Source of the DNA: a virus | Taxonomy: Duplodnaviria; Caudoviricetes | DNA length: 33,805 bases | Strand: one strand, 5' to 3' | Virus record (IMG/VR): IMGVR_UViG_3300032321_001491 | Span: 1-33,805 of that record | Part shown: piece by piece, positions 1 to 33,805 of the stretch | Numbering within the stretch: the stretch's first letter is position 1 | How the letters are laid out: each line of letters opens with the position of its first letter | Made by a program: the position numbers and the translations under genes | Notes under the pieces: model-generated | Told to the model about the DNA's origin: nothing | The model's input: only the letters and a program-made list of their open reading frames with translations | Database searches by the model: none

Positions 1-37
1 AATAATATATAGCTGATATATCACATAGTACATAAGG

Positions 38-88
38 AAAACACCCATTTATAGGCTTATTTTAAGCTTATTTTTGGGTGTTTTTTTT
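38..88 (+). terminator. Probable intrinsic terminator/hairpin in AT-rich non-coding left edge
   Basis: AAAACACCCA...TGGGTGTTTT inverted repeat with inner ATAGGCTTA/TAAGCTTAT, followed by T8. Confidence 0.5.
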
Positions 89-520
89 GTCTTTTTTTCA
101 CTAATTAACTATATTTTTAATAGAAATACGACCAAAATGGTTAACAATTGGGTAAAAAAGCTCATAATTTGAGAAGGTTTTAGATTCCCCTATGTAAATA
201 TCCTATTACTGGATATCTATAAGAATAATACAAACATATTCCCCCTCTTTTAGTTTATATAGGGGCGTAATACTATAACCGATTGATGACCCAGAATATT
301 GACGGGTTGATACATAGATTTAGGAATAGTATAAGTGTTTGATTACACTGATGTAATCTGAGGCGATAGGTAGAGAGATAGGCTAAGTCTTTCCCAGCCC
401 ATTTGATTAACAAAAATAAAATGTGCGTAAACTTTTACCTTCCTCCCTTAGATAAGTATTTATCTATGAGATTTTGGAATACATTTTGAATGCCATATGT
501 AATTTGTTAGTTATGATTAG

Positions 521-633
521 AAATATGTAATAAAGTTAAGCGATAAATAAACTATTTTTTGCGGGTGTACAATAACAAATGCATTTCTTATTGGGACACC
601 CGCCATCTTTATGATTAGAAAATGTATATTAAA
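521..633 (-). repeat. Degenerate repeat unit 0 (no -10, no downstream ORF)
   Basis: AAATATGTAATAAA box 521-534, 43-nt GCGGGTGT...ACACCCGC hairpin 561-603 at the same spacing as other units, second box 621-633. Confidence 0.7.
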
Positions 634-658
634 AATGGTAAAGGTAAGCGTTTAGATA

Positions 659-698
659 GCTGGCGTTCATTGTGCTTTAGCACGGGATGAACGCCAGC
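659..698 (+). repeat. Second hairpin (opposite orientation of the GC-TTTA-GC cap)
   Basis: GCTGGCGTTCAT-tGTGC-TTTA-GCACggg-ATGAACGCCAGC; near-identical copy at 1284-1323. Confidence 0.8.
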
Positions 699-733
699 AA
701 AAAAGAAGCCCCGTACCGAAGTACGGGGCTTCT
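699..733 (-). terminator. Intrinsic terminator cassette 1
   Basis: AGAAGCCCCGTAC-TTCG-GTACGGGGCTTCT plus U-tract on minus strand. Confidence 0.9.
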
Positions 734-754
734 ACACGCCTTACGGGGTAAGGG

Positions 755-1060
755 TTACTTGCGCTTGCCTTTGGCAGGCTTGGCGAGTGAGACTACGCAA
801 CGCCCGTCTGTAGTCCATTGAACGGACACAGCGACATTGTTGCGCTCTGCAATGGTTTCAACACGACCACGATACTTAGCCTTGTGGTTTGTGTAATCCT
901 CATCGTTTGGATTACCCTGTGCGTCATCCCAAATGAATGCGTCACCCTCAACCTTTGGGTCAAGGCTAACAATCTCGGCTTGTAGTGTCTCATCGTGGAA
1001 CGCTTCACGCCCACGCTTGGACAGCATGCCTTGCAGGTCATTGAGGTTTATCTTTGCCAT
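755..1060 (-). CDS. Hypothetical protein, 101 aa, basic C-terminal tail; paralog of 1380-1691
   Basis: ORF with GGGAG SD; about 60% identical to the neighbour by manual alignment. Confidence 0.9.
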   Translation of the reverse strand: MAKINLNDLQGMLSKRGREAFHDETLQAEIVSLDPKVEGDAFIWDDAQGNPNDEDYTNHKAKYRGRVETIAERNNVAVSVQWTTDGRCVVSLAKPAKGKRK

Positions 1061-1123
1061 AGGTATTCTCCCATGTTCAACACTCGGTATGAGTGTGTCT
1101 CGGCGGTATTGCCTTTGACATAA

Positions 1124-1257
1124 ATAAACATACCATTATGGTAAAAATGTGTATTAAAGTGAGTTTCGTATTGGTACCCCAACAGCGGGTGTGCAATTGC
1201 ATCGCTGAAGCGCAATCGCACGCCCGCCATGTGTGCGGAATAGAAATTTGTACTAAA
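1124..1257 (-). promoter_or_regulatory. Repeat unit 1: box + hairpin + box/extended -10 promoter
   Basis: Minus strand TTTAATACACATTTTT-N-ATGGTATGTTTAT (1124-1158); hairpin 1185-1227. Confidence 0.85.
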
Positions 1258-1283
1258 AACAGGAGATATGAGTGTGCTACGGA

Positions 1284-1323
1284 GCTGGCGTTCATTGTGC
1301 TTCAGCACGGGAAGAACGCCAGC
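1284..1323 (+). repeat. Second hairpin, copy 2
   Basis: GCTGGCGTTC-attGTGC-TTCA-GCACgggaa-GAACGCCAGC. Confidence 0.8.
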
Positions 1324-1358
1324 AAAAAAAAGACCCCGTGCCGAAGCACGGGGTCTTT
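1324..1358 (-). terminator. Intrinsic terminator cassette 2
   Basis: AAAGACCCCGTGC-TTCG-GCACGGGGTCTTT plus U-tract. Confidence 0.9.
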
Positions 1359-1379
1359 CACTAACCGCAGGAGATGCGG

Positions 1380-1691
1380 TTACTTGCGCTTGCCCTTGCC
1401 CTTTGCAGGCTTGGCGAGCGAGATAACCATCTGACCAGTGGTGAGCCACTGCACGCTGATGGCTACGCCGTTCTTATCGGCTAGTCCCTCAGCACGCCCA
1501 CGCCACATTGCTTTGTGGTTCGTGTAGTCCTCGCTGGTTGGGTCTCCTTGACTGCCCTCGTAGATGGTTGCATCACCATCTATCGCTGGGTCAAGGCTCA
1601 TGATTTCAGCCTCAAGTTCAGGGTTGTCATACGGGGCTCGCCCACGAGATGATAACTGACCTTTGAGGTCGTTCAGGTTTACCTTTGGCAT
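1380..1691 (-). CDS. Hypothetical protein, 103 aa; paralog of 755-1060
   Basis: ORF with AAGGAG SD; shared EDYTNHKA and SLAKPAKGK motifs. Confidence 0.9.
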   Translation of the reverse strand: MPKVNLNDLKGQLSSRGRAPYDNPELEAEIMSLDPAIDGDATIYEGSQGDPTSEDYTNHKAMWRGRAEGLADKNGVAISVQWLTTGQMVISLAKPAKGKGKRK

Positions 1692-1754
1692 TGCTTATCT
1701 CCTTGGTTATACACACCGCAGTGTGTTGCCTCAGCCTAATCGCTTTGGCATGAG

Positions 1755-1882
1755 ATAACCATACCATTATGATAAAAATATGTATTAAAGGTAGTTGCGT
1801 ATTGGTACCCCAATGGCTGGAGTGCAAATCTTTTGCTAAAGCAGATCCGCACACCAGCGGCAGTGAGAGAATGTGTATTAAA
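1755..1882 (-). promoter_or_regulatory. Repeat unit 2
   Basis: Promoter 1755-1789, hairpin 1816-1858, second box 1870-1882. Confidence 0.85.
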
Positions 1883-1922
1883 CTTAACCAACATGGTCCA
1901 GGGGTGGAGCTGGTGTTCAGAC

Positions 1923-1956
1923 AAAAAAAACTCCCCCCGCCCGAAGGCGAGGGGAG
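1923..1956 (-). terminator. Intrinsic terminator cassette 3
   Basis: CTCCCCTCGCC-TTCG-GGCGGGGGGAG plus U8. Confidence 0.9.
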
Positions 1957-1971
1957 CGGGGGAAGGAACAA

Positions 1972-2238
1972 TCACTCTGGTTGGAAGAGTGTGAGGTAAT
2001 CCATTTCCTCAATGGAGCCCTGAACATCTGTGAACAGTTGCTCAATGTCGCTCAACTTGTCCTGCACTTCGCCAATGAACTCTTGGCGCAGGGCAACCTT
2101 CATGTCAATCACGATGCTGAGCATCTGAGCGTTCATTTCGCCTCTGGTGATGAGGTTGTCTTTCAGTTGCATGGCAACTTTGACAACATCTTCGTGGGCA
2201 ATTGTGAGCGCCCTTGGGTGTGGTGGTAGGTGTGTCAT
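1972..2238 (-). CDS. Hypothetical helical, acidic protein, 88 aa (start MTHLPP)
   Basis: AAGGAG SD before ATG at 2238; the longer ORF-track start lies in the promoter. Confidence 0.85.
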   Translation of the reverse strand: MTHLPPHPRALTIAHEDVVKVAMQLKDNLITRGEMNAQMLSIVIDMKVALRQEFIGEVQDKLSDIEQLFTDVQGSIEEMDYLTLFQPE

Positions 2239-2281
2239 TGCTTTCTCCTTGTCAAGGGGATAGGAAGTGTCCTTGACATCT

Positions 2282-2415
2282 ATAAACATACCATGTCATC
2301 AAAAATGTGTATTCAACGGCATTGAGACCCTGTACCCTTTTCGTTGTCGTACAAATTGTTTGGTAAACCCAATCCGCACGCCAACGATTTCAAGAGAGAG
2401 AGAGCGTACACTCAA
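2282..2415 (-). promoter_or_regulatory. Repeat unit 3
   Basis: Promoter 2282-2316, hairpin 2341-2387 with compensatory GG-TTTA-CC cap. Confidence 0.85.
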
Positions 2416-2457
2416 CATATTGGATATACCTTTGCTATGGCGCTGGTGTTTGGGCAC

Positions 2458-2493
2458 AAAAAAAACCCCCCAAGCCCGTAGGCTTGAGGGGTT
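2458..2493 (-). terminator. Intrinsic terminator cassette 4
   Basis: AACCCCTCAAGCC-TACG-GGCTTGGGGGGTT plus U-tract. Confidence 0.9.
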
Positions 2494-2509
2494 CGCTGGA
2501 GAAGCGACC

Positions 2510-2767
2510 TTATTTCTTGGTGATTACTGGCACTACGAGTTTGCCCTCGGCGTACCAAATCACACCAACTTTCTTTTTTCCTGCAAGGCTGAGGATACGA
2601 GCACGAACACGGTTTTTGTTGGCTATCGTGTTCGGTACTGCCCTTTGTGTTGCGACAATATCACAAGTGTCGCTCACTGCCTTGACGCACTTGGCAAGGT
2701 AATTATCATGAAACTTTGGTCGCCCACGCCTCATTACCTTGACCGAGCCTTTAGGTACTCTACGCAT
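2510..2767 (-). CDS. Hypothetical highly basic protein, 85 aa (start MRRVPK)
   Basis: AAGGAG SD; Arg/Lys-rich, contains RRGRPK (AT-hook-like). Confidence 0.85.
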   Translation of the reverse strand: MRRVPKGSVKVMRRGRPKFHDNYLAKCVKAVSDTCDIVATQRAVPNTIANKNRVRARILSLAGKKKVGVIWYAEGKLVVPVITKK

Positions 2768-2811
2768 TTGCTTTCTCCTTGCCAGCGGGGTTAGGATAAT
2801 CGCTGACATGA

Positions 2812-2944
2812 ATAAACATAACATATCATGAAAAATGTGTATTCAATGTAGTTGAGAGTGTGTACCCCTTCGGCTGGTGCACAAAGCTTTTGCTGAAGCA
2901 GCTCCGTACACCATTCTTTTTGTGTTGTGAGAATATGTATTAAA
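2812..2944 (-). promoter_or_regulatory. Repeat unit 4
   Basis: Promoter 2812-2846, hairpin 2875-2913, second box ending 2944. Confidence 0.85.
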
Positions 2945-2978
2945 GAAAGCATGCCAGGATACGCAATAGGGTCGGAGT

Positions 2979-3010
2979 TTCCCCCTCGCACCCGTAGGCA
3001 CGAGGGGGAA
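2979..3010 (-). terminator. Hairpin terminator cassette 5 (no U-tract on minus strand)
   Basis: TTCCCCCTCGTGCC-TACG-GGTGCGAGGGGGAA directly after the stop. Confidence 0.7.
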
Positions 3011-3013
3011 GTT

Positions 3014-3232
3014 TTATGCTGATTTTGGGAAATTGTACTCTGTCCTGATAGTCTCTATCAGCCTGTCAATTTCCGAGTCAAGGAAACGGTGTATCTTATT
3101 CAGCCTTGCCGAAGTCTCGGACATACCTAGATACCTGCACATTACACTTGCCAGCATGATTCTCTTGCGGGTCTTATCTAGTTCCCTAGATATTTGCAGA
3201 ACCGCCGTTTTGCATTGGTAACGCTTGTCCAT
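3014..3232 (-). CDS. Hypothetical protein, 72 aa (start MDKRYQ)
   Basis: TAATG overlap with upstream ORF, GGAGG SD. Confidence 0.8.
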   Translation of the reverse strand: MDKRYQCKTAVLQISRELDKTRKRIMLASVMCRYLGMSETSARLNKIHRFLDSEIDRLIETIRTEYNFPKSA

Positions 3233-3453
3233 TATTTCGCCTCCGCAAACATCTTGTCCCAACACTCTGAATGGTAGCCATTCATGAGTTGCTCACGCTG
3301 GGCTGGGGTAAGAGTAGGGAAACAATTCTGAATGAGTTCGCCCTGCCAACTAGCCGTCTTGCCAAACTCCCATTCATCACGGGTCATTTGGACCTCGCCC
3401 CAATGCCCACATTCGGGGCAAGTCGGGGTTTGAATAGTAACCATTATTTTCAT
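3232..3453 (-). CDS. Hypothetical Zn-binding protein, 73 aa (CPEC...HSEC)
   Basis: GGAG SD, CxxC and HxxC motifs. Confidence 0.85.
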   Translation of the reverse strand: MKIMVTIQTPTCPECGHWGEVQMTRDEWEFGKTASWQGELIQNCFPTLTPAQREQLMNGYHSECWDKMFAEAK

Positions 3454-3493
3454 TGCTATCTCCAATCTGTCCTAGCCCGTTGCTAGGAACAAG

Positions 3494-3626
3494 ATAACCA
3501 TACCATCTGATGGAAAATGTGTATTAAAGAGAGTTGATAGTGTGTACCCCATTGACTGGTGTACAAATCTTTCGCTGAAGCAGCTTCGCACACCACCGTT
3601 CTTGTGTGATGAGAATGTGTATTAAA
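3494..3626 (-). promoter_or_regulatory. Repeat unit 5
   Basis: Promoter 3494-3528, hairpin 3557-3595, second box ending 3626. Confidence 0.85.
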
Positions 3627-3666
3627 GATAAAGGGTATGGTCATGTGAGAACGCTGGTGTTTAGGC

Positions 3667-3703
3667 AAAAAAAAACCCCCCAAGCCTTTCGGCTCAGGGG
3701 GTT
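3667..3703 (-). terminator. Intrinsic terminator cassette 6
   Basis: AACCCCCTGAGCC-GAAA-GGCTTGGGGGGTT plus U-tract. Confidence 0.9.
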
Positions 3704-3728
3704 CGTTTGTTTGGGGGGTGATATGTGC

Positions 3729-3965
3729 TTAGGCTTGAGGTCGGGTGACGGTAATTCCCAATTCCTCAGCGAGGGCTTTGGCTTCTTGGTTCTTCTTGGC
3801 TATTGCTTCCTCGTAACCCTTGAGCATCATTGCCAAGCCCTGAATGCCTTTCGTGTTGCCCTGCTGGGTAGCACGGTTGAGTGCGCCTGCAACAACCATG
3901 AATTGTTGTTCCAGTGTCAGTCTTGCGACTGGGTGGTTTGGACTAACTTCTGTCCGCTTTTTCAT
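3729..3965 (-). CDS. Hypothetical helical protein, 78 aa
   Basis: GGGAG SD; ORF fills the space between promoter and terminator. Confidence 0.85.
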   Translation of the reverse strand: MKKRTEVSPNHPVARLTLEQQFMVVAGALNRATQQGNTKGIQGLAMMLKGYEEAIAKKNQEAKALAEELGITVTRPQA

Positions 3966-4008
3966 TGCTATCTCCCTGTCAAGGTGTTAGGGAGTGTCCT
4001 TGACATAG

Positions 4009-4140
4009 ATAACCATACCATCTGATTAAAAATGTGTATTCAACTTAGTTGACAGTGTGTACCCCACAAGCTGGCGTACAATGCTTTGGCTAAAGCAGCC
4101 TTGCACACCATCGCAAGGCGATAAAGAAATGTATATTAAA
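4009..4140 (-). promoter_or_regulatory. Repeat unit 6
   Basis: Promoter 4009-4043, hairpin 4072-4110, second box ending 4140. Confidence 0.85.
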
Positions 4141-4174
4141 AGAGAGACATGTGTAGGTGCTGAAGGGTCGGGGT

Positions 4175-4202
4175 TCTCCCCCCGCCCGTAGGCGAGGGGA
4201 GA
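4175..4202 (-). terminator. Hairpin terminator cassette 7 (no U-tract)
   Basis: TCTCCCCTCGCC-TACG-GGCGGGGGGAGA after the stop. Confidence 0.7.
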
Positions 4203-4207
4203 TGGTA

Positions 4208-4489
4208 TCACTCGTAGATACGATACCTGTCCTGTTGCTTCTCCAAGACATGAGCCTGACGGTACTTGTCAAACACTTCGCACCAAACTTTTGCGAGTGT
4301 CAATGAGCCTGCAACGAAGCGCTCTACCGAGTGCAACATTTTGCCGTTCTCATCAGTGACATAGCACCAAGCCATGTAGTTTCCAGAACCGTCAAAAGCC
4401 TTGTAGACTTCGTACATATGCCAATATGTCCAAGCGTACTCGGCAGTGCCGTTTCTTACCCACTTCATAGTGACTAAAGGAGTGGTCAT
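4208..4489 (-). CDS. Hypothetical aromatic-rich protein, 93 aa
   Basis: GAAAGGA SD; fills the cassette. Confidence 0.85.
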   Translation of the reverse strand: MTTPLVTMKWVRNGTAEYAWTYWHMYEVYKAFDGSGNYMAWCYVTDENGKMLHSVERFVAGSLTLAKVWCEVFDKYRQAHVLEKQQDRYRIYE

Positions 4490-4531
4490 GAGGTTATCCT
4501 TTCTATCGGGGTTAGGTGTGTTCCGATGTCA

Positions 4532-4665
4532 ATAACCATACCATGTGAGGAAAAATGTGTATTCAATCTCGTTCATGCTCTGATCCTCAACAGTTGGTGT
4601 GCAATTGCTATGCTGAAGCGCTCTTGCCCACCACCCGACCGAGTGTGTGTTGAGAGTGTATTAAA
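4532..4665 (-). promoter_or_regulatory. Repeat unit 7
   Basis: Promoter 4532-4566, hairpin 4595-4633, second box ending 4665. Confidence 0.85.
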
Positions 4666-4705
4666 AACTATTGGCATAGGCATGGAGTCGGGCGGGTGTT
4701 GAGAC

Positions 4706-4751
4706 AAAAAAAAGAACCCCAAGCGCCTCAGGGGGGAGGCACTTGGGGTTC
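4706..4751 (-). terminator. Intrinsic terminator cassette 8
   Basis: GAACCCCAAGTGCCTC...GAGGCGCTTGGGGTTC plus U8. Confidence 0.9.
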
Positions 4752-4765
4752 GGGTTAGGTGCTTG

Positions 4766-4849
4766 TTATAAGCCAACCACGCATTGGAATATCATCCAAG
4801 CGAGGCAAGCGAACACAATGTACGCACCAATTTCAGGCAGGCGCTTCAT
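4766..4849 (-). CDS. Small membrane peptide, 27 aa (MKRLPEIGAYIVFACLAWMIFQCVVGL); not in ORF track
   Basis: ATGA overlap with the upstream stop; single hydrophobic helix; ends just before the terminator. Confidence 0.65.
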   Translation of the reverse strand: MKRLPEIGAYIVFACLAWMIFQCVVGL

Positions 4850-5073
4850 TGAGATACCAGCCTGTATTCCAGCACCTCGTAGAAGTTACCTGACGGGTGA
4901 TACTGGGCATTGACGGTAATCTCAACGATACCACCGTCAAGTTTGAGCCTGAACACTTGGTATGCCCAAGTGTCGTCAACCTCAACGGGGATAGTGTTGG
5001 ATAGGATAAGGTTCAGTGCACGCTTGCCGAGCAAGGCACGCTGAGCCGTTTCGCTTGTGTCTATGGTAGCCAT
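4846..5073 (-). CDS. Hypothetical protein, 75 aa (start MATIDT)
   Basis: GAGGA SD before ATG at 5073. Confidence 0.85.
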   Translation of the reverse strand: MATIDTSETAQRALLGKRALNLILSNTIPVEVDDTWAYQVFRLKLDGGIVEITVNAQYHPSGNFYEVLEYRLVSQ

Positions 5074-5110
5074 AGTTTCCTCTCTGTCTCGGCGGGTTGC
5101 CTTGACTGAT

Positions 5111-5239
5111 ATAACCATACCATACGATAGAAAATGTGTATTCAACCTCGTTGATATGATGAACCCCATTGCCTGGTGTACAATTGCTTTGCTGAAGCGC
5201 CCTTGCCCACCATCGCATGTGTGAAGTGAGTGCATTCAA
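5111..5239 (-). promoter_or_regulatory. Repeat unit 8
   Basis: Promoter 5111-5145, hairpin 5174-5212, second box ending 5239. Confidence 0.85.
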
Positions 5240-5280
5240 AGAGAAGAAACTCCGTGTGCAGATGAGTCGGAGTTCAGGGC

Positions 5281-5324
5281 AAAAAAAAAGCCCCCAAGCC
5301 TCGGAGGGTGAGGCTTGAGGGCTT
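5281..5324 (-). terminator. Intrinsic terminator cassette 9
   Basis: AAGCCCTCAAGCCTC...GAGGCTTGGGGGCTT plus U-tract. Confidence 0.9.
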
Positions 5325-5341
5325 GTCGGGGCATTGAGTTA

Positions 5342-5629
5342 CTAGAACTCTATTGGTGCTTCAATTGCTGGTATCTGCACTGCGTTGCGATGTTCTTGCA
5401 TCGCACGCTGGTCGGCTTCCAAGCCGTACTGAATCATTTGCGCACGATGGTCGCAATCTTGCACCATGCGTGTCAGATGTTCAGCGGTTCGGTTCCAACC
5501 GCTTGCTCTGCAGTATGCGCTTGCGTTTGTGAAACGCAAAGCGGTGTTCTGCAGTTGCTCTACCAAGTTTGCAACCATTCGTGGAATGTTGTCTCGCTCG
5601 GTTTCGCTGGGTGTTTGATAATGTGCCAT
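5342..5629 (-). CDS. Hypothetical helical protein, 95 aa (start MAHYQT)
   Basis: GGAGGT SD before ATG at 5629. Confidence 0.85.
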   Translation of the reverse strand: MAHYQTPSETERDNIPRMVANLVEQLQNTALRFTNASAYCRASGWNRTAEHLTRMVQDCDHRAQMIQYGLEADQRAMQEHRNAVQIPAIEAPIEF

Positions 5630-5687
5630 GATGAACCTCCAGTTCATTTGTTGTTGGCGTTTGTGTTTATCGTTCACCCCGACAAGA

Positions 5688-5790
5688 ACAACCATACCAT
5701 CTGGAAGAAAATGTGTATTCAATCTTGTTCAAGCTCGCATCCCCAATCACTGGTGTACAATTCTTTTGCTGAAGCAGAATCGCACTCCAG
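5688..5790 (-). promoter_or_regulatory. Repeat unit 9 (first in transcription order)
   Basis: Promoter 5688-5722, hairpin 5750-5790. Confidence 0.85.
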
Positions 5791-5921
5791 CGATTGACCC
5801 TAGTCAACACAGGTATTTCGTATGCGGCTAAAAACAAAAGTAACATTCATAAAATATATACTCAAATTTTGGATAGGAAGGTTCAAGGCGGGTATAGGAG
5901 TATAAAAGTTTGGGGGAGAAT

Positions 5922-6011
5922 AAAAAAGACCGCTAGAGATGCACATGCCCCTGGGGGTTAAGCCCAGAGGCATCTGCACCTATAACGGTCCTAAGGTTAG
6001 CTTTCGCTGCC
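5922..6011 (-). ncRNA. Putative ~90-nt structured RNA with segment antisense to 23S rRNA
   Basis: TATACT -10 at 6018-6023, GAAA-tetraloop mini-hairpin, ~26-bp G-U-containing stem, U6 tail; 5980-5997 matches the 23S/I-CeuI site sequence. Confidence 0.6.
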
Positions 6012-6065
6012 TTTATCAGTATACACAGATACTAATTTGCGGGGTAGTAATAATGATTGGGTGTA

Positions 6066-6239
6066 TTACCGAGAGTTACGGTAGAAGCCATGACCTTTGA
6101 AGTTGATTCCTGGCGGGGAGAATAATTGTCTCAGAGGAAGGTCGCAGACTGGACACTTATCCTTAGAGAGCTCCTCAGTGACTTTCCTAGTCTCTTCGTA
6201 GATGTGCTGGTTATTACAGATGTATTCATATGTTGGCAT
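6066..6239 (-). CDS. FmdB-family zinc-ribbon protein, 57 aa
   Basis: MPTYEYxC...H...CPxC...FKGxGFY signature; leaderless after TGaTATACT. Confidence 0.85.
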   Translation of the reverse strand: MPTYEYICNNQHIYEETRKVTEELSKDKCPVCDLPLRQLFSPPGINFKGHGFYRNSR

Positions 6240-6304
6240 GTTTACCAGTATATCATGGCGAACAACAGTTAGTACTTTTCGTGCCACTCGTGCTAACATA
6301 GAGC

Positions 6305-6901
6305 GTGTCTACTGATTACAATATGTGGCTAAGAGCCGCTCATGACCACCTGTGGGTGTTTGACAAGCTGATTGTCGCAAAGAAGGCAGGTCATGTGTGC
6401 GGTCCAAGGGGTATGCCCGTTCCAAAACCCAATTTTTATATGGTGAGACCAATTTCCAACTTTGAGGGAATGGGTCTTGGAGCTCGCAAGGTCTGGTTGG
6501 AAGATTCTACGCTTGAATTACACCCTGGAGAGTTCTGGTGTGAGTTCTTTACTGGGGATCACATTAGCGTTGATTACCGCCTGTACGATCCTGTGTTGAT
6601 TGTTAAAGGTACTCCACACCCAAATGCACCCCACTCTAAATTTATAAAATGGGAGAAGCTAGAAACACCGATCCCACAACCTGCCATGTTGGGCAAGATA
6701 CCACTCTATTACAAGACAATCAACTGTGAGTTTATTGGTGGTAAGTTAATTGAGATACATTTACGAGGCAATCCTGATTTTATCTATGGCAATAGCATTG
6801 CAATACCTGTGTGGGAAGGTGAAAAAATTAATCCACCGCAATCAATGAGATTTGTGGAAGCTAAAGACATCAATAGAATTGGGTTTTATATAGACAATTA
6901 A
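6305..6901 (+). CDS. Conserved phage hypothetical protein (possible ATP-grasp-like fold)
   Basis: 198-aa ORF, GTG start after TGcTAACAT; VRP..N..GMG, EFF.G.H.SVD and NCEFIGGKLIEIHLR motifs. Confidence 0.7.
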   Translation: MSTDYNMWLRAAHDHLWVFDKLIVAKKAGHVCGPRGMPVPKPNFYMVRPISNFEGMGLGARKVWLEDSTLELHPGEFWCEFFTGDHISVDYRLYDPVLIVKGTPHPNAPHSKFIKWEKLETPIPQPAMLGKIPLYYKTINCEFIGGKLIEIHLRGNPDFIYGNSIAIPVWEGEKINPPQSMRFVEAKDINRIGFYIDN

Positions 6902-6919
6902 TATATGATACAATTAAGC

Positions 6920-7324
6920 ATGTACGAATATCATGTAAAGAAAGTTTTAAAAGTAGTAGACGGAGACACTATAGATGTGGACATTGATCTGGGGTTTAAT
7001 ATCTCGTATACTCAAAGAGTCCGACTCGCTGGAATTGACACGCCTGAGTCACGCACCAAGGATGCCAAGGAAAAAGCATTAGGGCTTGAAGTCAAAGAGA
7101 AGCTCAAGAAAGCTATTGATGCCGCCAAAGATGTGGTGGTCAAAACCGAGCTTCCCGATAGCTCCGAGAAATACGGGCGCATCTTGGGCTGGGTATATCT
7201 GGATGGAGCCGCCAAGTCAATCAACGAGCAACTCATTGACGAGGGTTACGCTTGGGGATACATGGGCGAGACCAAGGTTAAGGACTTTGACGCTCTTTTG
7301 AAGAAGCGGCAAGCGAACAAGTAA
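6920..7324 (+). CDS. Thermonuclease (SNase) family nuclease
   Basis: KVVDGDTI, VRLAGIDTPE, KYGRILG, LIDEGYA motifs; leaderless start MYEY after TGaTACAAT. Confidence 0.92.
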   Translation: MYEYHVKKVLKVVDGDTIDVDIDLGFNISYTQRVRLAGIDTPESRTKDAKEKALGLEVKEKLKKAIDAAKDVVVKTELPDSSEKYGRILGWVYLDGAAKSINEQLIDEGYAWGYMGETKVKDFDALLKKRQANK

Positions 7325-7499
7325 TTTTAAATTCTTGATTACCGTCACTTTGTTGGTTAGTATTTACTCGTTTTTCGCCACTTTTAAAAAGCCGCCGATT
7401 ACGATACACCTCAATTAGAACAATTGCTGTAAGTATGTGGATTGACATGGCTATGAGAAACATCCAAGCTAGTTGAGTCATCCACCAAACCCAAATCAT
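7278..7499 (-). CDS. Hypothetical membrane protein
   Basis: ATGA-coupled to upstream ORF, hydrophobic N-half; 3' end overlaps the nuclease gene. Confidence 0.5.
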   Translation of the reverse strand: MIWVWWMTQLAWMFLIAMSIHILTAIVLIEVYRNRRLFKSGEKRVNTNQQSDGNQEFKITCSLAASSKERQSP

Positions 7500-7684
7500 T
7501 CCATCCCCTTGAATTCAGGAAAATATTTTTCAACAGCCCTTTCCCGACTAATCCCAAAATCAGCACACCACTGTTTAAGTAAACCATTGGCGATATCCCG
7601 CCATCTATCCCGTTCCGCCTCCAGCTGCTTGATTTCGTTAAAAGTCTCTTTGTCCATTTTAATTATTCTATTTTTATCCATCAC
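7496..7684 (-). CDS. Hypothetical protein, ~62 aa
   Basis: Coupled to both flanking ORFs; contains the LEAERDRWR coiled motif common in phage proteins. Confidence 0.7.
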   Translation of the reverse strand: MMDKNRIIKMDKETFNEIKQLEAERDRWRDIANGLLKQWCADFGISRERAVEKYFPEFKGME

Positions 7685-8238
7685 AATACTTTAAAGTCTA
7701 CATTAAGTATAAACCTAAATGGATTCTTAACAGGATTAGACGCAGCGTGGATTTGGCTACCATCAAAAATTACAGCACGACCTTTTTTCGGATAAACCTC
7801 ATCAGTGACTCTGTATGACTCATCAAAGAAATATGTGGGACCATCTGATGGGTTAATATAGTAAAGCAAAACTTTATGATTAACTGGATCTCCATTATCA
7901 TACTGAAGATCAATGTGAGGAACTTGATGCTCATAGTTCATCATTGGTGGATAGGGAAAAGTCAAATTCACTTTAGCCCTGATCAACTCAATTTTGCCAA
8001 ATTCAATTTCAAGTTTTTTTGTAAACTTCCTGATAACTGGAAGATGTGGTGATGCTTTATCTGATTCTGATTCGTAAAGATGATGTGACATCTGCAGCGG
8101 AGCATGTGTCCACCTTTGCGCTACCTCGCTTGAGAAGCGATGGCTACGAAACAAACGATAAGGAAAATTTTCAGTACTGACATATTCCTCAAAGTCCTCC
8201 TGTTCTTGTTGTGTAATGAAGTTGTCTATAATTTTCAT
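7681..8238 (-). CDS. 2OG-Fe(II) oxygenase (start MKIIDNF)
   Basis: PHID...LLYYINPSDGPT...HAASNP...R; the ORF-track N-terminal extension is the tRNA. Confidence 0.88.
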   Translation of the reverse strand: MKIIDNFITQQEQEDFEEYVSTENFPYRLFRSHRFSSEVAQRWTHAPLQMSHHLYESESDKASPHLPVIRKFTKKLEIEFGKIELIRAKVNLTFPYPPMMNYEHQVPHIDLQYDNGDPVNHKVLLYYINPSDGPTYFFDESYRVTDEVYPKKGRAVIFDGSQIHAASNPVKNPFRFILNVDFKVL

Positions 8239-8313
8239 GGCTGGCGAGGTAGGGCTTGAACCTACGACCCAGGGATTAACAGTCCCTTGCTCTGCCAACT
8301 GAGCTACTCGCCA
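8238..8313 (-). tRNA. tRNA-Asn (GTT), encoded CCA
   Basis: TGGCGAG acceptor, GCTCAGTTGGCAGAGC D arm, AGGGA-CTGTTAA-TCCCT, GTAGG-TTCAAGC-CCTAC, GCCA end; 76 nt. Confidence 0.96.
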
Positions 8314-8322
8314 TCGTACTAC

Positions 8323-8403
8323 TTACTTTAGCAGCAAAATAGCAATTGTGATTGCATGAAGCGTAAAATAAATTGCGTGTGTAATTTTATCTTGTTTTGA
8401 CAC
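8323..8403 (-). CDS. Small hydrophobic peptide, 26 aa (MSKQDKITHAIYFTLHAITIAILLLK); not in ORF track
   Basis: GTG start with GAAAGGA SD; fills the gap between oxygenase and tRNA. Confidence 0.55.
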   Translation of the reverse strand: MSKQDKITHAIYFTLHAITIAILLLK

Positions 8404-8405
8404 TT

Positions 8406-9074
8406 TTATCCTTTCTTAATTGGAGTATTCCAAACTTCAATTAAATTTTGTTTTTTTCTTTCTAAATCTTCTGGAGTATTGTAACTAGGAAATGTCCCTG
8501 GATTTTTTTCAATTGGGAGCATAAAGTTTGAATATGCGTAACGAATGCCAGATGTGACTTCCTTTACGCCATGCTCACAATCGGTATGAGCCCCATGAAT
8601 AACAAGATCTCCTGGCTGCACTGCATATTCTAAACCTAGCCTTGGGTAGTATGTTTCACCACCAGTAAATTCTCCAAAATAAACAACTAGCCCATAATGA
8701 ATAATACAGCAAGTATTCCATCTATCAAGCTGAGTCAACTCCTCTTCCATCCCCTCGCCTGGGCTATCTTGGTGCAAAAACATTCCACCATCTCCAGGTC
8801 TAATGACTTGAAGAGCCAGATTGGGATGAATTATATATTCTGGAGCAATCAAATCGCTTGCTGAATTCCATATGTCAATTAAATGAGGGATAAGCGGGGT
8901 AGTCTTATCTCTATACCAATCAACTTTTGCATACTGTTCTCTTAAATAAGTTTTTTCTTTTGTATATTCTTTAATAACTATATTAATTTGTTCAACTTTT
9001 TCTTTTGGTATAAAATTTTTATAAACAAAAACTTTATCTGCTAGTTTTGTAATGCCTGGGTGGTCAAAGAACAT
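8406..9074 (-). CDS. 2OG-Fe(II) oxygenase, prolyl-4-hydroxylase-like
   Basis: HQD...FTGGETYYP...PGDLVIH...HGVKEVTSGIRY. Confidence 0.9.
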   Translation of the reverse strand: MFFDHPGITKLADKVFVYKNFIPKEKVEQINIVIKEYTKEKTYLREQYAKVDWYRDKTTPLIPHLIDIWNSASDLIAPEYIIHPNLALQVIRPGDGGMFLHQDSPGEGMEEELTQLDRWNTCCIIHYGLVVYFGEFTGGETYYPRLGLEYAVQPGDLVIHGAHTDCEHGVKEVTSGIRYAYSNFMLPIEKNPGTFPSYNTPEDLERKKQNLIEVWNTPIKKG

Positions 9075-9086
9075 GTATGTATTATA

Positions 9087-9851
9087 TCAGATATCTATAT
9101 CTTCTGGTCTTAAGGCTCTACCTGTACGAGATTCGTGTTCTTTTATGTGATTATACAAATCAAAATCTAATTTATGTAAATCACAAATTTCATCATAAAA
9201 ATTATTAAATACACTCATTGAGTCTAGTTTAAATGGATTATCATTTACTTTTATTTCTTCATTAAGAATGATTGATTTATTTTTTAAATTTGTTAACTCT
9301 TCACTCATATCTCTCAAAAGATATTTTCTATTATCTAATGTTGATAATGTAAAATTATTTTTTTTAATTTCTTTTAATAAATCACTAAAAGACAAATTTC
9401 CTTTTTTAATAGACACACTGCTATCTTCATCTGATGTCCACTCAAGTGGTTGCGTTAAATAATCTGATTGAATGTTTGGTCTACCATCAAATCCAAGAGA
9501 AGATATTGATGGATTGTTGTATTTGCAATAATCATAAAGAACATCTTTAAAAGGTTTTCTCCAAGTAATAGGTCTTTGAGAAAAACTAAAAGAACTAATC
9601 AATCTATCTATTGGGTTCCTGACAATACTAAAACTTTTAATTCCTGGAAATTTTTCTATTGGTGTTGTGCCAAAGTGTCCTCTAATAAAATCATCATCTT
9701 TTCTTTTATTTAAAAAACAATCAAAAACTTCCTCACCCATCTGTTCAGCTGAGGTTAAATTTCTGACATACTTAATATCATTCTGATAATGATCCAATGC
9801 AGCCTCAACTGAGCTACCAGATGTTTTTGGAATATGGCAAAAGTAAATCAT
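9087..9851 (-). CDS. Sulfotransferase family 2 protein
   Basis: FCHIPKTSGSS (5'-PSB) and VRNPIDRLISSF (3'-PB) motifs. Confidence 0.85.
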   Translation of the reverse strand: MIYFCHIPKTSGSSVEAALDHYQNDIKYVRNLTSAEQMGEEVFDCFLNKRKDDDFIRGHFGTTPIEKFPGIKSFSIVRNPIDRLISSFSFSQRPITWRKPFKDVLYDYCKYNNPSISSLGFDGRPNIQSDYLTQPLEWTSDEDSSVSIKKGNLSFSDLLKEIKKNNFTLSTLDNRKYLLRDMSEELTNLKNKSIILNEEIKVNDNPFKLDSMSVFNNFYDEICDLHKLDFDLYNHIKEHESRTGRALRPEDIDI

Positions 9852-9853
9852 AG

Positions 9854-9925
9854 AGCCCCCTCTCGGACTTGAACCGAGGACCGCTTCATTACAAGTGAAG
9901 TGCTCTACCGCTGAGCTAAAGGGGC
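9854..9925 (-). tRNA. tRNA-Thr (TGT), no encoded CCA (CTA follows)
   Basis: GCCCCTT acceptor, CTTCA-CTTGTAA-TGAAG anticodon arm, CTCGG-TTCAAGT-CCGAG T arm. Confidence 0.95.
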
Positions 9926-9926
9926 G

Positions 9927-10523
9927 TTAAACATATTTAATTAAACTAGACAGAGCGTATTTTACCACACCAGTTTGAGCACCAATAATACCACCAATTA
10001 GTGTATATTTTTGTAATAAATTATCAATAATTCTCCTATTGTCAGCAGAGTGATATTCAATTAAAAACACTTCTGGCTCAAAGGTCATTGACTTAAGTAT
10101 TTCAATTTCAGCACCCTCGGTATCAATTTTTACAATATTTGCCTTAGGAAGTAGCTCTCCAGACATTACATCAACAATTTCAGTTTTATCAGTTTGCTCT
10201 ACGCCTTTGTAAAAAGAACATTCACCAATATTGTTAAGACCATAAAACATTTCTTTTTTTTCATTCTTAGATCCTACAGCTACATTTATTGCAAAGATAT
10301 TATCAATGTCTTTTATATTTTTCTTTAAGAGATCAAAATTATTTTTAATTGGTTCGTATGAATAGATAGTTGCGTTTTTCCATTTATTACTTGCCCAAAT
10401 TGCAAAACCGCCAATATTTCCACCAATATCTAGAATAATAGGCTTTGGGTGATTGTATGGAATATCGTATTCTCCATTGTTAATTTTTTCAATATGTTTC
10501 ACCATGTTTTCTGGTATTTCCAT
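9927..10523 (-). CDS. FkbM-family SAM methyltransferase
   Basis: ILDIGGNIG, YEP, KIDTEGAE, IEYH motifs. Confidence 0.9.
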   Translation of the reverse strand: MEIPENMVKHIEKINNGEYDIPYNHPKPIILDIGGNIGGFAIWASNKWKNATIYSYEPIKNNFDLLKKNIKDIDNIFAINVAVGSKNEKKEMFYGLNNIGECSFYKGVEQTDKTEIVDVMSGELLPKANIVKIDTEGAEIEILKSMTFEPEVFLIEYHSADNRRIIDNLLQKYTLIGGIIGAQTGVVKYALSSLIKYV

Positions 10524-10562
10524 TATTTACACCTCTCGTGTTTTTATTAATAAATTTTTATT

Positions 10563-11354
10563 TTAATTAATTATTCCATTATGTTTTTTTACAAAATTAT
10601 GAACTAAATAAAATTTAGGGTCATTTGGATGTTCTCTTAATAAAATATCTGTAACTCCAATTTTTTTTAGTTCTAACATTTTTTGTTTAATTTCTTCTTC
10701 TGTTCCAAAAATTGTCCAATTTTTTTGATGTTTCAAAGGAAGTCTATCTACAAATTCCTTTGCTTCCTCATGTGAATCTGACATTGTAACAGCAGCGCAA
10801 ACCATTCTATTTTTATTTTTCTTAAAATTATCAGGATTTTCTAAATAATTGTTCATCATTGATAAATTATAATTTGCAAAACAAGAAGCGGAGTTTAAAG
10901 TTTTTTCAGATGTTCCAGACATAATAATTTCAGGAATATCTTCTATAGAAAGCAATGAAAGCATTTTCTTCATCCATTCATAAGTATAATCAATTCTTTT
11001 CTCAACAGTATTAAAATATTCTTTATTAAGAATAATATTATTAACAGATGACTCCCAGGGCTGAAGGTCTCCAGCTACTATATTAAACATTATTCTATTT
11101 TTTTGAATTTGATTAAAAGCTTTATACATCATAGTAAAATATTCTGGAGAAAGAGCATAGGTTCGTATTGCTAAAGAATATTTAAATTTATGTTTTAAAT
11201 TTATTGTATTTGCACATTTTATCCAAACATCACTCAGTAAAGAATCATAAGTTAATAAAACAGAATAATAATGACATGCGTCTGCAATTTCTGCTATTTT
11301 TTTAAAATCATCTATACTTTCATTTGAGTGTGCATACATCCAATGAATTTTCAT
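10563..11354 (-). CDS. Luciferase-like (LLM class) flavin monooxygenase
   Basis: YYSVLL, LAIRTYALSP, RIMFNIVAG, IFGTEEEI...LKKIGVTDILL pattern. Confidence 0.75.
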   Translation of the reverse strand: MKIHWMYAHSNESIDDFKKIAEIADACHYYSVLLTYDSLLSDVWIKCANTINLKHKFKYSLAIRTYALSPEYFTMMYKAFNQIQKNRIMFNIVAGDLQPWESSVNNIILNKEYFNTVEKRIDYTYEWMKKMLSLLSIEDIPEIIMSGTSEKTLNSASCFANYNLSMMNNYLENPDNFKKNKNRMVCAAVTMSDSHEEAKEFVDRLPLKHQKNWTIFGTEEEIKQKMLELKKIGVTDILLREHPNDPKFYLVHNFVKKHNGIIN

Positions 11355-11363
11355 TGTATTTTA

Positions 11364-11852
11364 TTATTTCCTTTTGATTTGTTTTTTCACCACTTTCTTC
11401 ACTGCTTTCTTTTTCACTCTTATTTTAGGCATATCAGGTACTGGCATCCATTTACCCATTGACTCTGCAAGACTATCAATGATTCTTTCATTTTCATATT
11501 CAATAAGAGAAATAACCATTTTATGCACCGCTTTGGCTTTTGCATCGTCTGGATCTGGCTTAAGAACTTCATGCACTGCTTCTTCAAGAACAGCTAAGTG
11601 ACAATGAAGCAATTCATGAACAATTGTTGCACGAATATCTTCTGGAGAATCTTTTCTAAAATCTTTGTGCAAATACATTTTTGCCAAATGTTGACCATGA
11701 ATAACTTCTGTCTCACCAAGAGCATCAGCGCTAGATGGTTTTGCCTGCATCATGATTGTCCAATTAGACAGCCCCATCATATTCTTAAGTTTATTTACAT
11801 ACCGAATAACCCAGGCATCCATCTCTTCAACTTTCACAGGCTGTCTTGCCAT
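11364..11852 (-). CDS. Putative HExxH metallopeptidase, lysine-rich tail (start MARQP)
   Basis: TIVHELLHCH...E motif. Confidence 0.7.
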   Translation of the reverse strand: MARQPVKVEEMDAWVIRYVNKLKNMMGLSNWTIMMQAKPSSADALGETEVIHGQHLAKMYLHKDFRKDSPEDIRATIVHELLHCHLAVLEEAVHEVLKPDPDDAKAKAVHKMVISLIEYENERIIDSLAESMGKWMPVPDMPKIRVKKKAVKKVVKKQIKRK

Positions 11853-11853
11853 T

Positions 11854-12108
11854 TTATACACCACAGTTATCCTCAACAGCTTTTTTTTCATTCTCATCAG
11901 CAAAGAGGCGTACTGCATAAATACATGGATCTCCGCCTTCTTCCCACTCTATATCTTCGTCATGTGTAGTTGGAATACCATCATGCGTTGAACAAACTGG
12001 TCGGCTAATCCAGCCGTTGTTCATTCCAAGAAGCAACCAGTCTTCAAAACTTTTTTCAACCGCCCAAGGATTGTAGTTCTTTTCTGAGTCATAAAAATTA
12101 TCTGTCAT
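11854..12108 (-). CDS. Hypothetical protein
   Basis: GGAG SD; C/H motif CSTHDG...DPC. Confidence 0.8.
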   Translation of the reverse strand: MTDNFYDSEKNYNPWAVEKSFEDWLLLGMNNGWISRPVCSTHDGIPTTHDEDIEWEEGGDPCIYAVRLFADENEKKAVEDNCGV

Positions 12109-12322
12109 TTCTTCTCCATATAAAAGCGTTTCTTAAATAAACAATTCCGTATGCAAATGATCCTAGTATAAAACCATATTGCTTTGTGATTACTGCGTAG
12201 TATGTCCAAAAACATTCTACGCAGATCATCCACAAAAAAGCTTCCCATTTTTTTTTACCGATAAAGAACATCCCAACAATGCCCATTGATGCTAATAACC
12301 ATGACCATTGTTGGTTGCTCAT
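12098..12322 (-). CDS. Small multi-pass membrane protein
   Basis: Three hydrophobic segments; in operon. Confidence 0.8.
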   Translation of the reverse strand: MSNQQWSWLLASMGIVGMFFIGKKKWEAFLWMICVECFWTYYAVITKQYGFILGSFAYGIVYLRNAFIWRRNDR

Positions 12323-12331
12323 ATATCCCGA

Positions 12332-12787
12332 TTAAGCGTTAGCTCTTTCTATTTCTGGATTTACAATTTCAAAATGACCACGCTTTACTTTCTTAAAATA
12401 AGAACGATTTGCGTTGTAAAAATTGTAAAATGTTGGGAGTGAGATTTGTGTATCAGTAGCTACTTGCACTGGGGTAACAACCTTGCCAACATTTACCTTT
12501 AAAAAATTAACAATACCGTCTTGCTTTGACTTTCTTCCAGCCATTTCTTTTACCATCCTTTGTTTAAAGTTAAATATTTCTGAATAATGATTATACTCTT
12601 CAACGGAAATTCCATAATACTTACATGTCTTTTGAACACCCCAATCTCTGTAGTGACCGTAGATAACACATGAGGCTACTCTGTGATCATTCACTGGGAT
12701 TTTAGAAATTAACTGGTCATAGACCTTGGAAAACTCAGCTGTATTTGTAAAGCTAGCTTCTTCTTCATTGATAATTTCTTCCGACAT
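12332..12787 (-). CDS. Hypothetical protein, possible winged-HTH C-terminus
   Basis: GAAAGGA SD; PVQVATDTQISLPTFYNFY...FKKVKRGHFEI. Confidence 0.75.
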   Translation of the reverse strand: MSEEIINEEEASFTNTAEFSKVYDQLISKIPVNDHRVASCVIYGHYRDWGVQKTCKYYGISVEEYNHYSEIFNFKQRMVKEMAGRKSKQDGIVNFLKVNVGKVVTPVQVATDTQISLPTFYNFYNANRSYFKKVKRGHFEIVNPEIERANA

Positions 12788-12863
12788 TTTATATCCTTTC
12801 TATTGAATGATGAAAGCCTACCATTTATAAAATTGAAAATCAAGGAGTTCTTATAAAAATAAA

Positions 12864-12926
12864 TAACGGGCGCTCCCCGTATCTGCAATAACCTTTCGGA
12901 ATACTACAGCCAAGAAACGCCCGTTA
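12864..12926 (-). terminator. Long G-U-rich hairpin with GAAA tetraloop (terminator or structured 3' RNA)
   Basis: AACGGGCGTTTCTTG/CGGGGAGCGCCCGTT and CTGTAGTA/TATTGCAG stems, CC-GAAA-GG cap, U-rich tail. Confidence 0.65.
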
Positions 12927-12930
12927 AAAT

Positions 12931-13122
12931 TTATTTTTTCTTTAAATGCCAATCAATATGATTGTCTAACTTTTCCTCTACTTTGACAACATCATGATGA
13001 AGGTCTTGAAGTAAAGAGGCGACTACGCCATGATCGTTTTTGTTTTCCACTCTGCTTTTTTGCACTAGAGCTGCCAGGATTCCTCCTACAGCAGCAATTA
13101 GCGCAACAGTGATCGTTTCCAA
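12931..13122 (-). CDS. Small N-terminal-TM protein (holin-like/membrane)
   Basis: TM helix, then coiled coil ending KLDNHIDWH. Confidence 0.7.
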   Translation of the reverse strand: METITVALIAAVGGILAALVQKSRVENKNDHGVVASLLQDLHHDVVKVEEKLDNHIDWHLKKK

Positions 13123-13131
13123 CTCTAGCCA

Positions 13132-13515
13132 TTACTCTGCGAGTAAGAAGCTTGCAATATCTTCTACTGGCATGTCAAACTTCCCAAACTGCTCTTCGTG
13201 TTGTGAAAGCATTTCTACAAGATCGCCCTTTTTAACAGTTTTTGGGTCAAGAGGAACTTCCTTTGTTGGTGATGTCTTTCCAGCACCAGAAGTTGGTGTG
13301 GATGCTGAGCCAGCAGCTGGAATGCCAGAAGTTTTCTTTTCTGGATCAAGTGGAACTTCATTAATCATTCCCTTGATGATATCAACCTGCGAACTGTGCC
13401 ATGCGGCAGCTTTAACATGATCTTGCATTTGTTCAGCAGCAGTCTTTGCGGCTGTTTCGTGCCAAGATTTCATTGCGGTATGGTCAGAAACCATTTTCTT
13501 CATATTGTCTTTCAT
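13132..13515 (-). CDS. Hypothetical protein with internal duplications
   Basis: AAGGAG SD; DHxxxxxWH twice and EVPLDP twice. Confidence 0.8.
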   Translation of the reverse strand: MKDNMKKMVSDHTAMKSWHETAAKTAAEQMQDHVKAAAWHSSQVDIIKGMINEVPLDPEKKTSGIPAAGSASTPTSGAGKTSPTKEVPLDPKTVKKGDLVEMLSQHEEQFGKFDMPVEDIASFLLAE

Positions 13516-13563
13516 AAAATCTCCTTATATCAAAGATATACTAATAAGCATATCATATTTTTT

Positions 13564-14010
13564 TTAATCTAATGGACTCATGTATTGAATCTTCCGAACA
13601 TTGACATAAGCTTTACTCATATCAGCGTTTGAATCATTAACAGGTCCGCCTACCACCCATGCATCGCAAGTACGACTTGCTGCGCATTTAAAATCAAATA
13701 TTTCACAATATCCAAGATTTGCAAGATTAATTACAGCATAGGCTTCATCTTCTCCGCCAAGTCCAGCAGCAATTGCAGTACGCATATCAGTTGTTTGAAT
13801 AAAAGCTGCACAATTTCCACAAAGAGCAGTTTTTGCTTCTTCTGCGGTTGTCTTAAAAATATCAGCTTTTTGTTGCCAAAATTCTGGGTTAGAAATTGCT
13901 GGATTCATTGGACCGTATCTAGCTACATCAATACAATATTGCCTATTTTTAATATTAACAGTAATATCTTGAGTTGCAGCTGGATAGCCATTTATCATTT
14001 CTTCGGACAT
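13564..14010 (-). CDS. Conserved phage hypothetical Cys-rich protein
   Basis: CGNCAAF, GYCEIFDFKC, RTCDAWVVGGP. Confidence 0.85.
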   Translation of the reverse strand: MSEEMINGYPAATQDITVNIKNRQYCIDVARYGPMNPAISNPEFWQQKADIFKTTAEEAKTALCGNCAAFIQTTDMRTAIAAGLGGEDEAYAVINLANLGYCEIFDFKCAASRTCDAWVVGGPVNDSNADMSKAYVNVRKIQYMSPLD

Positions 14011-14029
14011 AGTGTTTTATTTTACCATA

Positions 14030-14317
14030 TTATTGATAAATTGAATAAAGCTCTTCTTGAGTCCAACGCTGGACTGGCATTTGAACATCTTTGAAATAAA
14101 AGAAAGCATCTTCTGATGTATAGTATATACGAGCATAAGCTTGTCTTGCTCCTTCATCATAAGCTGGACAATTTGGATTCTTATCTAAATATAAAGCTTT
14201 ATATTGATAAATATCTTGTTGCCAATGTATTGCATTAACTGGAACAAGCAGCCAATTGCAGTATGGGCAAACTTTGTCTGGATATGGAAAATCTTTCTTT
14301 AAACCACCAAGCAGCAT
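14030..14317 (-). CDS. Hypothetical protein (CPYC)
   Basis: TAATG-coupled ORF. Confidence 0.75.
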   Translation of the reverse strand: MLLGGLKKDFPYPDKVCPYCNWLLVPVNAIHWQQDIYQYKALYLDKNPNCPAYDEGARQAYARIYYTSEDAFFYFKDVQMPVQRWTQEELYSIYQ

Positions 14318-14565
14318 TACAGGCTTCCTCCATCAAAATCTTGCCTTATTAAATAAGCAATAATATGATCTAAAGAGTTTCTTGCAATCTCAACTCCATC
14401 CATTAAAGAATTAACTTCATCTAATGTCATTGGATAATTATCTTCTGGGCTTTGTATAAAAAATGCTGGAACAAAACTTCCTTCAAATGGTACAGCTTTA
14501 ATTACAATAGAAAGGCTATCAATATCTTCTAGATTTTCTTCGCCATTATACGGTATAATTCTCAT
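14317..14565 (-). CDS. Hypothetical acidic protein (start MRIIPY)
   Basis: AAAGGA SD; coupled to the downstream ORF. Confidence 0.75.
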   Translation of the reverse strand: MRIIPYNGEENLEDIDSLSIVIKAVPFEGSFVPAFFIQSPEDNYPMTLDEVNSLMDGVEIARNSLDHIIAYLIRQDFDGGSL

Positions 14566-14968
14566 CGCAATCAATTCCTTTTTCTGTAACAATTGTTATA
14601 TTCTTATAAGTCAAAAGCATATCACGAACTAATCTAGTTAATATTGGAGTTTCTTTTGATTTCTTTTTACCTAGTATAATGCAAATTTCATAATCGTCAA
14701 TTTTATGTGTATAAAAATATTGATAATGTTTATCATAAATAATTTCTGCATTTTTATCAATTGCAGTTTTTGTCCACAATTTAATAAACCTAGAAGTTGT
14801 AGCTGGTGATATATAAATATAAACTTTAGATTTGTTTAACTTTTCAATAAAGTTAACTATATAATCATGTCTATAACTTGTATCTGAGAGTACAAGAACT
14901 TTCTTACCTTCTAGGTATGAGAAGTCAATTTCATTCAGGTTTAACACGATTTTTGTGGAACAAAGCAA
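14546..14968 (-). CDS. Hypothetical protein (start uncertain)
   Basis: Long ORF filling the operon. Confidence 0.65.
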   Translation of the reverse strand: MLCSTKIVLNLNEIDFSYLEGKKVLVLSDTSYRHDYIVNFIEKLNKSKVYIYISPATTSRFIKLWTKTAIDKNAEIIYDKHYQYFYTHKIDDYEICIILGKKKSKETPILTRLVRDMLLTYKNITIVTEKGIDCDENYTV

Positions 14969-15107
14969 ATGTGCTTGCTAATAGAGAAAACATTAAAGCT
15001 GACTTCCAACCAATTTGATGACTAAAACCCCAGCTGATTGAGAGCTTTAGCATTAAGGCATTAAGTGCAATATAAGCGGCGTAGATTAGATAGTAAAAGA
15101 AGTTCAT
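14931..15107 (-). CDS. Small 2-TM membrane protein (start MNFFYY)
   Basis: Leaderless after TGgTATCAT; two hydrophobic segments. Confidence 0.7.
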   Translation of the reverse strand: MNFFYYLIYAAYIALNALMLKLSISWGFSHQIGWKSALMFSLLASTFALFHKNRVKPE

Positions 15108-15158
15108 ATGTACATGATACACCATGTTTCCCCAGATTTGATTAAATAAAAAAAAATT

Positions 15159-15303
15159 GCAAAAGTCATGCAAAACTTGCAAAATACTGATATGCTTCGC
15201 ATGCAAAGCGAGCGAGGTACTCTTTATATACTTATATACTTATAAACTATTAAGTATACTAGTATACTTGGTACTCTTGGTATAAAGAATACGGTGGTAT
15301 ACT
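15159..15303. repeat. Divergent intergenic region with GCAAAA and TATACT/GGTACTCTT repeats and an 18-bp palindrome
   Basis: AAGTATACTAGTATACTT at 15252-15269; several TATACT copies; GGTACTCTT twice. Confidence 0.65.
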
Positions 15304-15308
15304 TCAGT

Positions 15309-15554
15309 ATGAGAATTATCGGAATTGTTGAGTCTGATGAATGCAGCGGGGCTGCAATTATGGACTCCGATTTCATTTCAATCATAAAAATGAACGATTA
15401 TTATGTAGCAGCTTCAAGGTGTATGTTTACGCACATTCCAGTTACCTGTGAAATTTCTGAAAAAGACGCAGAAATTTTTTTTAAAAATGGTGTAAACTGT
15501 TTAGACTTTAATGAAACAATTGAGGAACCCAAAAAAAAGCGAAAGCGCATATAA
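15309..15554 (+). CDS. Hypothetical protein (start MRIIG)
   Basis: Leaderless after TGgTATACT. Confidence 0.75.
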   Translation: MRIIGIVESDECSGAAIMDSDFISIIKMNDYYVAASRCMFTHIPVTCEISEKDAEIFFKNGVNCLDFNETIEEPKKKRKRI

Positions 15555-15560
15555 TCTTCT

Positions 15561-16574
15561 ATGAAAAAAATTAGCTGGTTTAGTCCTGGTAGTGTTGATG
15601 TTAGTGGTGTCCATTGGTATAGTCAAGGCTATAGCAATGCAGCTATTCATACTATTAATGCTCTTAGAGAAAAAGATGTAGGCGTATTCTATAATAGAAA
15701 TGAAATACCGTTTCATGTTAACTTTTGTCAGCCTCATTATTATCAAATGCAAAATTTGTATAAAGTTGGCTACACTCCTTGGGAGTCAACAAAAATTCCA
15801 GTTGGCTGGAGACATAACATGCAGCAAATGGATGAGATTTGGGCTACTTCTAATTTTGTAAAAGATGTATATGTGCAAAGTAATGTACATCACAATATTC
15901 ATGTTATACCACATGGCATATCTGATGAATTTAAAATAATTGATAGAGAAATTATAGGAACATTTAATTTCCTGCATGTTGGTGGTGATTCAAAAAGAAA
16001 AAATGCTCAAATGGTTGTTGACGCATTTCTTGATCTATATGAAGGAAACAATGATTTTAAACTTATATTAAAATATAATGGATTTTGTCAAGCAGAAGTT
16101 TATATTGATAATAATCTTGTACCAGCAATTCAGCATCCACAAATATACGGCATTCCAGATAATTTAAGTACAGAAGATTTAGTTAAGCTTTATCATAAAT
16201 GCCATTGTCTTGTTTATCCAACTAGTGGTGAAGGTTTTGGAATGATACCTTTTGAAGCAATTTGCACTGGTATGCCAACAATTGTCACAGATGCAACTGG
16301 CTGTAGTGATTTTGCAAAATACTCAATACCTCTTTCATGTAAAATGAATAGTGCTGACTGGAATAGCCATCAGTATGGTGAAGACACAGGTCTATGGGCA
16401 TATCCTGATATGGAACAGTTAATGGATCTTATGACACATGTTGTTTCGGAATATGATGAGTTTAAGAAATATACAATTCAATCTGCACGCATATTGCATA
16501 ACGAACATTCTTGGTCAAGTGTTGCAGATAAAATTCTTGAAAGAATAACTTTTTACGAAAATTCTTTTTCTTAG
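15561..16574 (+). CDS. Glycosyltransferase family 4 (GT-B)
   Basis: FLHVG...RKN, YPTSGEGFGMIPFEA (E-x7-E) motif. Confidence 0.92.
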   Translation: MKKISWFSPGSVDVSGVHWYSQGYSNAAIHTINALREKDVGVFYNRNEIPFHVNFCQPHYYQMQNLYKVGYTPWESTKIPVGWRHNMQQMDEIWATSNFVKDVYVQSNVHHNIHVIPHGISDEFKIIDREIIGTFNFLHVGGDSKRKNAQMVVDAFLDLYEGNNDFKLILKYNGFCQAEVYIDNNLVPAIQHPQIYGIPDNLSTEDLVKLYHKCHCLVYPTSGEGFGMIPFEAICTGMPTIVTDATGCSDFAKYSIPLSCKMNSADWNSHQYGEDTGLWAYPDMEQLMDLMTHVVSEYDEFKKYTIQSARILHNEHSWSSVADKILERITFYENSFS

Positions 16575-16590
16575 ACCTAGGTATTTTTGG

Positions 16591-16619
16591 TTGCACCGAG
16601 TCTTCCTGCAGGGTAAGAT
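16591..16619 (+). promoter_or_regulatory. Housekeeping-sigma-type promoter for nrdJ
   Basis: TTGCAC-N17-TAAGAT. Confidence 0.55.
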
Positions 16620-16646
16620 GGTTGTTCTTACTTTTGGAGGTATGTC

Positions 16647-18575
16647 ATGTCAATTTTTACAACAGATTTTATTAATAGCTATAGTTTAAGAACCGCACCT
16701 TGGGGATTTGGCGGTCTTGGCGAAGTTGTTTATTTAAGAACATATAGTCGTAAAATTGAAGGAACTGATAGAAGTGAGACCTGGGTTGAAACAATCAAGA
16801 GAATTATTGATGGTGCTATTGAAATTGGAGTTCCTTTTACTCAAAAGGAAGCAGAAGCTTTATTTGATCATATGTTCAATCTTAAGTGCTCAGTGTCTGG
16901 CAGAGCCCTCTGGCAGCTTGGCACTCCTCTTGTAAAAAAGTTTTCGGGAACTTCTCTCAATAATTGTTTTTTTACAAACATTGAAAAAATTGAAGATTTT
17001 GAACTTTTGTTTGATTACTTGATGCTTGGTGGTGGGGTTGGTTTTTCCGTTGAGCGTTCAAAGATTCATGATCTACCAAAGGTTAGAAAAGTAGATTTTA
17101 TTTCAGCAGAAAAAACAAATGATGCCGACTTCATTGTTCCAGACTCAAGACAGGGGTGGAGGGAATTGCTCCATAAAGTGCTTGAGTCTTACTTTGTAAC
17201 TGGCAAATCTTTTACATACTCAACTTTGTTGATTCGTGAGTTTGGAACACCACTCAAAACTTTTGGCGGCACTGCTTCTGGCTCTGGTGCGCTTGTGGAA
17301 GGTATTGCTGATATTTGCAAAGTTTTGGATCAAAGAGTTGGAAAGAAACTTCGTTCAATAGATGTTCTTGATATTTGCAATATTATTGGTCGCATTGTTG
17401 TTTCTGGATCATCACGCCGATCTGCACAGATTGCAATTGGTGATCCTGATGACATGTTATTCATTAGAGCAAAAAACTGGGGCAGCGGTAATGTTCCAGC
17501 GTGGAGGGCTAACTCTAACAATAGTATCTACGCAGATTCATATGATGAGATTGTCCCTGAATTCTGGAAGGGATATGATGGCACTGGCGAGCCTTATGGT
17601 TTGTTGAACAGAAAGCTTGCAAGAACACACGGCAGACTTGGCGAGAAATCACCAGATCCAAGTATTGAAGGGTTTAACCCATGTGCAGAGATTGCACTTG
17701 CAGATGGTGAGTCTTGCAACCTTGCAACAATTTTTTTGCCAAACATTGAATCGCTAGCGGAACTCCTAGAAATTTCAAGACTTCTTTACATGGTTCAAAA
17801 ACAAATTACAAGACTTTCATACCCATATGAAAAAACAAATACGATTGTGCATAAAAATTCAAGACTTGGACAATCTGTCACTGGAATTCTTCAGTGTACA
17901 GAAATACAAGTTGGTTGGTTGAAAACAGCATATGAGTACTTGAAAGAATACGATAAAAGCTATAGTGAAGAGCATGGCTGGAACCCATCAGTGAGACTTA
18001 CAACCGTTCAACCATCTGGAACACTATCTCTGCTCCCAGGTGTAACTCCTGGCATTCATCCTGCTTTTGCTCAGTACTATATTCGCAGAGTTCGTTTTAG
18101 CTCGGTTGACCCGCTCGTTGATGCGTGTAGAAAGCGTGGTTATAAAGTTACTTGGGACATGGGATTGGATGGCAGAGAAGACCACAGCCGATATGTTGTT
18201 GAGTTCCCATGCAAGTCACCAGAGGGAGCTGTGTTGGCAGCAAACATGACTGCTATTGAACAACTTGAGTGGGTTAAGAAGATGCAGGCTGAGTGGGCAG
18301 ATAATGCTGTTTCAGTGACAGTTTACTACCGCAAAGAAGAGCTTCCAGCTATTCAAGAATGGTTGGCAAAAAATTATGATAAGAGTGTTAAGTCTGTATC
18401 GTTCCTTTTGCATGTAGATCACAACTTCCCTTTGCCTCCTTATGAGGAAATTACAAAAGAAGAATACGAGAAAAATGTATCTAAATTGAACCTTTCTGTT
18501 CCTCTTCAACAAATGTCAAGCGATTTATCAATTGAATTGAATGATTGTGCTACTGGTGCGTGCCCAATTCGCTGA
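16647..18575 (+). CDS. nrdJ: Class II (adenosylcobalamin-dependent) ribonucleotide reductase, monomeric RTPR type
   Basis: RTYSR, LNNC, GGGVG, RRSA, NPCAEI, QPSGT, C-terminal CATGACPIR. Confidence 0.93.
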   Translation: MSIFTTDFINSYSLRTAPWGFGGLGEVVYLRTYSRKIEGTDRSETWVETIKRIIDGAIEIGVPFTQKEAEALFDHMFNLKCSVSGRALWQLGTPLVKKFSGTSLNNCFFTNIEKIEDFELLFDYLMLGGGVGFSVERSKIHDLPKVRKVDFISAEKTNDADFIVPDSRQGWRELLHKVLESYFVTGKSFTYSTLLIREFGTPLKTFGGTASGSGALVEGIADICKVLDQRVGKKLRSIDVLDICNIIGRIVVSGSSRRSAQIAIGDPDDMLFIRAKNWGSGNVPAWRANSNNSIYADSYDEIVPEFWKGYDGTGEPYGLLNRKLARTHGRLGEKSPDPSIEGFNPCAEIALADGESCNLATIFLPNIESLAELLEISRLLYMVQKQITRLSYPYEKTNTIVHKNSRLGQSVTGILQCTEIQVGWLKTAYEYLKEYDKSYSEEHGWNPSVRLTTVQPSGTLSLLPGVTPGIHPAFAQYYIRRVRFSSVDPLVDACRKRGYKVTWDMGLDGREDHSRYVVEFPCKSPEGAVLAANMTAIEQLEWVKKMQAEWADNAVSVTVYYRKEELPAIQEWLAKNYDKSVKSVSFLLHVDHNFPLPPYEEITKEEYEKNVSKLNLSVPLQQMSSDLSIELNDCATGACPIR

Positions 18576-18628
18576 TATCTGAACATTTATGTACTAGTTT
18601 TTAATAAAAGTAGTGTATAATTTACCGT

Positions 18629-18976
18629 ATGTCGTCAAATATTATTAAAAGCAAAAACCTCTGGGTTCCAGAAAGAGCTTTTGGAGTCTGTGTATATTTT
18701 ACATCAAAGGATGAAACCCTTTCTGATGGTGATGGCGCAGTTTTATGCGCTGAAGGTGTTATGTACGATTTAGATATTGAAAGAAGAGTGCTTGAAGCTG
18801 GTCGCTATTGGAGCGGTGATGCTGATGGTATTGTTAAATGGGTTGCTGGTGCAAGAAAAGTTTCATCATCAGAAAGAGATGATCAAGTTGAAAGATTGAA
18901 TGATGGATTGATAGCTGATCCATTTGAAGATATGTATGACGATCATTTCTCAAACAGGAGTGTTAATGGAAAATAA
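18629..18976 (+). CDS. Hypothetical protein upstream of portal
   Basis: Leaderless after TATAAT. Confidence 0.8.
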   Translation: MSSNIIKSKNLWVPERAFGVCVYFTSKDETLSDGDGAVLCAEGVMYDLDIERRVLEAGRYWSGDADGIVKWVAGARKVSSSERDDQVERLNDGLIADPFEDMYDDHFSNRSVNGK

Positions 18977-20603
18977 AATGGAGTTAGTTGAAGAAACAAT
19001 TATTCTTGATCAAGAAATTGATGATATCTCATACATGGGTTTTACAAGTAAAGTTGAAACATTTGACCCATTTGATTCAGTCAAAATTGACAGTCTTTCT
19101 CCAAAAATGAAGCGCAAAGCAATGCGTCTACATAAAAAACATGAAGGTGAAGATGGTACTCAGTCTAAGTACATTGACCCAGAAAGAATTAGTGGATATT
19201 CACTTTATGACATTGTAAACCCTCCATATGATTTAGATACACTTGCTGGTCTCTATGATCAAAGCGCTATTCATTATGCAGCTATTAATGCAAGAGTGAT
19301 GAATACAGTCGGTCTTGGTTATGAATTTGTTGAAACATTAAAAGCAAAAAGAAGAATTGAAAAAGCTCAGGGCAGTGAAGAAAAATTAACAAGACTCCGC
19401 CAGCAGTACCAGGATATCAAAGAAGGTCTTGATGAAAAATTTGAGGCTTTAAACATTGAAGAAACATTGATTGAAACAATGGTTCGTGTTTGGCAAGATG
19501 TACTAACTGTTGGGAATGGTTATCTTGAAATTGGAAGAAATAATGCTGGAGAAATTGGCTATATTGGTCATGTTCCAGCAACGCTTGTTCGTGTTCGCAG
19601 AAAGCGTGATGGATATGTGCAAATTGCAAAAACAAATAAAATTCAAGCTGTATTTTTTAGGCAGTTTCAAGACAAAGAAACCCCAGACCCGATTAATAAT
19701 GATCCAAAACCTAATGAGTTAATTCACTTTAAAATTTATTCACCAAACAATACATACTATGGAATTCCTTCTGCAGTGTCTGCTGCAACAGCAATCATTG
19801 GTGATAAATTTGCAAAAGAATATAATATTGATTATTTTGAAAACAAAGCAATTCCTCGTTATGCAATTATTCTTAAAGGTGCAAAACTTAGTAATAAATC
19901 TAAACAAGAATTAATTAATTATTTTAGGAATGAAGTTAAAGGTCGCAATCATGGAACACTAGTAATTCCGCTTCCAGCGAGCCTTGGAACAGACACAGAT
20001 ATTAAGTTTGAAAAACTTGAGGCTGGGATTCAAGATTCATCATTTGATAAATATCGTAAATCAAACAGAGATGAAATTCTTGTAGCGAACAGAGTTCCCG
20101 CTCCAAAAGTTGGAGTTTATGATAATGCAAACTTGGCTGTGTCAAGAGATGCAGACAAAAGTTTTAAGATGCAAGTTATTGGTCCAGATCAAGCAATTAT
20201 TGAAAAGAAGTTAAATAGAATTGTAGCTGAGTTTACAGACCTTATGCAAATTAGGCTTAAGAAAATTGATTTGGTGGATGAAGATATTCAGTCAAGAATT
20301 AATGATCGCTACCTACGCACAGAAGTATTGACTCCTAACGAAGTTAGAGGTCAGATTGGTTTGCCAGAAAGATTTGATGGCGATGAAGTTCTACCATTCC
20401 CAACAAATGTTAAAAAAGAGCAGAACGATGCAGCCAGCAATGGCGCAGGTGCTCCTTTTGGTAACAACAATAATTCTGCCTCAGAGCCGCCAAAATCACC
20501 AACTGGTGATGGAGCAACGAGTGACCCTAGAGCAGATGGAGCCCAAGCAGAGCGTGGTCAGAACCAAGACTCTGGAGAAAATACAGACTCAGGAGGTAAT
20601 TGA
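18966..20603 (+). CDS. Phage portal protein (start MENK)
   Basis: GNGYLEI, ELIHFK..SP.N.YYGIP, YFEN.A.P, LTPNEVR..IGLP..GD motifs; AGGAG SD. Confidence 0.92.
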   Translation: MENKMELVEETIILDQEIDDISYMGFTSKVETFDPFDSVKIDSLSPKMKRKAMRLHKKHEGEDGTQSKYIDPERISGYSLYDIVNPPYDLDTLAGLYDQSAIHYAAINARVMNTVGLGYEFVETLKAKRRIEKAQGSEEKLTRLRQQYQDIKEGLDEKFEALNIEETLIETMVRVWQDVLTVGNGYLEIGRNNAGEIGYIGHVPATLVRVRRKRDGYVQIAKTNKIQAVFFRQFQDKETPDPINNDPKPNELIHFKIYSPNNTYYGIPSAVSAATAIIGDKFAKEYNIDYFENKAIPRYAIILKGAKLSNKSKQELINYFRNEVKGRNHGTLVIPLPASLGTDTDIKFEKLEAGIQDSSFDKYRKSNRDEILVANRVPAPKVGVYDNANLAVSRDADKSFKMQVIGPDQAIIEKKLNRIVAEFTDLMQIRLKKIDLVDEDIQSRINDRYLRTEVLTPNEVRGQIGLPERFDGDEVLPFPTNVKKEQNDAASNGAGAPFGNNNNSASEPPKSPTGDGATSDPRADGAQAERGQNQDSGENTDSGGN

Positions 20604-20863
20604 TGAGTGATCAAACAATGGTTTTTGCAATGGCTAATGTTAGTAGTACGGATGGTGTTGTCAGTATTGGTCAGCACACATCGCAAATTGCTTTTATGAA
20701 TCAAGGATCTGATTTTTGTGATATTAAACTAAATGGTAAATATACTATAAAAATTGGTCACGGTCAGCAAGAAGCACATTTTTATAATACAATTGATGGT
20801 GATTATACAACATTTGAAGTCATAACTTCAGCTGTAACGCTATCAATGTACGCATTAGGTTAA
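20603..20863 (+). CDS. Small beta-rich putative virion protein; paralog of next gene
   Basis: Shared GQHT, NGxYT, GDYTTxEV, YAxG motifs. Confidence 0.8.
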   Translation: MSDQTMVFAMANVSSTDGVVSIGQHTSQIAFMNQGSDFCDIKLNGKYTIKIGHGQQEAHFYNTIDGDYTTFEVITSAVTLSMYALG

Positions 20864-20874
20864 GGAGAAAATAT

Positions 20875-21141
20875 ATGCATGGAAGTAGTTTAGTATATGC
20901 TAATACAGCAATCAATAGCACACACGGGGTGATTAATCTGGGACAACACACGGATTGTATAAAGCTTTGGAATCAAAGCGAAACTACATCTGCTGCAGTT
21001 AAATTTAATGGACAATACACTGTAGTAATTCCCCATACATCAAATACGGGTGTTCACTCATACTACGAGGTTTGCGGTGATTATACAACAATAGAAGTCC
21101 TAACGGCTAGTTGTACAATTTCAGTGTATGCCATAGGATAA
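20875..21141 (+). CDS. Small beta-rich putative virion protein; paralog of previous gene
   Basis: AAGGAG SD; same shared motifs. Confidence 0.8.
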   Translation: MHGSSLVYANTAINSTHGVINLGQHTDCIKLWNQSETTSAAVKFNGQYTVVIPHTSNTGVHSYYEVCGDYTTIEVLTASCTISVYAIG

Positions 21142-21142
21142 T

Positions 21143-21171
21143 TTGCAATAATCACTAAAATGATATATGCT
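21143..21171 (+). promoter_or_regulatory. Promoter for head operon
   Basis: TTGCAA-N17-TATGCT. Confidence 0.55.
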
Positions 21172-21190
21172 TGTAAATTACGAGGGTTAA

Positions 21191-23569
21191 ATGTCAGATT
21201 TTAATATTTCATTCCCAATTGATATGATTAAGAGGGAACAACGCATTGTTGTAGGCATCGCTACAGCCGACAATGTTGATAAAGCTGGCGATATTGTGGA
21301 CTTTGAAGCATCCAAAGAAGCTTTTGCAAACTGGGGTGGAAACATCCGAGAGATGCATGCTCCTATTGCCGTTGGTAAGGCAATTAATTATGAGCCAGTC
21401 GTGCTTAAAGATAAAGATGGTGTATCTTATAATGCTTTTAAAGTTGAAGCTTATATTTCAAAAGGTGCAGAAGATACTTGGCAAAAAGTTCTTGATGGCA
21501 CACTTCGTTCTTTTTCTATTGGCGGTAAAGTAATTGAAAAATCTGAATCCGCAGATAAATTTTTTCATGGTAAGCCAGTTAATGTTATTAAAAAATATGT
21601 TCTTGGAGAGCTAAGCCTCGTTGATAACCCAGCAAACGCTTTGGCTATTATTGATATTATTAAAATGGATGGAGAAGGGTTGTTTAAGTATGCTCTTGAT
21701 TGCGACTTAGATTGCCAGTTAGCAAAGGCTAAACAACCGCTCAAAGACCCCAAAGGCGGGCTGACTGCTGCAGGTAGAAGGCATTTTAAACAAACTGAAG
21801 GTGCTAATCTTAAGCCAGGCGTTAAAGGTGCAGCCGACACTCCAGAAAAAATGCGCCGCAAAGGTTCATTCCTTACAAGATTTTTTACCAACCCGTCTGG
21901 TCCAATGAAAAAACCAAATGGTGAACCAACACGCCTTGCGCTTTCAGCAGCAGCATGGGGTGAACCTGTTCCTCAGAATGCATCAGATGCTGCAAAGCTT
22001 GCTGCTAAAGGCAGAAGACTTCTTGAGAGATATGCAAATACTAAAGAAAAAGCAGATTTTGAAAATTCATTTGAAGACGCTCTTCTTGAAGAAATTATTG
22101 ATCTTTTGAAAGATGATGATTGTGATTGTGGGTGTGGTGGTCTTGAAAAAGATGCATCAGTTACAACTGACAACGCTGAATCAAAAAATCCATCAAGAAA
22201 TGGAATCATTTCACCAACTGTTCCTCCATTCCCATCTGGTTCGCCAAAATTTAAACCAAAGAAAAAAATAAAAAAAGAAGGAAGTCCATGTTGGGATGGC
22301 TATCACCAAGAAGGTGAAAAGAAAGGTAAGAATGGAAATATGGTTCCAAACTGTGTTCCTGATAATACTAACAAAAAGGAGAAAGACATGAAAGGACAAG
22401 ATCTTATTAACAAAGCAACAGGTCTCGTTCCAACCCTCCAGGAGTTGTTGGCAAACACAGTTGTGTTTTATTTTGCAGCCCACAGAGCACATTGGAATGT
22501 TGAGGGCGTTGATTTTACAGAATACCACGAATTATTTGCAAAAATTTATGAAGATGCTTATGGATCAATTGACCCAATGGCTGAGCTTATTAGAAAAATG
22601 GGAGCATTCCCGCCATCGCTAGACGAATCAGATGACATGTCCAGTATTGAAGATGATTCAGCAACATCAGATTCTAGAGAACTTGCTATTGATCTTTATG
22701 TAAAAAATCATGGTTTGATCACAATGCTCAAAGCCGCATTTAATGTAGCAAACTCGGAAAATGAACAAGGTGTTGCTAATTTTATTGCAGAAAGAATTGA
22801 TATGCATCAAACATGGGATTGGCAATTGACAGCTTCTTTAAGAGCATCTGGTGTAGAAATCCCATCACTCATTGAAGATACTGATGAGACTGACATGGAA
22901 AATGCTGGGAGTATTATGAATTTGATTAATCAAGTTTTTGCTAATTCAACAAAATCATATGATTCAACACAAAATATTGAAGAATTTGATACAATTAGTA
23001 AAATGAACGAAAACGAAGAAGTTATTATTAAGCAAGACTCTGAATTGCAATTAAATAATACTTATGATAAGCTCTCTGACATGAATGAGCAACAAGTCAA
23101 TAAACTTAATCTTTTGAAGAAGTTTGTTGGTTGGTTGTTCCAAGATGTCGCAGAAACAACTTCAACTTCCGTTGAAGTAAGTGGAAACACACAGGAGGAA
23201 GAAATGGACATTAATGTTCTTAAAGATGCTCTGAGTGCTGTTGTTGATGAAAAACTGGCTAGTTTTGCTACTTCAATCAAGGAAGAAGTTGAAGCCTCTG
23301 TTCAGGAAAAAATTGAAGCAGTCGCAAAGGGTTTTGAGGTTCAGAGTTCTGAACTTCAACAAAAGCTGGAAACAGCAGAGTTGGCTCTCGCTGAGCAAAC
23401 AGAAAAAGTTGAGGCATTTGCCGCAGCTGGTGCTGTAAAAAAGAGCGTGGACCCAGAAGATGATGAGGAAGTAGCAGAGGAAGCACTAGCTAAGTCTGCA
23501 CCTACTTCATTCTGGAGAAATACATATCTGCCACAGGAGTTAATCAACTCCCTAGGTTATAGGTCATAA
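21191..23569 (+). CDS. Prohead protease fused to DUF6321-like domain, Dps/ferritin domain and C-terminal scaffold
   Basis: N-terminal IREMH...FSIGG...ELSLVDNPAN; KDPKGGLTAAGR; HWNVEG..F...HELF...YE...D..AE.I (Dps); acidic coiled-coil C-terminus; lies just before the capsid gene. Confidence 0.88.
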   Translation: MSDFNISFPIDMIKREQRIVVGIATADNVDKAGDIVDFEASKEAFANWGGNIREMHAPIAVGKAINYEPVVLKDKDGVSYNAFKVEAYISKGAEDTWQKVLDGTLRSFSIGGKVIEKSESADKFFHGKPVNVIKKYVLGELSLVDNPANALAIIDIIKMDGEGLFKYALDCDLDCQLAKAKQPLKDPKGGLTAAGRRHFKQTEGANLKPGVKGAADTPEKMRRKGSFLTRFFTNPSGPMKKPNGEPTRLALSAAAWGEPVPQNASDAAKLAAKGRRLLERYANTKEKADFENSFEDALLEEIIDLLKDDDCDCGCGGLEKDASVTTDNAESKNPSRNGIISPTVPPFPSGSPKFKPKKKIKKEGSPCWDGYHQEGEKKGKNGNMVPNCVPDNTNKKEKDMKGQDLINKATGLVPTLQELLANTVVFYFAAHRAHWNVEGVDFTEYHELFAKIYEDAYGSIDPMAELIRKMGAFPPSLDESDDMSSIEDDSATSDSRELAIDLYVKNHGLITMLKAAFNVANSENEQGVANFIAERIDMHQTWDWQLTASLRASGVEIPSLIEDTDETDMENAGSIMNLINQVFANSTKSYDSTQNIEEFDTISKMNENEEVIIKQDSELQLNNTYDKLSDMNEQQVNKLNLLKKFVGWLFQDVAETTSTSVEVSGNTQEEEMDINVLKDALSAVVDEKLASFATSIKEEVEASVQEKIEAVAKGFEVQSSELQQKLETAELALAEQTEKVEAFAAAGAVKKSVDPEDDEEVAEEALAKSAPTSFWRNTYLPQELINSLGYRS
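23045..23073 (+). promoter_or_regulatory. Internal promoter inside the protease gene
   Basis: TTGCAA-N17-TAAGCT with TG extension; in-frame ATG 7 nt later (23081). Confidence 0.55.
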
Positions 23570-23589
23570 GGTAAGGAGGAAAAACTACT

Positions 23590-24636
23590 ATGGCAACACA
23601 AGAAGAAATTTTGGCAAAAGCCAATGAGGTAACTACTGCGGTAGTTTCAAACAGCAGCCCAGTCAGTGGTGGTGGTGGACTTCTCTACCCAGAGCAAGCA
23701 AATCGCTTCCTTGACTTTGTTGTTGATCAATCAGTTCTGATGCAGAACGCAAGAGTTGTTCGTATGCGCACACCGCAGATGGACATTGACAAGGTATCGG
23801 TTGGTACTCGTCTTTTGCAGAAGGCAACAGAAGCAACAGATGACGGTTCAAACGCAGCTGTCACATTCAGCAAGGTATCGCTTTCAACTGTAAAGCTTCG
23901 TCTTGACTGGAATATTTCAACAGAATCGTTGGAAGACAACATTGAAGGTGCATCGTTGGAAGACCATATCGCACAAGTCATGGCTCGCCAGACTGCAAAC
24001 GACATGGATGATCTTTTCATCAACGGTAACACATCATCAAACAACGGTCTTCTTAAGGCTTTGGATGGTTTTGTTAAGTTGGCAAAGACTTCGGGTCGTG
24101 TTGTGGACTTCGCAGGAAACAATGTTTCCCGTTCGGTTTATGACAAGATTCTCCGTAACATGCCAAGCAAGTACTTGCAGCGCCGTAATGAACTGAGATT
24201 CTTCACAGGTCCAGGCGTTGTTCAGGACTCAATCTATAGCTTGGGTAATCCAAACTCAGCAACTGAAGCAACAGCAGGCGCACCTGCTCCAATGTCAACT
24301 GCTGGTGAAATGGCATTCTTGCAGGGCTCAATGAGAGCGAATGGCGGTCCTGGTGCAACTGGTCTTGCACCATTCGGTATTCCTTTGATTGAAGTACCTC
24401 TAACTCCAGAAACAGTCGCTGGTGACTATTCACCAACAACTGGCTCGCATGGTTATGTGGAACTCACATTCCCTAATAACCGTGTAATTGGTATCCACCG
24501 TGACATTACAGTGTATCGCCAGTTCAAGCCAAAGACTGACACAATTGAGTACACACAGTACATGAGAGTAGCAAACAACATTGAAAATGCTGATTCGTAT
24601 GTAATCGGTAAGAATGTTAAGTTGCGCACACTCTAA
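23590..24636 (+). CDS. Major capsid protein (HK97 fold)
   Basis: GGLLYPEQANRF, ISTESLEDNIEG, DDLFING, DG..KLA; strong SD AAGGAGG; gene position. Confidence 0.92.
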   Translation: MATQEEILAKANEVTTAVVSNSSPVSGGGGLLYPEQANRFLDFVVDQSVLMQNARVVRMRTPQMDIDKVSVGTRLLQKATEATDDGSNAAVTFSKVSLSTVKLRLDWNISTESLEDNIEGASLEDHIAQVMARQTANDMDDLFINGNTSSNNGLLKALDGFVKLAKTSGRVVDFAGNNVSRSVYDKILRNMPSKYLQRRNELRFFTGPGVVQDSIYSLGNPNSATEATAGAPAPMSTAGEMAFLQGSMRANGGPGATGLAPFGIPLIEVPLTPETVAGDYSPTTGSHGYVELTFPNNRVIGIHRDITVYRQFKPKTDTIEYTQYMRVANNIENADSYVIGKNVKLRTL

Positions 24637-24660
24637 TTTAAATAATTAAAGTAGATATTG

Positions 24661-24688
24661 GGCGGGGCTAATTTAAGCCCCGCCTTTT
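24661..24688 (+). terminator. Intrinsic terminator after capsid gene
   Basis: GGCGGGGCT-AATTTA-AGCCCCGCC-TTTT. Confidence 0.9.
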
Positions 24689-24760
24689 ATCTATATTGAT
24701 ACAAAATTATCCATAGGAAGTCAATTGATTTATATGGATATAAATGATAGGATTGATAAT

Positions 24761-25060
24761 ATGACTGAACAAAAGAATAGCGTAACAACAGAAAAAATTA
24801 ATGAACCAAAAAAAACTGTAGCAAAAAAAGCTACGCCAAAAAAAGTTATTACTGAAGAAACTATTACTAGCAATGAAACGGTACTAGTTGTCTTTGAAAG
24901 TGGAGCAGGTTATGCAACTGGCTCTGGATTTCACTTTTCTCAACAAAACAAAATGGCAGAAGTTCCTGTAGATGAAGCTAAGCAGCTTTTATCTTTGGAT
25001 AACTTCAGATTACCTAGTGATGAAGAAAAGGAAATGTATTATAATAATCTGGAGGATTAA
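24761..25060 (+). CDS. Hypothetical protein (start MTEQK)
   Basis: Leaderless after TGaTAGGAT. Confidence 0.75.
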   Translation: MTEQKNSVTTEKINEPKKTVAKKATPKKVITEETITSNETVLVVFESGAGYATGSGFHFSQQNKMAEVPVDEAKQLLSLDNFRLPSDEEKEMYYNNLED

Positions 25061-25062
25061 TA

Positions 25063-25446
25063 GTGGCAGGCAATCTAACAAACTATCTTGAAAGTAAATT
25101 GATTGATCACTTTCTTGGTACAACAACATATACAAAACCAACGACTGTCTATGTAGGTCTTTTTACTGTTACTCCAGGTGAAGCTGGTGGTGGAACAGAA
25201 GTTACTGGCGGCTCCTATGCTCGTCAATCAGCAGCCTTTGGTGCCGCAACTCTTGGCGCTACCACAAACAGTGCCAATATTGACTTTGCTGGAATGCCAG
25301 CTGCTACAACAGTAGCAATTGGAATTTTTGATGCTATCACTGCTGGCAACATGTTGCTATACGGTGCTTTAACAACTAATAAAACAACAGATGCAGGTGA
25401 CACACTAAGAATTGCTACAGGCAGTCTTTCTGTGAGCATTGACTAA
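25063..25446 (+). CDS. Putative virion structural/fiber-associated protein
   Basis: TNYLE..L, YVGLFT..P, EVTGGSYARQ, GIFDA..GN.L..G.L pattern typical of phage structural proteins. Confidence 0.8.
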   Translation: MAGNLTNYLESKLIDHFLGTTTYTKPTTVYVGLFTVTPGEAGGGTEVTGGSYARQSAAFGAATLGATTNSANIDFAGMPAATTVAIGIFDAITAGNMLLYGALTTNKTTDAGDTLRIATGSLSVSID

Positions 25447-25455
25447 GGAGATAGC

Positions 25456-25797
25456 ATGGAGAGGAGACAGTTTACAGGCGCAGCGCTCAGGGTAAACCTC
25501 TCTTCGTCTATTTCCAATACAGCTACAACAATTAATTTAACAGATGGTTCAACTTATCCAGTCGGAACAAGTCCTTTTGTTATTGTAATTGATCGTGGAA
25601 CTGCAAGTGAGGAAAAAGTTTTGGTATCAACAAGAACAGCTAATACATTAACTGTTAGCGATAGAGGATATGATGGAACAATTGCGCTTCCGCATGACAA
25701 TGGCGCATTTGTTGATCACATACTAGACGCAGTTGTTATTCAAAATATGAATATAACCACATATGACAATCAAGTTTTAATGTGGATGGGGGCGTAA
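25456..25797 (+). CDS. Putative virion structural protein
   Basis: AAGGAG SD; T/S-rich beta pattern, RGYDGT...H..G motif. Confidence 0.75.
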   Translation: MERRQFTGAALRVNLSSSISNTATTINLTDGSTYPVGTSPFVIVIDRGTASEEKVLVSTRTANTLTVSDRGYDGTIALPHDNGAFVDHILDAVVIQNMNITTYDNQVLMWMGA

Positions 25798-26130
25798 ATG
25801 GCACAGCTATTACCAAAGAATTTCTACACAGGGAACTCAACTGCTGCAAATGTTTATACTGTAGCAAATACAGCAAATTATTATTCAATTATTAAAAATA
25901 TTAACATTTGCAATACAAGCAATGCTGCAAATGCTACAGCAAGCATTCATTTGCTTACAGATGGTGCAGCACCGTCAAATGATAATAAAATTATTAGCAA
26001 CGCAATTATCATTCTTTCAGATGTGCTTTACTACAACACATCAATCGTGGTTCCTGCTAATACAAAAATCTATGTGTCATCAAGCTCAAGTTCGTTGACA
26101 TTTTCAATAAGTGGAGTAGAATATGCCTAA
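25798..26130 (+). CDS. Putative virion structural protein
   Basis: YTV...IIKNINICN...ISGVE pattern. Confidence 0.75.
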   Translation: MAQLLPKNFYTGNSTAANVYTVANTANYYSIIKNINICNTSNAANATASIHLLTDGAAPSNDNKIISNAIIILSDVLYYNTSIVVPANTKIYVSSSSSSLTFSISGVEYA

Positions 26131-28135
26131 TTTAGTTTACGATCCGTCATTTAATAATTTTGTTGTTCAAGTAGATACTGTTCAAACACTTACTAACAAA
26201 ACTTTAGTAGCTCCTGCTCTTGGCACACCAATTTCTTTAACTCTCACCAATGCCACGGGGCTTCCGATTAGTACAGGCGTAACTGGTCTTGGAGCAAATA
26301 TTGCTACATTCCTTGGTACACCAACATCAGCTAATCTCCGTAGTGCGGTCACTGATGAAACAGGAACTGGGTCTATTGTGTTTAGTGACTCACCAACTTT
26401 AGTTACCCCTGTATTGGGCGTAGCAAGCGCTACAAGCGTTAATAAACTAACAATCACAGCACCAGCCACTTCTGCTACTTTAACTTTGGCTAACGGTAGC
26501 TCTTTTACCACTTCTGGTGCTTTTGATACTGTTCTGACAGCAACTGCAAATACTTCGGTAACATTGCCTACAACAGGAACTCTTGCTACAACAGCAAACC
26601 TGTCTCAATTTGCTTCAACAACAAGCTCACAGCTTGCTGGTATTATTTCTGATGAAACAGGCACTGGTAACTTGGTGTTCTCAAACTCGCCAACTCTTGT
26701 AACGCCAATACTTGGGACACCGCAATCTGTGAATTTGACCAACGCTACATCACTCCCGATCTCTACTGGTGTTAGTGGTCTTGGCGCTAATGTCGCTACA
26801 TTCCTTGCAACCCCAAGCTCTGCCAACTTAATCAATGTTGTAACAGATGAGAGTGGAACAGGGACTCTTATATTCAATACAAGCCCAAATATTAACACAT
26901 CGGTTACAACATCAAGCGCATCTTTTGATTTGATCAATACAACCGCAACAACTGTCAACTTTGCTGGCGCTGCTACAACATTGTCTATTGGTAATGCCTC
27001 TGGTAATACTTCTTTAAATGGTAATGTCACGGTTGGTGGAAACTTAACTGTTTCTGGTACTAACACTATTATTAATGCCAATACAATAACAGTATCTGAC
27101 AAAAATATTGAACTGGGAACAATTGCATCACCAACTAATACAACTGCTGATGGCGGTGGAATAACTCTAAGAGGAACAACTGATAAAACAATTACTTGGT
27201 CAAATTCATTAACATCCTGGACATCATCTGAAGACTTCAGTATTGCTACTGGAAAATCATATGAAGTTAACGGTACAGCAGTTCTATCAGCAACAACTCT
27301 CGGTTCAGGAGTTACTGGTTCTTCTCTAACATCATTTGGGACAAGCCCATCTTTAACAACTCCTGTTATTTCTTCGGGTGGTGCGACATTTAACGGTTCA
27401 ACATCTGGTACAACAGTTCTTAAGGCAAACGCAACAGCTGGAACTACAACTATTACCTTGCCAGCAGTAACGGGAACTGCTATAACTACTGGAGATACTG
27501 GAACTGTTACATCCACAATGATTCTTGATGGAACAATTGCCAATGCTGATATTTCAACAAGCGCCGCAATTGCCATTTCAAAACTAGCAGCAGGAACTGC
27601 TGGTCAAGTAATTCTTGCTAATGCGACTGGGGTTGCAACATATGTAACACCTTCTGGAGATGTTTCCTGGGATAGTTCAGGCAATGTGCAGATTACTGCA
27701 AATACAATTGTTAACGCAGATATAAACTCAGCAGCAGCAATTGCCTATAGCAAACTTTCTTTGGCAAATACTATTGTTAATGCTGATATTTCAACAGCAG
27801 CTGCAATTGATTTAGGAAAAATTGCTGATGTTTCAACGAACGCTAATACCGCAACTGCTTATACACTTGTTTTAGCTGACAAAAATAAAGTAGTTGAGCT
27901 TAATAACGCAGCAGCAATTGCTCTTACAGTACCAGCTGATAATACAGTTGCTTATGGAACAGGAACTCAAATTACTCTTCTTCAAACAGGTGCTGGTCAA
28001 GTAACTATCGCTGGCGCTTCTGGTGTTACTGTTAACGCAACTCCTGGTTTAAAGATGCGAGCACAATGGTCATCTGTTACACTATTAAAGAGAGCCGCTA
28101 ATACATGGGTGGCTATGGGAGACTTGAGCACATAA
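26123..28135 (+). CDS. Fiber protein (tail or head fiber) with internal repeats
   Basis: T/S/A/G-rich; duplicated ~65-aa block (LGTP..LTNAT.LPISTGV.GLGAN..TFL.TP.SANL...VTDE.GTG); three I.NADI...AAI..K repeats; C-terminal YTLVLAD...W...GDL domain. Confidence 0.85.
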   Translation: MPNLVYDPSFNNFVVQVDTVQTLTNKTLVAPALGTPISLTLTNATGLPISTGVTGLGANIATFLGTPTSANLRSAVTDETGTGSIVFSDSPTLVTPVLGVASATSVNKLTITAPATSATLTLANGSSFTTSGAFDTVLTATANTSVTLPTTGTLATTANLSQFASTTSSQLAGIISDETGTGNLVFSNSPTLVTPILGTPQSVNLTNATSLPISTGVSGLGANVATFLATPSSANLINVVTDESGTGTLIFNTSPNINTSVTTSSASFDLINTTATTVNFAGAATTLSIGNASGNTSLNGNVTVGGNLTVSGTNTIINANTITVSDKNIELGTIASPTNTTADGGGITLRGTTDKTITWSNSLTSWTSSEDFSIATGKSYEVNGTAVLSATTLGSGVTGSSLTSFGTSPSLTTPVISSGGATFNGSTSGTTVLKANATAGTTTITLPAVTGTAITTGDTGTVTSTMILDGTIANADISTSAAIAISKLAAGTAGQVILANATGVATYVTPSGDVSWDSSGNVQITANTIVNADINSAAAIAYSKLSLANTIVNADISTAAAIDLGKIADVSTNANTATAYTLVLADKNKVVELNNAAAIALTVPADNTVAYGTGTQITLLQTGAGQVTIAGASGVTVNATPGLKMRAQWSSVTLLKRAANTWVAMGDLST

Positions 28136-28136
28136 T

Positions 28137-28511
28137 ATGAAATTTTTTGGTGGAGGAAATCAAAACTTAAAGTTTTTAAGAAAAAAAGCTAAGCCAACAA
28201 TTGCTGAAGGCACTGCTCAAGCAACTGCTAATACAACTATTACCAATGCTGGTTTTAAAGTTGGAACTGTAGGAACAACTGCTACTCAAAACAGTGGTTT
28301 GAATGGTGTTGTTTTACCAGCCGTTACCGATACGACAGTTACTCCATTAGGAACTGCTATCAACTATAACATTGGAGTTTTTTCACCACCAACATTTTTT
28401 GGTCCTCCGTCATTCTTTTCGCCTCCTGCATTTTTCTCACCACCTGGATTTTTTTCACCTCCTGGGTTCTTCGCCCCTCCTGGGTTCTTCGCCCCTCCAG
28501 CATTTAAGTAA
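28137..28511 (+). CDS. PASTA-like domain protein with seven C-terminal F-[SGA]-P-P-x-F repeats
   Basis: P....G....A...I..AGF.VG.V........G.V.......GT.I pattern; repeats at 28380-28505. Confidence 0.8.
   Translation: MKFFGGGNQNLKFLRKKAKPTIAEGTAQATANTTITNAGFKVGTVGTTATQNSGLNGVVLPAVTDTTVTPLGTAINYNIGVFSPPTFFGPPSFFSPPAFFSPPGFFSPPGFFAPPGFFAPPAFK
28380..28505 (+). repeat. 7 x 18-bp coding tandem repeat
   Basis: FSPPTF FGPPSF FSPPAF FSPPGF FSPPGF FAPPGF FAPPAF. Confidence 0.95.
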
Positions 28512-28522
28512 TTGCTGCAACT

Positions 28523-29317
28523 ATGAAGTTTAAAGAACTTTACCCCAAGGTGCTTGTCTATCAAGACCTACTGCCAGAGCCAGATCGTTTGTATCAAATA
28601 GTAAAGGATTCCGAGCGTGACGCTGATGGAAGGTTTTATTTGAGAAAGTGGGATAAATGGTCTGTTTTTGGGACATACTCTCAAGAAAAGCATGAAGATA
28701 GTGAGCATTATGAACCAAGAGAATTTGGTGAAAGATATGACGATGAAAAATATCTAGCAGATTGTGTAATTGAAGCTTACTCTAAAGCAATTAATCACTA
28801 TGTAGATAAACATAATGTGTCCGTTCCAGAAGGTGGTAGATTGATGACATCTTCTTTTTCAAAATACGACAGTGATTTAGATGTTTTAAAAAATGGTATG
28901 ACAATGCCGTACCACACTGATTTCATTATTTCAGAAAGAGCAATGCCAGGAAATAAATTTTTTCTTACATGCACTACATATATCAATGATGATTATGATG
29001 GTGGAGATATTTGTTTTTATATCAATGGTGATTTTATTAATTATAAACCAAAAGCTGGCGATATTCTTGTATTCCCATCTGGACTTCCTTATTATCACGG
29101 AGTAAAAACTATTAAAAATGGAAACAAATTTTTTATAAGAAACTTTATACAGTACCCATTTAATGGGACAAAAGAGTGGTTAGCAAAGCAAAGAGAGTTT
29201 GGAGCGCCAAGGTGGGCGGACAAAGAAAGGGATAGGCTTGCTTATGAAAATCCAAGAAATATGTTATATGTTTATAACAATGAAATTATTTCTTATGATG
29301 ATCTTCTTAAGAAGTGA
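28523..29317 (+). CDS. 2OG-Fe(II) oxygenase, prolyl-4-hydroxylase-like
   Basis: YHTD...YINDDYDGGDI...KPKAGDILVFPS...YHGV. Confidence 0.92.
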   Translation: MKFKELYPKVLVYQDLLPEPDRLYQIVKDSERDADGRFYLRKWDKWSVFGTYSQEKHEDSEHYEPREFGERYDDEKYLADCVIEAYSKAINHYVDKHNVSVPEGGRLMTSSFSKYDSDLDVLKNGMTMPYHTDFIISERAMPGNKFFLTCTTYINDDYDGGDICFYINGDFINYKPKAGDILVFPSGLPYYHGVKTIKNGNKFFIRNFIQYPFNGTKEWLAKQREFGAPRWADKERDRLAYENPRNMLYVYNNEIISYDDLLKK

Positions 29318-29972
29318 ACTCTTCAATTGTATAAAAAGAAGGTATAACCCATCGCTCTCCAGAGAGAACTGGAGTAACTCCATGAAGGTATTCAATATCT
29401 CCTGGGTGAAATACAGCTAGTCCAGGTTTTGGAGAAACTTTAATCCCGTGTTTTGGATAAAATAATTCTCCACCAATAAAATTATCATTGAGATAAAATA
29501 ATGAGTTAATGTCGTAATCAATAAAGGCATTTGGTCTTCCATCTTGAACTTGTTTATCGGCATGTGGAACTTGAAAATCTCCAGCTCTCCAGCAAACAAT
29601 AACTGGTGGTCTTTTTCTTAAGCGAACTTTAAATTTTTTTTCCAAAACTAATTGCATTTTTTCAATATAATAATCAATTAAATTAAATATATTAATATCT
29701 AATTCTTTAATTAACTCTGCACTACATGTTCTGTTATACCATAAATCAGAACTGTATTTTGAAACACCATCTTCATGTTCTTGAGATTCATTTGAATTAT
29801 CCCATTTATTTATTTTTTTAACAAAATTACTTAATTTTTCTAAATCTTCTGGTGTAATAAACTCATCTATATTTCCCATATTTTCTAATGAGTTACCAAA
29901 ATACCCAGGGGGTACTCTCCAAGGTTGTTCCTTATTTAAATCATCATAACTTAATGGGTATTTGTTGTTCAT
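29307..29972 (-). CDS. 2OG-Fe(II) oxygenase, prolyl-4-hydroxylase-like
   Basis: PHAD...YLNDNFIGGELFYP...LHGVTPVLSGERW. Confidence 0.92.
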   Translation of the reverse strand: MNNKYPLSYDDLNKEQPWRVPPGYFGNSLENMGNIDEFITPEDLEKLSNFVKKINKWDNSNESQEHEDGVSKYSSDLWYNRTCSAELIKELDINIFNLIDYYIEKMQLVLEKKFKVRLRKRPPVIVCWRAGDFQVPHADKQVQDGRPNAFIDYDINSLFYLNDNFIGGELFYPKHGIKVSPKPGLAVFHPGDIEYLHGVTPVLSGERWVIPSFYTIEEFTS

Positions 29973-30024
29973 GTTACCGTTCTTTATGTTATAATCAGTC
30001 TATCACAATAGACAAAAGGATTTT

Positions 30025-30777
30025 ATGCAAGCACAGTATATTTTTGATCCAAGGGTTGGAATTATCCTCTATAAAGATGCAGTGCCAAACCCCCATGAAA
30101 TTATAGATGAACTTGAAGAAACTATCGGTAATAGCACAACAGAATATTACAAATGGTCATCAGCGACTGTTGGCAATCTTGAAACAATTAATGGCTACAG
30201 AGAATGTTCTGATTGCAAAATAAACGCAAGTTTAGCAAATAATGCACCAGATTCTTTTTCTGGGATAAAAAATGTATACGAAAAAACTACAGAGTCATTA
30301 AGAGAATGCCTTTATGACTATGAATCTAGATTCAACATAAAAATGGATTTTATGGAAAGCGTTAATTATGTGAAGTATGGTGCTGGTAATTTCTTCAAAC
30401 CACACGCAGATCATGGTTTTTCATACACCGCAACAGTATCTTCTGTTATGTATTTAAATGACAATTATGAAGGTGGTGAATTATACTTTCCTACATTTAA
30501 TTTTAAAATTAAACCAAAAGCTGGAGATGTAATTATGTTTCCATCAACTTTTATTTACACTCATGGCTCTGATGTTGTTACTTCTGGCGTTAAGTATTCA
30601 GCAGTAACTATGTTTGATTATAATGAAAGAAACCATAAAGGTTTTCAGTATGGTTTTAACTTAGATGGCTCCCCAGCCGACCCAGATGCTGGTCGGGGTA
30701 TCCGATTCCCTAACGGAAGATTCTTGTCACAACTTGTTCCTTTAGAACAGGGTTATGACTTTTCAAGGTATAGTTAG
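30025..30777 (+). CDS. 2OG-Fe(II) oxygenase, prolyl-4-hydroxylase-like
   Basis: PHAD...YLNDNYEGGELYF...THGS...GVKY. Confidence 0.92.
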   Translation: MQAQYIFDPRVGIILYKDAVPNPHEIIDELEETIGNSTTEYYKWSSATVGNLETINGYRECSDCKINASLANNAPDSFSGIKNVYEKTTESLRECLYDYESRFNIKMDFMESVNYVKYGAGNFFKPHADHGFSYTATVSSVMYLNDNYEGGELYFPTFNFKIKPKAGDVIMFPSTFIYTHGSDVVTSGVKYSAVTMFDYNERNHKGFQYGFNLDGSPADPDAGRGIRFPNGRFLSQLVPLEQGYDFSRYS

Positions 30778-30780
30778 TAT

Positions 30781-31497
30781 ATGACAAAAATTACGCTCTC
30801 TAGAACATTGCAAACTCCAGCCCTAATTAAACAATCACGACTTAAGCGTGATTGGATGGATGCCACTTATAACAAACATGCGTATCAATGTACTCCTGTA
30901 ACAACAGCAAATGTTAATGGGTGGGAGATGCTGCTGCCAGAAGATGTTACTGTTATTTGGGATGGAGGCAATTCTCCTGCGCAAATCATTAACGGTGGTG
31001 TTCACAATGGTTGGAATTTTGCTCATTCAAATATTAATGGGATGATTTCTTTTGCTACTGGTTGGGTAATTAATACAGAAAGTCCTTATCATCTTTGGAC
31101 AACTGGATCACCAAATTATTATGTTGATGGAGCTGTGCCGATGACAGCGACTATTCCTAGTGATTGGTGGGCGGATGAGGTTCAAACGAATTGGGTTATT
31201 ACAAAAGTAAATGAGCCAGTCACTTTTAAGAAAGGTGAGCCATTTTTGTTCTTTACTATATATGATCCAAACTTACTGCCAAGTGTAGAATTTGAAACTA
31301 TTAATAGATGGGATTTCCCAGAGATCGTTGCTCAAAGAGCAGAGTATAATGATTTGAAGATTAAAAATTCCAAAGAAAATCCCTGGACATGGCTGAAGGG
31401 ACTGAGGACTGGTCGTGGCGCTAAGGGTGAGCAAATTGGTCCAAAATATCCAGGATTGCCAAAACTTAAGGAGCCAGAAATTAATGATGCAATATAA
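30781..31497 (+). CDS. DUF6065-like protein
   Basis: KRDWMD...HAY.C.P...AN..GW, TGSPN, I.SDW, F.KGEPF pattern. Confidence 0.7.
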   Translation: MTKITLSRTLQTPALIKQSRLKRDWMDATYNKHAYQCTPVTTANVNGWEMLLPEDVTVIWDGGNSPAQIINGGVHNGWNFAHSNINGMISFATGWVINTESPYHLWTTGSPNYYVDGAVPMTATIPSDWWADEVQTNWVITKVNEPVTFKKGEPFLFFTIYDPNLLPSVEFETINRWDFPEIVAQRAEYNDLKIKNSKENPWTWLKGLRTGRGAKGEQIGPKYPGLPKLKEPEINDAI

Positions 31498-32341
31498 TGA
31501 TGTAAAGGCAAATCACCTTGGTGGCGGTGTTGTCCTTTTTGAAAATACTTTTGATATGGATTGGGATTGGATTTTTAATTTTTTTAAAAAAAATGTTGAT
31601 CAAGAATCTGAAGGGATGTATACCCCAGTAAAACACCCGCATACTGGTGAAGAAGCTTATGTGAATAGAAGTGGGTATTTCTTTGATAAGAAATCCATTG
31701 AGGAAATGCCAAGTCGGAGTATGGCTTTGCATCGTGATCCAGATATGCAAGCAATTAAAACAATGGCTTTTATTGAAGAAGTTAAATATCAATGTTTATT
31801 AAAATATATGGAAATTTTCCCTCTTGTTTACAAATGCATTTGGTGGAAATCAAAAGGTCATATTTCTTATTACAAGAAGGGTATGTATCTCGGTCCCCAC
31901 TCCGATGTGAGCAGTGATTACATTTATGGTGTGCCAGAGCCAGCAAATCAGTTAGCGTTGAAAAATGTTCTTGGCACGATTGTTTATGTAACTGATGATT
32001 TTATTGGTGGTGAGCATTATTTTGATTATCTTGATATTAAATATAAGCCTAAGAAGGGAGATATTTTGATGTTCCCTGCAAACTACATGGCTGCTCACCG
32101 TGTTCTCCCAGTTGAAGATGGAGATCGTTATGCATATCTTGGGTGGTATTGTCATGGGAGTCCTAGTAAGGAGCTCAATGAGATTGTATTTGATCCACTA
32201 AAAGACCCAGACGCAGCGATTAATCGTGAAAATCTTTATATGCCTTTTTTAAGGCAAGACTTTCAAAAATATCTGCTATCACAAGGGCATGATGAAAAAT
32301 CATACGCTTATTCAATTACTGTAAACATGGAACAGGTTTGA
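31484..32341 (+). CDS. 2OG-Fe(II) oxygenase, prolyl-4-hydroxylase-like
   Basis: PHSD...DDFIGGEHYF...AHRVLPVEDGDRY. Confidence 0.9.
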   Translation: MMQYNDVKANHLGGGVVLFENTFDMDWDWIFNFFKKNVDQESEGMYTPVKHPHTGEEAYVNRSGYFFDKKSIEEMPSRSMALHRDPDMQAIKTMAFIEEVKYQCLLKYMEIFPLVYKCIWWKSKGHISYYKKGMYLGPHSDVSSDYIYGVPEPANQLALKNVLGTIVYVTDDFIGGEHYFDYLDIKYKPKKGDILMFPANYMAAHRVLPVEDGDRYAYLGWYCHGSPSKELNEIVFDPLKDPDAAINRENLYMPFLRQDFQKYLLSQGHDEKSYAYSITVNMEQV

Positions 32342-32353
32342 TATAATAACACT

Positions 32354-33031
32354 ATGCTTGTAATTGACAACTATATCAGAAACCCTGAACTGCTTGCGGA
32401 GATAGAAAATTCACCTACCCTCTTTCCAGAATCAATGGGCTCTGAGAATAGAATCGCTACTGAGCTTAATTCATATCACCATGAACAAGCAAGTTGTTTT
32501 GCTCCATATATGTTTTGGGATGGTTGGTGGAAATCACCAGCAAACACTCTTGCTAAAAAAATAGTTCAATCGGTTTGGGAGACCAATTTGCCTTTTGATA
32601 AAGAAGACATTTGTGGGTTTGAATACTGGACAAGAACATTTAATCCTGGTCAATATCTTGATGTTCATGTTGATGAGGATACTTTTTTATATGCAAAAGA
32701 AAAAGTTTTTCACGGTCCAGTTATTGGGTGTGTTTACTATCCACATACAAATGATGTGGTTGGTGGATTTTTAGAGCTTCATCCGAACGCTGTTGAAGAA
32801 AATCTTAAGTATGCCTTGGAATCAGAAAATATTCGTAATAACATTTCACCACTTGAAGATCGTGAAAGAATTGCTTGCAAACCAAACAGATTAATTGTAT
32901 TTGATGCTGGTCATACTGTTCATAATACAACTCCTCCTATTTCTGGGGTTAGGCGAGTTATGGTTATAAATGTTTGGCATAAAAATAGTCCACCATCTGC
33001 TCTTCAAACTGGTGAGTTTTTTTATGAGTAA
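32354..33031 (+). CDS. 2OG-Fe(II) oxygenase
   Basis: EYW...HVD...GGFL...NRLIVFD...HNT...RR; leaderless after TGaTATAAT. Confidence 0.85.
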   Translation: MLVIDNYIRNPELLAEIENSPTLFPESMGSENRIATELNSYHHEQASCFAPYMFWDGWWKSPANTLAKKIVQSVWETNLPFDKEDICGFEYWTRTFNPGQYLDVHVDEDTFLYAKEKVFHGPVIGCVYYPHTNDVVGGFLELHPNAVEENLKYALESENIRNNISPLEDRERIACKPNRLIVFDAGHTVHNTTPPISGVRRVMVINVWHKNSPPSALQTGEFFYE

Positions 33032-33629
33032 TTTTGAGTTTCAATCATTATTAAATATAGGTATATATAAAAAAAAATTAAATTATATTGATAATAATAA
33101 AATTTATGAAGAAATTAAAAAATATTCTAAAAGTTTAGATGAGAGTTTTAATTCAAACAAAAATCATTCATATTTTGAAGATCAAACATATCCATTTGAT
33201 GGACCAGAGTCTAATAAATTAATGAACTGTCTTTCTGCAGAAGTAAGTTCAGCTATTGGTCGTGAAATGTTGTTAAATGAAATATGGACTTTGACTCTTA
33301 AAAACGGTGAATCCGTTGGCTACCATTCGCATAAGTCAAGCAATCATTCAAACCCCGCCGAACACTACTCAATTGCTTACTATGTTAACACTCCAATTGG
33401 TAGTTCAGATATTCAGTTTAGTGTCACAGCTTGTAATACATTGGAAAGTCTAGTATCTGTTAAAGCAGAAGATGGATTGTTGGTTATTTTTAATTCTTTT
33501 ATACCTCATATGACAAATAGGCATAAAAATGTAGATGAAAATCGTGTTGTTATTAGCGCTAATTTTTCTCCCAAAAACCCAATATCAATTTCAAATCAAG
33601 ACTGGACAGCGTATTGGGATAAGAGGTGA
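33024..33629 (+). CDS. Putative 2OG-Fe(II) oxygenase, HxH type (start MSNFE)
   Basis: W...HSH...YYV...GLLVIFNSFIPH...RVVISAN. Confidence 0.82.
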   Translation: MSNFEFQSLLNIGIYKKKLNYIDNNKIYEEIKKYSKSLDESFNSNKNHSYFEDQTYPFDGPESNKLMNCLSAEVSSAIGREMLLNEIWTLTLKNGESVGYHSHKSSNHSNPAEHYSIAYYVNTPIGSSDIQFSVTACNTLESLVSVKAEDGLLVIFNSFIPHMTNRHKNVDENRVVISANFSPKNPISISNQDWTAYWDKR

Positions 33630-33649
33630 TCTTATGATAATATATACAT

Positions 33650-33805
33650 ATGACAATCACTAAAGATTCTATTAAAGGGATTACTGGAAGAACAAGGCTC
33701 AATGATATTGAGGCGATTCTGGATGTTCCAGAAGTTAACGCAGATGATATAAGCCATATTGTAAAAACAAATGCTGATTCTATTTTTACTTGGGATTATT
33801 CATCG
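33650..33805 (+). CDS. Truncated CDS, probable ferritin-like (AurF-type diiron) protein N-terminus
   Basis: MTITKDSIKGITGRTRLNDIEAILDVPEVNADDISHIVKTNADSIFTWDY; resembles, from memory, N-termini of actinobacterial ferritin-like proteins; leaderless after TGaTAATAT. Confidence 0.5.
   Translation, partial: MTITKDSIKGITGRTRLNDIEAILDVPEVNADDISHIVKTNADSIFTWDYSS

Follow-up and report, generated by a model that had tools for sequence, protein, structure and literature searches.

A nine-unit array of small-gene cassettes on a conserved hairpin and promoter scaffold in a freshwater phage with a probable actinobacterial host

Relation to described systems

Promoter-early stem-loop (PeSL) elements have been described in the T4-type phages RB49/phi1, PST and nt-1 (PMC2839356, PMC4122927). 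In the sections of these reports that were available, PeSLs are ~100-bp composites of promoter, terminator and SD elements that flank ORFans, and recombination between the elements leads to the loss or exchange of genes, the crossover point varying (from the -10 to the ATG, from the SD to the -10, or in the loop), with no dedicated recombinase found. The array analysed here lies in a 33,805-nucleotide stretch of viral DNA (the window; IMG/VR record IMGVR_UViG_3300032321_001491), and its scaffold was originally predicted to match no described system. This was too strong, because PeSL cassettes show the same logic (PMC2839356): in both, a repeated intergenic promoter, a terminator stem-loop and an SD stand before ORFans, here in nine units, and indels and swaps occur at variable points (here from -25 to +79) with no dedicated recombinase (0 of 5 related records). 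Excised mini-circles are a further trait of PeSL cassettes; the array was analysed in assembled contigs, which drop rare forms.

However, the two differ in several respects, as far as the available PeSL descriptions go. PeSLs have consensus sigma70 -35 and -10 elements and an AT-rich upstream region, whereas the array has AATACA, not a canonical hexamer, at the -35 position and a GC-rich hairpin upstream. The PeSL stem-loop is itself the terminator, with five variable positions, while the array has a separate terminator and a second, covarying hairpin at a fixed 33 nt, and its motif-box unit is in tandem, unlike PeSLs. Some 50 PeSLs are spread over the hyperplastic regions of a genome, whereas all 39 of 39 matches to the scaffold motif in the 5 related records fall inside single arrays, co-oriented, with 0 in the control. 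Finally, PeSLs belong to T4-type genomes, whereas the array phage is related to actinobacterial siphoviruses, with a capsid nearest to those of BE-type Streptomyces phages.

Phage Jay2Jay (cluster BE, KM652554.1, PMC5764925) has the same order of small leftward genes, glycosyltransferase, RNR, portal, protease and capsid; the match is to the left end of its genome, where a terminal repeat of 10.8 kb contains small genes set apart from one another and also carries an Lsr2-like gene. As in the array, its intergenic gaps carry repeated hairpin and promoter-like units, which are not described in PMC5764925. Unlike the array, Jay2Jay was found on searching to have no common scaffold sequence and no H/I gene (the family of cassettes H and I, below), and its upstream motif is loosely spaced (only 5 of the 17 sites have it 37 nt ahead of the -10). 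The early-region layout that had been proposed thus agrees with the terminal-repeat end of BE phages, and this synteny makes it reasonably likely that the array belongs to an early region lying within or close to a long terminal repeat. Against this, no genome end or coverage step was located, and a contig of run X1 reaches 568 nt beyond window position 1.

In the SPO1 host-takeover module and the tre region of phage K, too, small genes of unknown function follow strong early promoters that recur within a terminal repeat. Neither is known to have a covarying hairpin at a fixed distance or a bipartite scaffold in tandem, and a literature search found no paper describing the SPO1 or phage K tre repeats.

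Organisation of the array

The nine minus-strand promoter blocks proposed originally are real: the pattern AATACAYATTTT-N7-ATGKTATGKTT matches at 9 of 9 sites with 0 mismatches, and 100 shuffles gave 0 matches even with 2 mismatches allowed. The blocks belong to a 102-nt repeat family of 9 gap-free copies spaced 515-682 nt apart (Table 1). The conserved hairpin, the SD-like sequences, 11 ORFs and the terminator-type hairpins were all confirmed, as was the higher GC content of the array (48.2% against 36.5% in the remainder of the window). Other claims stood in part. GC hairpins follow all nine cassettes, but a T-run accompanies only 7 of 9, being missing after C and E. Indel-free spacing holds from the hairpin to the -10 only; the distance from upstream box to promoter box varies (93-99 nt), as does that from start codon to anchor (69-95 nt). 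The cargo, described as dissimilar save for one paralog pair, includes in the ORF of cassette F a third, if weak, relative of the H/I proteins (hhalign probability 65%, E 5.9e-5).

Several elements had not been recognised previously, namely 5' leader hairpins, a second motif-and-box half-site, inverted hairpins after H and I, and a terminal element. The scaffold is a bipartite site in tandem, in which a motif and a box stand 33 nt apart, and it occurs twice per junction; in the window copies the -10 is TANNNT preceded by TG. None of the cargo ORFs scored above the Pfam cut-off or matched NCBIfam. The first ORF of cassette E (73 aa) matches phrog_20898, of unknown function (E 1.2e-6), and in Atlas only unnamed viral clusters. 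Host takeover or anti-defence is a candidate function for the cargo, to which we give an even chance. The long hairpin at the upstream edge marks the 5' boundary of the array in relatives; a 29-nt piece of it is exact in 7 viral contigs, and Rfam gave sub-threshold matches only.

Table 1. Positions of array features in the window, ordered 5' to 3' on the minus strand
Feature	Position	Strand	Remarks
Promoter block sites	1126-1155, 1757-1786, 2284-2313, 2814-2843, 3496-3525, 4011-4040, 4534-4563, 5113-5142, 5690-5719	-	pattern match
Long hairpin and T-run, possibly a small RNA	5922..5991	-	fold z -6.0; just upstream of array
Scaffold A	5691..5791	-	hairpin 5749-5791; box 5707-5722; extended -10 TG-TATGGT 5691-5696
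Cassette A ORF, 95 aa	5342..5629	-	missing from relatives L004/L019
Terminator T-run	5281-5289		just upstream of scaffold B
Scaffold B	5114..5275	-	motif-and-box half-site 1; hairpin 5172-5214; promoter box; -10
Cassette B ORF, 75 aa	4846..5073	-	alleles 85-100% identical across scaffold types
Cassette B second ORF, 27 aa	4766..4849	-	hydrophobic
Scaffold C	4535..4701	-	hairpin 4593-4635; T-run 4706-4713
Cassette C ORF, 93 aa	4208..4489	-	highly variable alleles with common C-terminal end
Scaffold D	4012..4176	-	hairpin 4070-4112; GC hairpin upstream ~4176-4201, no T-run
Cassette D ORF, 78 aa	3729..3965	-	
Scaffold E	3497..3662	-	hairpin 3555-3597; T-run 3667-3675
Cassette E ORF, 73 aa	3232..3453	-	CxxC; missing from relatives L022/L026
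Cassette E second ORF, 72 aa	3014..3232	-	unrelated ORF instead in most relatives
Scaffold F	2815..2980	-	hairpin 2873-2915; GC hairpin upstream ~2982-3007, no T-run
Cassette F ORF, 85 aa	2510..2767	-	distant H/I paralog; RGR
Scaffold G	2285..2451	-	hairpin 2343-2385, atypical loop; T-run 2458-2465
Cassette G ORF, 88 aa	1972..2238	-	precedes E in relatives L032, L035, L037
Scaffold H	1758..1918	-	hairpin 1816-1858; T-run 1923-1930
Cassette H ORF, 103 aa	1380..1691	-	H/I family; 60% identical to I
Inverted hairpin copy	1284..1323	+	directly after H terminator (T-run 1324-1331); one arm doubles as motif of half-site 1
Scaffold I	1127..1293	-	hairpin 1185-1227
Cassette I ORF, 101 aa	755..1060	-	H/I family; predicted small alpha/beta fold, invariant RG(R), pLDDT 83
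Inverted hairpin copy	659..698	+	after I terminator (T-run 699-704)
Terminal element	519..633	-	box 618-633; longer variant hairpin 561-604; degenerate box 519-534; no -10

The variant hairpin of the terminal element also stands at the array end of the 7 relatives listed. Metatranscriptome RNA contigs from two studies give a weak hint in favour of the single-cassette transcripts originally proposed, since they lie inside the predicted ones, and they carry no timing information. They start 13-19 nt (in one case 43 nt) below the predicted starts (cassette A at 5671; cassette I with contigs 756-1103 and 745-1103), and all of the listed contigs stay clear of the promoter-proximal hairpins. One contig (X19 record 21) extends 35 nt beyond a terminator.

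Cassette turnover among relatives

Gain, loss, replacement and reordering of cassettes with retention of the scaffold, as had been predicted, are seen across 21 array-bearing sequences. Whole-cassette losses affect A and E (Table 1) and F (missing from L025 and from run X2 and X3 contigs, with 2252 joined to 2783 in X2), new cassettes appear in L013, L035, L051 and L058, and the order of G, E and F changes, G preceding E in three relatives. A static early-promoter region, with identical genes and order in all relatives, would suit the order of common cassettes, which close relatives keep, and the position of H/I, which is always last, but these losses, new cassettes and reordering refute it and leave it practically no probability.

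The expectation of breakpoints at a fixed position of the repeat did not hold. Four mapped junctions are scattered over ~100 bp, none of them in the hairpin; relative to the promoter box they lie at -25..-6 (67/70 diagnostic sites), +59..+79 (119/120), +23..+32 (76/83) and approximately -3..+35 (84/96 sites, the closer parent being incomplete), so that in this small sample (n=4) the intervals either do not overlap or overlap in part. Several swaps are bounded by ORF ends or leaders.

In integrons, arrays of unrelated small genes are separated by strand-specific imperfect hairpins (attC). An analogy with these had been drawn, and a system of integron or HUH type, in which cassettes are moved at one fixed site by a dedicated enzyme that recognises the hairpin in its folded form, would account for the strand-specific bulged hairpin, the inverted copies bracketing H/I and the true order changes. 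In the array, however, crossovers are not fixed, and every cassette comes with a predicted promoter and terminator. The co-occurring recombinase or HUH gene that had been suggested as a search target was not found either: tyrosine, serine and Y1 families are absent from all 5 related records, one of them estimated to be 100% complete (PF00589, PF01797 and PF00239 in 0 of 5, phage records only; PF00589 control 14/14). PF04542 also occurs in 0 of 5. The analogy fails on the differing junction intervals and the absence of integrase, resolvase and Y1 from these records, which largely refute the enzyme-driven reading and make it very improbable; nor does the locus agree with IS200/IS605 or REP-RAYT, with PF01797 in 0 of 5 records and scattered junctions.

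RecA is encoded in 3 of the 5 records, and the complete relative encodes RecA, RuvC, SSB and exonucleases. Turnover would proceed by homologous recombination between the repeated scaffolds, very probably through this phage kit or through microhomology, with no dedicated enzyme. WhiB occurs in 4 of the 5 records, and the best cultured matches of the capsid are Streptomyces phages (53-54%), for which reason the host of this freshwater phage is probably an actinobacterium.

The conserved hairpin

In 86 of 90 distinct copies the foot of the hairpin stands 33 nt ahead of the promoter box, and the same spacing recurs at 40 of 44 scored upstream boxes. Pairing is kept in 85% of cells, with 64 double changes, a level that none of 500 shuffles reached, and double changes preserve pairing at 8 of 13 pairs; these counts are not independent because the copies are related to one another. 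On the top strand, mismatches are biased towards G-T (100, against 9 A-C), indicating strand-specific pairing, and RNA energies favour the mRNA-sense (non-template) strand in 80 of 86 copies. The hairpin is likely an upstream control site acting on DNA for each promoter.

DNA hairpins are required for early expression at the N4 early promoters (PMC4496689) and the Frpo single-stranded DNA promoters (PMC11541004); according to the available parts of these reports, some bases are fixed while others need pairing only, and the strands behave differently. The N4 hairpin is a short template-strand structure near -11 used by a virion RNA polymerase (PMC4496689). Unlike it, the array hairpin favours the non-template strand, ~70-105 nt upstream of the start, and no virion RNA polymerase was seen: the 101 scanned proteins of the complete relative include no RNA polymerase family, and the 4375-aa protein is a tape measure. 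Frpo folding makes the -35 and -10 double-stranded (PMC11541004), whereas the array boxes are direct repeats outside the stem, and the reverse-complement box is absent from the array (boxes alone compared). We lean slightly towards a hairpin that works as DNA, in which extrusion on the non-template strand, read jointly with the box at -35, would switch the promoters on or off together.

An RNA hairpin would account just as well for the G-T bias, and the element could instead act in read-through transcripts (in processing, stability, pausing or protein binding), which would leave the recombination-driven array unchanged; an alternative helix with the post-terminator segment would then serve as a switch. 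The preference for the mRNA-sense strand, the two terminators lacking a T-run and the RNA contig running past its terminator all suit this explanation, as does the finding that at 25 of 50 junctions outside H/I, but at 0 of 8 after H/I, the post-terminator segment is significantly complementary to the 5' side of the hairpin. However, an RNA element gives no evident reason for a fixed distance to a DNA promoter box, the spacing repeats at a box lacking a -10, RNA energies prefer the alternative helix on the opposite strand (39/44) and DNA energies show no strand preference for it, and the copies after H/I are inverted. We consider it unlikely.

A hairpin that never folds, being a duplex dyad operator for a dimeric factor paired with the GAAT-N4-ATTY box, is less probable still. 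An operator would fit the invariant Gs and Cs of the two arms, the tolerated mismatches, the two stem positions unpaired in about half of the copies, the fixed spacing and the short Jay2Jay motif, and the complete relative has two WhiB proteins and one MerR-type HTH protein. The pairing-preserving double changes and the tolerance of G-T with A-C nearly absent argue against it, as does the difference in scaffold type between near-identical backgrounds (a comparison of flanking identity, not of the WhiB or HTH genes). Candidate factors for such an operator are the phage WhiB, the MerR-type HTH protein or a host regulator.

Loop types and the H/I family

Among 128 hairpins, 56 have a TTYA loop and 67 a GNNTA loop, and the two are never mixed within any of 21 arrays. 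L004 and L032 differ in loop type despite 95% identity over 6.3 kb upstream, as do L013 and L054 despite 94% upstream and 89% downstream identity. Cassettes B, C and E cross loop types at 96-100% identity, whereas H/I do so at 57% or less, and the H/I proteins track loop type, those of the TTYA type forming one clade (support 100/97). This link rests on a single origin of the TTYA type, and linkage alone can explain it. Inverted hairpin copies accompany the terminal H/I genes only. In an alignment of 84 H/I sequences RG is invariant and R18 nearly so; Lsr2 uses an RGR AT-hook, according to the available part of its description (PMC8612146), and H/I gave no Lsr2 Pfam match. A fold search of PDB gave no significant match for H/I (best Z 5.0, none giving function).

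That the H/I family itself reads the hairpin is a tentative proposal, which we regard as possible but doubtful. If it does, scaffold type and H/I would therefore move as a matched block. A fuller picture, which we regard as unlikely, is a self-contained, lineage-specific expression platform: the strand-specific DNA hairpin and the box, three helical turns apart, would form one bipartite site, H/I would read it to drive or time every plug-in promoter, the inverted copies after the H/I genes would provide feedback, and cargo would move freely between phages while hairpin type and H/I have to stay matched, as lock and key.

Significance

Taken as a whole, we put at about 0.6 the probability of a nine-unit early array turned over by recombination, in which the hairpin is a DNA control site and each unit comprises a predicted host-type promoter, a leader hairpin, a ribosome site and a terminator. 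The array alone is unsurprising, because its cassette logic is known from PeSLs. Its scaffold is more exact than in the PeSL descriptions available, with a covarying strand-specific hairpin at 33 nt, in tandem and of two non-mixing types; the distance is kept across lineages with little else in common, and the types are tied to one protein family. Through the motif, at least 20 families of small proteins of unknown function become candidates for screening for host takeover or anti-defence, an approach of the kind used, in the part of the report available, in PMC11065993. If control of a host RNA polymerase promoter by DNA structure is true, it would be a new mode of early-gene control in actinobacterial phages.

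Organisation of the array

Nine small-gene cassettes, A to I in transcription order, lie on the minus strand, and the nine promoter blocks on which the original prediction of a modular array was built are borne out by nine pattern matches with 0 mismatches, against none in 100 shuffles. They belong to a 102-nt repeat family without gaps (9 copies in the window, spaced 515-682 nt), and the array is, as proposed, richer in GC than the window elsewhere (48.2% vs 36.5%). Each unit runs from a hairpin through a promoter box and a TG-extended TANNNT hexamer to a short leader, an SD-like site, one or two ORFs and a GC hairpin, with 5' leader stems predicted in 9 of 9 units. That every unit carries its own terminator holds in part, a T-run being present in seven of the nine but absent from two. 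The claim that the cargo is unrelated except for one paralog pair stands for the terminal genes H and I (60% identical), although F is a weak third paralog. The second ORF of cassette E (e2) was tried as an H/I paralog and ruled out (probability 0.8%).

Each of the 8 arrays listed ends in a terminal variant of the hairpin, which has two boxes and lacks a -10; next to it lies an AT-rich non-coding stretch, also conserved. Several contigs stop 0.9-1.3 kb beyond the last promoter; a genome end or origin near the terminal element is possible. A long minus-strand hairpin with a T-run, following a TG-TATACT-like hexamer, is kept in relatives; in the most distant lineage its first 15 nt are retained and the remainder is re-paired. 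It is possibly a small RNA. It has no Rfam match, and the 21 Rfam matches over window positions 1-7000 all fall below gathering score.

Cassette turnover among relatives

Pattern and protein scans brought 20 further array-bearing sequences into the counts, several of them partial or near-identical. Four of the 14 metagenome loci (L015, L017, L027, L028; single matches without a hairpin) were left out, as were the near-duplicates L003 (of L004) and L053 (of L054), while the near-duplicates L031/L037 and L051/L052 were retained. Relative to the window order A B C D E F G H I, cassette A is missing from L004, E from L022/L026 and F from L025; the G slot of L020 holds an e2-family gene, and G precedes E and F in L032, L035 and L037. 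Cassettes unseen in the window occur in L013, L035, L051 and L058, with five of the seven in L051 unmatched in other arrays. Two or three H/I genes were found in each of the five records searched, all at the array end. In contigs from independent sequencing runs, F is again lost (run X2, joint 2252 to 2783), G again stands before E (X17), and replacements bounded by the ORF affect A, C and the second E gene. A static array of the same genes in the same order is thus excluded, with losses, new cassettes and reordering all seen in relatives. No clean one-unit circle, such as excision would leave, was found in contigs of 8 runs, from which rare circles may escape. Of the joints that go back, considered as circles, those in X9 are explained by an allele that maps to a sister scaffold and those in X17 by the placement of G before E.

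Geometry and pairing of the hairpin

The first A of AATACACATT serves as the anchor from which positions are counted. Of 90 distinct copies, 86 have the hairpin foot 33 nt ahead of it, and in all 90 the TANNNT hexamer begins 23 or 24 nt past it, which places the anchor at the -35 position. Most junctions have a further box some 92-102 nt upstream. An ACNCC motif ends exactly 33 nt before this box at 40 of the 44 well-scoring junctions (88 examined); with the same spacing found there, a junction consists of the motif-33-box arrangement twice, the -10 being present at the second copy only. The pattern gives 39 matches in five records, all in the array and co-oriented, and 0 in the control. An inverted hairpin with the lineage's own loop follows each H/I terminator; among the arrays listed, 8 of 8 have it behind the final gene. 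Elsewhere, 25 of 50 junctions have an upstream motif complementary instead to the hairpin 5' side, vs 0 of 8 after H/I.

Among 53 distinct hairpins, 85.1% of cells are paired, with 64 double-change cells vs 21 expected; no shuffle of 500 reaches the observed covariation, and in slid controls 27-46% pair. Measures based on pair counts are less strong (76 and 44 of 500 shuffles), and at two positions about half of the rows lack a pair. On the top strand G-T exceeds A-C by 100 to 9, and with DNA energies this strand gives the better fold in 77 of 86 copies, these counts, like those of pairing, being inflated by the relatedness of copies. A leader-hairpin control shows no strand preference, so that the folding-energy strand test is only partly calibrated.

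Such a structure could be an RNA element, a reading considered unlikely. It could also be a plain duplex operator, which is less probable still. A role at the DNA level is favoured, because the distance to the promoter box is fixed, the geometry is repeated at a box lacking a -10, and inverted copies occur. N4 early promoters combine fixed and pair-only bases with strand asymmetry (PMC4496689), a signature matched by the array hairpin, although hairpin position and polymerase differ. Frpo is described as folding the promoter boxes themselves (PMC11541004); in the array the two boxes are direct repeats, and no reverse-complement box was found. The T4 MotA box, HAIR, CIRCE, the LexA box, dif and attC cores show some resemblance, discounted by eye where the spacing is wrong or the likeness is not kept across lineages.

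Loop types and their link to H/I

The loop is of TTYA type in 56 of 128 elements, of GNNTA type in 67 and of neither type in 5, and none of 21 arrays mixes the two. Loop type differs within two pairs of loci that are otherwise close: L004 and L032, with 95% identity across 6.3 kb upstream, and L013 and L054, with 94% upstream and 89% downstream. From these loci, loop type is judged independent of genomic background. Between types, B, C and E alleles are 96-100% identical and H/I at most 57%. One clade (100/97) unites the seven H/I proteins of TTYA type; F mixes. Linkage stays a sufficient explanation of this tie, since it represents a single evolutionary event.

Crossovers and recombination machinery

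The loss of E maps to a crossover interval of -25..-6 (67 of 70 diagnostic sites fit), the loss of F to +59..+79 (119/120) and the L020 junction to +23..+32 (76/83). For the loss of A the best parental pair gives about -3..+35 (84/96), and a closer, incomplete parent matches to about +19. Breakpoints at a fixed repeat position, as originally envisaged, are contradicted: the four intervals have no common base, and none is inside the hairpin (-72..-30). A single breakpoint did not emerge from five comparisons between types or from one of a scaffold swap. PF00589, PF01797, PF00239 and PF04542 were found in 0 of 5 records, one estimated 100% complete, and the integron likeness first suggested does not hold: the array is not an integron. 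The record estimated complete encodes RecA, RuvC, SSB and two exonucleases.

Cargo and the H/I proteins

No cargo protein passes the cut-off in Pfam, PHROGs or NCBIfam, the top match being phrog_20898 (unknown function). Searches with H/I gave 85 homologues, none of them named or with a recognised domain, and 44 cluster representatives. The H/I model (pLDDT 83) has 0 Foldseek matches in the PDB at E<=0.001, an uninformative top Z of 5.0 in VIA and one uncharacterised phage protein in BFVD; Atlas gives unnamed clusters only, under 0.9. Neither protein I nor the array DNA has a match among 50,697 GenBank phage records. In the H/I alignment RG is invariant and R18 nearly so, and Lsr2 uses an RGR AT-hook (PMC8612146); H/I may bind nucleic acid. 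Five longer proteins (P0087, P0093, P0097, P0104, P0106) have one or two C-terminal H/I-like domains.

Cassette C alleles (also in L004, L024, L025, L026, L037) diverge widely while their last ~12 residues are constant, as though exchanged at a 3' end that is conserved, with hypervariability like that of a host-interaction protein. In one L051 cassette the ORF is preceded by a leader of ~150 nt in which additional stems are predicted.

Phage context and host

The window encodes portal, protease, capsid and class II RNR. An actinobacterial host is likely, since the top cultured capsid matches are Streptomyces phages (53-54%) and WhiB is encoded in four of five related records. The left end of the Streptomyces phage Jay2Jay (L065) has the same order of small leftward genes, glycosyltransferase, RNR, portal, protease and capsid, and its first 10.8 kb is a direct terminal repeat of 20-25 genes, mostly unknown (PMC5764925). 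By synteny, the array would occupy the position of this repeat; one contig extends 568 nt beyond window position 1. In Jay2Jay, too, hairpin and promoter-like units recur in the gaps between genes, although their sequence is unrelated to the array scaffold. Its terminal repeat has 17 TAGA(C/G)T -10-like sites, many preceded by a terminator and a short GTCC-GGAC palindrome, and it is a cultured system open to testing of an analogous design.

Elsewhere, the 792-aa prohead protease carries inserted DUF6321 and ferritin-like domains (the equivalent ORF in a relative has 607 aa), and a 109-kb relative (L059) encodes a 4375-aa tape measure protein. Gene blocks include 2OG-Fe(II) oxygenase-like, sulfotransferase, FkbM methyltransferase and luciferase-like genes; the first block has lower GC and is mostly missing from L003/L004. 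A small ORF, ferredoxin-like by eye, lies opposite in strand to an adjoining FmdB zinc-ribbon gene in L013 and L054.

Expression and a working model

RNA contigs from two metatranscriptomes of two studies lie inside predicted cassette transcripts; those tabulated are the listed pieces, with 41 more unlisted, and DNA carry-over is possible. Transcription starts are predicted 7 nt after the hexamer. The upstream contig ends lie 13-19 nt below these starts in five cassettes and 43 nt in D, a weak hint of single-cassette transcripts; one contig continues 35 nt beyond a terminator. Hairpins lacking RNA-contig cover are not counted as proof of no transcription.

Coordinates of RNA contigs and other features in the window and related loci
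Feature	Sequence	Coordinates
RNA contigs, cassette I	window	756-1103 and 745-1103
RNA contigs, cassette F	window	2520-2795 and 2520-2763
RNA contig, cassette H	window	1518-1732
RNA contig, cassette E	window	3317-3471
RNA contig, cassette D	window	3778-3962
RNA contig, cassette A	window	from 5671
Terminal variant hairpin and boxes	window	519-633
Long hairpin, T-run and hexamer (minus strand)	window	5922-6015
Cassette C	window	4208-4489
Prohead protease	window	21191-23569
Gene blocks, first and second	window	7681-11354 and 28523-33629
Long-leader cassette	L051	4989-5200
Tape measure protein	L059	4812-17939
-10-like sites	L065 (Jay2Jay)	897-10466
Ferredoxin-like ORF	L013	first 320 nt, minus strand
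Ferredoxin-like ORF	L054	3001-3075

A host sigma factor would most likely read the extended -10, each unit giving a short leader-protected transcript that its terminator may insulate from neighbouring units. The 100-150 bp of common scaffold and leader would let recombination drop, add and swap units, which stay intact. In the promoter-early stem-loop (PeSL) cassettes of T4-type phages, crossovers are placed in the -10 to ATG interval, in the stretch separating SD from -10, or within the loop, and no dedicated enzyme is reported to have been found (PMC2839356, PMC4122927); variable crossovers without a dedicated recombinase match this behaviour. The array works like a PeSL array, although strictly it is not a member. 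No paper on this scaffold was found in the literature searched, which included only a minority of subscription papers. What is added here is the 33-nt tandem geometry, the strand specificity of the hairpin, loop types that do not mix and are linked to H/I, synteny with a terminal repeat and the hint from RNA.

Follow-up and report, generated by a model that had tools for sequence, protein, structure and literature searches.

A two-part DNA module with fixed spacing and constant orientation among the terminal small genes of a freshwater phage

Nineteen copies of a module composed of an AT-rich box and a GG-N-GT motif at a fixed distance, all on the plus strand, were found among the terminal small genes in the window, the 33,805-nt stretch of phage DNA that was analyzed. 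Judged from sequence comparison, the module may be a polar two-contact site for one complex acting on early transcription, here likely as an activator of leftward promoters; this tentative reading was given a probability of about 0.45.

The phage, which is uncultured and comes from a lake, likely infects actinobacteria and is a freshwater relative of the Streptomyces cluster BE phages, with a capsid 53-54% identical to theirs (Jay2Jay). The order of the leftward small genes, glycosyltransferase, and ribonucleotide reductase is common to Jay2Jay and this phage. A total of 301 capsid relatives were present in IMG/VR; phages of this group are common in lake metagenomes, and abundant freshwater actinobacteria are the likely hosts. 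The array of small genes and modules is likely the terminal-repeat early region of the phage, transcribed leftward. Three assemblies (the window, L005, and a contig of run X5) start no more than about 40 nt from window position 1, the left end of the window is syntenic with the Jay2Jay terminal repeat, and the GC content of the array is higher (48% versus 37%). For T5, SPO1, and cluster BE, all phages whose terminal repeats are long, control of the first-expressed genes and of DNA entry is an old question.

The boxes of the left members end at 534, 1158, 1789, 2316, 2846, 3528, 4043, 4566, 5145, and 5722 (n = 10) and those of the right members at 633, 1257, 1882, 2415, 2944, 3626, 4140, 4665, and 5239 (n = 9). 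The spacer measured 26 nt in 18 of the 19 copies. All 12 coordinate pairs in the first-pass annotation were correct, 11 with the 26-nt spacer and the pair 633/659 with 25 nt, and its estimate of about 19 copies agrees with the count, the last copy (5722) lying outside its end coordinate. The invariant part of the module is A(C/T)T(A/C)AA followed by GG-N-G(T/C), with GCTGGTGT forming the hairpin's own left arm. A loose pattern, fitted after the copies were known, matched 19 times in positions 1-6000, compared to a mean of 0.245 and a maximum of 2 in 200 dinucleotide shuffles. In the whole window 21 matches were obtained (shuffle mean 1.56, maximum 6), and the two extra ones (9625 and 16791) are at chance level.

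The earlier description of the spacer as poorly conserved holds for the distal copies, which are free in sequence (37% pairwise identity), but less so for the proximal copies (55%), where position 20 is C in 47 of 49 unique copies. Because the gap between the two copies of one unit (93-114 nt) and the hairpin length (38-44 nt) vary, only the box-to-core distance is held. The two copies of a unit are out of phase at that separation, which rules out a single phased complex for the tandem. What is demonstrated is a fixed length, which falls short of helical phasing on the same face. While the modules lie on the plus strand, the -10 elements and array genes are on the minus strand. A single -10 per unit was confirmed for the proximal copies; the 534/633 pair has neither a -10 nor a gene of its own, leaving nine such copies and not ten. 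The features are listed in Table 1. Seven terminator-like hairpins close leftward genes, each adjoining a distal module, and two array units have a GC hairpin without a T-run.

Table 1. Modules, terminator-like hairpins, and selected genes of the array (window positions)
Feature	Position	Strand	Remarks
Orphan module at left end	522..603	+	Box 522-534, 26 nt, 43-nt inverted repeat 561-603; no -10, no gene
Distal module, type B	621..698	+	Box, 25 nt, 40-nt hairpin 659-698; interior flipped relative to type A
Proximal module, type A	1146..1227	+	Box, 26 nt, 43-nt imperfect hairpin 1185-1227; -10 (minus) 1127-1132
Distal module, type B	1245..1323	+	Full flipped hairpin 1284-1323
Proximal module, type A	1777..1858	+	-10 (minus) 1758-1763
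Distal module, half-site only	1870..1918	+	Box, 26 nt, GG-N-GT; terminator next
Proximal module, type A	2304..2385	+	Compensatory inner stem (GG/CC, TTG/CAA); -10 (minus) 2285-2290
Distal half-site module	2403..2451	+	Degenerate box
Proximal module, type A	2834..2915	+	-10 (minus) 2815-2820
Distal half-site module	2932..2980	+	
Proximal module, type A	3516..3597	+	-10 (minus) 3497-3502
Distal half-site module	3614..3662	+	
Proximal module, type A	4031..4112	+	-10 (minus) 4012-4017
Distal half-site module	4128..4176	+	
Proximal module, type A	4554..4635	+	-10 (minus) 4535-4540
Distal half-site module	4653..4701	+	
Proximal module, type A	5133..5214	+	-10 (minus) 5114-5119
Distal half-site module	5227..5275	+	Degenerate box
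Last proximal module, type A	5710..5791	+	Outside the range of the first-pass annotation; -10 (minus) 5691-5696
Right-end box	5853..5865	+	No arm at 26 nt; GC-rich motif at 22 nt; retained in relatives
Intrinsic-terminator-like hairpins with T-runs (n = 7)	704..5324	-	733-704, 1359-1328, 1957-1930, 2494-2463, 3704-3673, 4751-4714, 5324-5288
Array gene u0	755..1060	-	RGR-motif family; candidate binder
Array gene u1	1380..1691	-	Paralog of u0, 60% identity
Array gene u3	2510..2767	-	Distant paralog of u0, 25% identity

The second half of the module forms the left arm of an inverted repeat, 38-44 nt long, in which compensatory changes occur. Pairing was compensatory in 44 versus 16.7 and 31 versus 9.7 cells, a level reached in 0 of 500 shuffles, a test that related sequences inflate. 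By DNA energies, type A hairpins fold better on the minus strand (42/48) and type B on the plus strand (13/16). Most distal and all solitary copies retain the GG-N-GY core without the full hairpin, and since these half-sites still hold the spacer length, the double-stranded left arm suffices. Rfam gave no match at the gathering score, only terminator-type matches below threshold. A guide-RNA reading of the spacer was ruled out, the proximal spacers being related to one another.

In relatives, the spacer was 26-27 nt despite differing box, spacer, and hairpin sequences. Over nine arrays, lengths of 26 (n = 77), 27 (n = 28), and 25 nt (n = 5) prevailed, with at most 6 at any other offset; in multi-copy metagenome loci, 31 of 34 matches were at 26 nt when 16-36 nt was allowed, while 24 single matches scattered. 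The conservation of spacing in homologous arrays supports the fixed-geometry, two-contact character of the site proposed earlier. Both the box sequence and the spacer (26 versus 27 nt) are clade-specific, which fits a co-evolving phage protein. The orphan module at the left end was equally present in four relatives. Confinement of the motif to the array holds within the window, but relatives carry solitary copies elsewhere, namely in intergenic gaps of the small-gene arm between rightward genes. Modules were seen exclusively in gaps between small early-type genes and were not distributed across the structural and replication half. Twenty-seven unique sequences shared one solitary site, located after homologs that were 54-100% identical, whereas seven full-length homologous loci lacked it. 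In five new genomes, 37 of 40 matches were on the same genome strand, a count that includes four matches inside ORFs, probably by chance, and one site twice. Descent of some solitary loci from others is possible and lowers the weight of the polarity count. Four candidate host genomes showed no enrichment (15 matches versus 6 in the control, both strands), the strict pattern in GTDB gave seven single matches in unrelated taxa, and nine new single matches of a second viral scan turned out not to be arrays.

All 40 proximal copies of five arrays had TAnnnT 20 or 21 nt from a TT(G/T)A(A/G)T hexamer, compared to 0 of 19 distal or orphan copies. None of these 40 promoters had TTG at a 16-18 spacer (-35) and 18 were without an extended -10 as well, so that they likely need a helper; the proximal box likely stands in for the -35 in this lineage. 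Features shared with T4 middle promoters (MotA box with AsiA) and MerR-type long-spacer promoters are a box over the -35 region at a fixed distance to the -10 and a hexamer-to--10 distance of 20-21 nt. Those promoters differ from the array in that the latter has an upstream second element and promoterless copies, with no dyad centered in the spacer. In the relative G014, ordinary TTG-N17-TAnnnT promoters are found at 35-212 nt from each of the nine modules, and this variable distance implies no fixed activator geometry in that clade. The earlier proposal of an activator acting with RNA polymerase thus agrees with this lineage (no -35, fixed box-to--10 distance) but neither with the G014 clade nor with the solitary copies. 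RNA contigs of two studies both end at 1103, some 17 nt before they would reach the predicted u0 start, while DNA contigs continue, which is a weak hint at a leftward promoter. Plus-strand TTGACA promoter calls near gene starts were discarded as the 5' hairpin of leftward mRNAs, with no constant -10. In the RNA libraries, contigs X18 and X19 span genes of the array but not its modules, save for one low-depth piece that extends about 30 nt beyond a terminator; because absence cannot be read from contigs, this was given no weight.

A literature search, covering main texts and few subscription journals, returned no description of such an element. The layout resembles the promoter-early stem-loop (PeSL) cassettes of T4-type phages but differs from them. 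In those cassettes, repeated promoter and terminator units surround small variable genes, as they do here, and genes are gained or lost at shared sequence with crossovers not confined to one base (PMC2839356). PeSL promoters are described there with ordinary -35 and -10 elements, whereas the proximal promoters had a -35 in 0 of 40 cases, though in 9 of 9 in G014. The PeSL stem-loop is a terminator in variable places, whereas the array has an additional hairpin that is no terminator and stands at a fixed spacer length from the box. Unlike the PeSL element, the site is present in two copies per unit, can serve as a half-site, and is found again beyond the array, always in a single genome orientation. 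Contig joints that could bear on mini-circles formed by recombination between PeSL cassettes showed low likeness and may come from other strains.

Jay2Jay has per-gene promoters with an upstream dyad (PMC5764925), to which the array is similar, but there a canonical -35 is found at 17 nt, with a short dyad another 13-33 nt beyond, which is not so here, and the module had no match in 11 kb of Jay2Jay. Actinobacterial promoters activated by WhiA/WhiB involve two proteins, with contacts at the -35 region and at an asymmetric motif farther upstream, and WhiA requires GACAC at variable spacing on either strand (PMC10243135). The two-contact layout is alike, and WhiB is encoded by 9 of 10 phages of the group; the motif here is ACNCC, rarely preceded by G, with spacing and strand fixed. 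By the arm matrix and spacing histogram, membership in this promoter class was rejected, GACAC and variable spacing not being found. The T5 injection-stop region lies in a long terminal repeat and contains repeats, inverted ones among them, as here, but in one non-coding cluster with DnaA boxes (bioRxiv 10.1101/866236), unlike the one or two modules per gene in the array. A T5-type array of DnaA boxes was rejected because the box, reading TAATACACA or GAATACACA on the minus strand, departs from the consensus TT(A/T)TNCACA at its second position in every copy, and the CACA part differs from copy to copy and from clade to clade. An N4-type hairpin promoter or phage-sigma promoter was dismissed as no phage RNA polymerase or sigma factor was found by searches that could overlook remote homologs, and integron, serine or tyrosine recombinase, and HUH (Y1/RAYT) sites as no cognate enzyme was found in the phage genomes searched, though an enzyme of the host could act there. 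Consensus sequences of sigma54, IHF, dif, and stress-sigma sites, compared by eye, did not fit.

If the module is a two-contact site for early transcription, one protein complex would contact the box and the GG-N-GY core, span both halves, and act on phage early transcription units; in this lineage it would likely substitute for a -35 element in activating leftward promoters. The stand-alone copy beside a terminator or stop codon may predate the promoter-fused copy, which would be its duplicate. The optional second arm would re-form the GG-N-GY duplex as a hairpin or cruciform, on the minus strand for type A and the plus strand for type B. The orientation of the module relative to the next gene at solitary sites is the opposite of that in the array, which counts against activation since a plain activator would hold its orientation to the promoter. 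Activation also leaves the constant genome polarity (37/40) unexplained. Further points count against it: a solitary site is missing from seven full-length loci, the first-entering genes cannot need their own product, barring leak or a virion or host factor, and the hairpin covariation and strand bias demand a folded state, which a duplex-binding protein does not.

A rather unlikely alternative is that the module is a polar landmark used in DNA processing that moves along the genome from one end (entry, end protection, priming, or formation of the terminal repeat). Promoter overlap would then be secondary, and the hairpin would restore the GG-N-GY duplex where DNA is single-stranded or extruded. 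A single genome orientation regardless of local gene direction, the highest module density at the inferred left genome end (shared assembly starts and Jay2Jay synteny), compensatory pairing, strand-biased folding, and the variable promoter distance in G014 would all fit. Such a landmark is harder to reconcile with copies restricted to the neighborhood of small early-type genes, with a full hairpin missing in most distal and all solitary copies, and with the absence of Y1 nuclease and integrase in five near-complete relatives; possible common descent of the solitary loci weakens the polarity count, and sequence relatedness inflates the shuffle test. An extended version is unlikely, namely that a phage machine reads the landmark in double-stranded and hairpin form, with marks once or twice per gene in the first-entering terminal repeat and every 6-12 kb in the adjoining early arm steering entry, end protection, or priming, and co-option as a -35 replacement in one lineage. 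The uniform orientation would also follow directly if the module were a rightward promoter of an unusual class, with the box upstream and GG-N-GY near the start, the solitary copies driving right-arm genes and short or antisense RNA from the array copies silencing leftward early genes. Solitary copies do occupy short gaps of co-directional genes with the box directly 3' of a stop codon, and the core lies 18-19 nt upstream of an ATG with a ribosome site between (G002) or about 22 nt upstream of a tRNA-like gene (G015). This is nonetheless quite improbable: sigma region 2 was found in none of five relatives and region 4 in one, below cut-off, no RNA polymerase was recognized among the 99 ORFs of G001 (remote homologs could escape), and no constant TAnnnT or purine start was found downstream of the core. 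The best-conserved solitary site is about 270-400 nt from the next clear gene, and type A hairpins are poor folders on the strand that would be transcribed.

It is very improbable that gene cassettes move by site-specific recombination at the module (att, attC- or REP-like), even though a bulged hairpin occurs in two opposite polarities and gene content at array units differs among relatives. Tyrosine and serine recombinases and Y1 transposase had no match among the 99 ORFs of G001, and among phage-encoded genes PF00589 (tyrosine recombinase) and PF01797 (Y1 nuclease) were found in none of five near-complete relatives; a recombinase with an accessory protein, suggested by the first-pass annotation, is not borne out by the relatives' genomes. 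In segment-by-segment comparison, switches were spread over leader, spacer, gap, and terminator and not fixed at one base, no gene was inverted, and phage-encoded RecA, RuvC, and exonucleases were found. Equally hard to credit is a second copy that is a functionless duplication relic of gene conversion in a PeSL-like cassette array. Its absence from some units in relatives, the greater degeneracy of distal boxes and arms, and the exchange of distal segments as blocks would suit a relic, but the spacer, near random in sequence, keeps its length whereas the adjacent gap varies, and solitary copies are retained far from arrays.

For the two-contact site, the candidate binders would be the RGR-motif paralogs, the two WhiB proteins of the phage, a MerR-type HTH protein, or a host factor. 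The polar site is short and countable, and its natural half-site, full-hairpin, and flipped-hairpin variants are ready substrates for finding the binder; the same set could separate activation from a directional DNA process. Pfam and PHROGs gave no match for u0, and a fold search gave no PDB match at E ≤ 0.001. One uncharacterized phage protein was matched in the fold search, and matches in the ESM Atlas were under 0.9 and unnamed. The best VIA structure match of u0 had Z 5.8 and rmsd 2.8 over 59 aligned positions, and R3H-like and winged-helix structures reached Z 3.5-4.9. In BE phages, an RGR-bearing Lsr2 gene lies in the GC-richer terminal repeat (PMC8612146), similar to the RGR paralogs in the higher-GC region here. 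Paralogs of the u0 family were present in the array of every relative examined, and the RG(R/K) motif was present in 31 of 31 aligned family proteins.

The module, an AT-rich box separated by about 26 nt from a GG-N-GY core, was present in 19 copies in the window, all on the plus strand between 522 and 5791, with a spacer of 26 nt in 18 copies and 25 nt in one. All 12 box-core coordinate pairs listed in the first-pass annotation were correct. A strict pattern gave 4 matches compared to 0 in 100 shuffles, and a loose pattern, fitted after the copies were known, gave 19 matches in positions 1-6000 compared to 0.245 in 200 shuffles.

The 26-nt spacing proposed from the window alone was borne out in relatives. 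Over nine arrays, the spacer was 26 nt in 77 copies, 27 nt in 28, and 25 nt in 5, any other length occurring at most 6 times. With the gap left free from 16 to 36, the match fell at 26 in seven of eight IMG/VR contigs and at 27 in one. In multi-copy metagenome loci, 31 of 34 unique matches were at 26, while 24 single matches were scattered (count based on 87 of 91 loci), and in array-like loci the core was at 26 for 121/132 boxes. Box sequence drifted between clades, hairpin length varied from 38 to 44 nt, and the two copies of one unit were 93 to 114 nt apart. Thus, the box-to-left-arm distance is fixed and the copy-to-copy distance is free.

An inverted repeat follows the spacer, with GCTGGTGT as its left arm. 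Proximal copies, located at the promoter of a unit, carry the type A hairpin (43 nt, mismatches and one bulge). Type B (39-41 nt), carried by the distal (second) copy in the two or three units furthest to the left, has an identical fold with a reversed interior, box side and box distance being unchanged; the remaining distal copies retain only the core, followed directly by a terminator. The outer 13 type A positions in 48 unique copies from six arrays contained 454 Watson-Crick pairs, 68 pairs that read as G.T on the minus strand, and 12 that do so on the plus strand; a further 90 were of other kinds. Two-sided changes reached 44 cells compared to 16.7 after shuffling (23 sequences) and 31 compared to 9.7 in another set (18 sequences); 0/500 shuffles were as high in either set, which is not a probability, since the structures were drawn from the same, mutually related sequences. 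Type A folding favored the minus strand (42/48 with DNA energies, 45/48 with RNA energies) and type B the plus strand (13/16 with DNA energies, only 9 versus 6 with RNA energies). The hairpin of the module is genuine, and no Rfam family matched it.

The array genes are oriented leftward, each with a -10 and ribosome site and most with their own terminator. RNA-library contigs from two studies stop at 1103, close to the start predicted for the array gene u0 (755..1060, minus strand), whereas DNA contigs continue past it, a weak hint of a leftward promoter. In five arrays of the window's type, 40/40 proximal copies and 0/19 distal or orphan copies had TAnnnT at a distance of exactly 20 or 21 nt to the box hexamer. 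The earlier claim that only one copy per unit has a -10 held, except that the 534/633 pair lacks any -10. TTG at normal spacing was found in 0/40 proximal promoters and an extended -10 in 22/40. The relative G014 has one module per unit, with a perfect hairpin, and for 9/9 modules an ordinary -35/-10 promoter lay 35-212 nt away; in five further arrays of its clade, such promoters were called for some modules only, at scattered distances. Since modules of this clade sit at variable distances from ordinary promoters, we infer an independent unit that became fused to promoters in the window's lineage.

The first-pass annotation had asked whether the motif is confined to the array; this applied to the window, but relatives (G001, G002, G004, G005, and G007) carried additional copies, hairpin-less or degenerate and on the same genome strand. 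These solitary copies occupy gaps between rightward small genes, the box mostly 10-60 nt past a stop codon, and module direction relative to the next gene is opposite to that in the array. One site recurred after homologous genes (54-100% identity) in 27 unique sequences; among 65 loci checked, it was missing in 7 full-length loci and 8 were too short. In five more genomes the strand split was 8:1, 9:1, 4:0, 12:1, and 4:0 (37/40, including four matches inside ORFs and one site counted twice; control matches, 3), a count weakened because solitary loci may be mutual copies.

The capsid protein shared 53-54% identity with those of Streptomyces cluster BE phages, and gene order agreed with the left end of the BE phage Jay2Jay, whose 10.8-kb terminal repeat contains leftward small genes (PMC5764925). 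The starts of the window, contig L005, and one contig of run X5 coincide within ~40 nt, so the array probably marks the left end of the genome. The GC content of the array was 48%, compared to 37% in the remainder; BE terminal repeats are likewise GC-richer and carry an RGR-bearing lsr2 (PMC8612146). WhiB genes were present in 9/10 relatives. One relative's WhiB matched five bacterial loci, all actinobacterial, the best four being of freshwater acIV/Ilumatobacteraceae type (41-45%), a weak hint at such a host. The motif was not enriched in four candidate host genomes.

MotA and MerR offer likenesses to the module. We tentatively read it as a polar two-contact site of one putative complex acting in early transcription (probability about 0.45). 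A single complex would contact both halves and would likely activate promoters where the module took over from the -35. The near-complete relative G001 (99 ORFs) encodes WhiB, MerR-type HTH, RecA, RuvC, DnaE, DnaG, DnaB, SSB, exonucleases, and terminase, with no match to RNA polymerase; sigma region 2 was absent in 5/5 genomes and sigma region 4 gave one sub-threshold match in five. RGR-motif paralogs are the sole genes common to all arrays examined (structure model pLDDT 83).

The early-transcription reading leaves the constant genome polarity and the need for a folded arm unexplained. Both would be accounted for by a landmark of directional DNA processing, which we consider unlikely, and by a rightward promoter, a more doubtful candidate kept alive by two G002 copies with the core 18-19 nt ahead of ATG. 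A recombinase with accessory protein, suggested in the first-pass annotation, found no counterpart: G001 had no recombinase match, tyrosine integrase and Y1 transposase were each absent in 5/5 genomes, and strain-to-strain switches were dispersed across the module, as would be expected for homologous exchange. A site-specific recombination site fits poorly and is very improbable, and so is a second copy that is a functionless relic.

The overall working of the array resembles the PeSL cassette array, here within a BE-type terminal repeat, but the window promoters fail the canonical -35 test and the available part of the PeSL description contains no fixed-spacer module (PMC2839356). The module also had no match in 11 kb of Jay2Jay. 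In the accessible portions of the sources, WhiA/WhiB promoters (PMC10243135) and T5 iss (bioRxiv 10.1101/866236) differ in motif and spacing. A literature search, mostly outside subscription journals, found no published description of the module.

Coordinates of additional features in the window and in related contigs
Feature	Location	Observation
CATAATTTGA motif	window 163-172; L002 3795-4235; L263	repeated near left end and before some boxes
TTGAAT, 20 nt, TATGAT	window 486-517, plus strand	geometry as in leftward promoters, directed into orphan module; elsewhere only partly in L005
Predicted 5' hairpin	window 1081-1121 and equivalent of every unit	variable sequence, before ribosome site of leftward mRNA (by eye)
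23S rRNA-like 18-mer	window 5980-5997	immediately right of array; identical to near-universal bacterial piece
2OG-Fe(II) oxygenase-like gene run	window 28523-33629 and 7681-9074	one on opposite strand
Prohead protease gene	window 21191-23569	central insertion matches DNA-binding PHROG; likely intein endonuclease
TGTCCG dyad	L095 (Jay2Jay) 3285-9950	13-33 nt upstream in terminal-repeat promoters with common -10
u0-like gene	L141:4751-5098 (G001) and homologs	core-genome gene two before best-conserved solitary site; resembles distant u0 relative by eye; not recovered by u0-family profile search
Short palindrome	L143 8000-14700 (G004); L152 (G005); L167 500-8600 (G007); L263 (G014)	saturates array of other clade, genes included

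The 18-mer matched ~59,000 GTDB stretches and was assigned to LSU rRNA by Rfam. It lies antisense in the 3' region of a leftward zinc-ribbon gene and is retained exactly or with one change in L001, L002, L010, L013, L143, L152, L262, and L270; we take it to be the helix 69-70 region of 23S rRNA, a homing-endonuclease target. One palindrome occurred 30 times in G004 and a different one 36 times in G007; neither occurred in control stretches of 20 kb or in the window, and the palindrome-rich arrays also hold K/A-rich small genes.

What the first reader, a model, noticed from the sequence alone, without database searches (positions are those of the whole stretch)
1185..5790. Covarying, strand-asymmetric ~40-nt hairpin at an invariant distance upstream of every cassette promoter
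Seen: on the minus strand every unit folds as an 8-11-bp outer stem, a 6-bp inner stem, a 3-nt 3'-side bulge and a G(C/G)-TT(C/T)A-(G/C)C cap. Examples: unit 1 GCGGGCGTGC GATTGC GC-TTCA-GC gat GCAATT GCACACCCGC; unit 3 CGTTGGCGTGC GGATTG GG-TTTA-CC aaa CAATTT GTACGACAACG; unit 4 TGGTGTAC GGAGCT GC-TTCA-GC aaa AGCTTT GTGCACCA. Stem changes are compensatory, and most non-Watson-Crick positions are G-T on the minus strand (A-C on plus). The cap octamer starts exactly 46 nt from the promoter-block edge in all nine units (1204, 1835, 2362, 2892, 3574, 4089, 4612, 5191, 5768). The hairpin lies between the previous terminator and the next promoter, so it should not be in the main mRNAs. Inference: selection acts on a folded single strand. 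It could be an ssDNA or cruciform recognition site, analogous to attC bottom strands or IS200/IS605 and REP hairpins with extrahelical bases, or a short RNA from read-through. The fixed spacing favours a DNA-level role.
Basis: partly seen in the sequence, partly recalled or inferred. Interest (0 to 1): 0.85.

Follow-up and report, generated by a model that had tools for sequence, protein, structure and literature searches.

The report
Typed DNA hairpins beside phage promoters
A freshwater phage that likely infects actinobacteria places a conserved, compensatorily evolving hairpin at a fixed distance from a short DNA box before each of nine small gene cassettes; related phages switch the hairpin tip array-wide together with one small phage protein, so the pair is likely an undescribed lock-and-key control system that would act on DNA.

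Summary
The hairpin is real. All nine caps sit at the stated positions, 46 nt from the box edge. Among 158 distinct copies from related phage contigs the stems covary (19 and 5 tree-mapped compensatory events against 0-3 in slid controls), and mismatches favour the minus strand. Corrections: G-T is about half of the window's non-Watson-Crick pairs (16 of 33); the invariant spacing belongs to the box-proximal arm, not the cap; the TTYA cap is one of several lineage-specific tips. New: a second box per unit is followed at the same spacing by a lone arm (89 of 91, 72 without partner); 28 of 28 complete second hairpins carry the lineage's own tip on the opposite strand; tip type follows the proteins of the first cassettes across two genome backbones, while other cassette genes cross types at 92-100% identity. 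Best reading: a bipartite DNA site plus folded-strand tip read by a phage protein (0.45); RNA hairpin in read-through transcripts is the main rival (0.25). Not attC, REP/IS200 or an Rfam family. The scan earlier reported this PeSL-like array on other DNA and left the hairpin unexplained. No binding is shown.

The parts
1184..1228 (-). A hairpin 1 (type I tip GC-TTCA-GC)
1815..1859 (-). A hairpin 2 (GC-TTTA-GC)
2342..2386 (-). A hairpin 3 (GG-TTTA-CC, compensatory cap)
2872..2916 (-). A hairpin 4
3554..3598 (-). A hairpin 5
4069..4113 (-). A hairpin 6
4592..4636 (-). A hairpin 7
5171..5215 (-). A hairpin 8
5748..5792 (-). A hairpin 9
1146..1158 (-). Box A of unit 1 (TT(G/T)AATACA(C/T)ATT on minus); further copies start at 1777, 2304, 2834, 3516, 4031, 4554, 5133, 5710; predicted -38 to -26 of the cassette promoter
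1127..1132 (-). Predicted -10 hexamer TATG(G/T)T, 13 nt after box A; further copies 1758, 2285, 2815, 3497, 4012, 4535, 5114, 5691; predicted starts 1120, 1751, 2278, 2808, 3490, 4005, 4528, 5107, 5684
   Evidence: TAnnnT at 13-14 nt in 156 of 158 A boxes
1245..1257 (.). Box B (second copy of the box, no -10 behind it); others at 621, 1870, 2932, 3614, 4128, 4653, degenerate near 2402 and 5227
659..698 (+). Complete B hairpin, tip GC-TTTA-GC on the plus strand, beside the first family-A gene
1284..1323 (+). Complete B hairpin, tip GC-TTCA-GC on the plus strand, beside the second family-A gene
1909..1918 (+). Lone arm (half site) 26 nt after box B; others near 2971, 3653, 4167, 4692, 5266
522..603 (.). 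Left-end module: box at 522-534 and a hairpin at 561-603 with the same outer arms and spacing but another apex; no promoter
755..1060 (-). Family A1 gene, 101 aa, RGR motif, predicted alpha-beta-alpha-beta-beta fold; candidate reader of the hairpin
1380..1691 (-). Family A1 paralogue, 103 aa
2510..2767 (-). Divergent family A member (A2), 85 aa
704..733 (-). Intrinsic terminator-like hairpin with T run; others 1328-1359, 1930-1957, 2463-2494, 3673-3704, 4714-4751, 5288-5324; stems without T run at 2982-3007 and 4176-4201

Best explanation
Each hairpin is part of a two-part site (a 13-bp box, 29 bp of variable spacer, then an arm G-x-x-G-x-x-C-x-A) repeated before every cassette, its folding is shown by compensatory changes, and it is likely read at the DNA level by a phage protein, likely the small family-A1 protein encoded by the first cassettes, which would control all cassette promoters together. 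Shown from sequence: fixed box-to-arm spacing with or without a partner arm; a covarying stem; a tip whose type is uniform within an array, occurs on either strand, and follows the A1 proteins across genome backbones. Inferred: box and proximal arm are bound as double-stranded DNA on one rigid surface overlapping the -26 to -76 region of the promoter; the distal arm lets one strand rebuild the arm as a stem and display the tip when the strands part (negative supercoiling behind strong promoters, an R-loop from read-through, or replication and recombination), as a relaxase reads the proximal arm in duplex DNA and the whole hairpin in single-stranded DNA.
For: Spacing: G+30/G+33/C+36/A+38 in 156 of 158 A copies; a pattern that allowed gaps of 27-31 returned 106 of 148 distinct hits at 29. 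Independent test: box B was picked by a box-only weight matrix, and G stands at +30 in 89 of 91; 72 of 91 have no partner arm and 2 of 91 have a -10, so the arm works as plain duplex sequence. A distant lineage keeps box + 30 nt + hairpin, away from promoters. Folding: 175 double-change cells against 62.0 shuffled and 23-82 slid (85 copies); 75 against 30.1 and 8-19 (38 copies); 19 and 5 single-branch compensatory events against 0-3 and 0. Proximal arm more conserved than distal (15.6 vs 13.4 and 18.2 vs 15.6 bits), the pattern described for TrwC (PMC4176350, passages). Either strand: 28 of 28 complete B hairpins carry the array's own tip type on the plus strand (8 TTYA, 19 GNNTA, 1 GAACA). 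No RNA-stable UUCG or GNRA loop in 158 tips and a T run after 3 of 158, though neighbouring terminators use such loops. Partner: no array mixes type I with other tips (0 of 38 multi-unit patterns, partly redundant); orthologous units keep outer stems and 97-100% identical genes but switch tips; G006 (type I) is 94% identical to G005 (other tip) by median ORF yet its A1 proteins are 67/71% to type-I G001 and 44/53% to G005; G004 shows the mirror case; A1 tree needs 3 changes for 4 tip groups, shuffled mean 11.6. Weak hint: RNA contigs of two studies stop at 1103 with no loose end while probable-DNA runs go on to 1146 and 1176.
Against: No binding, folding or transcription was measured. G-T and G-A tolerance on one strand (G-T 100 vs A-C 26; purine-purine 185 vs pyrimidine-pyrimidine 7) fits RNA at least as well as DNA, and makes cruciform extrusion of the A copies costly, so the route to a single strand is unexplained. 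A1 genes lie inside the array: block transfer of frames plus A1, followed by gene exchange, gives the same co-segregation, and only two backbone pairs were tested. WhiB and its neighbour also diverge in both pairs and lean to type in G006 (52 vs 44%, 57 vs 41%). The type-I A1 clade has support 81/64 only. A1 has no Pfam or named PHROG match and only weak fold likeness (best Z 5.8, rmsd 2.8, 59 aligned; several R3H domains at Z 3.8-4.7). Number of covarying pairs alone did not beat the shuffles (38/500, 68/500), and the trees come from the same alignments. In the distant lineage stems are near perfect, without bulge or strand bias, so the tip is not universal. Pentaloop subtypes do mix in two arrays (L154, L180).
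Confidence: 0.45

Rival explanations
1. The hairpin acts as RNA in read-through transcripts: a phage protein binds the tip and stops, antiterminates or processes transcription (like boxB with N or Nun, or an RNase III site; recalled). A copies would catch read-through from the cassette upstream, B copies plus-strand transcription entering from the left.
For: RNA is the simplest source of one folded strand; mismatch spectrum fits; two upstream terminators lack a T run; GNNTA resembles a boxB pentaloop (recalled); complete B hairpins lie at the left end where flanking genes converge on the array; R3H-like fold hits include RNA binders.
Against: It does not explain a gap-free 29-nt distance to a box that lies 3' of A copies but 5' of B copies in their RNAs, nor 72 lone arms at that distance. 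No stable RNA tetraloops, almost no U tracts. No Rfam match.
Confidence: 0.25
2. The element is a single-strand signal for replication or recombination (priming, nicking or loading site) that rides along with the duplicated promoter frame, for example during copying of a long terminal repeat.
For: Proximal-arm logic as at relaxase sites; modules without promoter at 522-603 and in the distant lineage; the phage encodes primase, helicase, SSB, RecA, RuvC; related BE phages keep such gene rows in 11-kb terminal repeats (PMC5764925, whole text).
Against: No Y1, tyrosine or serine recombinase found; primase, helicase and SSB were not seen to track tip type, and RecA and polymerase are 96-98% identical between types; one site per promoter at fixed phase is not needed for priming. 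A terminal repeat is not shown for this phage.
Confidence: 0.14
3. It is a double-stranded palindromic operator; covariation comes from palindrome-correcting mutation, not from selection on a fold.
For: Four invariant symmetric positions; lone arms; perfect, strand-neutral palindromes and TGTAANNTTACA repeats in the distant lineage.
Against: Palindrome correction would erase mismatches, yet G-A is kept at one pair in 52 of 85 copies and G-T exceeds A-C by 100 to 26 and 58 to 5; a one-sided bulge and a covarying apical stem are conserved.
Confidence: 0.1
4. It is an attC-like recombination site that moves the cassettes.
For: Imperfect hairpin, one-sided unpaired bases, strand bias, an array that gains and loses genes.
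Against: 0 of 158 with RYYYAAC/GTTRRRY; no integrase, resolvase or Y1 enzyme in 5 records each, 3 of them at least 90% complete; gene order largely collinear; exchange points in 81 recombinant-like pairs fall variously near the leader, promoter or B region, with the hairpin going with either neighbour.
Confidence: 0.04

Closest known systems
PeSL promoter-terminator cassettes of T4-type phages (PMC2839356, passages; PMC4122927, first third of text)
   Same: Row of small unknown genes, each in a shared promoter/terminator frame, gained and lost by recombination at the frames.
   Different: PeSL stem-loops are terminators at varying positions. Here terminators are separate, and the extra hairpin has a fixed phase, typed tip, inverted copies and lone arms.
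N4 virion RNA polymerase hairpin promoters (PMC4496689, passages)
   Same: Strand-asymmetric DNA hairpin at fixed distance from the start; conserved and freely covarying stem positions; read by a phage protein.
   Different: N4 hairpin is short, on the template strand at -11, with a 3-nt loop, and is the promoter. Here it is about 45 nt, centred at -88, favoured on the non-template strand, beside an ordinary -10 element.
Relaxase nic-site inverted repeat IR2 of R388 TrwC (PMC4176350, passages)
   Same: Proximal arm read in duplex DNA and more conserved; distal arm tolerant, needed to rebuild the stem in single-stranded DNA.
   Different: TrwC ignores the loop; here the tip is conserved and typed. 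No HUH enzyme or nick site found; many copies, tied to promoters.
Integron attC sites (PMC5027507, passages)
   Same: Imperfect single-strand hairpin with unpaired bases and strand bias between gene cassettes.
   Different: No R-box core pair, no integrase, cassettes carry their own promoters, length nearly constant (45 nt).
Terminal-repeat gene rows of Streptomyces cluster BE phages (PMC5764925, whole text; Jay2Jay record)
   Same: Related capsid (54% identity); leftward row of small genes with repeated promoters; an Lsr2-like regulator gene inside the row.
   Different: Jay2Jay has only a short GTCCGG palindrome at variable distance (43-63 nt from the -10, 9 of 12 promoters); the covariance model finds nothing there.

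Membership tests
attC | RYYYAAC / GTTRRRY core pair at the hairpin foot | tested here: not met
   0 of 158, both strands (feature)
attC | Integron integrase (tyrosine recombinase) at hand | tested here: not met
   PF00589 in 0 of 5 records, 0 of 3 near-complete; control rang in 14 of 14. A host enzyme is not excluded.
attC | Promoterless cassettes | tested here: not met
   -10 hexamer in 156 of 158 units
attC | Strand-biased imperfect hairpin with unpaired bases | tested here: met
IS200/IS605 ends and REP | Y1 HUH transposase (TnpA or RAYT) | tested here: not met
   PF01797 in 0 of 5 records; control rang in 6 of 14
IS200/IS605 ends and REP | GTAG/GGAG guide at the 5' foot (motif recalled) | tested here: not met
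   0 of 158 on the folding strand; 38 of 158 on the other strand, inside the arm
N4-type hairpin promoter | Template-strand hairpin with C-GNA-G tip centred at -11 | tested here: not met
   hairpin centred at -88; C-GNA-G on the template strand in 11 of 158
N4-type hairpin promoter | Phage single-subunit RNA polymerase | tested here: inconclusive
   PF14700 rang nowhere, controls included; none among 96 of 138 G001 ORFs scanned in Pfam or 39 in PHROGs
PeSL cassettes (the array, not the hairpin) | Repeated promoter + stem-loop + ribosome site frame around small variable genes | tested here: met
PeSL cassettes (the array, not the hairpin) | The stem-loop is a transcription terminator | tested here: inconclusive
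   T run after 3 of 158 A hairpins; T-less termination cannot be tested by sequence
PeSL cassettes (the array, not the hairpin) | Mini-circles from recombination between frames | not tested
   joints in DNA runs were not examined
Known structured RNA (Rfam 15) | Match at gathering score | tested here: not met
   window 1-8500: only tRNA passes; no listed hit overlaps an A hairpin
R3H / winged-helix nucleic-acid binders (family A1 protein) | Fold | tested here: inconclusive
   best Z 5.8, several R3H domains Z 3.8-4.7; Foldseek none at E<=0.001 in PDB
Lsr2-like AT-hook proteins (family A1 protein) | RGR motif | tested here: met
   R16, G17 at least 90% and R18 invariant in 36 sequences; motif named in PMC8612146 passage. 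No Lsr2 Pfam match, so not filed as Lsr2.

The most novel reading that the evidence does not exclude
A phage lock-and-key system in which one small protein family reads the folded tip of a single DNA strand at 10-20 sites around its own early genes, in either orientation, phased to a duplex box; tip and protein switch type together across whole arrays while cargo genes move freely between types, giving each lineage private control of (or immunity over) its early-gene array.
Probability: 0.3. Interest if true: 0.87.

Novelty: new variant of a known kind. Interest (0 to 1): 0.64.

Why it matters
Protein-read DNA hairpins at promoters are known mainly from phage N4. An array-wide, typed version with a candidate reader of no known family would be a new way for a phage to coordinate many host-polymerase promoters, and natural orthogonal pairs (type I and pentaloop types) make it testable at once with synthetic oligos and one 100-residue protein. 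If the hairpin is RNA, it is still an undescribed phage motif with 158 natural variants and clear covariation. The array itself is ordinary.

Tried and rejected
Rfam: nothing at gathering score but tRNA. blastn of 600-5900 against 50,697 phage records: no match. A first pattern with a miscounted gap found nothing. Sigma-70 scan missed the cassette promoters (11 sites vs 9.0 by chance) and its plus-strand TTGACA hits are the 3' arm of a leader hairpin whose matching -10 is not conserved. Box B as a promoter for a hairpin RNA: -10 in 2 of 91. CRISPR-like spacers: the 26-nt A spacers resemble each other (CCC at +19 to +21). RNA runs X18 and X19 (share of words 0.12 and 0.08): none of 8 and 6 contigs overlaps an A hairpin; contigs end 13-19 nt short of predicted starts at 1103, 1103, 1732, 2795, 3471, 5671; lack of cover is no evidence against a short RNA. 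Joints in DNA runs were not examined. Cultured BE phage Jay2Jay has no fixed-phase hairpin. Family A: no Pfam, named PHROG or solved-structure relative (one source name 'precorrin-2 methylase' on a short hit was disregarded); atlas hits under 0.9 and unnamed. G001 ORF 82094-82597 starts like family A but profile probability is 4%. Loop labels printed for pentaloops are mis-registered; only the type-I versus other split is used. Literature searches for this element found no description: (listings only); subscription papers and supplements were not seen.

Full report
Setting. The window is part of a tailed phage genome: portal, capsid, ribonucleotide reductase, capsid 54% identical to Streptomyces cluster BE phages. 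Holder runs are mostly freshwater metagenomes, and relatives carry WhiB, which rang only in Corynebacterium among 14 controls, so an actinobacterial host is inferred. Bases 500-5900 hold nine minus-strand cassettes, each with a predicted -10 element, small gene(s) and a terminator-like stem.

The observation. The minus strand folds better in 9 of 9 units as RNA and 8 of 9 as DNA; the 2-bp cap is not in the energy minimum of six units. Of 33 non-Watson-Crick pairs in the window 16 are G-T, 12 G-A, 1 A-C.

Relatives. The pattern allowed 27-31 nt between box and arm; 106 of 148 distinct hits had 29. G+30, G+33, C+36 and A+38 hold in 156 of 158. Tips come in types: type I (39 copies, the window's: GC-TTYA-GC with a 3-nt 3' bulge) and pentaloop types (119 copies, mostly a 5-bp stem with GNNTA loop and an AA bulge; a form one base shorter; a GANCA form). 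Types I and II have the same length and the same 19-position 5' arm.

Covariation. I aligned 85 of the 119 (left out: 34 shorter or differently registered copies) and 38 of the 39 (left out: the copy with a 2-nt bulge). Double-change cells: 175 against 62.0 shuffled and 23-82 slid; 75 against 30.1 and 8-19. The count of covarying pairs alone was not beyond the shuffles (38/500, 68/500). Mapped on trees of the same alignments, 19 and 5 compensatory events fall on single branches, against 0-3 and 0 for slid pairs. The four top corrected mutual-information pairs in the larger set are stem pairs. On the minus strand G-T outnumbers A-C by 100 to 26 and 58 to 5, and purine-purine mismatches outnumber pyrimidine-pyrimidine by 185 to 7. 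A folded minus strand is under selection.

First, each unit has a second box 92-104 nt away (a few further). Chosen by a box-only matrix (91 of 154 units passed), it is followed by G at +30 in 89 of 91, G+33 in 78, T+34 in 83; 72 have no partner arm and 2 have a -10. So box plus arm is a rigid two-part sequence that needs no hairpin. Second, where the second arm is completed into a hairpin, beside family-A genes, the tip is the array's own type but on the plus strand: 8 of 8 in type-I arrays, 19 of 19 in GNNTA arrays, 1 of 1 in the GAACA array. Third, a module without promoter closes the array on the left (7 distinct copies). Fourth, a distant lineage with homologous family-A genes keeps box + 30 nt + hairpin, with near-perfect stems, no strand bias, and about 250 nt from the nearest gene's promoter region.

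A candidate reader. No array mixes type I with other tips (0 of 38 multi-unit patterns, some redundant). Phages whose cassette genes are 97-100% identical keep orthologous outer stems but differ in every tip. Two backbone groups each contain both tip classes: G006 (type I) has median 94% ORF identity to G005 (pentaloop; 44 ORFs) and 60% to G001 (type I); G004 (pentaloop) has 82% to G001 and 55% to G005. A1 proteins follow the tip, not the backbone: G006 to G001 67 and 71%, to G005 44 and 53%; G004 to G007 65 and 73%, to G005 59 and 66%, to G001 51 and 49%. A tree of 25 A1 proteins needs the minimum 3 changes for 4 tip groups, type-I clade support 81/64, while cassette families C, J, F, M, B cross types at 92-100%. 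WhiB, its neighbour and one other ORF lean the same way in G006 but not clearly in G004. A1 has an RGR motif and a confident model (pLDDT 86.5; two main helices, three strands) with only weak likeness to R3H and winged-helix domains. Linkage can explain the co-segregation; it is a lead.

DNA or RNA. For DNA: gap-free phasing through the least conserved segment, lone arms, a box that would lie on opposite sides of A and B hairpins in RNA, no UUCG or GNRA tips and 3 of 158 T runs, and a proximal arm more conserved than the distal one, as for TrwC. For RNA: it is the easiest single strand, the mismatches suit it and would hinder a cruciform, and two terminators lack T runs. Two metatranscriptomes show contigs over cassette genes, both stopping at 1103, 17 nt short of the predicted start, where probable-DNA runs continue; a weak hint that the main RNA starts at the box-A promoter. 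I put 0.45 on a DNA element read by a phage protein for array-wide control, 0.25 on RNA, 0.14 on a replication or recombination signal, 0.10 on a plain operator, 0.04 on attC-like.

Not a recombination site of known kind. No attC core; no tyrosine recombinase, resolvase or Y1 enzyme; RecA, RuvC, SSB and exonucleases are present; order is largely collinear with gains, losses and a few moves; exchange points are scattered over the frame.

Novelty. The array is PeSL-like (PMC2839356, passages; PMC4122927, first third) and four earlier notes of this scan say so for relatives, leaving the hairpin unexplained. Six literature searches (listings) and Rfam gave no description of the hairpin; subscription papers and supplements were not seen. 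Closest working analogies are N4 hairpin promoters (PMC4496689, passages) and relaxase inverted repeats (PMC4176350, passages); it is a member of neither. Verdict: real, undescribed structured element within a known kind of array; interest 0.64.

Noticed in passing
window 1085-1120, 2248-2280 and the other cassette leaders: Each 5' leader holds its own hairpin just before the ribosome site (for example TGTCAAGG...CCTTGACA), with compensatory changes between orthologues. Two RNA contigs end inside the first one at 1103.
   Followed up: no
L006 versus L039, L046, L238; Near-identity between lineages of unlike tip type often starts right at the predicted transcription start and runs through the gene, so the exchanged unit resembles the transcript while the frame stays lineage-specific.
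   Followed up: partly
L028 2400-8200, L030 2600-7500: The distant lineage coats its intergenic DNA with TGTAANNTTACA palindromes at a 16-bp period, and has a plus-strand gene inside the array.
   Followed up: partly
window boxes A; G001 103691-104131: The best -35-like hexamer (TTGAAT/TTTAAT) lies 20-21 nt from the -10, a long spacer as at MerR-type promoters (recalled); G001 encodes a MerR-family protein and two WhiB proteins.
   Followed up: no
G001 77444-78136, 72972-73313, 82094-83412: WhiB, its neighbour and three unknown genes are 42-53% identical between phages that share 80-98% in most genes: a set of fast-diverging possible regulators.
   Followed up: partly
G001 71400 and 83803; window 5853: Three weaker boxes outside the units, without a -10 at the usual place, with arm-like sequence 25-28 nt behind.
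   Followed up: partly
window 1-38; L008 start: The window and one independent contig begin within 38 nt of each other left of the array, which may mark a genome end or repeat boundary.
   Followed up: no
window 21191-23569: Prohead-protease-like ORF fused to DUF6321 and a ferritin-like domain; the G001 orthologue is shorter, 607 aa.
   Followed up: no
window 8238-8313 and 9853-9925: tRNA-Asn and tRNA-Thr genes.
   Followed up: no

Follow-up and report, generated by a model that had tools for sequence, protein, structure and literature searches.

A predicted phage RNA and the known RNAs and proteins that act on ribosomal RNA

Trans-acting small RNAs (sRNAs) of bacteria and phages carry a 5′ seed and an intrinsic terminator, and their known targets are mRNAs or other sRNAs, which are recognized by short seeds. 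Long complementarity to rRNA is found in archaea and eukaryotes, in the box C/D and H/ACA guide RNAs and the pre-rRNA chaperone snoRNAs, which act during ribosome assembly. The element described here lies in a 33.8-kb virus record that was analysed whole (the window), and it resembles trans-acting sRNAs in having its own predicted promoter box, a 5′ pairing region, a terminator hairpin, and a U tract, and in tolerating G-U pairs. Unlike them, RNAs of the window type are complementary over 18–35 nt to the part of 23S rRNA that forms its functional core. The phage RNA also differs from the C/D and H/ACA RNAs: it is encoded by a bacterial virus, has no Rfam match, shows no such boxes by eye and no partner gene common to the families examined, and is probably hostile to the ribosome.

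The helix 69–71 rDNA target that overlaps the 18-nt complement (18-mer) is, as named in an earlier note on this DNA, presumably the I-CeuI site. The I-Vdi141I and I-PpoI targets described at helix 69–71 (PMC2602781) likewise overlap in sequence, but they are DNA sites in rRNA genes; unlike homing-endonuclease targets, the phage element varies by the rules of RNA pairing, and the LAGLIDADG_1 family was not found in its carrier records. Free or damaged 50S subunits leave the same vulnerable stretch open, and it is reported as a site of RNase E (PMC4931109) and of MazF-mt3 and MazF-mt6 (PMC5408214), which are cutting proteins, whereas the phage RNA is predicted to pair. An anti-helix-69 PNA shares the target helix (PMC7038079); as described there, it is synthetic, short, and uncharged, whereas the phage RNA is natural and structured and would extend into helices 70–71.

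No phage or bacterial RNA acting by long rRNA pairing was found in Rfam or in the literature searched (mostly open-access articles, with supplementary motif lists outside the scope). Judged from sequence, the architecture appears to be that of a known sRNA, and the target, the functional core of rRNA, one for which we found no described counterpart in bacteria or phages. If real, the element would represent a new route of host takeover, and it would bear on the open question, as raised in PMC11066056, of how phages in nutrient-poor waters rid their host cells of ribosomes. Because the 23S target is nearly universal and is identical in a gammaproteobacterial-type 23S rRNA (L022), the question can be tested in E. 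coli.

Layout of the element

The element occupies the minus strand of the window from 6023 to 5922, and its features and upstream neighbor are as follows:

6018..6023, minus strand: −10 box TATACT, predicted promoter (from sequence and conservation in family A, the family of the window)
5922..6011, minus strand: predicted small RNA of about 90 nt (from the fold and consensus structure)
5998..6011, minus strand: 5′ segment that forms a weak self-hairpin, with predicted pairing to 23S rRNA as well (from duplex prediction)
5980..5997, minus strand: invariant 18-nt core, exact complement of 23S rRNA 1914–1931 (from sequence)
5926..5992, minus strand: 28-bp stem-loop with its loop at 5962–5956 (from fold prediction)
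5922..5927, minus strand: U6 tract, intrinsic-terminator-like (from sequence)
6066..6239, minus strand: FmdB-like zinc-ribbon gene, upstream neighbor (PF09723, E 1e-7; phrog_1076)

The earlier note had recognized conserved 23S rRNA sequence of the helix 69 region at plus-strand positions 5980–5997, followed by TAGC, and had placed its antisense in a plausible minus-strand transcript. The sequence reads as claimed, and TATACT (6023–6018), the mini-hairpin (6008–5999), and U6 (5927–5922) are all present on the minus strand. The stem arms that it named are also there, in a stem of 28 bp (5992–5926) and not of about 26 bp. Its statement that the anti-rRNA stretch is partly sequestered agrees with the predicted fold, but the toehold is very short, with about 2–4 bases predicted to be unpaired among the first 33 outside the GAAA loop. 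The outer 3′ arm (about 5937–5926) is predicted to fold back and cover 12 of the core's 18 bases; this self-lock is predicted to be strongest in the subfamily of the window. The minus-strand RNA folds at −53.5 kcal/mol (z −7.6; none of 200 shuffles was equally good), and the fold of the plus strand over 5920–6015 is weaker (−40 kcal/mol; z −4.7).

The RNA start is placed 6 nt past the −10 box, at 6011, with 6012–6013 also possible. TATACT at 6023–6018 is not accompanied by a good −35 and was missed by a sigma-70 scan; a CCCGC motif upstream, tried as a promoter class, failed to define one. Transcription would run from the −10 box through to the U tract, and a U-run is retained by most family-A homologs. 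The sRNA-like architecture of the sequence (intergenic position, conserved −10 box, stem, and U tract) points to a conserved, likely transcribed phage small-RNA gene. The sole run recorded as RNA covers only about 5330–5650 of the window; the four runs compared are contigs, three of them probably DNA. In one contig (X1 record 3; window 5837–6307; 50 substitutions), two substitutions and one gap fall within 5922–6023 and none in the core, among the rows listed. Rfam covariance models run over the whole window returned two tRNAs only. The element matches no family at the gathering threshold, so that the known family with another function, envisaged in the earlier note, did not appear.

Complementarity to 23S rRNA

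With 23S positions counted from helix 69 at 1906–1924, as given in PMC2602781, the core target comprises the loop and 3′ strand of helix 69 and the helix 70 region, in the part of the large rRNA that connects the two ribosomal subunits. Read on the plus strand, the 18-mer is identical to real 23S rRNA in L022 and in three of three Acidimicrobiia-type copies, and the rough chance expectation given for it in the earlier note, about 0.003, was reproduced (0.0029 analytically, with no match in 150 Markov-simulated windows). The 18 nt of antisense stand, and the predicted complementarity is longer than proposed and takes in the 5′ end of the RNA. The window RNA is predicted to form 29 bp over 23S 1914–1947 with one bulge, C1942 and 1935–1938 remaining open; in this duplex the 5′ segment (5998..6011) would pair with 1932–1934, 1939–1941, and 1943–1947. 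When a longer target is offered, four 5′ bases are predicted to pair with 1964–1967 instead, so the 5′ register is a model prediction with an existing alternative.

In the L015 subfamily, the first 35 nt are predicted to pair with 23S 1914–1948 in a duplex that includes three G-U pairs and is interrupted by a single C-C mismatch at C1942, and the window form appears, by sequence comparison, to be a shortened version of this full-length form. The L015 5′ arm makes seven of eight pairs with its own hairpin and seven of eight with the target. As it suits both and the mismatches differ in place, both pairings may be under selection. All family-A elements retain the C that faces C1942 (the pattern used for one collection required this C, and the other family-A loci agree).

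Conservation at the family-A locus

The earlier note had suggested asking whether the 18-mer is more conserved than the rest of the stem. Two homolog searches were anchored outside the bases under test. Anchored on the stem motif, the search found 18 viral loci, 11 of them homologs that all keep the 18-mer and seven unrelated. Anchored on the −10 box and 5′ end, it found 67 metagenome loci: the remaining 13 core bases are exact in 18 of these, carry at least six mismatches in 49, and carry one to five mismatches in none. Homologs do retain the rRNA complementarity, and the loss that the earlier note had named as refuting did not occur. At the orthologous locus the core is 100% identical, compared with 59–96% for the stem, 51–85% for the downstream DNA, and 26–40 of 57 residues (down to about 46%) for the zinc-ribbon protein.

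TATACT is present in all 15 distinct family-A elements of a set whose pattern required the box, with variable adjacent bases; it is present as well in the family-A loci found by the 18-mer search and in the 11 stem-anchored homologs, for which the box was not required. In the consensus structure, both partners have changed in 8 of 32 pairs, in what is essentially one event between subfamilies. The FmdB-like gene lies upstream on the same strand, 65–198 nt away, in eight of the nine family-A loci examined, the exception (L009) being an incomplete locus. This gene serves as a marker of the orthologous locus, and transcripts reading through from it could reach the element. A search anchored on the zinc-ribbon protein yielded 44 loci, with the element in the four closest only; the other 40 (at most 52% identity) differ in gene context.

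Recurrence in other phages

The exact 18-mer occurs at 26 IMG/VR loci, one of which is real rRNA (L022). Among the other 25, at least five flank types are represented, with unrelated genes alongside, and the core is carried by unrelated phage lineages. Two conserved control words from 23S rRNA gave two and six loci, each including one real rRNA; the non-rRNA matches thus number one and five, and all five of the latter are inside long open frames. The families other than A sit beside other genes, in one case between convergent genes, and the core common to all families extends only to 1931. The 18-mer of family B directly follows a −10-like box and the terminator comes at once, so that this RNA would be little more than the antisense itself.

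Several further forms were observed. Family F (82 loci; L319, L328, L350, and relatives, with WhiB in G217) has a larger RNA, which combines a sense version of the 5′ strand and loop of helix 69 with the antisense core and its 3′ extension, ahead of a terminator; some of its terminator hairpins hold the same 13-mer as the 5′ hairpin of the window. In L329, L380, and L341 (9–10 loci), a 7-nt complement of 23S about 1963–1969 directly precedes the core, and the RNA would, from its sequence, pair on both sides of helix 71. Complementarity of 22–25 nt and no strong terminator hairpin characterize L001/L002, L008/L016/L024, L398, and L404; L008 and L016 lie on AT-rich contigs beside ORFs that appear by eye to be cold-shock-like and endonuclease-like.

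A BLASTN search of the phage collection for cultured carriers returned rRNA records and terminator matches, with a new element only in Actinomycetia phage DSL-LC01 (OQ999401.1). Here (L474, 2005–2060), an intergenic 15-nt complement of 23S 1921–1935 is followed by a strong hairpin, and the complement reaches 17 nt against a CGT-type helix 69, making it a possible host-matched variant. A Paenibacillus phage genome (L475; MZ092003.1, about 82,000–84,700) contains a stretch of more than 2 kb that resembles 23S rRNA and probably represents host DNA included in the assembly. A search with exact seeds of 9–10 nt gave no convincing second anti-rRNA RNA in the window or in its complete relative G206.

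RNA pairing versus a DNA site

We compared two matched patterns, each degenerate at four positions, one allowing changes that keep pairing through G-U and the other changes that break pairing. The G-U-keeping pattern found 120 loci in 47 of the 64 parts of the collection, 101 of them non-perfect. Two of the 93 non-perfect G-U-compatible loci with full flanks are in long open frames, and the downstream fold is −20 kcal/mol or better in 89 of 94. By contrast, the pairing-breaking pattern found 43 loci in the whole collection, and 15 of its 17 non-perfect loci are in long open frames. As 82 of the 120 wobble loci belong to one family, whose self-hairpin tolerates G-U, the independent clusters number about 8–10 and not 101. 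The non-coding exceptions with a pairing-breaking change in the core are L441, L449, and L142. Extended complementarity lies beside the altered core in L142, L073/L441, and L449, and their hosts may have other helix-69 types.

The pairing region of the RNA is conserved beyond the rest and varies by RNA pairing rules. Strand-asymmetric, G-U-compatible change is not explained by DNA recognition, and this favors RNA-RNA pairing over a DNA site. We consider it highly probable that the element works by pairing with 23S rRNA at all. The earlier note had suggested an RNA that targets, or guides something to, host 23S rRNA; conservation, recurrence in unrelated phages, and wobble-only change argue, at the level of sequence, for targeting, and guiding is taken up below. 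Its other suggestion, an attP or homing-site remnant, finds no support in the wobble pattern or in the five carrier records, which lack PF00589 and PF00961.

Predicted binding energy

Against naked 23S 1900–1971, the window RNA has a predicted net binding energy of −11.4 to −13.3 kcal/mol, according to the start position assumed, compared with a mean of −1.6 and a best of −5.1 kcal/mol for 30 other 23S 72-mers used as a specificity control. The sister subfamilies L005 and L015, and family B, are predicted to bind tighter (L005, −20; L015, −32; family B, −21 kcal/mol), and the subfamily of the window is the weakest predicted binder among the 11 elements tested. Weak net binding together with almost no free toehold counts against a simple free antisense; it would fit a lock that the target opens, or pairing while the RNA is still nascent and lacks its 3′ arm. 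The locus offers three natural forms (locked, partly locked, and open), with predicted pairing able to span 1914–1948.

Proposed mechanism

We propose that the first ~32 bases of the RNA would pair with host 23S 1914–1947 (helices 69–71), the target strand displacing the RNA's own lock. Since a duplex of 18–35 bp must unfold helices 69–71, the reachable target would be nascent 23S, pre-50S, or free 50S; it is there, and not in the 70S ribosome, that the RNA would invade these helices. H69 and H71 are described as flexible in undocked pre-50S, with H71 guiding PTC folding (PMC11260487), and MazF-mt3 and -mt6 are reported to cleave free 50S, not 70S, at the UUCCU of helix/loop 70 (PMC5408214). 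The bound subunit would be unable to join, so that 50S maturation or joining would be blocked and the rRNA routed to decay. The decay step leans by analogy on E. coli, where one RNase E cut after 1942 is reported to start 23S decay in quality control and starvation (PMC4931109). A PNA against helix 69 is cited as inhibiting E. coli growth (Kulik 2017, in PMC7038079). The benefit to the phage might be that no new host ribosomes are made and that ribonucleotides are freed for its ribonucleotide reductase; pelagiphage-infected cells are described as losing rRNA, and the authors propose recycling into phage DNA (PMC11066056).

We see roughly even chances that the RNA blocks 50S maturation or joining and exposes rRNA to decay. 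Because phage proteins must also be made on ribosomes, any inhibition would have to be partial, late, or restricted to new subunits. More tentatively, and with chances we put somewhat below even, many unrelated phages may have independently evolved toehold-locked antisense RNAs against 23S helices 69–71, which would keep 50S out of 70S, present 1935–1942 to host RNases, and turn ribosomes into nucleotides for phage DNA. If true, nature would have its own version of the oligonucleotide antibiotics directed at rRNA, and these RNAs would be candidates for what leaves infected cells without ribosomes.

Alternative explanations

The best-surviving alternative, unlikely in our view, is a guide RNA whose pairing would direct an enzyme of the phage or its host (nuclease, RNase III, methylase, oxygenase, or pseudouridine synthase) to helices 69–71, with the C1942 mismatch or the 1935–1938 loop marking the site. 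A duplex of 28–35 bp suffices for a dsRNA nuclease, the C opposite C1942 is conserved in family A as noted above, and the genome holds an SNase, several 2OG-Fe(II) oxygenases, and a methyltransferase. However, the invariant C is also required by the RNA's own hairpin, the all-family core ends at 1931, C/D or H/ACA boxes were not seen by eye in the alignments, and no neighboring gene is common to the families examined. The SNase gene, which the earlier note had placed near the element, is indeed a neighbor and is present in four of five larger records, but it is not an obligate partner, as it is missing from the complete family-B genome G214 (and from five small fragments).

Less likely again is a role in protection or storage, in which the RNA would cover helix 69/70 against abortive-infection RNases or factors, or park subunits reversibly. 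Family A does cover the MazF-mt3/-mt6 pentamer UUCCU reported in PMC5408214, and the host is probably an actinobacterium, but most families fall short of 1939–1943, and a long duplex over helix 69 should itself block joining, so that a release step would be required. A cis element, that is, a 3′ UTR or terminator of the FmdB-like gene whose anti-23S stretch tethers or regulates that mRNA, would account for the position of the element 65–198 nt downstream of this gene on the same strand. We regard it as improbable: the element has its own conserved −10 box, other families adjoin other genes, and the family-B 18-mer directly follows a −10-like box.

An attP for the 23S gene, or a target or decoy of an rDNA homing endonuclease, is largely refuted and very improbable, even though rDNA 1915–1938 is described as a homing-endonuclease target (PMC2602781). 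The changes are strand-asymmetric and G-U-compatible, and wherever a family shows a promoter and terminator, the element keeps one fixed orientation toward them. A search for integrases of the tyrosine type alone (PF00589) found none in five carrier records, including the three that are at least 90% complete; a search for endonucleases of the LAGLIDADG_1 family alone (PF00961) found none in the five; and Rfam showed no intron families in the window. A neutral relic or chance match, whether captured from rDNA or arising by coincidence within a terminator, has the slightest chance of all: the L015 form resembles an inverted rDNA capture and terminator hairpins are common in this region of the window, but core conservation and the wobble test contradict it, as the core is invariant where flanks drop to 50–60% and recurs in unrelated lineages, and the control words show no enrichment in non-coding DNA.

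Host and genome setting

The host is likely an Acidimicrobiia bacterium, as suggested by WhiB, present in two of five family-A records, and by a ferredoxin encoded beside the element in the relative L012. This ferredoxin is 68–81% identical to its best 80 genome matches (7 of 64 parts scanned), and its best matches are mostly from Ilumatobacteraceae or other Acidimicrobiia. A 23S copy was recovered from three of five Acidimicrobiia-type genomes, and all three copies match the 18-mer exactly. Of 201 genomes in a sample of the phylum, 87 fit the helix-69 pattern; among the 85 tallied (two unpublished genomes were left out), 62 have the matching type, 16 CAT, and 7 CGT, and because the matching type is the commonest (62/85), the host match is weakly discriminating. 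A pattern allowing other helix-69 types found no structured match complementary to the CAT type.

In addition to the enzymes named above, the window encodes a portal, a capsid, and a class II-type ribonucleotide reductase. The complete 108.8-kb relative G206 is collinear with window 1–26,100 in blocks of 68–91% identity and has two WhiB genes. On the minus strand at 650–5800, the window contains about nine cassettes of promoter, small uncharacterized gene, and terminator, each after a shared structured repeat of ~100–135 nt; when 10 cassette ORFs were compared with PHROG, 9 had no match. Between the portal and capsid genes, positions 21191–23569 encode a 792-aa protein that combines prohead protease-like, DUF6321, and ferritin-like domains. 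The tRNA genes are Asn(GTT) at 8241–8313 and Thr(TGT) at 9854–9925; the ORF at 7681–8298, which overlaps the first of these, probably starts later.

What the first reader, a model, noticed from the sequence alone, without database searches (positions are those of the whole stretch)
28137..33805. Candidate phage peptide-modification system: PASTA-like protein with (F-x-P-P-x-F)7 tail followed by six 2OG-Fe(II) oxygenases, DUF6065-like and ferritin-like genes
Seen: a 124-aa ORF starting 1 nt after the fiber stop ends in FSPPTF-FGPPSF-FSPPAF-FSPPGF-FSPPGF-FAPPGF-FAPPAF-K. Synonymous codon differences between repeats imply protein-level selection. 11 nt later begins a run of divergent oxygenases (four prolyl-4-hydroxylase-like HxD...H, one further HxD type, one HxH type), a DUF6065-like gene and a probable diiron enzyme. 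Known: prolyl 4-hydroxylases act on Pro-rich repeats (collagen X-P-G, extensin Ser-Pro; Chlorella virus PBCV-1 encodes one); PASTA domains bind peptidoglycan fragments; RiPP clusters pair a repetitive precursor with adjacent tailoring enzymes. Inference: the repeat is the substrate for multiple Pro/Phe hydroxylations, perhaps then glycosylated, sulfated or methylated by the other enzymes in this window. The product could be a modified adhesion or receptor-binding tip, or a RiPP-like multicore peptide.
Basis: partly seen in the sequence, partly recalled or inferred. Interest (0 to 1): 0.85.

Follow-up and report, generated by a model that had tools for sequence, protein, structure and literature searches.

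The report
Phage fibre-tip Pro-Phe rod with hydroxylases
An uncultured lake phage encodes, right behind a fibre gene, a small PASTA-like protein ending in seven Phe-x-Pro-Pro-x-Phe repeats and then a bank of iron oxygenases that accompanies such repeats in related phages, so the enzymes likely hydroxylate the repeat's prolines on what is predicted to be a swappable fibre tip, although no chemistry has been shown.

Summary
The 124-aa ORF has a divergent PASTA head and (FxPPxF)7-K. Six 2OG-Fe(II) oxygenases follow (one on the minus strand), plus DUF6065 (dUTPase fold) and a cut-off AurF-like gene. The block fills a hypervariable slot behind the capsid genes. Of 29 informative sister-phage loci, 28 have neither repeat nor DUF6065, one has both, none is discordant. 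60 of 65 informative DUF6065 loci have a Pro/aromatic tract upstream. The near-invariant core is two oxygenases, nearest to solved prolyl 4- and prolyl 3-hydroxylases, plus DUF6065. Best reading (0.55): a fibre-tip appendage whose Pro-Pro pairs are hydroxylated. A RiPP is unlikely, and the window's glycosyltransferase is unlinked. No chemistry is shown, and the loci are redundant. This scan reported the same system on many other DNAs; I found no paper on it. New side lead, in relatives and not in this window: 20 of 34 PASTA-type repeat genes need a +1 step at CGG(A/T) that restores a Gly, and three large relatives encode a tRNA-Gly with TCCG in an enlarged anticodon arm.

The parts
26123..28135 (+). 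670-aa fibre-like virion protein; its C-terminal ~108-aa domain precedes nearly all repeat genes
   Evidence: PHROG virion/minor tail hits; 78/78 short and 32/47 long tract ORFs follow a gene ending in this domain
28137..28511 (+). 124-aa repeat protein: basic N-terminal peptide, PASTA-like head, Pro/Phe tract, FK end
28191..28379 (+). divergent PASTA-like domain
   Evidence: profile search of 1.84 billion proteins: 34 of 40 hits scanned are PASTA proteins above Pfam cut-off, the other 6 are family members; reciprocal test; below Pfam cut-off itself
28380..28508 (+). (F-x-P-P-x-F)7 tract plus terminal Lys; 14 Pro, three Pro-Pro-Gly
   Evidence: 50 of 52 distinct tract proteins that stop within 12 aa of the tract end in x-F-K
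28523..29317 (+). oxygenase O1, accessory (21 of 77 loci)
   Evidence: PF13640; HTD..H; only a weak PDB hit, P3H1 E=0.025
29307..29972 (-). oxygenase O2, core (76 of 77 loci); nearest solved relative prolyl 3-hydroxylase 1, then prolyl 4-hydroxylases
30025..30777 (+). oxygenase O3, core (77 of 77 loci); nearest solved relatives prolyl 4-hydroxylases
30781..31497 (+). DUF6065 protein with a dUTPase-like fold, probably not a dUTPase
   Evidence: PF19541; model pLDDT 84; Foldseek top hits all dUTPases at 6-16% identity
31484..32341 (+). oxygenase O4, accessory (45 of 77 loci); start at 31484 or 31487
   Evidence: PF13640; no PDB hit with its profile
32354..33031 (+). oxygenase O5, accessory (33 of 77 loci)
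   Evidence: PF13640 below cut-off; HVD..H
33024..33629 (+). oxygenase O6, HxH type, accessory (16 of 77 loci)
   Evidence: PF13759; weak TIGR02466
33650..33805 (+). first 52 codons of an AurF-like ferritin-fold diiron gene, cut by the contig end
   Evidence: 52/52 identical to the 360-aa gene in L184

Best explanation
The 124-aa protein is likely a swappable tip appendage of the phage fibre encoded just upstream, and the two core oxygenases (O3 and O2) likely hydroxylate the Pro-Pro pairs of its Phe-rich tail, with the dUTPase-fold DUF6065 protein as a predicted helper. Shown: gene anatomy, PASTA homology, intact iron-binding motifs, co-inheritance of tract, O2, O3 and DUF6065, and exchange of the whole block against other tip-plus-enzyme blocks in sister phages. 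Inferred: virion location; docking on the fibre's C-terminal domain; a polyproline-II rod; 4-hydroxylation of the second Pro by O3 and, more weakly, 3-hydroxylation of the first by O2; a role in host-surface binding or tip stability. Further sugar or sulfate additions would be optional and lineage-specific.
For: Sister phages fetched by capsid protein (81-97% identity): of 80 loci, 29 had 8 kb or more downstream; 28 have neither tract nor DUF6065, 1 has both, 0 are discordant. Their slot holds Gly-rich, FN3, Collar or Ig tips with halogenases, other oxygenases and sulfotransferases. Whole records: 0 of 12 sisters (3 at least 90% complete) have DUF6065 over cut-off, an O3 orthologue or a tract. 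Forward: 61 of 76 repeat loci have a P4H-like gene within 2.5 kb. Reverse: 60 of 80 DUF6065 loci have a tract within 7 kb, 5 lack one, 15 are too short. The link holds across repeat type (FxPPxF, PPFF, PPYF, PPHF) and carrier (PASTA, FN3), and hexamer tracts fall in two separate parts of the DUF6065 tree. O3 and O2 occur in 77 and 76 of 77 loci; their nearest solved relatives are peptidyl-prolyl hydroxylases. A PF11397 glycosyltransferase follows some tract genes; I recall this family as the Skp1-hydroxyproline GlcNAc transferases. 78 of 78 short tract ORFs follow the same fibre end.
Against: No activity, product or virion data. The loci are redundant and related (53 distinct arrays, 67 labelled DUF6065 sequences), so the counts are not independent events. 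One lineage (L195, L198, L200, L202) keeps O2, O3 and DUF6065 with no tract in 7-10 kb upstream, and none in the 105-kb, 50%-complete record G001. 12 of 76 repeat loci have no oxygenase directly behind the tract. The PDB matches cover only the catalytic core at E about 1e-8, and PKHD-type and lysyl hydroxylases follow closely. Six or more enzymes exceed what two prolines need. PF11397 is in only 3 of 10 cassette-bearing records and also in tract-less L254. In chlorovirus PBCV-1 no hydroxyproline was detected in purified virions despite an active P4H (PMC7019647, passage).
Confidence: 0.55

Rival explanations
1. The tract is an unmodified structural or adhesive rod. The enzymes travel with it only because they share a host-adaptation island, and they act on host surface polymers, host proteins or small molecules.
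For: Every allele of this island carries some oxygenase or halogenase whatever its tip. O2 is inverted relative to the repeat gene. A tract-less lineage keeps the core. Iyer et al. proposed secondary-metabolite roles for cyanophage dioxygenase arrays (PMC2938197 section 12).
Against: Orthologues of O1-O5 occur in only 1 of 79 capsid-fetched loci counted, the one with the tract. The core persists beside the tract across different carriers and phage groups.
Confidence: 0.2
2. The enzymes modify virion proteins, but mainly other ones (the fibre or collagen-like segments), or they act on the tract's Phe/Tyr/His residues rather than its prolines (beta- or ring-hydroxylation, cross-linking).
For: L198 has a Gly-Pro-Thr collagen-like fibre in front of the core and no tract. 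Aromatic pairs are as conserved as Pro-Pro. Accessory HxH, JmjC and AurF-like enzymes are not prolyl-hydroxylase-like.
Against: The two core enzymes are nearest to prolyl hydroxylases, and I saw no collagen repeat in the window's fibre (no Pfam hit).
Confidence: 0.17
3. RiPP-like system: the repeats are cut into modified hexapeptides that are released as a bioactive product.
For: A short precursor-like ORF with tandem cores lies beside many tailoring enzymes.
Against: No peptidase or transporter family among the cassette genes. The tract is fused to FN3, Hint, S74 and Cys-rich domains, varies between 4- and 6-residue periods with no cleavage motif, and is tied to one fibre end.
Confidence: 0.05

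Closest known systems
Chlorovirus PBCV-1 prolyl 4-hydroxylase and Pro-containing peptides (Eriksson et al. 1999, seen only as cited in PMC7019647 and PMC9301287; PDB 5c5t matched, its PBCV-1 label taken from earlier scan notes)
   Same: A virus-encoded small P4H-type enzyme with Pro-rich viral peptides as candidate substrates.
   Different: One enzyme in a eukaryotic virus, not a linked cassette. Here several enzymes, DUF6065 and a Phe-rich tract sit behind a bacteriophage fibre. No Hyp was found in PBCV-1 virions.
Tandem dioxygenase array of Synechococcus phage Syn9 and predicted bacterial collagen-like / tail-collar hydroxylation operons (Iyer et al. 2010, PMC2938197, passages and section 12 read)
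   Same: Phage arrays of divergent 2OG-Fe(II) enzymes; the idea that a co-encoded repeat or fibre protein is hydroxylated and then further modified.
   Different: They assigned the phage arrays to small-molecule synthesis. In what I read there is no Pro/Phe tract, PASTA head or DUF6065 (supplement not seen).
Collagen prolyl 4- and 3-hydroxylation of (Gly-Pro-Pro)n (PMC3973637, passages)
   Same: Adjacent prolines in G-P-P carry 3-Hyp and 4-Hyp and give +16 Da ladders; O3 and O2 are nearest to P4H and P3H1.
   Different: The tract lacks Gly at every third residue, so it is not a collagen triple helix; the enzyme similarity is remote.
PASTA domain (PF03793)
   Same: Remote but reciprocal profile homology over about 56 positions.
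   Different: A single divergent copy below the Pfam cut-off, in a phage protein; ligand binding untested.

Membership tests
PASTA domain | Score above Pfam PF03793 cut-off | tested here: not met
   No hit for the window protein; best short relative L246 17.5 bits vs 23.2
PASTA domain | Reciprocal profile homology | tested here: met
   34 of 40 scanned hits are PASTA proteins; a 15-domain PASTA profile scores 31 of 38 heads above the best of 760 shuffles, hhalign 81%, E 1e-5
PASTA domain | PASTA fold | tested here: inconclusive
   AF2 model mean pLDDT 51; only a helix at 28-37
PASTA domain | Muropeptide or lipid II binding | not testable with these tools
   Needs a binding assay
2OG-Fe(II) oxygenases | HxD/E..H iron triad and Pfam match | tested here: met
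   O5 below cut-off, O6 has HxH
Peptidyl-prolyl hydroxylases (P4H/P3H) | Nearest solved relatives are prolyl hydroxylases | tested here: inconclusive
   True for O3 (P4H, 4e-8) and O2 (P3H1 2e-8, P4H 1e-6) over the core only; O1 weak, O4 none, O5 and O6 not searched
Peptidyl-prolyl hydroxylases (P4H/P3H) | Hydroxylation of peptide-bound Pro | not testable with these tools
   Needs an enzyme assay
DUF6065 (PF19541) | Score above cut-off | tested here: met
   128.9 bits vs 26.6
Trimeric dUTPase | dUTPase fold | tested here: met
   Foldseek probability 1.0, TM by target mostly about 0.6
Trimeric dUTPase | Catalytic motif-3 Asp (motif recalled, not from a call) | tested here: not met
   Family consensus TAxIPS aligns with GIIDxD of the paralogous c8 family; no sequence hit to PDB dUTPases
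AurF-like diiron oxygenase | Two ExxH motifs and PF11583 cut-off | tested here: inconclusive
   EARH and ESRH present in L184; 28 bits vs 29.6
RiPP cluster | Peptidase, transporter or leader-recognition gene with the precursor | tested here: not met
   None among cassette genes; rest of genome not available
Collagen triple helix | Gly at every third residue | tested here: not met
   Gly in 89 of 500 and 310 of 500 units at the two positions; PPFF tracts lack it

The most novel reading that the evidence does not exclude
Lake actinophages write a collagen-like 3-Hyp/4-Hyp code on a Phe-rich polyproline rod at the fibre tip, using a dUTPase-fold pseudoenzyme as helper. In most PASTA-type lineages the rod can be made only through a four-base CGG(A/U) glycine step, read by a phage tRNA-Gly with a UCCG anticodon in an enlarged arm: natural quadruplet decoding gating a virion protein.
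Probability: 0.3. Interest if true: 0.92.

Novelty: new variant of a known kind. Interest (0 to 1): 0.66.

Why it matters
Prolyl 4-hydroxylase genes are among the commonest accessory genes of aquatic viruses (62% of Baltic water stations), and their use is called cryptic (PMC9301287, passages). This cassette names a short, synthesisable candidate substrate and narrows the enzymes to a core pair, so the question becomes a simple assay. If true, bacteriophages would tailor their fibre tips with hydroxyproline chemistry known mainly from eukaryotes. The side lead, a phage tRNA matched to four-base Gly steps in relatives, would be a natural case of something mostly pursued by engineering.

Tried and rejected
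AF2 on the 124-aa protein: low confidence; not used for a fold search. ESM Atlas: no usable hit for the repeat protein, only DUF6065 clusters for DUF6065. Complex prediction of the fibre C-terminal trimer with residues 1-84 of the repeat protein: no answer, score 0.03, no evidence either way. The wide structural search was busy and not repeated. Promoter and terminator scans were at chance level (26 vs 24.7; TGnTAnAAT 8 vs 10.8). Sequencing runs: no RNA holder listed; DNA contigs of a second study carry a ~96%-identical copy over 27500-32528. Pattern scan of 185,579 prokaryote genomes gave 28 loci; only L158 and L163 had cassette enzymes and look like phage contigs in bins; most others looked like antisense reads of Lys-rich repeats. 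Distant cellular DUF6065 genes (8 of 12 loci) have neither tract nor P4H nearby. No cultured phage has a DUF6065 match; O3 matches cyanophage genes at about 31% only. One search translated five PASTA loci on the wrong strand; it was redone as and only one search is used. The Hint class was under-counted and is not used. Literature: DUF6065 0 papers; searches found no description of this repeat-plus-oxygenase cassette; one search listed mostly engineering papers and reviews on four-base codons (listing only). The library lacks most subscription papers, and no supplements were read.
Full report
Context. The window is a whole 33.8-kb virus record with RNR, portal, protease and capsid genes. The capsid protein's nearest cultured matches are Streptomyces phages at 54%, and the named runs that hold the region are freshwater metagenomes, so an actinobacterial lake host is likely (inference). 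The finding lies after the capsid gene and four small virion genes. In two sisters with a short island (L150, L154) it is followed by genes that I read from sequence as neck and tail genes, so the fibre may be a head or neck fibre rather than a tail fibre.

Observation. All coordinates hold. The tract has seven units with mixed codons, and shuffled windows give at most one unit. The + strand is the coding strand: the antisense frame is closed upstream in 50 of 50 distinct arrays. Six oxygenases keep their iron ligands; the second is inverted. The diiron gene is cut after 52 codons but is complete in L184, where a methyltransferase-like ORF follows.

The repeat protein. Pfam does not call its head. 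A profile of the head searched against 1.84 billion proteins returned 136 hits; of the 40 I scanned, 34 are PASTA proteins and 6 are family members. A PASTA profile built from 15 bacterial domains scores 31 of 38 heads above the best of 760 shuffles. The tract is a module: in relatives it sits behind PASTA or FN3 domains and ends the protein or precedes a Hint-like, S74 or Cys-rich domain. A second form is (PPFF/PPYF/PPHF)n. Of 52 distinct proteins that stop within 12 residues of the tract, 50 end in x-F-K, and the S74 fusion in L009 has FK just before the chaperone. 78 of 78 short and 32 of 47 long tract ORFs, redundant copies included, directly follow a gene ending in the same domain as the window's fibre; that domain also precedes Gly-rich tips in repeat-less phages. 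I infer a swappable tip. Docking is not shown.

Linkage, tested three ways. Forward: of 76 loci fetched with the repeat protein (the best 80 of 223 matches), 61 have a P4H-like gene within 2.5 kb behind a tract, 12 do not and 3 are too short; three of the 12 lie on contigs whose other tract copy has the cassette (contig names). Reverse: of 80 loci fetched with DUF6065, 60 have a tract within 7 kb upstream, 5 do not, 15 are too short. Unbiased: of 80 loci fetched with the capsid protein, 29 reach 8 kb downstream; 28 have neither tract nor DUF6065, one has both. In 12 whole sister records there is no DUF6065 over cut-off, no O3 orthologue and no tract; in 10 records chosen for having the tract or DUF6065, all have DUF6065 and 9 have a tract. 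The sisters fill the slot with other tips and other enzymes. These counts include near-identical contigs and shared ancestry. The exceptions are L254 and one lineage (L195, L198, L200, L202) nested among tract-bearers on a FastTree DUF6065 tree; its records are 18% and 50% complete and begin just upstream, so a more distant copy is not excluded.

The enzymes. In 77 loci with 3 kb on both sides of DUF6065, O3 is in 77, O2 in 76, O4 in 45, O5 in 33, O1 in 21 and O6 in 16. The O3 profile's best solved matches are prolyl 4-hydroxylases; the O2 profile's best is prolyl 3-hydroxylase 1, closely followed by P4H. These matches are remote and cover the core fold only. In tendon collagen, (GPP)n carries both 3-Hyp and 4-Hyp (PMC3973637, passages), which suggests one enzyme per proline of the Pro-Pro pair; this is a hypothesis. 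DUF6065 folds like a dUTPase but lacks the recalled catalytic Asp motif; a helper role is a guess. PF11397 glycosyltransferases follow some tract genes but occur in only 3 of 10 cassette-bearing records. The window's GT4 belongs to the sister-phage core, not to the cassette.

Against. Nothing here shows chemistry. PBCV-1 has an active P4H, yet no hydroxyproline was found in its virions (PMC7019647, passage). Iyer et al. read phage dioxygenase arrays as small-molecule pathways, while proposing collagen-like or tail-collar substrates for related bacterial operons (PMC2938197, passages and section 12; supplement not seen).

Side lead in relatives. Among distinct genes that follow the fibre domain, 14 PASTA-type and 28 long ones are in frame (the window among them), 21 need one +1 step and 2 were unresolved. 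20 of the 21 have CGGA or CGGT in the permitted stretch, at three different sites, each where a Gly fits the family alignment. In-frame CGG is rare (22 of 54,438 codons). Reading CGGA as one Gly opens L232 from start to stop. A Logan-derived protein (P0018) shows the same off-frame start, so this is not peculiar to one database. Six of 14 other distinct +1 junctions also have CGG nearby. Three of five large relatives searched had tRNA genes; each has a low-scoring tRNA-Gly whose anticodon arm is 19 nt instead of 17 and holds T-TCCG-A, the complement of CGGA, with compensatory stem changes. Against a strict rule: in-frame CGGA or CGGT remains inside 11 positions of long ORFs in those loci, and once in the window; two records with shifted genes showed no tRNA (71% and 50% complete). 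The window's own gene does not need the step. A word search of the scan's notes found nothing on it.

Novelty. Searches found no paper on this cassette; the library omits most subscription journals. The scan itself has reported the same system on many other DNAs; those notes agree but are not independent evidence. Viral prolyl hydroxylases and phage dioxygenase arrays are known, so this is a new variant of a known kind with a directly testable substrate. Verdict: real; best explanation 0.55; interest 0.66.

Noticed in passing
L023, L027, L035, L067, L009, L026, L040, L004, L192, L201, L221, L232, L234, L237, L257, L194, L029, L028, L222 (first 9-38 codons of the repeat gene; e.g. L232:8082-8085): 20 of 34 distinct PASTA-type repeat genes are split by one extra C before a Gly codon (CGGA or CGGT), at three sites; a +1 step restores the protein. 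The window's copy is in frame.
   Followed up: partly
L305:1501-1576, L306:1501-1575, L307:1498-1573 (G017, G015, G021): Phage tRNA-Gly with a 19-nt anticodon arm containing T-TCCG-A, complement of CGGA, with compensatory stem changes; a candidate natural four-base decoder.
   Followed up: partly
L008, L036, L187, L190, L192, L009: Other genes also show +1 junctions with CGG nearby (6 of 14 distinct +1 junctions).
   Followed up: partly
window 28500-28511 and relatives: 50 of 52 tract proteins that end at the tract finish with x-F-K whatever the repeat type or carrier; L009 has FK directly before an S74 chaperone. Either a relic of a lost self-cleaving domain or a needed C-terminal signal.
   Followed up: partly
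L078, L079, L091, L107, L127, L144 (slot after the capsid genes): Alternative alleles of the same island pair other putative tip proteins (Gly-rich or Ig in some) with tryptophan halogenases, other oxygenases and sulfotransferases: a second candidate virion-tailoring system.
   Followed up: no
L041-L059, L009, L222: A PF11397 glycosyltransferase, often fused to or beside DUF6171, follows tract genes.
   Followed up: partly
window 7681-11354 (-): A second enzyme cluster: two 2OG oxygenases, a sulfotransferase, an FkbM methyltransferase and a luciferase-like monooxygenase, interleaved with tRNA-Asn (8238-8313) and tRNA-Thr (9853-9925); no link to the tract shown.
   Followed up: partly
window 21191-23569: The prohead protease is fused to DUF6321 and a ferritin-like domain.
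   Followed up: no
L158, L163, L275, L276, L278: Tract-plus-enzyme cassettes lie on contigs filed under unrelated bacterial MAGs; probably phage contigs binned by error.
   Followed up: no
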